Part shown: one piece after another, positions 1 to 26,200 of the stretch
How the letters are laid out: the number at the start of each line of letters is the position of its first letter
Numbering within the stretch: the first letter of the stretch is position 1
Position numbers and translations under genes: made by a program
The notes under the pieces: model-generated
Database searches by the model: none
What the model saw: only the letters and a program-made list of their open reading frames with translations
Told to the model about the DNA's origin: nothing
Assembly: GCA_042217695.1 (NCBI GenBank)
Contig: JBDGSE010000020.1
Span: 1 to 26,200 of the forward strand
DNA from: Candidatus Nanohaloarchaea archaeon
Lineage (GTDB): Archaea > Nanohalarchaeota > Nanosalinia > Nanosalinales > Nanosalinaceae
Length of the DNA: 26,200 nucleotides
Direction: 5' to 3'

Positions 1-414
1 GGATGGATGCTTCTCGTTGTAGCTATCGTAGGAGGAGCAATTTTCGCAACCGTCCAGGGTCAGTGCCAGTCGACGACTTCCGGATTCTCCGGAACTGATG
101 TTCGAGTAGTCGACTTCGGAGCCACTACGAACGGCAATCTGAAAATACAGCTAAGGAACGGTGCAGCAAGTCCTATCGAAGTCACCAACGTTTCCATCGC
201 CAGATCCGAAGTCGGAACATTCGTGGATAGCACCAATGTCGTTGAAATGGGCGTAGGAGCAGATAATTCAGTAACTCTCACGCCTTCTAACGGTCAATTC
301 ACGAACGTCGATGGATGTAACACGTTTGACCTTGACATCACCTACAACATCACGGGCGGACTCACCAACCAGCACATCGCCGGAACTCTGACTTCAAGTA
401 TCGCAGTTCAATAA
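1..414 (+). CDS. Archaeal type IV pilin-like protein (5'-truncated by the window edge), possibly a major pilin
   Basis: Frame is open from base 1: GWMLLVVAIVGGAIFATVQGQC. This matches the '(EYLMTY)GW-hydrophobic' N-terminal helix of DPANN/euryarchaeal pilins and is followed by a small beta-rich head with a Cys pair. The cleavage site lies upstream of the window. Confidence 0.75.
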   Translation, partial: GWMLLVVAIVGGAIFATVQGQCQSTTSGFSGTDVRVVDFGATTNGNLKIQLRNGAASPIEVTNVSIARSEVGTFVDSTNVVEMGVGADNSVTLTPSNGQFTNVDGCNTFDLDITYNITGGLTNQHIAGTLTSSIAVQ

Positions 415-427
415 GTTCCGCCTTACC

Positions 428-475
428 ATCTTTTTCTTTTCTCTTAACGCCTAGCCACAGGCATACTTTTTTCTC
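428..475 (+). terminator. Archaeal T-tract terminator downstream of the pilin
   Basis: TTTTTCTTTT (431-440) and TTTTTT (467-472) follow the stop at 414, in the gap between convergent genes. Confidence 0.55.
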
Positions 476-488
476 AAGAATAACTGTT

Positions 489-1715
489 TCAGTCGTTCAA
501 CGCGTTCAGGTTCCAGTGGTCGACATGGTACTGGTCTAACCGGAACCATTCGTAGTAAACCGAGTTGCCTCCACCGGTTGTAACGCCGTCGATGGAGACC
601 GCGGGGCCGTAGGCCGCCGAGCTGTTGAAGTAGACGTAGTCGACGTTGGAAACGTCCTCGCCCGCGTCCGGTGCTTCGGTCTCGTTCACCAGGCTGACCA
701 GTCCTGTCGCACCCGTGCCGACCAGTCTGTTCTGCAGCCGGTCGAGGAAACCGGGGCCGTTTAAAGGTCCGGATGAAACCATGTAGCAGCTGTTTTCCAG
801 CATGTAGCGGAATCTGGAGTTCCAGACCTCGTTCTCGTCAAGTATAAGCGATTCGTTATCCTGTATCTCGGAGATGGAACCCGTGCCGATAACGTAGTTG
901 TCGTTGTAGTCGCCGGGGTTCGCCACCGTGTCCGCCGCCACGACACCTGTGAACTGCTGTGTGCTGTCCGGATTGTACTGTGCGAGGTCTGATGTCACAA
1001 GTACCGAGGACTGGAAATCGTTGACACGGGAGATGTTTGGTTCGACGTATGCCTCTCCCCAGACCGTGGAACCTGATGAAACCGTCCCAGTGTATAGCTG
1101 TTCTGCGGGGCGGGAGAAACCGCATCGGGAGAAGAAGTGGCCGTAGGTGTCCGCGGTCTGGATCCTTATCATCGGGTCCTCCAGGCCGGTTATCGAAGAG
1201 CTCTTTGTGGAGTGAAAGGTCTCGTTGAAGGCGGCACGGGTCCTCGGGTCTTCAAGCCGGGCCCACATCGCCAGTTCCGAAGAGATTACGAACTCGGTTT
1301 TCTTGGAGAAGTTGGCGCTCACGAATCTTATCCTCAGCCTGTAATCGGATCTCCTGGACAGGTTCCTGACCCGTCCAGCCCAGTTCTCCATGGATGCGTT
1401 CACCATGTACGGCAGTTCCTGGCCGTTCACAGAGGCGTTCACCATTATACTTGCAAGCTGTTCTTCGGGGTTTTCCAGCGGCTGCTGGGTGTTTATTATG
1501 TAGTTCGTGGCCTCTCCCAGGGTGCGGTCAAAGGCGATGTCGTGGGCCCGTCTCATGTCCTCTCCGATACCATCCAGGTAGAATGCTGCCTGGCCGATGA
1601 GAGCGGCATCCCCTCCTGTCCCCAGGCTGTATCCCTGGAACGGCATTATCGCCAGCATCATGAGTATGCCGGAGGCGGCCAGTGCAAACGTGGTGTAGGC
1701 CATGCCCTTATTCAT
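489..1715 (-). CDS. Pilin-like/class III signal peptide protein, 408 aa, last gene of the minor pilin operon
   Basis: N-terminus MNKG|MAYTTFALAASGILMMLAIMP (KG followed by a hydrophobic helix). 8-bp ATGAATAA overlap with the upstream gene. Many N-X-S/T sequons. Confidence 0.7.
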   Translation of the reverse strand: MNKGMAYTTFALAASGILMMLAIMPFQGYSLGTGGDAALIGQAAFYLDGIGEDMRRAHDIAFDRTLGEATNYIINTQQPLENPEEQLASIMVNASVNGQELPYMVNASMENWAGRVRNLSRRSDYRLRIRFVSANFSKKTEFVISSELAMWARLEDPRTRAAFNETFHSTKSSSITGLEDPMIRIQTADTYGHFFSRCGFSRPAEQLYTGTVSSGSTVWGEAYVEPNISRVNDFQSSVLVTSDLAQYNPDSTQQFTGVVAADTVANPGDYNDNYVIGTGSISEIQDNESLILDENEVWNSRFRYMLENSCYMVSSGPLNGPGFLDRLQNRLVGTGATGLVSLVNETEAPDAGEDVSNVDYVYFNSSAAYGPAVSIDGVTTGGGNSVYYEWFRLDQYHVDHWNLNALND

Positions 1716-3570
1716 TCCACACCACCAGCGTCACCTGTGAGGGACCCCACAGTTTTCTCTGGCCTCCGATCGCAACGGTCGAGGCGGCGATGTCCGTGGC
1801 TGTTATCAGAGAGCCCAGTTTCTCCTTCAACCGTTCCCTGGCGTCCTGTCTGGCCGCTGCCGCGGTGGGAAACACGTCCCCGTATCCAACACGTGTCGGG
1901 GCCTCGATCTTGTACTCGAAGAGGGTGTAACGCAGGAACTCCGCCTGCGATCCGGGATCGCTGAGCCTTATCATGTTTGACTTGTTGAAGTCGAAGGCGG
2001 TCGGATTCAGTGCCACCAGGGTCGGGGTGGCGCCAACCTCGGAGGCGTTGAAAACGGTCTCGTAGCCCTCCCCGGCGGGCTTGACCTCGACCGCTGGCTG
2101 CTCGCTGTAGAACTGTGAGAGGTAGAGGTTGATCTCCGACACGTTAGAGTATTCGATGGTGGCGTTGTAAGTCTTGGGATTCGTGTTCGCACCGCCCAGC
2201 TCCACTGCAGTCCTTGCCTCGTACGTGTTGAAAGAGAGTTCCTGCGGTTCACGGTACCACACCGTTATGTGTGAGGCGTTATCTCCGGTCGAGCCTCCCA
2301 GAAGCCGTGTCTCCCTGCCGCCCCAGAACAGGTCCTGACCGTTGTGGGATGCGTATACCGTCATTATATTGCTGCCGGCCTCGGTCTCGGCAGTCAGATT
2401 CAGCTGTTTCCTGTAGTCGCCACGGGCGCACTCTGCCAGCACCTCCTGGCCGTTGTAGAGCATCCTTGCATCCCATCCCAGCGGCCCGCATCCGTTATCC
2501 AGCTCGTTTATCTTCAGGGTCGCGGTGGCGTTGACTATCTCCGCATCGGTGGGCACGGAGAACTCTTCCACGTTGAAAAGGCCGGAGTCACCGCTTCTTA
2601 CATGAGTTGTCACGGTCTTCATCTCGATCCTTTTGCGTTTCAACTGCTTCACGGATTTGTCCGGGACCCGCTGGTATCTCACGGTCAGGCGGGTGCCGGG
2701 ATAGAGCCGTGTCCTCCTGCCTGCCCGGGGGTCCTCCATCTGGATGTAGACCTCGTTGAGGCCGGGATCTATCTCTGCGGTGACGTCCAGCCGGTAGTAC
2801 GTCAGGTCGCCGCTGCTGTAGAGCGCCGCGCTATCCGGCCAGCTTACTCTCTCCCCGTTTATCCTCAGCGTACGGAACTGCTGGCTGGGTCCCTCGGAAA
2901 GAGCTATGTCGAGGGTGGCATGGCCAATGGAGTCCGCGTTCACGGTGAACTGTTTCCGGACCTCGAACGTGTTGGGGTTTCTCCCACGACCTCCGCCGGA
3001 TACAAGGGTTCCTGCAGGCGAGAAAGGTATCACCTGTGTCACGTTGCTTATCGCTCCCAGTACCTTGGCCCTCGCCCTGTAACCTGAAAGGGTGGCGTTC
3101 AGCTTGAACCCGGAGACGAGTGTTGAAACCGAGGACACAGCCCCGCTGTCGGGACTCCCTGTAGAGTATATAGTGTATGTCTTGCCGGACTCGTAGACGT
3201 TCAGCCGGTACTGCCTGGTGGAGAACTTGCTGTTGAAGTACCGTCGCACGGATTCCCGGGCGTAGTTGAGTTCGCCGGAGGCCCACAGGTAGGTAACTCC
3301 CTCCAGGATGGTCTTGTCGAGGTCCTCCCGGGTGAAAACCGTCTCGCTGACCAGTTCCTGCCGGAACTCCGGAGTATAGAACGAGAAGTCGCGGGCGGAG
3401 GCCATCTTTATCACGTCCCGGCTTTTCTGGGTTGTCGCCTCAAAACGGTTCTTCTTGTAGGAGAAATCTGCACTGGCCATACTGGAGGCCTGGCTCGCCA
3501 GTAGAAACGTTGCAGACATCACCATCAGCGCTATCATCGCGTCGAAAGAAAAGTAGAAGCCCTTCCTCAT
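1708..3570 (-). CDS. Large minor pilin / putative pilus tip adhesin with repeated beta-sandwich modules
   Basis: Start reassigned to ATG 3570 (ATGA overlap with the upstream stop at 3567-3569), giving MRKG|FYFSFDAMIALMVMSATFLL, a class III-type signal. Internal repeated modules are present. Confidence 0.7.
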   Translation of the reverse strand: MRKGFYFSFDAMIALMVMSATFLLASQASSMASADFSYKKNRFEATTQKSRDVIKMASARDFSFYTPEFRQELVSETVFTREDLDKTILEGVTYLWASGELNYARESVRRYFNSKFSTRQYRLNVYESGKTYTIYSTGSPDSGAVSSVSTLVSGFKLNATLSGYRARAKVLGAISNVTQVIPFSPAGTLVSGGGRGRNPNTFEVRKQFTVNADSIGHATLDIALSEGPSQQFRTLRINGERVSWPDSAALYSSGDLTYYRLDVTAEIDPGLNEVYIQMEDPRAGRRTRLYPGTRLTVRYQRVPDKSVKQLKRKRIEMKTVTTHVRSGDSGLFNVEEFSVPTDAEIVNATATLKINELDNGCGPLGWDARMLYNGQEVLAECARGDYRKQLNLTAETEAGSNIMTVYASHNGQDLFWGGRETRLLGGSTGDNASHITVWYREPQELSFNTYEARTAVELGGANTNPKTYNATIEYSNVSEINLYLSQFYSEQPAVEVKPAGEGYETVFNASEVGATPTLVALNPTAFDFNKSNMIRLSDPGSQAEFLRYTLFEYKIEAPTRVGYGDVFPTAAAARQDARERLKEKLGSLITATDIAASTVAIGGQRKLWGPSQVTLVVWNE

Positions 3571-4082
3571 TCTCTCCACACCACATACCTCATGGTAGCG
3601 GGTTTCAGGGTTCCAGAGACATTTACCAGGACCTCTCTCTCCACCGGGACGATCGTGGAGGCGTTGGAGTAAGATCTGCCGTAGACTGCGGGCTCGCCAT
3701 CTATCTGGATCGGGTTGCCGGAGTGCAGGAACACGAGATAGAAGTTCCGTACCCTCAGCAGACGCCGTTTTTCCTGGTAGCTGAGGGAACCAAAGGCGGA
3801 TATCTTCTCCGCGCTGAGCACGTTGTCGTCCGTGGCAAATCCGGGTATCCTGACGTTTTCCGCGTCCCAGTTCGCCGGGTATCCCGGTGTGGAAACCAGG
3901 AAAGTGGTGGTCCTGACCGCGTCCTCTCGCATCTCCTTCACCGCATCAAAACGGGTCTGGCTCGACATCACCGTGTTCCAGGGCGCCAGGAACAGCCCTA
4001 TCACCAGGGTGAACAGCGCCAGGCTCGCCAGGAAATCCGGTTCGAACACCTGGCCCTTACCGGATGATATAGACGGAGCCAT
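3567..4082 (-). CDS. Minor pilin-like protein (class III signal peptide)
   Basis: MAPSISSGKG|QVFEPDFLASLALFTLVIGLF. SD AAGGTG with a 7-nt spacer before ATG. C-terminal 'RYVVW' strand resembles the 'LVVW' end of the next gene. Confidence 0.75.
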   Translation of the reverse strand: MAPSISSGKGQVFEPDFLASLALFTLVIGLFLAPWNTVMSSQTRFDAVKEMREDAVRTTTFLVSTPGYPANWDAENVRIPGFATDDNVLSAEKISAFGSLSYQEKRRLLRVRNFYLVFLHSGNPIQIDGEPAVYGRSYSNASTIVPVEREVLVNVSGTLKPATMRYVVWRE

Positions 4083-4452
4083 TGTTGAGCACCTTGTAAC
4101 TGGTAGTTCCTCTGGATTTTAACCTCAGGGTCCGGCCACGGTAGAGCGTGGGCTCTGTAACGAACCCCTCCCCCCAGGCAAGGTATACCGTGTTGTTCCT
4201 CACCGTTACGTTGTAGTTTCTACCTCCTATGGCTGTTGGCAGGAAAAACCTCCTGGAGTAGCCGTCACCCTGTACAAGAGCCATCTCGGCCTGGAAGGCC
4301 ACGTTCTCCGCTATATCTCTCGCGGTCTGGTAGTTATGGTACTGCACGGCTCTCGACTGTTTCTTCGCCACGAAACCCATCATTATCGCAAGCAAGAGCA
4401 TCGAGAACCCGACAAGAGTCATGAATTCTATGGCGACCTGTCCCTTTCTCAT
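4057..4452 (-). CDS. Minor pilin (class III signal peptide, QxxxE type)
   Basis: MRKG|QVAIEFMTLVGFSMLLLAIMMGFV, a canonical archaeal prepilin with +1 Q and +5 E. ATGA overlap at 4449-4452. Confidence 0.85.
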   Translation of the reverse strand: MRKGQVAIEFMTLVGFSMLLLAIMMGFVAKKQSRAVQYHNYQTARDIAENVAFQAEMALVQGDGYSRRFFLPTAIGGRNYNVTVRNNTVYLAWGEGFVTEPTLYRGRTLRLKSRGTTSYKVLNNGSVYIIR

Positions 4453-4868
4453 GATACCACCGATATGTTTACCTGGCCGTTCCAGGCCCGGACCGAGAGC
4501 CTTGAAGTCTGTTCCGGCAGGCCTCCAGGGGCCGATACATTTGTGTCAAACACCTGGGAAAGATTGGTGTGACCGGCCTGTGTCCTTACAGTGTAGACCA
4601 CGGCACGGTCCTCCACCACCGTCGCTTTCACAACGTTGTCCGGCACCCGGAACAGAAACGTGAGCCGGGCCGGTTCCCCCGAGGCACTTACCATCTGAAC
4701 GCCGGACTCGAGCTTGTCCAGAGAGTTCTCCATCATGATAAGCCGGGAGTTCTGCTGCACGTTCACCACGGCCTGCTGCGCACTCATTATGAACGGCGCA
4801 GAAATCATCAGGGCTAGTCCGACAACACTCAGGAATTCTATAGATGACTGTGCTTTTCTCAGGGACAC
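4449..4868 (-). CDS. Minor pilin (class III signal peptide, QxxxE type), first gene of the operon
   Basis: GTG at 4868 (or TTG at 4874) gives MSLRKA|QSSIEFLSVVGLALMISAPF. GGAGG lies at 4890-4886. The ORF-track extension to 5057 overlaps ppsA and is unlikely. Confidence 0.8.
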   Translation of the reverse strand: MSLRKAQSSIEFLSVVGLALMISAPFIMSAQQAVVNVQQNSRLIMMENSLDKLESGVQMVSASGEPARLTFLFRVPDNVVKATVVEDRAVVYTVRTQAGHTNLSQVFDTNVSAPGGLPEQTSRLSVRAWNGQVNISVVS

Positions 4869-4938
4869 GTTCAAGAGTTGTAAGTCCTCCTTAAAATCAT
4901 CTCGGGAGCTATATCGCCACTGCCCGAGCACAACACTC

Positions 4939-4947
4939 TTTTTATAT
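4939..4947 (+). promoter_or_regulatory. TATA box for a leaderless ppsA transcript, in a divergent promoter region
   Basis: TTTTTATAT ends about 23 nt before ATG 4971, the spacing expected for archaeal leaderless mRNAs. Confidence 0.55.
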
Positions 4948-4970
4948 GGGAGCCCGTGGAAAAATCTTAC

Positions 4971-7493
4971 ATGACCAATGTCCTCTGGTTCGAAAATATA
5001 ACCGCCGACGACACCGGTAAAGTTGGCGGTAAAAGCGCCAATCTCGGAGAACTCCAAAACGAAGTAGATGTGCCTGTCCTGCCCGGTTTTGCAACGACCG
5101 CTGACGCATACGACCGGTTCATCAAGGAGACAGACCTGAAGGATAAGATCGAGCGACTGCTCGATGGTCTTGACACGGACGATGTAAACGATTTACAGAG
5201 GAGAGGCGAACAGATACGCTCCCATATAAAGGAGGCCGACATGCCAGAAGACCTGCGAAACGATTTCATAGAGTCGTACCACGAACTGGCGGAGAAACTC
5301 GATGTGGAGGAGCCCAAGGTCGCGGTGCGTTCATCTGCAACCGCTGAAGACTTACCCGGGGCAAGTTTCGCGGGACAGCAGGAGACATACCTGAACGTCT
5401 CCGGCGACCAGGAACTGATCGAGTCCGTGAAGAAATGCTTTGCATCGCTTTTCACAAACAGGGCTATAAGCTACAGAGAGGATAAGGGCTTCAACCACTT
5501 CGACATCAAGTTGAGCGCGGTCGTGCAGAAGATGGGCCGCTCCGATATCGGTGCCGCTGGAGTCATGTTCACAATAGACCCGGACTCCGGTTTCGAGAAC
5601 GTGGTCACCATAAACGGCAGCTACGGCCTCGGGGAATACGTGGTCCTGGGAGAGGTCAACCCGGACGAGTTCACCGTGTTCAAGGAGAACTTCGGCATAA
5701 TAGAGAAGGAGGTCGGCGACAAGGAGGTTAAACTGGTACGGAGCGACGACCCTGACAAGGACAACGAGGAGGTAGAGGTGCCTCCAGAGGAACGGGAACA
5801 GTTCTGTATCACCGACAACCAGGTAAAAGAGCTGGCGAAGTACGCCGTAAGGATAGAGGAGCACTACGGCAAACCGATGGACATCGAATGGGTGCTCGAC
5901 GGCCAGACGAAAGAACTTTACATAGTCCAGGCCCGGCCCGAGACGGTGCAGTCCGAGAAAGACCATGACGTTATCAAAAACTACAAGCTGAACGAGGAGT
6001 CAGAGGTTCTGCTGGAAGGCTCGGCCATCGGCTCCAAGATCGGGAAAGGCAAGGCACACGTCCTTGACTCGCCGAAACAGATAGACCAGTTCGAGGATGA
6101 CCAGGTGCTTGTAACCGACATGACAGACCCGGACTGGGAGCCCATAATGAAGAAGGCCGGCGCTATAATAACCAACAAGGGTGGACGCACCTCACACGCC
6201 GCGATAGTTTCCCGCGAACTCGGGGTTCCCGCGGTCATCGGCACGGAAAACGCCACCTCCAAACTGAGCAACAAGCAGGAGGTAACTGTTGACGGTTCCT
6301 CCTCGACAGGAAAGGTTTGGGACGGGGAACTCGAGTTCGAGGTCGAGGAACACCACCTGGACGAGATACCGGAGACAGAGACCGATGTACAGGTCAACAT
6401 AGGAGAGCCTTCAGAGGTCTTCAACCTGGCTCAGCTCCCTGTAGACGGCGTAGGCCTCGCCCGCGAAGAGTTCATAATCTCCTCGCATGTCGGCGTACAC
6501 CCATTGAAGCTTATCGAGGAGGACCGTGAGGACGAGTACGTCGAGGCCCTGAGAAGCGGTATAGGAAAGATAGGTGCCGCGTTCTACCCTGACCAGGTCG
6601 TCGTAAGGCTCTCGGACTTCAAGTCCGACGAGTACGCGGAACTCAAGGGCGGCGAGGACTATGAACCGGACGAGGCAAACCCGATGCTCGGTTTCCGAGG
6701 CGCCTCAAGGTACTACGACGAACAGTTCTCGAAGGCCTTCGAACTGGAATGCAAGGCGTTACGACAGGCGATAGACGAGCTGGAGCTCGACAACCTGACG
6801 ATAATGGTGCCCTTCACCCGGACCGTCGAGGAAGGCAAGAACGTCCGCGCCAGGATGAAGGAGTACGGCCTGGACCAGGGAGACATCGACGTCTACGTCA
6901 TGGCCGAGATACCCTCCAACATCATAAGGGCGGAAGAGTACGCAGAGGTCTTCGACGGTTTCTCAATCGGCACGAACGATCTCACCCAGCTGACTCTGGG
7001 GGTCGACAGGAACTCCGACAAACTGAAGGAACTGTTCGACGAGCGAGACCCCGCGGTGAAGGACTCCGTCCGGAGACTGATCGACCGGGCCCACCGGAAA
7101 GACACGCACGTAGGTATCTGTGGCGACGCGCCTTCAACCCACGAGGGATACGCCGATTTCCTTGTGGACGCGGACATCGACGCGATATCGGTTTCACCGG
7201 ACGTTGCGCTGGAGACCATAATGAAAGTGGCGGATGCCGAAAGCGAGAAATCCGACGAGGAGAACAGCGTGGAGGTAGAGGTCGACGTCGAGGCAGATAT
7301 AGGCAGTACCGCGGGCCAGGTCTACAAGACGCTGAACGAACACGGGAAGGCCACCGCCAACCGTTTGCTCGACCTGACCTCGAAGACCCTGGATCACGAC
7401 AGGATCAACCAGGCGCTGGGATGGCTTGCAAAAGAGGGCAAGGTCGTCAAGCAGAAAGACGAGGACGGCAACACGGTCTACCGGTTGAAGTAG
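4971..7493 (+). CDS. ppsA: Phosphoenolpyruvate synthase (pyruvate, water dikinase) with a C-terminal DUF2582-like winged-helix extension
   Basis: VGGKSANLGEL, VAVRSSATAEDLPGASFAGQQETYLNV, phospho-His motif GGRTSHAAIVSRELG (His codon 6195-6197), DEANPMLGFRGASRY, DGFSIGTNDLTQLTLGVDR and GICG. ATG 4971 is preferred over GTG 4956. Confidence 0.96.
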   Translation: MTNVLWFENITADDTGKVGGKSANLGELQNEVDVPVLPGFATTADAYDRFIKETDLKDKIERLLDGLDTDDVNDLQRRGEQIRSHIKEADMPEDLRNDFIESYHELAEKLDVEEPKVAVRSSATAEDLPGASFAGQQETYLNVSGDQELIESVKKCFASLFTNRAISYREDKGFNHFDIKLSAVVQKMGRSDIGAAGVMFTIDPDSGFENVVTINGSYGLGEYVVLGEVNPDEFTVFKENFGIIEKEVGDKEVKLVRSDDPDKDNEEVEVPPEEREQFCITDNQVKELAKYAVRIEEHYGKPMDIEWVLDGQTKELYIVQARPETVQSEKDHDVIKNYKLNEESEVLLEGSAIGSKIGKGKAHVLDSPKQIDQFEDDQVLVTDMTDPDWEPIMKKAGAIITNKGGRTSHAAIVSRELGVPAVIGTENATSKLSNKQEVTVDGSSSTGKVWDGELEFEVEEHHLDEIPETETDVQVNIGEPSEVFNLAQLPVDGVGLAREEFIISSHVGVHPLKLIEEDREDEYVEALRSGIGKIGAAFYPDQVVVRLSDFKSDEYAELKGGEDYEPDEANPMLGFRGASRYYDEQFSKAFELECKALRQAIDELELDNLTIMVPFTRTVEEGKNVRARMKEYGLDQGDIDVYVMAEIPSNIIRAEEYAEVFDGFSIGTNDLTQLTLGVDRNSDKLKELFDERDPAVKDSVRRLIDRAHRKDTHVGICGDAPSTHEGYADFLVDADIDAISVSPDVALETIMKVADAESEKSDEENSVEVEVDVEADIGSTAGQVYKTLNEHGKATANRLLDLTSKTLDHDRINQALGWLAKEGKVVKQKDEDGNTVYRLK

Positions 7494-7904
7494 TCACCGG
7501 ACCTCTATTACCTGTTTTTTAACCTGCTGGCCGTTATATTCGACCACGACGGTATACACCCCGGACTGCAACGGCGGGGTATGGGCCCTGTAAACACCCA
7601 GCCCGAGACAGGTGTCCACGAAAACCTGGGGAGGACTGACGCGGGAAGACCTGATGTTTAGAACTATCTTTCCTCCAGATTTGCTGTAGGTGTAGCTCAT
7701 GGATGCGTCCGGGTTTTCGACCGGGAAACGCCCCTCGAAGTAGAGCTGTCGGTCCCTGAGGTTTATATCGACATCCTGTCCACGGCCGTACCGACACTCA
7801 GTTTCAAGATCCGTGAAATCTATCCTTGCCTGCGAACCCTCCGCTGCGAGTAACGCAACCGCGAACAGGAACACGAGCGCAACCCCACTCCAGAACTTTC
7901 CCAT
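7494..7904 (-). CDS. Small secreted/membrane-anchored hypothetical protein with a Cys pair
   Basis: Signal-like MGKFWSGVALVFLFAVALLAA and a beta-rich body. TTTAAAA box about 24 nt upstream. Its stop abuts the ppsA stop. Confidence 0.7.
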   Translation of the reverse strand: MGKFWSGVALVFLFAVALLAAEGSQARIDFTDLETECRYGRGQDVDINLRDRQLYFEGRFPVENPDASMSYTYSKSGGKIVLNIRSSRVSPPQVFVDTCLGLGVYRAHTPPLQSGVYTVVVEYNGQQVKKQVIEVR

Positions 7905-7999
7905 AACTACTATATAACAGTAAAAAGTTTTAAACTCTCCGAGGTAACATCAACACAGGAGGTTTTAAACGGCGGAGCGGGCCCGGATAACTGATAGGA

Positions 8000-8007
8000 T
8001 TTATTAA
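8000..8007 (+). promoter_or_regulatory. TATA box for minD
   Basis: TTTATTAA lies 24 nt before ATG 8032. Confidence 0.55.
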
Positions 8008-8031
8008 CCTCTGAGCGGAAGTGTACCATAG

Positions 8032-8811
8032 ATGAGTAGAGGCAGGATTATCGGGTTGATATCCGGCAAGGGCGGAGTTGGAAAGACAAGTATAGGCGTA
8101 AACCTTTCTATAGCCCTGAAACAGATGGGCAACGAGGTAACGCTCGTGGACGCAGACTTCGCCGCCTCCAACCTGGGAGTCTACCTGGGAAGGTACGACC
8201 ACCCGGTCAAGATACAGCAGGTCCTGAACGGGGACTCCGAACCGGATTCCGCGATATTCAGGCACCCGACCGGTATCAAGGCCGCGGTATCCTCCAACGA
8301 GATAAACCACGTGGAGCCGGATACCGCCAAACTCAGGCAGATGCTCCTGGAGGCATCCCAGGACTCGGATTACGTTCTCGTGGACTGCCCTCCCGGACTG
8401 AACGCCACGGTCGAATCCATAATGGCCTCCGTCGACGAGATGATGATAGTCACGATGCCGACACAGACCGCGGGTATAAACGCGGCCCAGATAATAGAGA
8501 AGGCGAAACAGCTCAAACAGCCGGTGCTGGGCACAGTGGTGAACATGGTTGAGAACGACCCCGAGAAAGAACTTGTGGAAAGAGAGATCGAGATGATGAC
8601 CGAATCCCACATAATGGCACAGATACCTCACGACCCGCTCATGAAGAAGAGCCTGTTCGAGAACCAGCCGCTGATACTCTACGAACCTCTCTCCGAGGCC
8701 TCGCTCCAGATAAAGGAGCTGGCGGCCAGCATGGACGGCCAGCGCTACGAGAGACCTAAGTTCGCAAAGGTCAAGAAGAAGATAAACGACCTGAAACGTT
8801 CCCTGGGTTAA
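8032..8811 (+). CDS. minD: MinD/ParA-family ATPase (archaeal MinD type)
   Basis: Deviant Walker A SGKGGVGKT, LVDADFAASNLGVYLG, Walker B region YVLVDCPPG, GTVVNM and a basic amphipathic C-terminus (KVKKKINDLKRSLG). Confidence 0.9.
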   Translation: MSRGRIIGLISGKGGVGKTSIGVNLSIALKQMGNEVTLVDADFAASNLGVYLGRYDHPVKIQQVLNGDSEPDSAIFRHPTGIKAAVSSNEINHVEPDTAKLRQMLLEASQDSDYVLVDCPPGLNATVESIMASVDEMMIVTMPTQTAGINAAQIIEKAKQLKQPVLGTVVNMVENDPEKELVEREIEMMTESHIMAQIPHDPLMKKSLFENQPLILYEPLSEASLQIKELAASMDGQRYERPKFAKVKKKINDLKRSLG

Positions 8812-11522
8812 TGGATCGCCTGTTCGTGTAGATCCCTGGCTGACTCGGTGTCAAACTTCTCGCCGCAAACGCTGCACTCGAAACCTTCTGCATCGTCTCC
8901 ATCTTCTTCACCGCCCTCCCCGTTCATCTCCTTTTCATCGCTACTATCCTCTTCTCCATCGCTCTCCTCTCCATCCTGCCGTGGCTCTTCTTCACTCTCT
9001 TCTTCACTCTCTTCAGAGTTTCCGACTTCAGGCTTCTGCTTTCTCATCCCTCCGCCGCGGCCACCGCTACCGGACATCACCGGACGGGAACCACGGTCGT
9101 CATCGCTGTTCTTCCTCTTGATGGCCGTGGCAAGCACAAGTGTAAACACTATTATCAGTCCCAGCGCTATGTTGACGCTTCCCTGCCTCTTCAGGAACTG
9201 GCCGGTGTTCGGCATCTTGAACGAGAAGCCTGTGCCCTTGTTCCCCGAGGCGTTGTCGACCGACACCTTTTTCGGCGGGGTCTCCTTCGAGACCTGTGCC
9301 TGGAATGTTATCATGTCATTTATTTTCTGACCTGCAGCAGTCGCCGTTACCTCAACGGTCAGGGTCCTGTACTTCTGGCACGATGTCTTGCAGAAATCTG
9401 CCGGTAGTCGAGTGGTCATCAGGGCCTTCACGCTTCCGTCGGGGCCGAGCTTGCTCCACTCCTTCTTCCGGAACGAGTAGACGCCCCTCTTGAAACCTTT
9501 CAGTGAGAGCGTCACATCCTTCAGAGGCGCCTGCCCCGAGTTGATAATAGTGAACTGGGTGGTGGAACTGCCTCCAACGTAGAACTTGGCGGTTTCAGGC
9601 CCGCTGAGAGAGATCTTTTTCAGGGTATAGGTACTGAAGGTCTTCTGTATGGTCCTTGTGAGCGGGGAGTAAGGCTTCTTCTCGGCGTGGATTCTGACAT
9701 GGTACTCTCCCTCCTTGCCAGGAACCGTTTTCTTGATCGAGAACAGGCCTGCCTGATTCGTGGTGGTCGAGGAGGACCCCACAACCACTTTGCCGTTGAG
9801 GTTGACTATGCTCGCCGAGACCCGTGCACCGGAAACCCCTTTGCCGGAGGGAGTCACCAGCTTCCCGTTCACCGTCAGAGTGCCGCCCTTCTTCACCTTG
9901 TCGCTGGAGAACTCAACGTAGTCCAGCTGAAGCGGCGTGTTCTTCACCACCATGTAACCGTTCAAAAGCTGGGGTTTCCCGGTAACGTTGTAGGGCGTCA
10001 CCGGGAACGTCACCGTTCCGACCGTGGGATGGATCCATCCACGTTTAACGCCGACAGACTTCCATTCGCTTGACGAGTAGCAACTGACCCCGTTTATGTT
10101 CCATCCAACGCATTCATAGACTTTCAGGTTGGAGGGGTTGACCTTTGTAGTATCGTACTGCATCGTTATCTCTCCCTCCCGAAACGGGTAACCGAACCAG
10201 ACCGCCAGCGCGTTCGCAACAGTCACGCCTTCAAGGTTCTGACCCACCTCATTCAATGCGATATCGTCGTAACGGATGGTTCCTCTGGCGTCTGCCTGTG
10301 TCTGGAGTCGAACACCCTGGAGATGAACCGTGACTTCCGGGAGCTGGAGGGTGAAGTTGTAAATCCCGGGAAGCACATTTCCAGAGTATGTACCATGCTT
10401 TACCTCGATCTCCTCGCTGAAACCCTCCTTCTCGACATAAATCTTGCCGTTCACCGGTTGACCTGTCGCGTCCGTTATCTTCCCACTGAACAGTATGTAC
10501 TTTGAAACAGTGAAGTTCGCGACCTCTAATCCTCCTCCCCTCTTCAGGTCAATAACAAGGTTATACCGCCCAAGCGGGATGTTCGAGGGTTTTCGATCAA
10601 CTTCCAGATGGAGAATCCTGTCGTTATCCAGAGGTTCAACGCTCATCCCTATATCATAGCTCACATTACCGTTAGCCGAGGTTAAGCTTGCTTCAAAGTC
10701 ACTTGGCCCAAGTACAGTGTTATCTCTGGCATATGTCGAGTCGTTCTTGTAGGTTATCTCTGCGTTAACGAACAGGGATGAAAGCTGCTCGAACTGAATA
10801 CTCTTTTCAGAAGTGTTAACCACGTCAACCGCCCACTTATTTCGTACCTTCACCTGGGCAGGCCCGTTAGCAGGACTAGCAGAAACAGAGCCATCAGAGA
10901 TCAGACCACCAGAATAGCTCAAATCGGTGAGTAAGGTATAGGTACCGGGTTCCAAGTCTTTCGGCACTGTTACCTCGAACCACCTGTTTCCTTTAGCGTC
11001 AAGTCCTTTATCGCTTACATCCAGTGAACCCCAGGAGTTGAAGCTCAGATCCACCTGAGAGTTTGATTGTTTCACCTGTTGAGAGGAAGAACCATTTATC
11101 TCTGCATCAAGTTTTACAGTCAGTTTTTCACCAGTGTATTTCTCTATCGTCTCGGGCGGCTCCACCCGTTTGACAGACAGTTCCAGCATCTTTCCCGCCA
11201 CATTCGCGGCCTGAGAGTCGCCGCACAGGAGTTTAACGGAGTAATCCCCGTATCCCAGAGAAGACGGCGATACAGATGTGCTGAAGTCTCCATCCGTATT
11301 TGCTATCGTTTTCCCTCCGCCCTTTGGGTACACCAGTTCAACGGAAGTACTCCCCTTGGTACAGTTCGCGTAACCGTTAAGAGTTGTATCCTCTTCTCCT
11401 CGCCATATCTCTTTGTCCCCAGAGTCTATTTTCAGAGAGGCAGCGGCAGACACACTTGCAACTGTGAAAAGCAGGGCGAGGCCCAGAAGAACCAGTTTTG
11501 AAGCTTTTCTGTTGTAGCGCAT
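8808..11522 (-). CDS. Large multi-Ig-like surface protein: signal peptide, ectodomain, single TM, acidic cytoplasmic tail, C-terminal C2H2 zinc finger
   Basis: MRYNRKASKLVLLGLALLFTVASVSA signal, CARDB/NEW3-like 'IINSGQAPLKDVTLSL', TM IALGLIIVFTLVLATAI followed by KRK, and terminal CSVC-x12-HEQAIH. ATG 11522 has TTTAAA 28 nt upstream. GTG 11549 is an alternative start. Confidence 0.8.
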   Translation of the reverse strand: MRYNRKASKLVLLGLALLFTVASVSAAASLKIDSGDKEIWRGEEDTTLNGYANCTKGSTSVELVYPKGGGKTIANTDGDFSTSVSPSSLGYGDYSVKLLCGDSQAANVAGKMLELSVKRVEPPETIEKYTGEKLTVKLDAEINGSSSQQVKQSNSQVDLSFNSWGSLDVSDKGLDAKGNRWFEVTVPKDLEPGTYTLLTDLSYSGGLISDGSVSASPANGPAQVKVRNKWAVDVVNTSEKSIQFEQLSSLFVNAEITYKNDSTYARDNTVLGPSDFEASLTSANGNVSYDIGMSVEPLDNDRILHLEVDRKPSNIPLGRYNLVIDLKRGGGLEVANFTVSKYILFSGKITDATGQPVNGKIYVEKEGFSEEIEVKHGTYSGNVLPGIYNFTLQLPEVTVHLQGVRLQTQADARGTIRYDDIALNEVGQNLEGVTVANALAVWFGYPFREGEITMQYDTTKVNPSNLKVYECVGWNINGVSCYSSSEWKSVGVKRGWIHPTVGTVTFPVTPYNVTGKPQLLNGYMVVKNTPLQLDYVEFSSDKVKKGGTLTVNGKLVTPSGKGVSGARVSASIVNLNGKVVVGSSSTTTNQAGLFSIKKTVPGKEGEYHVRIHAEKKPYSPLTRTIQKTFSTYTLKKISLSGPETAKFYVGGSSTTQFTIINSGQAPLKDVTLSLKGFKRGVYSFRKKEWSKLGPDGSVKALMTTRLPADFCKTSCQKYRTLTVEVTATAAGQKINDMITFQAQVSKETPPKKVSVDNASGNKGTGFSFKMPNTGQFLKRQGSVNIALGLIIVFTLVLATAIKRKNSDDDRGSRPVMSGSGGRGGGMRKQKPEVGNSEESEEESEEEPRQDGEESDGEEDSSDEKEMNGEGGEEDGDDAEGFECSVCGEKFDTESARDLHEQAIH

Positions 11523-11545
11523 TATATTATTATGAGGGTTTTCTA

Positions 11546-12340
11546 TCACTTTAAAGGTTTGAGTAGTGTTTCCCGGGCGCTGGGGTGTTTTGCGATGAGT
11601 ACGAGGTTTAGAGCGGCGGAGAGGAGAAGCAGTATCTCGAGTGCATGGGCCTGGACCCGTTCAAGTATGGTGGTCTGGGCCGCGACGTTGACCGTGGCGG
11701 TACCCACCACCCTGCCGTCCTTCATCACTGCGTAGAGAATCTCTCTCTGCGAGTGGAAGAGGTAGGGTTCGTACTGCACGGTGGCTCTCCCGTCCTTTAT
11801 GTCGACTGCATGGACTTTCCAGCCAGCGGGGGTGCTGTAGGGCACCATTGTACCGTTCTCCACTCCCAGTTTGACCCGGGCAGCGGAGGAGTTGGATTCC
11901 AAAGTGGTGGTCTCCACGGTGTGGTTTGCGACCACTCCCTCCCGGGACGTGAAACTGTAGTTCTGGAGGGTGGCGGTCTGTCCGCAGTAACTGAGTTCTA
12001 TGGTGGCGTTTACCTCTCCGGTGTAGTTGTAGGGCAGATAGTTTATCTCCATGAGAGCGGTTTCGCCGGGCCAGAGCGCGTAACCCTGTGACCAGCGTTC
12101 GACAGTCTCTCCTGAATGGCTGTAGACCCCTTTCAGCCGGAAGACGCAGCCGACAGATCCTGTATTGGCCACGCTGGTGTTGAACGTGTTCAGTGGGTCC
12201 GCGTCGTCCTCGGCGTCAAAGGCGACCTGGTTGAATGAGGTCAGCTCCGATATCTGTACCTTGAACCGTGTGGCGCCGGCGGGGGCGATCAGCAGCCCTG
12301 CTATCAGTAGGAGGGTACCGATGCTTTTAGGTCCAGCCAT
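11546..12340 (-). CDS. Secreted Ig-like protein with a C-terminal membrane anchor
   Basis: Signal MAGPKSIGTLLLIAGLLIAPAGA, motifs VANTGSV and LWPGET, C-terminal TM ALEILLLLSAALNLVLIA. Confidence 0.75.
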   Translation of the reverse strand: MAGPKSIGTLLLIAGLLIAPAGATRFKVQISELTSFNQVAFDAEDDADPLNTFNTSVANTGSVGCVFRLKGVYSHSGETVERWSQGYALWPGETALMEINYLPYNYTGEVNATIELSYCGQTATLQNYSFTSREGVVANHTVETTTLESNSSAARVKLGVENGTMVPYSTPAGWKVHAVDIKDGRATVQYEPYLFHSQREILYAVMKDGRVVGTATVNVAAQTTILERVQAHALEILLLLSAALNLVLIAKHPSARETLLKPLK

Positions 12341-12759
12341 CTATTACCCAGCGCGTTCTTCGGGGTCTGGATTTTCAGTCTGACTTCGCCAGTGTAGTAA
12401 CCGGGTTCCGTGGCGTTGAACTTGATACGCATCTGTCTGGCGCCCTTGAAATAGAATTTCTCGTCGTATTGCAGGGTGCCAGAGATGTTGCCTGTGACAG
12501 TTGTCATCACGAGTGCCTGCCTGGAGCTGGTTATGTTTATGAACTTTATCGAGGCAGCTCCCACAGGGATTTTTCCGAACCATAGCTGGGAACCCGTGAC
12601 TATCCCTATCTCCTGGGTCGCGTTTTCACTTGAGTTTATCGCGGTGGCGTTGGCGTTGAAAGACTCGATGTAGGTGTTTGTGGCGAACTGGTTTACAGCA
12701 AAGGGAGATAGACCTATGAGAATGCTTATCCCGATGATGGAGGCTGCTAGTTTGTCGAT
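12304..12759 (-). CDS. N-terminally anchored subunit-like protein, 151 aa, probable ATC start
   Basis: The frame is open from 12765 to the stop at 12304, with no ATG/GTG/TTG until 12564. ATC at 12759 follows SD GGTGA and gives MDKLAASIIGISILIGLSPFAV. Motifs LWFGKIPVG and EPGYYTGEVRL. The ORF track captures only the last 86 aa. Confidence 0.7.
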   Translation of the reverse strand: MDKLAASIIGISILIGLSPFAVNQFATNTYIESFNANATAINSSENATQEIGIVTGSQLWFGKIPVGAASIKFINITSSRQALVMTTVTGNISGTLQYDEKFYFKGARQMRIKFNATEPGYYTGEVRLKIQTPKNALGNRWLDLKASVPSY

Positions 12760-12765
12760 TGTTAG

Positions 12766-13866
12766 TCACCCATAAATCAATACGCCTACTGAAAGTAATA
12801 AAAGTAGCCCAAGCAGGTAGAGCGGAAGCCCTGTAAGGATTATGTAGAGAGAGATCCCCAGGAGGCCGAGCAGCACCACTATCCACACAGGGTCGAGCTC
12901 GAAGTAGTACATCATCGCGCCGAGCAGTACGAGCACCATCAGCACAAGCCAGTAGGGCACCCTGGATTTTTCGCCGTCTGGCTGAGGCCCCTGCCTGATC
13001 TCTATGATCTTGGAGATGTTTATGGTTTCATCGATGTAGGCGCTGCCGGTAATGTAGCTCATCTTTCCCTCGACCCGGTAGATGCCTGCGTCAAGGCTCT
13101 GCTGGCTCCAGTAGGTCTCCACTATCCTGGTCTCGCCCGGGGCCAGGCGTTCTCCCCCTATAATTATCTTGCCCGTTTTGTTGCCCACCTCGTTGTATAT
13201 CAGTGTCTTGGCGCGCTGTATCTTGGTGGTGACCGTGCCGTTGTTCTTCATCAGGAAGTCTATACGGACCTGGTCCTCCGAGGTTCTGAGGCTGTTCACA
13301 CCGAGTATCTTGAGGTCACGGATCGCCCTGGTCGGGGGCGTTTCCCTGTCGACGTAGAATACGAACACGAACTGCGTTACGCCGACAGTCTGGACGGACG
13401 TGGTCCCGGAGGCGGAGGCTGAGAACTGGGGGTTGAGGTTTATCGCTCCTGCGTGCCAGCCTGGCTCCGCATCTTTCGGGATACTTATCTCGAACTCTAC
13501 CTTCTGGTTTGCCCGGGCAACACCGCCGTTCCTCAGCTGTATCACCTTTACGTTCGACGGGTTGACCTGGTATGTGTCGGGCAGATGCACCCATGAGCTG
13601 ATGTCCTCGCCGGATGCATTGGCAGGCACGTAACCGTAGCTTGTCTTCCCGCCGGTAAGCATGGAGGTGTGGGGCCGGGTGTAACCTGGTTTTATGATGA
13701 ATGGGTTGTTCCGGTCCGTGACAATGTAGAAGTAGGCCTCGTAGGTCTTCCCGGGCTCCAGTTTCCCAAGGTTCTGGACGCCGGGAGCGGTACCAACATA
13801 CGCCGCACCGATACCGGTGAAGAGCAGGGCGGCGGCCACCAAGAACACGGTCTTCTTCGCTTCCAT
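12766..13866 (-). CDS. DUF916/DUF3324 (WxL-interacting protein)-like two-domain membrane protein, putative fibre chaperone/anchor
   Basis: MEAKKTVFLVAAALLFTGIGAA signal. Domain 1: LGKLEPG...W...VEFEISIPKDAEPGWHAGAI. Domain 2: MKNNGTV...LAPGETRIVETYW...LDAGIYRV. Two or three C-terminal TM helices. The family call is by motif resemblance only. Confidence 0.6.
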   Translation of the reverse strand: MEAKKTVFLVAAALLFTGIGAAYVGTAPGVQNLGKLEPGKTYEAYFYIVTDRNNPFIIKPGYTRPHTSMLTGGKTSYGYVPANASGEDISSWVHLPDTYQVNPSNVKVIQLRNGGVARANQKVEFEISIPKDAEPGWHAGAINLNPQFSASASGTTSVQTVGVTQFVFVFYVDRETPPTRAIRDLKILGVNSLRTSEDQVRIDFLMKNNGTVTTKIQRAKTLIYNEVGNKTGKIIIGGERLAPGETRIVETYWSQQSLDAGIYRVEGKMSYITGSAYIDETINISKIIEIRQGPQPDGEKSRVPYWLVLMVLVLLGAMMYYFELDPVWIVVLLGLLGISLYIILTGLPLYLLGLLLLLSVGVLIYG

Positions 13867-14052
13867 GTAACAACCCTTTCCTGACACTGGTTTGTAGTTG
13901 CAGGTCCTATTTTATTAGGGTTGTCCAGCACCGCCGAAATAGTAGTAAAATCAACTGTGCAAAGTCGGCGAACACTAGTTTTTTAAACAAGCCAAGGTTA
14001 TTCCTTTCCAGGGGAGCGGGGGAAGAAAAGACCGGTATATCGTGATAAGTTG
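13867..14052. promoter_or_regulatory. Divergent promoter region between the accessory operon and the major subunit genes
   Basis: 186-bp AT-richer gap with TTTTTTAAA at about 13979-13988 (+) and TAATAAAA at about 13917-13910 (-). Confidence 0.55.
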
Positions 14053-15111
14053 ATGGCTGGAAAACACCCCGATGCTAGAAGCAAGTTAGTCAAGTCTCTA
14101 ACTCTACTCTCAGTAGTTCTGCTGGCCTTCTCCGCGAGTGTTTCGGCTGCAAACGCCCAGAACACGCTGGACGTCAACGTTTCTATCGCCACGCAGACCA
14201 TAATCGATATCCAGCCAAAAACGTTCTCCTGGGGCTACGGGAGTACAGTCTACCCGGGGAGTACGGCAGGACCTTCCGAAGAGATGCACGGTTACGGCCG
14301 TATACAGATAGAGAACCTTGGTTCTGTTAACATCACACAGGTATGGTTCAACAACACGCAACCAGCGCAGAGGCCTTTCGGTACAGGTAACCCGGGCGCC
14401 TACGACTCGGCGAACTTCCTGGCTATCGACTTCAACATGAGCGGTGTGAACGACAGGAACACCTTCATAGACAGGAAGGAGTTCGGGCTCGACCAGCCCA
14501 CTGGCAAAGAAATAATCTACCTGGAGACTCCCAGCGGCTGGGACTACGGACGTTTCAGGAACGCATCCTATGAATACTTCTGGACGGTGGATGACTCGGG
14601 GACCAGTCTTGACGGTGCAAAGTTCAGGATAGGAGTCGAGCACCACAACTCTACGCAGACCGGTTCAACCAACCTGGCCTCCACCTGCTCGGGTGGAGAT
14701 GCAACCGGAAGCAACACGCAGTGTAACGGATACACCCTGACCAACGTCAGCATCAACGGGAACTGGTGGGCCGTCACCGAGGTAGAAGTGGGCGTACTGG
14801 ACTCCACCACGATGTCGAACGAAGGCGGTGCAGAGTACTGTGTTGCGATGGACGCCAGTCAGGTCATGGGGACCAGTCCTCCAGAAGTCGAGTTCATCAA
14901 GTGGAACAAGGGACACCCCGCAGTAGTGGCGGCCGGCGCAGGAAGCGGCTGTGCCTACGCCACCAATTACACTATCGGCGGTTCATCCCCGGCCGGAGAG
15001 CTCGCGCCCGGTGAATGGATCACCATGAACATCCGGGCCAAGATACCGTATGGTGTTGTTTCGGGCAATTTGCCCACAGGAAACCTATTTGTCTTGGCAA
15101 ACAGTCAATGA
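14053..15111 (+). CDS. Secreted putative fibre/surface subunit A (paralog of the next gene)
   Basis: Sec signal ending SASVSA. Mature N-terminus NTLDVNVSIATQTIIDIQP, IQIENLGSVNITQVWFN, RPFGTGNPGAYDSANF, RKEF, WDYGRFR, EYFW and C-terminal LAPGEWITMNIRAKIPYG. No C-terminal TM. Confidence 0.8.
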   Translation: MAGKHPDARSKLVKSLTLLSVVLLAFSASVSAANAQNTLDVNVSIATQTIIDIQPKTFSWGYGSTVYPGSTAGPSEEMHGYGRIQIENLGSVNITQVWFNNTQPAQRPFGTGNPGAYDSANFLAIDFNMSGVNDRNTFIDRKEFGLDQPTGKEIIYLETPSGWDYGRFRNASYEYFWTVDDSGTSLDGAKFRIGVEHHNSTQTGSTNLASTCSGGDATGSNTQCNGYTLTNVSINGNWWAVTEVEVGVLDSTTMSNEGGAEYCVAMDASQVMGTSPPEVEFIKWNKGHPAVVAAGAGSGCAYATNYTIGGSSPAGELAPGEWITMNIRAKIPYGVVSGNLPTGNLFVLANSQ

Positions 15112-15131
15112 AAATCCCCTAAAACAAAAAC

Positions 15132-15138
15132 GAGGTGA
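15132..15138 (+). promoter_or_regulatory. Strong Shine-Dalgarno motif for subunit B
   Basis: GAGGTGA followed by the A-rich spacer AAACAAAA(A) before ATG 15148. It is the best SD match seen in the window. Confidence 0.7.
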
Positions 15139-15147
15139 AAAACAAAA

Positions 15148-16167
15148 ATGAACAGCAAAACGACAACCAGGCTCTTGGTCATAGCAGTCCTGGCGCTTGG
15201 GATGGTCGGTTCAGCCACGGCACAGACATCGGAAGCCACAGATAACTCCACAGTGTCCGTGAGTATCGGAAGCAAGATAGCGATAGATATCTCCCCCACT
15301 GCGCTCGACTTCGGGTCGATAACCCCGGGTAACGAGGATTCCACGGCAACCATTGGTTCCGGGGAAGTGGTGGGAGCGATAGAGCTCGAGAACACGGGCT
15401 CCGAGAATATAACACATGTCTGGCTGAACGCATCCACCCCGACATCCAAGCCGTTCGGGACCGGTACACCCAGTGCGTATGATTCAGGCAACTTCATGAT
15501 GGTGAAGACCGGGAACGGAGATATCACGGGAGTGACTGCCTATCAGAACTTCACATACGTCAACAGGAAGGAGTTCAACGAGACCAGCACCCTCCCCTAC
15601 ATCTTCGTACCCGGTGAAGGAAGTACCGCACAGAACTGGAGTTACGGCCGGTTCCGGGTAGGAGACCAGGAATTCTTCTGGGCTGTCAACGTCACAAATC
15701 GTGCCGCAGGAACAGGACAGTGTGTGACAGGAAACAACGACTTCAGGTTAGGAGTGTCTGCGCACAACCAGACAGCGACAGGAAGCAACGACTTCACAGA
15801 CCCGGCGGAGTACTACAGCTTCTCGGTCACCGATGTTGGTACCTCTGGTACCAACCCGTACCTGGTGACAGGTGTGGAGCTCAACGGTTCCGTCCTCAGT
15901 GGACACAGGAACTACGATGTAGTGCTCAACTGTGGCAACCCGACCTGGGCAATGAGGACCCACTTCAACATCGGTCCAGGAACCCTGGATCTCAGCACCA
16001 GTGGCTCAGCGGCTGAGTTCCTGGTTAGCTCCACCAACACCTATGGTGAGGCCGCGTTGCAGCCTGGTGAACACTTCACTGTGAACGTGAGCATGCAGGT
16101 TCCGCTTGGAGTAGCTACAGGATCGCCTATCAACGGTTACCTGCGGGTCTTCGCGAACAACAACTAG
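15148..16167 (+). CDS. Secreted putative fibre/surface subunit B (candidate major subunit)
   Basis: Sec signal ending GSATA. NSTVSVSIGSKIAIDISPTALDFGSITPG, IELENTGSENITHVWLN, KPFGTGTPSAYDSGNF, RKEF, WSYGRFR, EFFW and LQPGEHFTVNVSMQVPLG. No C-terminal TM. Confidence 0.8.
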   Translation: MNSKTTTRLLVIAVLALGMVGSATAQTSEATDNSTVSVSIGSKIAIDISPTALDFGSITPGNEDSTATIGSGEVVGAIELENTGSENITHVWLNASTPTSKPFGTGTPSAYDSGNFMMVKTGNGDITGVTAYQNFTYVNRKEFNETSTLPYIFVPGEGSTAQNWSYGRFRVGDQEFFWAVNVTNRAAGTGQCVTGNNDFRLGVSAHNQTATGSNDFTDPAEYYSFSVTDVGTSGTNPYLVTGVELNGSVLSGHRNYDVVLNCGNPTWAMRTHFNIGPGTLDLSTSGSAAEFLVSSTNTYGEAALQPGEHFTVNVSMQVPLGVATGSPINGYLRVFANNN

Positions 16168-16200
16168 GGGCTTACCCCCCTTCCCGGTTCTTTTTTTATT
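16167..16200 (+). terminator. Short GC hairpin plus T-tract terminator
   Basis: GGGG-CTTAC-CCCC followed by TTCTTTTTTTATT immediately after the stop. Confidence 0.6.
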
Positions 16201-16221
16201 CGAGTTCTTCCAACCTTAACC

Positions 16222-17232
16222 ATGGCCAGCAAGTACTCCAACTTTTCGGATGAGCAACTTGAACAGACGGCCGAGATACTTGGACAGAAAGTCCAGGAAC
16301 TGGAGCAGGAGGTCCAGAAAGGCATACTTGGACAGGAGGACGCTATCCGGAAGGTTTTGCTGGCGGTTGTCGCGGGCGGAAACGTTCTGCTGGAAGGAGT
16401 GCCGGGACTGGGGAAGAGCCTGATGGTTGAAACCCTGGGGCGTACCGTGAAGGGGACCACGTTCAACCGTATCCAGTTCACGCCGGACCTTCTTCCCGCG
16501 GACATCATCGGTATCGAGGCGTACAACGAGGAGAAAGGGTTCTACACGGAGAAAGGACCTATCTTCGCGAACTTTATCCTAGCCGACGAGATCAACAGGG
16601 CCCCTCCAAAAGTCCAGTCCGCTATGCTTGAAGCCATGCAGGAGAACAAGGTTACAATCGGCGAGGAGGACCACCACCTGCCGAACCCGTTCTTTGTTAT
16701 GGCGACGCAGAACCCTGTGGAGCAGGGCGGTACCTATCCTCTACCGGAAGCGCAGGTCGACCGCTTCCTCTTCAAGGTCTACATGGATTACCCAAGGAAA
16801 GAAGTGGAGCAGAAGATAATCGACATAAACGCCAACATCATGGACATGGAGGACTTCGGCGTCGAGGAGGCGCTGACCTTCGACGAGCTGGTGGAGGTCC
16901 AGGACTTCTCCAAGCACATCAAAGTCAGCGATGAGATCAAGCAGTACATCGTGGATATAGTTGACGCCACGAGGAAACCGGAGGAGTACGACATGGAGTA
17001 CGGCAAGTACATCGATTACGGAGCTTCGCCAAGGGCGTCAATCAACCTTGCGCTGGCGGCCCGTGCATATGCGCTCTCCGAGAAACGGCACTACGTGAAG
17101 CCCAGTGACGTCCGGGAGGTTACAACCCAGGTCCTGCAGCACAGGATACTGCTTAACTACGAGGGAGAGGCCCGAGATATAAGCAAAGACGATATAATAC
17201 AGGATATAATAGACCGCGTGCCGGTGAGATGA
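16222..17232 (+). CDS. moxR: MoxR-family AAA+ ATPase
   Basis: Walker A GVPGLGKS, RIQFTPDLLPADIIG, Walker B ILADEINRAPPKVQSAMLEAMQE, ATQNPVEQGGTYPLPEAQVDRF and GASPRA lid. Confidence 0.96.
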   Translation: MASKYSNFSDEQLEQTAEILGQKVQELEQEVQKGILGQEDAIRKVLLAVVAGGNVLLEGVPGLGKSLMVETLGRTVKGTTFNRIQFTPDLLPADIIGIEAYNEEKGFYTEKGPIFANFILADEINRAPPKVQSAMLEAMQENKVTIGEEDHHLPNPFFVMATQNPVEQGGTYPLPEAQVDRFLFKVYMDYPRKEVEQKIIDINANIMDMEDFGVEEALTFDELVEVQDFSKHIKVSDEIKQYIVDIVDATRKPEEYDMEYGKYIDYGASPRASINLALAARAYALSEKRHYVKPSDVREVTTQVLQHRILLNYEGEARDISKDDIIQDIIDRVPVR

Positions 17233-18119
17233 TGGAGGAAAGGTTCATATCCTCGGAGCAGATGGTCGAGGAGATCACTGCAGAAGTCCAGAGGATATCC
17301 GATGCATTCCAGTTCATCCTGAAGTACAGGGAACAGTTCCAGCCCTCCGGCATAGAGTTCTCAGACCTCCGGCAGTACAACCCCGGGGACGACGCTTCCC
17401 GTATAGACTGGCGTTCTTCAGCCCGATTGAACGACCTCTACGTGAAGGAGTACGAGGAGGAGCAGAACATGGACGTCTTCATAATAATGGACGTCTCGGA
17501 CACCACCGACTTCGGTACTGCGGACAAGCTGAAGAGCGAGTACTTCGCGACAGTGGCGGCAACCATCGCCTACGCCTCCGTGGACATGAACGTTAACGTC
17601 GGTATAGGGATGTTTGGCGACGACATCACCTTTCTCAGCCCGGACGGTGGACAGACACAGTACCAGAAAATCCTGAGAGAGGTGACGAACCCCGACAACT
17701 TCGGCGGCACCTTCAACTTCGAGGAAAGCCTGAACGAGTTGCTCAAAAGGGTCAAGGACAACACGTTCGTGTTCATACTGTCCGATTTCATAGATTTCGA
17801 CCACGGCGACTGGGAACCGAAGCTGAAGGTCGTGAACAGCAAGTACAGGAAGGTCTTCACCCTCATGATACGGGACCGGCGAGACTACGAACTACCAAAA
17901 ACGGGTAACATGCGGTTCAAGAGTCCATCCGGAGACCAGAGGATGGTGGTAGACACCAACAGGTTCAGGGACAGATTCAACGAGGAGGCCCGGAGAAAAG
18001 AGGATGAGGTCGAGGAGAAACTCAGGGCGGGAGGCTCCGAGTTCGTAAAGATAGACACCCGGGACTCTTTCGCCGCGGAAATCCTGAGCTATTTCGACCA
18101 GGCGGAGGGAAGCTGGTAG
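17229..18119 (+). CDS. DUF58 (COG1721) vWA-like MoxR partner
   Basis: SGIEFSDLRQYNPGDDASRIDWRSSAR, LYVKEYEEE, IMDVSDT and ILSDF. ATGA overlap with moxR. Confidence 0.92.
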   Translation: MMEERFISSEQMVEEITAEVQRISDAFQFILKYREQFQPSGIEFSDLRQYNPGDDASRIDWRSSARLNDLYVKEYEEEQNMDVFIIMDVSDTTDFGTADKLKSEYFATVAATIAYASVDMNVNVGIGMFGDDITFLSPDGGQTQYQKILREVTNPDNFGGTFNFEESLNELLKRVKDNTFVFILSDFIDFDHGDWEPKLKVVNSKYRKVFTLMIRDRRDYELPKTGNMRFKSPSGDQRMVVDTNRFRDRFNEEARRKEDEVEEKLRAGGSEFVKIDTRDSFAAEILSYFDQAEGSW

Positions 18120-19069
18120 TGAAACTGATATTCACCTCTCAGTACGCCAACGTGATATTCCTTATAAACGGCCTCATAGTGCTCTTCTACCTGGGTTCCA
18201 TCCGGAAGGACAGGCAGCGCGCCATGAAGTTCGGGAACTACGAGACACTGGAGAAAGTCGCGGGCAGGGCTTTTCTACGCAGTCACAACATATTCCTCCT
18301 GATACGGGTGCTCGCGGTAACGGCCCTGCTCATCGGTATCTCGAACCCTGTACTGGTGCAGCAGGCCCCCTCATCGAGTTCGGCATACGTCCTTGCCATC
18401 GACTCATCATCGTCGATGCTGGCCCAGGACATAAAACCCACCAGGTTCAAGGCCGCCAAACAGCTTTCCTCCGATTTTATAGCCGAGCTACCGAAGAACT
18501 CCCGTGTAGGAGTCGTATCGTTCGCGGGAACCGCGACAGTAGAGCAACAGTTAACAATGCAGCAGGAAAAAGCTGCTGCCGCGGTTTCAAACATCGACGT
18601 GGGTGACAGGGCGGGCACGGCGATAGGGGATGCGTTATCTGCCTCGGTCTCCCTGCTGCTCGGCACCAACCAGTCGCGCTCCGTCATACTGATGACAGAC
18701 GGCAGGAACAACGTGGGCAGCCCGGTGAATGCCTCAATAGTGTACGCCCAGAACAACAACGTCACCATCCACACGATCGGACTGGGAAGCACCAACAGAA
18801 GCATCGAGGGAAGCCGAGTGATATCCGGCGAAAACGTTTCGGAGGCCGAGTTCCCCAACCTGGATGTCTCCCAGCTGGAGAGGATAGCCAACAGGACTGG
18901 TGGAGATTTCATACCGGTGACCAACCGCACACAGTTCAAGAGCGCGTTGCTGGGCCTCTCCACCTCGAAGGTAAAGAAGGACGTGTCCCACTACCTGATA
19001 CTTATAGGGGCCGGTCTCCTGCTCCTGGAATGGTTGCTGGCCACCACCCGGTTCAGTGTCATACCGTAA
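18119..19069 (+). CDS. BatA/BatB-like membrane vWA-domain protein
   Basis: N-terminal TM pair, MIDAS DSSSS, GTAIGDAL, LMTDG, IHTIGLG and a C-terminal TM. The GTG start overlaps the upstream TAG by 1 bp. Confidence 0.9.
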   Translation: MKLIFTSQYANVIFLINGLIVLFYLGSIRKDRQRAMKFGNYETLEKVAGRAFLRSHNIFLLIRVLAVTALLIGISNPVLVQQAPSSSSAYVLAIDSSSSMLAQDIKPTRFKAAKQLSSDFIAELPKNSRVGVVSFAGTATVEQQLTMQQEKAAAAVSNIDVGDRAGTAIGDALSASVSLLLGTNQSRSVILMTDGRNNVGSPVNASIVYAQNNNVTIHTIGLGSTNRSIEGSRVISGENVSEAEFPNLDVSQLERIANRTGGDFIPVTNRTQFKSALLGLSTSKVKKDVSHYLILIGAGLLLLEWLLATTRFSVIP

Positions 19070-19102
19070 AACCTTATTTAATCAGCCACAACTATTCTCC
19101 AG

Positions 19103-20974
19103 ATGGCTGTCGAATGCGATATCTGCGGCAGGGAGTTCGACTCCGAGAGAGGTCTCCATGTCCACAAGTCGCAGGTGCACCAGAACGAGTGTGAGATCTG
19201 CGGTAAGAGCTTTGAAACGGAGAGAGGCCTGAAGATACACAGGTCAAGGTCCCACAGCGACAGCTCCAGCGACGAGGAAACCGGAGAGGCCGCGGAGAAC
19301 GAGGATGGAGAAGAAGGAAAAGTCCGGGAAGACGCCGGCGGAGACGAAGAGGACAGAGAAGACGGGCTCCCGGAAGAGGAACTGGACGATGTTAAAGATG
19401 TAGAAGGCCTGGACGAGGAACAGCTGGTCCGGATAATAGGCGGCGATATCGGGGAGCTGGAGGACTTCCTGGAAGAGGAAAGAAGTGTCGAGACCCTGAA
19501 AAGGCTTCTGGAAGACGAGAAAATCGCCCAGGACCGCGAAGAGGCTCGAAAACTCTTAAAGAAGAACATAAACCAGAAAGAGCTGGGAAAGGACTTCGAG
19601 GAGGCGATGGGCGATCTAGGAGATGTCAAAGACATACTTGGAGAGATAAAAGACGAGGAAATCGGTGACAGAGATTTCAACGGCGAGGAGCCGGACGAGA
19701 TAGACCCCATGACCGCGGTCGACCTGATAGAGGGCGACTTCGAGAGCATGAAGGAGTTCACGGAGGAACACAACCCCACAGTGGAACAGCTCGATGAACT
19801 GACAGAGGCCGAGAGAAACGCCCAGAACCGCGAAAAAGTGATAAAATACCTGAAGACTACAAGACACCAGAAGAAACTTTACAGAGACATCCAGGACGCC
19901 CTGGAACACGTCGAAAAAATTCAGAAGGACCTCGAAGAGATAGAAGAGGAGTCAGACTACGTGCCGCCCGAACTACTGGAGGAATACGAGCCGCATGAAA
20001 CCGTGGAAGAACAGGAAGACGAGAAAAATGAGAAGATGGACGAACTGGTCTCCTACGGCTACGATGAAGACGAACTGGAGGACAGGGACAGCGACGAACT
20101 TGAAGAACTGCTTGACGAGATAGAGGAGAAGAAATCCCTTATAGAGGAGCTGGACGTCGACTACCCGGACGAGAAACTGTCAGAGGTCGACATGGACGAC
20201 CTGAAAGAGCTGAAGGAAGAGAAAGAGGAACGCCAGCAGCTGGTGGAGGACCTGAAAGATATGGGGATGGACGAGGAAGAGCTGAACAACTCCAGCACAG
20301 AGGACCTGAAAAAACTGAAGGAGGAGATGGAGTCCTCCGGTGAAGAGGACGGGGAAGAAAACGATGCCGTGGAGGAACAGGAAGACGGGGAAGAAGATGG
20401 CACGGATGAAGACGAACAGGATACCGAGGACGGAGACAGTGAGAACGGTGAAGAAGACGCCGAAGACGATGACGGAGACCCAGAAGAGAAGGACAAAGAA
20501 GAGATAGAGGAAGAGGCCGAGGAAGACCTGAAGATGCTGATGGGGGCGGTACACTCCCGGGAGGAAGAGGAGGATGAGACCCCCTCCACGCTGGAGCAGC
20601 TGGGAGAGTACCGGGAACAGCTCACCAGCATGTTTGAAAGAAAGGAGGAAGAGGAGAGGACTGCAGGTATAGACCCTGCGAAGGTGAAGGACCTCCTCGA
20701 GGATTACCGGGAACTTGGCGATACCGAGAAGGCCATCAAGACCGCGCATGTCATGAAGGGCTACCTTGAACACAAGAGGAACATCGAACGCGAACTGACC
20801 TACCAGGAGCTCGTGGAGGAACTGAGGGAGATCGAAAACCCGCCGAACAGCCTTCAGACGATGCAGGACTTCTTCGAGAAGATGAGCAGGGATGAATACG
20901 TCGAGAATATCTCGATCGGCAACATGGATATGATACTGGACGCGGCCCAGGCCACCGTAGAAGAGATGGGATAG
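19103..20974 (+). CDS. Hyper-acidic protein with two N-terminal C2H2 zinc fingers, internal helical repeats and a folded C-terminal helical domain
   Basis: CDIC-x12-HKSQVH and CEIC-x12-HRSRSH, a D/E-dominated body, and TTATTTAA 21 nt upstream of the ATG. Confidence 0.8.
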   Translation: MAVECDICGREFDSERGLHVHKSQVHQNECEICGKSFETERGLKIHRSRSHSDSSSDEETGEAAENEDGEEGKVREDAGGDEEDREDGLPEEELDDVKDVEGLDEEQLVRIIGGDIGELEDFLEEERSVETLKRLLEDEKIAQDREEARKLLKKNINQKELGKDFEEAMGDLGDVKDILGEIKDEEIGDRDFNGEEPDEIDPMTAVDLIEGDFESMKEFTEEHNPTVEQLDELTEAERNAQNREKVIKYLKTTRHQKKLYRDIQDALEHVEKIQKDLEEIEEESDYVPPELLEEYEPHETVEEQEDEKNEKMDELVSYGYDEDELEDRDSDELEELLDEIEEKKSLIEELDVDYPDEKLSEVDMDDLKELKEEKEERQQLVEDLKDMGMDEEELNNSSTEDLKKLKEEMESSGEEDGEENDAVEEQEDGEEDGTDEDEQDTEDGDSENGEEDAEDDDGDPEEKDKEEIEEEAEEDLKMLMGAVHSREEEEDETPSTLEQLGEYREQLTSMFERKEEEERTAGIDPAKVKDLLEDYRELGDTEKAIKTAHVMKGYLEHKRNIERELTYQELVEELREIENPPNSLQTMQDFFEKMSRDEYVENISIGNMDMILDAAQATVEEMG

Positions 20975-20975
20975 G

Positions 20976-21509
20976 ATGACTGATGAAAGGCACGAGGCTT
21001 TCGAGTTCGTGGTATTCTCTATCGTGTTCGCCGCCTCATACTTTGTTATAGGTCCTCTTCTACACGAGGCAACACACATGGCCTTCCTGGAGCACCTCGG
21101 ATGTTTCTACAGCATGGAGTGGGCGTTCCACGGTTTGAGAGGTATCAGCGCCGCAGTACAGCCCTACTGTTACCTGGGCCAGGCAAAACTGCTGGTATTC
21201 TATCTGTCCGGCTATTTTTCGGTGCTGCTGACAGGGGGCATGCTGGCGTTCTGGAGCCTGGAGTTCCAGGATCTCGACAGCGTGAAGGGAGTATTCACAG
21301 GTTCCCTGGGCGCAGGCATGCTGCTCGCCCTCGGGGTCACCATCGCCGCCGAGGGAGACATCGCCAACTCGCTCCAGATACTCGGGGTCTCCACGCGTTA
21401 CGCCGGCATTGTAAGGCTGTTCGTGTTACTCGGTGCGTCATCCACCAGCCTGAAGCTCCTGCAGCACATATTTGACAGGTCAGAATGGGAGAACAGCCGC
21501 GAGGGGTAG
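20976..21509 (+). CDS. Small polytopic membrane protein, putative M50-like (site-2 type) zinc metalloprotease
   Basis: LLHEATH (HExxH) at the end of TM1, a 'YLSG' helix and a distal 'EGD' as a possible third ligand. About four TM segments. Confidence 0.65.
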   Translation: MTDERHEAFEFVVFSIVFAASYFVIGPLLHEATHMAFLEHLGCFYSMEWAFHGLRGISAAVQPYCYLGQAKLLVFYLSGYFSVLLTGGMLAFWSLEFQDLDSVKGVFTGSLGAGMLLALGVTIAAEGDIANSLQILGVSTRYAGIVRLFVLLGASSTSLKLLQHIFDRSEWENSREG

Positions 21510-24047
21510 CGAGTAGTAGTTGACGACCACGTAGAGGAGGATGAGTGCCTCACCCAGGATTATCAGGAGGAACGGTATCCGTACCAGGTTGGATTCAAGG
21601 TCCATCCTCCGGGTGAAGAAGGCGTAGGCCGCCAGCAGCAGAGTCCACAGGACGGCGATAAGGGGGACCCGACGTTCCTGCGGGATAAGTCCCTGCTCCG
21701 GTATGATGGTCACCTGTAGCGTGGAGAAGGCGTAAGCCCCTCCCTGGGATGAGACCACCAGCGTGGCGTTGCACCTGGCTGTCCGTCCACCGGCGGCGAT
21801 GCTTACCTGGAGCGACTGTGATTCGTTCACGTCCAGTACCTCGACCGAGCCGGAGGAGGCCGTGCCGCAGTCGTCGATGTTCTGGAGCCTGGCCTCTATG
21901 CCAGTAAGATTAGTCCTCCCTGTGTTCTCCACCAGTACGGGAAAGCTCTGGTTGGTGTTGACCGGTATGTTGATCGCCCGTGGAGCCTCTTCTATACTTA
22001 TCCTGGGTATGAACTGGGCCCGGAGAACTCTTAGCTGGAAGTAGTCAAGGTCCAGCTGCCTGTCCTCGACCTCGGCGGATACCGGGACCACGTACATACC
22101 CGGGGCGGCGTTCCGGGGCGGCTGGACGAATACATCTCTCTGCACCGTTTCGTTCACGGAGAGATTTGTTATCCGGGCGTTTCTCACGCTCCATTCCTGC
22201 CTGAACCTGTTTATCTGTGGTATGAGTGAAACGTTCTCCACCGCGGTGTTCCCCATGTTCGTGACGTTGAACGTCGCGGCCACGTAAACCCCCTGTCTGG
22301 TCCGGTAAACCCTTTGCAGGGGTGTTATCTCCACACTTATCTCGGGCGTGGGTTCTGGGGTCGGCACTGGCGTCGGGGTCGGCTGGGGTTCAGGAACCTC
22401 TGTCTGTCCGGGTTCCGGACTGTCTCCCGGTATGGAGACGTTGGATGTCTGGTTGCCGCTCTGGTTTGCCCCGCCCTTCTGCTCTCCTATACCCGTCACT
22501 ATCTCGAAGTTGCCGAAGAAACTGAAGCTCTCGTAGAATTTCAGGGTGGTGTTACAGAGCGCAGAGGTGTTGTCCAGACTGCTGCATTCCAGTGACGTGT
22601 TCAGGTAGTCGTTGCTGTACTTCATCAGCGAGAAAGTGCCGTTCTGGCCGTCATAACCCAGTCCCCGGACCTGTATATTGTACTCCGATATCAGCCCCGT
22701 CTCGTAGGCGCATTCTGATTGCTCGATGGTGGAGTTCGGGGTGGCGCAGGCATAGTCGTAGCCCGAGGTGGAGGACGAGTTGAAGCTGTAGAAACTGTAG
22801 AGCGTGGAATTCAGGGTGGCGTTTCCGGTGTATGCCTGTGTGCCTGCCACCTGTTTGTCCACGGTCTTCTCTGATTCGGCGGTCATGTTCACGGTAACCG
22901 TCTCCGCGGTGACCAGGTTGGTGTCGACGACCGAGAAGTTGTAGCAGGAGAACTGGCTCTGGTTGAGCGGGGAACAGGTGTAGCTCTGGTTCAGTGTCTG
23001 TTTCTGGAAGTTCTGGTTCTGGGCGCCGTCTGCGTAACACCGGGTGGAGATCCTGGAGTGGCCGGTGTAGTTGCCCAGCTGGTATGTGGCGTGGAACAGT
23101 TTGAAGTATGTTATACTGTCGCCGATATCGACGTAGGGGTAGTCCTCTCCCCGGTAAGATCTGACTATGGACCCTATCTCCTCTCCTGTTGAGTACGGGT
23201 TATCTCCCTCGTAGCTGACATTCAGGTAGTCCACGCTTATATTTGACTCTATATTGCCGGTGTTCGACGCGATCTCGACAAAGACACCTGTTTTGTTCTG
23301 GACTATCTCTCCATCACCAGGCAAAAGGAAGTAACTGAGGCTTGTGGAACAGGTCGGCGCTATCTTGACGGACACGTTGGCTTCCTTTGACTCTCCGTAC
23401 ACGTTGAAACCGTTTCTGGCCTGTGCCGTGTTGCCGCTGGAGTCCTCCACGTAGATGGTATAATCTTTTTCCCCCGAGCTCTGGGCCTCTAACTCTCTCC
23501 TCCAGAAGGATATGGCCCCGGAACTGTTGACCAGGTTCATCGCGTATTCCTCGCCCGACTGGAACGTGATGTTGACCACCTGGATGTTCTGGGCGGCGTC
23601 CGCAAGCGTTGCTCTTATCGTTACGTTGGTGCCCTTCATGAGGTAGGACGGGTTCACGGTCTGGTTCACGAAGGCCGGGTCATCCGTTGCCACGAAGAAC
23701 CGTTCAGAAACCGGGACAGATGCAGAACCGTTGGACAGGGCTGCCGTGGAACTCCAGTAGCCACTGTCTGTCGAGGCTATGGAGTAGTTGTACTGGTATA
23801 TCTGGTAGGTCCCGTTGCCGACCTCCGTCATCTCTGCAGAGCTGACCACCGTGTTCCCGGATGAGTCCGTCAGGTTGATGGTCGCGGCCGAGGAGTTGGA
23901 GGCGTTGAGCTGGAAGGTCACCGTCTCAAGGTTCTGGAAGAATTCCTCCGGGGTGCCGTTATAGTAGGTGTCGTAGCTGTTGATTGTCAACCCCGAGGCC
24001 AGCGGAACTGCAAGCAGCAGCACCAGCGGAAGTATCTTTCTGTCGAT
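21480..24047 (-). CDS. Large glycoprotein with Ig-like and CARDB/NEW3-like domains, Pro-rich linker and two C-terminal TMs; probable ATC start
   Basis: ATC at 24047 overlaps the upstream TAA (TAATC) and gives MDRKILPLVLLLAVPLASG. The GTG at 24023 would delete the basic n-region. PEPQPTPTPVPTPEPTPE linker, VTNMGNTAVENV and VENTGRTNLTGI repeats. Confidence 0.8.
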   Translation of the reverse strand: MDRKILPLVLLLAVPLASGLTINSYDTYYNGTPEEFFQNLETVTFQLNASNSSAATINLTDSSGNTVVSSAEMTEVGNGTYQIYQYNYSIASTDSGYWSSTAALSNGSASVPVSERFFVATDDPAFVNQTVNPSYLMKGTNVTIRATLADAAQNIQVVNITFQSGEEYAMNLVNSSGAISFWRRELEAQSSGEKDYTIYVEDSSGNTAQARNGFNVYGESKEANVSVKIAPTCSTSLSYFLLPGDGEIVQNKTGVFVEIASNTGNIESNISVDYLNVSYEGDNPYSTGEEIGSIVRSYRGEDYPYVDIGDSITYFKLFHATYQLGNYTGHSRISTRCYADGAQNQNFQKQTLNQSYTCSPLNQSQFSCYNFSVVDTNLVTAETVTVNMTAESEKTVDKQVAGTQAYTGNATLNSTLYSFYSFNSSSTSGYDYACATPNSTIEQSECAYETGLISEYNIQVRGLGYDGQNGTFSLMKYSNDYLNTSLECSSLDNTSALCNTTLKFYESFSFFGNFEIVTGIGEQKGGANQSGNQTSNVSIPGDSPEPGQTEVPEPQPTPTPVPTPEPTPEISVEITPLQRVYRTRQGVYVAATFNVTNMGNTAVENVSLIPQINRFRQEWSVRNARITNLSVNETVQRDVFVQPPRNAAPGMYVVPVSAEVEDRQLDLDYFQLRVLRAQFIPRISIEEAPRAINIPVNTNQSFPVLVENTGRTNLTGIEARLQNIDDCGTASSGSVEVLDVNESQSLQVSIAAGGRTARCNATLVVSSQGGAYAFSTLQVTIIPEQGLIPQERRVPLIAVLWTLLLAAYAFFTRRMDLESNLVRIPFLLIILGEALILLYVVVNYYSLPLAAVLPF
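22340..22430 (-). repeat. Pro/Thr/Glu low-complexity linker coding repeat
   Basis: Encodes PGDSPEPGQTEVPEPQPTPTPVPTPEPTPE. Confidence 0.7.
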
Positions 24048-24922
24048 TATACCACCTTCAGGAGGTAGAGCATGGATGCAAGAGCGCCCAGCAACAGTGC
24101 AGGTGTCACAGGGTTTACAGAGGAGAAGAACCCTCCAGTCACGTTATTATTCTGTTTCTCGCTGCTGTCCGAGGTCCTTGGCTCCGGTGATACCTGCTGA
24201 CCGGTATCGGATCCCTGCTGTTCTCTCCCCGGGTCCTTCACCCGTATATCGGGTTTGTGGGTGGCGCTGCCTGTAGCCGATCCACCTGAGAACCCGCTGA
24301 AGACTCCGTCAAAACCGTCGTTGAAGTTCTGTACCAGTCCTGCACCGAAGTCTGCAGCTCTCTCCAGCGCCCCCGTCCTGTTCTGAGTCTCCGACTCCGC
24401 TACAGAGGTCCTTGCAGCGGACGTGCGGACGGTGTAACTGTAGCTACGGACCTGGACAACGCTCTGGGTCGGGTTCGTCTGGCTGCCGGAGTATCCGGAG
24501 TCTGGGGTTGCGGTTGACGCCTTGACACGGACCTTGAAGTGGGCCACGTTGTCGGGCCGGGCCCGGTCCAGGAACGCCTTCACCTTTATCTCACTGGTCT
24601 GGACGTATTTCCCGTTCTTCAGAAGGAACCAGGAAGCATCGCTGGAGGGGTCGGAGGTAACCTCTGAGGGCGGCAGCGTGAAACTGTTGAAACCGCTTCC
24701 CGGCGCGTTGAACCTCACGGTCACGTCGCTGTCGACCTGGTAGGCCTCCAGTTCGATGTGGAGCGGGGAGGATCCCAGGTTCAGTACTTCTATGGTGAAG
24801 GTGGCGGTCCTGCCGTTGACCGTCTTCTCTGTACCTGACGAGAAACTTCCGAAGGACGCTCCCGCCGCTGTCGAAACCAGGAAAATCGAGATGAGTACCA
24901 GGGTTCCGGTTCTTTCCATCAT
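24047..24922 (-). CDS. Secreted single-Ig-domain protein with Ser/Thr/Gly-rich stalk and C-terminal TM
   Basis: Signal MMERTGTLVLISIFLVSTAAG, FTIEVLNLGSSPLHIELEA, low-complexity stalk and TM PALLLGALASMLYLL. Confidence 0.75.
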   Translation of the reverse strand: MMERTGTLVLISIFLVSTAAGASFGSFSSGTEKTVNGRTATFTIEVLNLGSSPLHIELEAYQVDSDVTVRFNAPGSGFNSFTLPPSEVTSDPSSDASWFLLKNGKYVQTSEIKVKAFLDRARPDNVAHFKVRVKASTATPDSGYSGSQTNPTQSVVQVRSYSYTVRTSAARTSVAESETQNRTGALERAADFGAGLVQNFNDGFDGVFSGFSGGSATGSATHKPDIRVKDPGREQQGSDTGQQVSPEPRTSDSSEKQNNNVTGGFFSSVNPVTPALLLGALASMLYLLKVV

Positions 24923-24932
24923 CTCTATGTTA

Positions 24933-26200
24933 TTATTCAGTGGCGTTCACCTTTATTGTTATAGTCCCGTTGTAGGTCCCGTTGTACTTTCCGTAGGGTA
25001 TCTCCTGCCAGAAGCACTGGGTGACCGAGCCCCCGGAGCCAAGGTAGCCGACTATCCGGGAGAACGTGCTGTGAAGAGGTTCGCTGCCCATGTAGGAGCA
25101 GGAACTCTCCATCGCCCATGAAGTGTTTTCCGGCAGTATCCTCCTGTTGGCGGTGTCTGGACCGGTCTTTCTCTTCAGCGGAGTCATCTTCATCCATAGA
25201 CCTCCTGTGGCGGCGTTCGAGTTCTCGTCCAGTTTCACTGTGTACTCTCCCTCGCCGTTTCTTGGCGCGGAAAGTACGTCTCCAGGTGTGCCGGTGCCGA
25301 ACGCCAGGTACTCGTAGGTGACGTTCATTATCAGGACGAGGTCTATCCTGACCCTGCTGTCCTCGGTGTCGTTGTTTTTCGTGTTTTCTCCCTCCAGCAG
25401 GGCGTCCAGCGCGTGGTGAGAGTTCAAGTCACCGGTGGCATTGACCTGCCAGTCGATGTAGCAGCTCTCACCCTGTGCGAGTGTGCCGCAAGACTTCTGG
25501 TTCTGGCCAACAGTGTAGAAAGGTGTTCCGGAGCCCTCGGGAATCGCTGTTCCGGCGGTAGTTCCCGATGCGTTATACCTCATCGTGGCGTTCACCTGTC
25601 CACAGTCCCCCGCGTTACAGGTTACAGAGACGTTCGCGGTGAAAGTCTGGTTCTGTGCCAGAGTGGTCTGGTTGGGCGGTTCTAACAGGTCGCCGGTGAG
25701 GTAGGCGGTCACGTCGCTTACAAGATTAACCGTCTCCGAGGCAGTGTCCTGCGAGGAAGTGTTGTAGTAGAGCGAGGGCGCGTCCTGTATCCTGCATGAC
25801 CACGTCTTCTCGCCCGTTGAGAGACCAGAGGTATTGTAGAAGTAGACTGCCTCCCCTGTCGTGTCGGTAGCGTTAGAACCTATGAAGCTGCCGCTGTCAT
25901 CGTAAAACGCCACGGAGTAGTTAGCGATTCCGTCCCCGGTAGCGTTGTCGTATACCCCGCACTTGAGTTTGGTGCTGTTGCTCTTCTCCACGGTTCCTGT
26001 AGGCGAAAGCCACTCCACCCGGGAGTAGCCCCAGACATCGAACTTCAGGTACTGCAGCGTGTCGTTCAGGTTGCCTTTCGTGTCGTTGGCGTAGGTCTTT
26101 ATCCAGTGCTCGCCGACGGACCAGTTACCGTCCGTCTTCAGCGTGTAGTTCGTCCAGTTATCCGTGTACGGCTTCGAGATGAAATCCTGCGTGAAGCTGG
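24933..26200 (-). CDS. C-terminal part of a large secreted Ig-repeat protein ending in a subunit-like domain (5'-truncated by the window edge), candidate tip adhesin
   Basis: The frame stays open from 26198 (SFTQDFISKPYTDNW...YANDTKGNLN...) to the stop at 24933, so GTG 26018 is internal. No terminal TM. Ends LAFGTGTPG...EIPYGKYNGTYNGTITIKVNATE. Confidence 0.8.
   Translation of the reverse strand, partial: SFTQDFISKPYTDNWTNYTLKTDGNWSVGEHWIKTYANDTKGNLNDTLQYLKFDVWGYSRVEWLSPTGTVEKSNSTKLKCGVYDNATGDGIANYSVAFYDDSGSFIGSNATDTTGEAVYFYNTSGLSTGEKTWSCRIQDAPSLYYNTSSQDTASETVNLVSDVTAYLTGDLLEPPNQTTLAQNQTFTANVSVTCNAGDCGQVNATMRYNASGTTAGTAIPEGSGTPFYTVGQNQKSCGTLAQGESCYIDWQVNATGDLNSHHALDALLEGENTKNNDTEDSRVRIDLVLIMNVTYEYLAFGTGTPGDVLSAPRNGEGEYTVKLDENSNAATGGLWMKMTPLKRKTGPDTANRRILPENTSWAMESSCSYMGSEPLHSTFSRIVGYLGSGGSVTQCFWQEIPYGKYNGTYNGTITIKVNATE

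What the first reader, a model, noticed from the sequence alone, without database searches (positions are those of the whole stretch)
11546..26200. Candidate non-type-IV, donor-strand-type archaeal fibre system: two major subunits, anchored subunit, WxL-interacting-like chaperone and tip adhesin
Seen in the sequence: five proteins spread over three operons share the same bracketing motifs. N-side motifs are IIDIQPKTFSWG...YPG (14053), AIDISPTALDFGSITPG (15148), IMNVTYEYLAFGTGTPG (last domain of the 24933 gene), GIVTGSQLWFGKIPVG (12304) and VGTAPGVQNLGKLEPG (12766). C-side motifs are KIPYGVVSGNLPTGNLFVLA, QVPLGVATGSPINGYLRVFA, EIPYGKYNGTYNGTITIKV, EPGYYTGEVRLKI and SIPKDAEPGWHAGAINL. Established knowledge: chaperone-usher pilins, TasA and archaeal bundling pili polymerise by inserting an N-terminal strand into an Ig-like fold, and bacterial WxL proteins are co-encoded with DUF916/DUF3324 membrane proteins. 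Inference: 14053 and 15148 are shaft subunits, 12304 is a membrane base, the large 24933 protein is a tip adhesin, and 12766/24047/11546/21480 are membrane chaperone or platform parts. In a DPANN symbiont this could serve host attachment. I do not know of a description of such a system.
Basis: partly seen in the sequence, partly recalled or inferred. Interest (0 to 1): 0.85.

Follow-up and report, generated by a model that had tools for sequence, protein, structure and literature searches.

The report
Chaperone-built pilus of nano-archaea
A conserved gene cluster of tiny host-dependent archaea encodes a secreted protein, whose counterpart tops the secreted-protein list of a cultured relative, that is predicted to link head-to-tail into a thin attachment fibre with the help of a membrane-bound chaperone, a way of building pili so far described only in bacteria in the papers searched.

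Summary
The motifs are real and the cluster is conserved in Nanohaloarchaeota (pilin in 33 of 70 genomes), the Aenigmarchaeota (chaperone 38 of 101) and Altiarchaeota (pilin 15 of 61) samples. The 15148 model (pLDDT 93.6) is a PapD/MSP-like Ig core that stops one strand short, with an inserted domain and an unpaired N-terminal V-x-V-x-I strand (hydrophobic in 96-98% of homologues). The 12766 model's best solved match is the Enterococcus WxL chaperone WxLIP (Z 12.7, both domains). The truncated 24933 protein ends in the same core (HHalign P 89); relatives reach over 4,400 aa with variable lectin/Ig fronts. In published data the Nanohalobium orthologue LC1Nh_0225 has the highest secretome peptide count (244; 13 in cells), unnoticed. 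Best reading: an archaeal chaperone-guided donor-strand pilus of Elr/Pam type, plus a co-conserved MoxR-DUF58-vWA module these lack. Polymerisation and chaperone binding are not shown; the complex predictor was unavailable. Profile similarity of 12304 and 12766 to the pilins is not significant. Six literature searches found no description; the scan's notes held only a neighbouring-gene finding.

The parts
15148..16167 (+). Major pilin candidate: signal peptide, free N-terminal amphipathic strand, Ig core lacking the last strand, ~160-aa inserted domain, no membrane anchor
   Evidence: AlphaFold pLDDT 93.6; VIA ranges; 0 of 129 family ORFs have a C-terminal hydrophobic segment; clade of the single-pilin loci
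15247..15270 (+). Predicted donor strand (mature residues 9-16, V11-x-V13-x-I15)
   Evidence: No beta pairing in the monomer at pLDDT ~95; hydrophobic in 96-98% of weighted homologues, alternate positions 2-7%
14050..15111 (+). Second pilin paralogue
   Evidence: E about 1e-35 to 15148; 4-member clade grouping with non-halophile pilins
12766..13866 (-). Membrane-anchored two-domain chaperone candidate of WxLIP/PamC type; candidate donor segment at model residues 132-150
   Evidence: Top VIA hit 9i1y WxLIP Z 12.7, 227 aligned, rmsd 7.2; weak PF11797 in 4 of 33 and PF06030 in 2 of 33 members; Atlas features 0.89 to WxLIP; C-terminal hydrophobic segment in 44 of 44
12304..12765 (-). Small N-terminally hydrophobic Ig-like protein, candidate minor or base subunit; no canonical start codon here
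   Evidence: Directly follows the chaperone in 25 of 25 and 20 of 20 loci holding both; alignment; profile likeness to pilins not significant
11546..12340 (-). Membrane-anchored accessory protein resembling the chaperone's second domain
   Evidence: HHalign P 47, E 1.9e-4 to chaperone 176-264; co-conserved
8808..11549 (-). Large multi-Ig membrane protein with cytoplasmic C2H2 tail; shares a domain with 21480; co-conserved, role unknown
8032..8811 (+). MinD/ParA-type ATPase, co-conserved neighbour
   Evidence: Pfam; in 19 of 51 named loci
16222..19069 (+). MoxR AAA+ ATPase, DUF58 and BatA-like vWA genes, same strand directly behind the pilins
   Evidence: Pfam; MoxR in 24 of 30 and 18 of 51 pilin stretches
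19103..21509 (+). Acidic protein (two N-terminal C2H2 fingers here) and small membrane protein closing the MoxR operon
21480..24023 (-). Candidate base/terminator: pilin-like alternating strand before a conserved Cys, Ig domains, two C-terminal membrane helices
   Evidence: Strand pattern matched in 19 of 29 family rows, in several directly after the signal peptide; C-terminal hydrophobic segment in 25 of 26
24047..24922 (-). Membrane-anchored protein behind the tip gene, possible tip-specific second chaperone (weak)
   Evidence: HHalign P 16, E 1.6e-3 to chaperone N-domain
24933..26200 (-). 3' part of a large tip-adhesin candidate; last ~135 aa are an acceptor-only pilin core
   Evidence: closest orthologue 2,562 aa at 56% identity; Pfam of relatives: DUF2341, Big_1/3/13, CBM96, weak H-lectin and FG-GAP

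Best explanation
[quoted passage not shown] Inferred order, by analogy with Elr and Pam pili: the 24933-type protein (acceptor only, variable lectin/Ig front) is loaded first and ends at the tip; pilins are added at the membrane by strand exchange with the chaperone; a donor-bearing membrane protein (21480, or 12304) ends growth and anchors the fibre; fibres are easily shed. The MoxR-DUF58-vWA module would fold, proofread or release subunits. Shown: conservation, topology, predicted folds, extreme secretome abundance of an orthologue. Inferred: polymerisation, chaperone binding, subunit order, host attachment, MoxR role.
For: Monomer model with residues 1-20 unpaired and strict V-x-V-x-I conservation. 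In VIA, complete PapD/MSP domains align only up to residues 89-102 (2e6j 2-97 of 112; 1grw 3-96 of 124), whereas the chaperone model aligns 2e6j through residue 112: the pilin lacks the last strand. The longest alignments, including the N-terminal strand, are donor-strand fibres: TLP-1b (Z 7.0, 155 aa), TasA fibre (5.5, 149), AbpA (4.9, 136) (TLP-1 as DSE fibril from PMC11494351). 12766 best matches WxLIP over both domains. Tip shares only the core. Anchors fall as expected: pilins 0 of 129, tips 0 of 24, chaperone 44 of 44, base 25 of 26. Nanohalobium LC1Nh_0225: 244 secretome peptides, highest of rows 0001-1182, against 13 in biomass; chaperone 0226 10/0 (PMC7443923 S2a). SVXNc_0246, in the pilin position, 55,024 RPKM against 662 for the next gene and 41,878 for EF-1a (PMC10266531).
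Against: No pilin fold match reaches Z 8 and Foldseek gave none at E <= 0.001; single-domain Ig folds tie or beat the fibres, and GH2 domains tie WxLIP in Z (12.7) on one domain; rmsd to WxLIP is 7.2. No Pfam WxL, TasA or DUF916/3324 hit passes its cut-off. Couplings of the N-terminal strand to the core are weak (z 3-4.4, ranks 62-256 of 35,905). High abundance fits any structural surface protein. About half of Nanohaloarchaeota genomes, including three single-contig ones (G001, G005, G009), gave no pilin match, so it is not the universal attachment device. 12304 lacks a normal start codon in this genome.
Confidence: 0.7

Rival explanations
1. A donor-strand fibre that self-assembles as shed matrix, bundle or tube (TasA, AbpA, TLP-1 or cannula style); 12766 only nucleates or anchors it and does not chaperone each subunit.
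For: Longest fold matches are TLP-1b, TasA and AbpA; the orthologue is far more abundant in supernatant than in cells; archaeal strand-donation fibres are described as chaperone-free (10.64898/2026.10.17.759780 discussion).
Against: 12766 matches WxLIP, the family of the proven ElrE chaperone, over both domains and has a long unpaired segment before the last strand of domain 1; acceptor-only tip and donor-type base are present.
Confidence: 0.15
2. An S-layer or surface-coat system: the pilin-like protein tiles a lattice and the membrane proteins and MoxR module assemble it.
For: Extreme expression; a regular S-layer-like surface is reported for LC1Nh; many Ig-rich membrane neighbours.
Against: No C-terminal anchor in 129 of 129; depleted from cells and enriched 19-fold in supernatant, unlike four annotated S-layer or surface glycoproteins (10/21, 14/4, 10/11, 18/20); no match in several complete genomes.
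Confidence: 0.08
3. A secreted, non-polymeric binding protein or cargo of a MoxR-vWA-dependent export or maturation system; the strand is a partner-binding peptide used once.
For: Pilins are co-oriented with MoxR-DUF58-vWA in most loci; the inserted domain has invariant residues and no known fold.
Against: Missing last strand plus free amphipathic strand in the same chain; about 80-fold excess over the chaperone gene; tip proteins share the acceptor core.
Confidence: 0.07

Closest known systems
Elr/WxL pilus of Enterococcus (ElrABCDE; WxLIP DUF916-DUF3324), bioRxiv 10.64898/2026.10.17.759780
   Same: Membrane-anchored two-domain chaperone (structural top hit), subunits with N-terminal donor strand and incomplete Ig, large tip protein with C-terminal acceptor and variable front, donor-only terminator.
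   Different: Reported as confined to Bacillota; here archaeal, no Pfam WxL hit, ~160-aa domain inserted in the pilin core, membrane helices instead of a wall anchor (sortase motif not searched), added MoxR-DUF58-vWA, MinD and C2H2-tailed proteins.
Pam pili of CPR bacteria (PamA/B/C/D/E/R/T), PMC13278184
   Same: Ultra-small symbiont, several pilin paralogues, membrane-anchored chaperones, membrane terminator with a donor strand; Atlas features link 12766 to Minisyncoccota clusters (0.91).
   Different: Pam pilins are N-domain, linker strand, C-terminal Ig and reported CPR-exclusive; here the donor strand is N-terminal and the extra domain is inserted; tip is a large multidomain protein.
TasA/CalY, AbpA, TLP-1 and haloarchaeal tafi fibres
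   Same: N-terminal strand donation into an Ig-like core; fold matches Z 4.9-7.0; Atlas structure neighbours CalY.
   Different: No PF12389 or DUF1102 hit and no dedicated signal peptidase among the window genes scanned; those archaeal fibres are described without a per-subunit chaperone.
Chaperone-usher pili (FimA, PapA, CS17)
   Same: Subunit lacking the last Ig strand; PapD-like fold of chaperone domain 1.
   Different: Chaperone is membrane-bound, no PF00345 hit, no usher-like gene among the scanned window genes.

Membership tests
WxL/Elr pilus | Subunits carry Pfam WxL (PF13731) | tested here: not met
   No hit at E <= 0.1 for 14050, 15148, 24933 or at E <= 0.05 for 23 tip domains; Atlas lead only 0.79
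WxL/Elr pilus | Chaperone with PF06030 + PF11797 above cut-off | tested here: not met
   Only sub-threshold hits in 2 and 4 of 33 members
WxL/Elr pilus | Two-domain WxLIP fold with C-terminal membrane anchor | tested here: met
   9i1y Z 12.7, 227 of 267 aligned, rmsd 7.2; anchor 44 of 44
WxL/Elr pilus | Large tip protein with C-terminal acceptor module and variable N-terminal payload | tested here: met
WxL/Elr pilus | LPxTG terminator anchored by sortase | not tested
   Not searched; the base candidate has membrane helices
Donor-strand-exchange pili (mechanistic class) | Incomplete Ig fold plus free amphipathic N-terminal strand | tested here: met
   vs 117 (predicted models; groove not measured, coordinates not available)
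Donor-strand-exchange pili (mechanistic class) | Head-to-tail polymer; chaperone-subunit complex | not testable with these tools
Pam pili | Pilin order N-domain, linker donor strand, C-terminal truncated Ig | tested here: not met
   Donor is N-terminal and the extra domain is inserted between core segments
Pam pili | Two membrane-anchored chaperones | tested here: inconclusive
   12766 yes; 24047 and 11546 only weak profile likeness
TasA/CalY and tafi (DUF1102) fibres | PF12389 or DUF1102 domain and a dedicated signal peptidase in the locus | tested here: not met
   No such hit among 22 window proteins
Chaperone-usher pili | Soluble PF00345 chaperone and outer-membrane usher | tested here: not met
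   No PF00345 or usher hit in the window; chaperone is anchored
Archaeal S-layer protein | Cell-bound major protein with membrane or lipid anchor | tested here: not met
   No C-terminal hydrophobic segment in 129 of 129; supernatant-enriched orthologue; lipobox not searched

The most novel reading that the evidence does not exclude
The thick stalks of Nanohalobium that unwind into thin filaments, ascribed to archaella, are bundles of this pilus; it is the host-capture fibre of a large part of DPANN, with swappable giant tip adhesins setting host range, and it is the first donor-strand pilus coupled to an ATPase (MoxR-vWA) that remodels or releases it from the membrane.
Probability: 0.2. Interest if true: 0.93.

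Novelty: new variant of a known kind. Interest (0 to 1): 0.82.

Why it matters
How DPANN archaea find and hold hosts is open, and attention has gone to type IV filaments and giant SPEARE proteins. This names a concrete candidate, LC1Nh_0225, already the top secretome protein of a cultured strain that shows unexplained filaments, so one cryo-EM or immunogold experiment can test it. It would extend chaperone-guided donor-strand pili, reported as confined to Bacillota (WxL) and CPR (Pam), to archaea, tie three ultra-small or subsurface lineages to one assembly logic, and give a MoxR-DUF58-vWA module a candidate client.

Tried and rejected
Complex prediction of pilin with chaperone: not available; nothing was folded. 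Foldseek PDB on the pilin: no match at E <= 0.001. Sequence search of PDB: none for pilins, only spurious ETV6 hits for the chaperone. ElrD and PamA/B chains did not appear in the VIA rows; whether they are in that library is unknown. Iterated local profiles drifted (pilin into tip, chaperone into 24047), so clean profiles were used for claims. SPEARE identity for the tip rejected: SPEARE proteins carry a VirB4-like ATPase and other neighbours (PMC10266531 passages). Hami link not tested; the hamus subunit is described as S-layer-like (PMC4460559, listing only). The record titled Micrarchaeota falls in the same phylum sample as the Aenigmarchaeota one, so Micrarchaeota is not claimed. No RNA holder listed for this window. 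The missing 5' part of the tip gene was not found elsewhere in G000. Literature searches found no description of this locus; subscription journals and the SI appendix PDF of PMC7443923 could not be read and may mention it.
Full report
Setting. The window is the whole of contig C13 of a 757-kb genome. Homologues named by their sources are Ca. Nanohaloarchaea, and the genome's phylum sample has 70 genomes. Genes read: 8808, 11546, 12304, 12766 on minus; 14050, 15148, MoxR, DUF58, vWA, an acidic protein and a small membrane protein on plus; 21480, 24047 and the cut 24933 gene on minus. Apart from MoxR, DUF58, vWA, the C2H2 fingers and one NPCBM-associated Ig domain in 21480, none of these passes a Pfam or NCBIfam cut-off. 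Signal peptides and membrane helices were judged by hydropathy and by eye, not by a dedicated predictor.

Observation. The quoted motifs are present. 14050 and 15148 are paralogues. A profile of 47 database pilins hits the tip C-termini in two pieces that skip profile positions 95-258 (best E 6e-7), and HHalign gives P 88.7 and 73.3 with reversed control 0.3. So the pilin is a core plus an inserted domain and the tip ends in the bare core.

Conservation. The pilin profile matches 33 of 70 phylum genomes, 13 of 28 high-quality ones; three single-contig genomes have no match. In 30 stretches from 28 of the 33 positive genomes, the chaperone is present in 26, 12304 and 11546 in 25, MoxR in 24, 21480 in 22, 24047 in 21 and a tip core in 20; many stretches end at contig ends (maps). 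A scan of GTDB genomes with non-halophile pilins gave 51 named loci, titled Altiarchaeota, Aenigmatarchaeota, Nanohalarchaeota and others (three repeat contigs already counted): chaperone 20, 12304 20, 11546 20, MoxR 18, pilins in arrays of one to four, tips of 1,773 to over 2,900 aa. The chaperone is directly followed by 12304 in all 25 and all 20 loci holding both. Whole-genome samples: pilin in 15 of 61 genomes of the Altiarchaeota record's phylum, chaperone in 38 of 101 of the Aenigmarchaeota record's phylum, only the seed among 41 of the Woesearchaeota-titled record's phylum. The full library holds 333 pilin clusters at E <= 0.001. In a tree of 123 pilins, 15148 lies in a 24-member halophile clade (support 1.0) that includes the single-pilin loci; 14050 lies in a 4-member clade among non-halophile pilins.

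Pilin structure. AlphaFold on 147 sequences gives pLDDT 93.6, pTM 0.90; mature residues 1-20 have no beta partner although residues 11-20 average pLDDT 95. V11, V13 and I15 are hydrophobic in 96-98% of 299 homologues, S12 and S14 in 7% and 2%. Foldseek found nothing significant. VIA found no Z of 8 or more; PapD/MSP-like domains (Z 6-7.4) align to model 15-314 but only through target residues 89-102, for instance HYDIN 2e6j 2-97 of 112, while the chaperone model aligns the same chain through 112. I read this as a missing last (G) strand; strand names are from my own knowledge. The longest alignments, which include the N-terminal strand, are to TLP-1b, the TasA fibre, AbpA, FimA, PapA and CS17. 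The tool warns that Z under 8 can be a common arrangement, so the fold list alone is weak; the missing strand together with the free strand is the argument. Coevolution of the strand with the core (G16-V289, V13-M291) and with strand 21-24 (D7-I23, S9-I21) is weak.

Chaperone. The 12766 ectodomain model (pLDDT 87.6) has two beta domains and a mostly unpaired stretch at 122-142 before the last strand of domain 1. Among 48,161 chains the top row is WxLIP of Enterococcus faecium, Z 12.7, 227 residues over both domains, rmsd 7.2, 14% identity; the rows tied or just below cover one domain only. Pfam PF11797 and PF06030 appear below cut-off in 4 and 2 of 33 members and the Atlas lists WxLIP at 0.89 and CPR clusters at 0.91. 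All 44 ORFs end in a hydrophobic segment. In the Elr preprint (parts 1, 2, 5 of 10 and passages read) this family is shown to be the membrane chaperone of a donor-strand pilus, said to be confined to Bacillota, with archaeal strand-donation pili described as chaperone-free. The Pam preprint (parts 1-3 of 7) predicts similar anchored chaperones in CPR bacteria. The tafi paper (PMC11821415, passages) does not mention DPANN or WxL.

Other parts. Tip relatives run from about 440 aa to over 4,400 aa and carry DUF2341, Big, CBM96 and weak H-lectin or FG-GAP hits. The 21480 family has a pilin-like alternating strand before a conserved Cys (pattern matched in 19 of 29 rows), directly behind the signal peptide in several genomes and behind an extra domain here, and C-terminal membrane helices: a donor-only base like ElrB or PamR. 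12304 has an N-terminal hydrophobic segment and an Ig-like body and is a second base or adaptor candidate. 11546 and 24047 weakly resemble chaperone domains.

Expression in cultured relatives. In PMC7443923 (passages; supplement S2a rows LC1Nh_0001-1182 and S3 rows; SI appendix unreadable) the same gene order surrounds LC1Nh_0221 MoxR, and the first 400 bases of LC1Nh_0225, read by eye, give a signal peptide, the alternating strand and the family's invariant motifs. It has 244 secretome peptides against 13 in biomass, the highest secretome count in the rows read (next 191, 71, 58), with PAI 9 tied for first; chaperone-side neighbours have 10/0, 16/0, 6/2 and the tip 10/8. The main text does not name it and ascribes pilus-like stalks that unwind to thin filaments to archaella, leaving their role open. 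In PMC10266531 (passages; Table 1 rows SVXNc_0152-0303, part 2 of 8) the gene next to MoxR, assigned by position only, has 55,024 RPKM, the highest of those rows, against 662, 886 and 448 for the next three genes.

Mechanism and limits. The parts list matches Elr point for point: anchored chaperone, abundant donor-acceptor subunit, acceptor-only variable tip, donor-type anchor. I therefore favour a chaperone-guided donor-strand pilus (0.7). Not shown: polymer, chaperone binding, subunit order, host binding. The complex predictor was unavailable. It is not a member of WxL, Pam, TasA, tafi or chaperone-usher families by their domain definitions; it works like them. What none of the papers read describes is the archaeal setting, the inserted pilin domain and the co-conserved MoxR-DUF58-vWA, MinD and zinc-finger-tailed proteins, whose roles are guesses. 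Six searches found no account of the locus; PMC11291902 (passages) discusses only type IV loci. The scan's own notes held one finding on the 8808-type neighbour and none on the fibre. Verdict: new variant of a known kind, interest 0.82.

Noticed in passing
window 1-5057: Cluster of genes with short class III (type IV pilin-like) leaders by eye and weak DUF7266/DUF7288 hits: a separate type IV filament locus close to the pilus cluster.
   Followed up: no
window 12757-12768 (minus): 12304 has no canonical start and is in frame with 12766 across a single TGA; an ATC lies where relatives have Met. Non-canonical start, read-through or recent loss.
   Followed up: partly
L033:7916-10735, L039:6399-9254, L042:5823-8603: MoxR ORFs of 926-951 aa instead of about 340, probably intein insertions.
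   Followed up: no
L061, L062, L065, L066, L075, L076, L086: Two tandem MoxR genes behind the pilin arrays in non-halophile loci.
   Followed up: no
L022:3-9468 and upstream: Two or three tip-type genes in tandem (2,562 aa, over 609 aa, and a 1,104-aa frame with a weak pilin hit): a tip repertoire.
   Followed up: partly
L030:13232-19807: A 2,191-aa ORF follows the chaperone where 12304 usually lies.
   Followed up: no
L055-L060: Glycosyltransferase-like and membrane genes lie just beyond the tip gene in several genomes; pilins and tips are rich in N-x-S/T sites by eye.
   Followed up: no
ESM Atlas: Elusimicrobiota clusters (196-220 aa) score 0.94 by features to 15148: possible bacterial pilins of the same kind.
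   Followed up: no
PMC7443923 S2a, LC1Nh_1061: Another hypothetical protein with 225 biomass and 191 secretome peptides, a candidate for the true S-layer protein.
   Followed up: no
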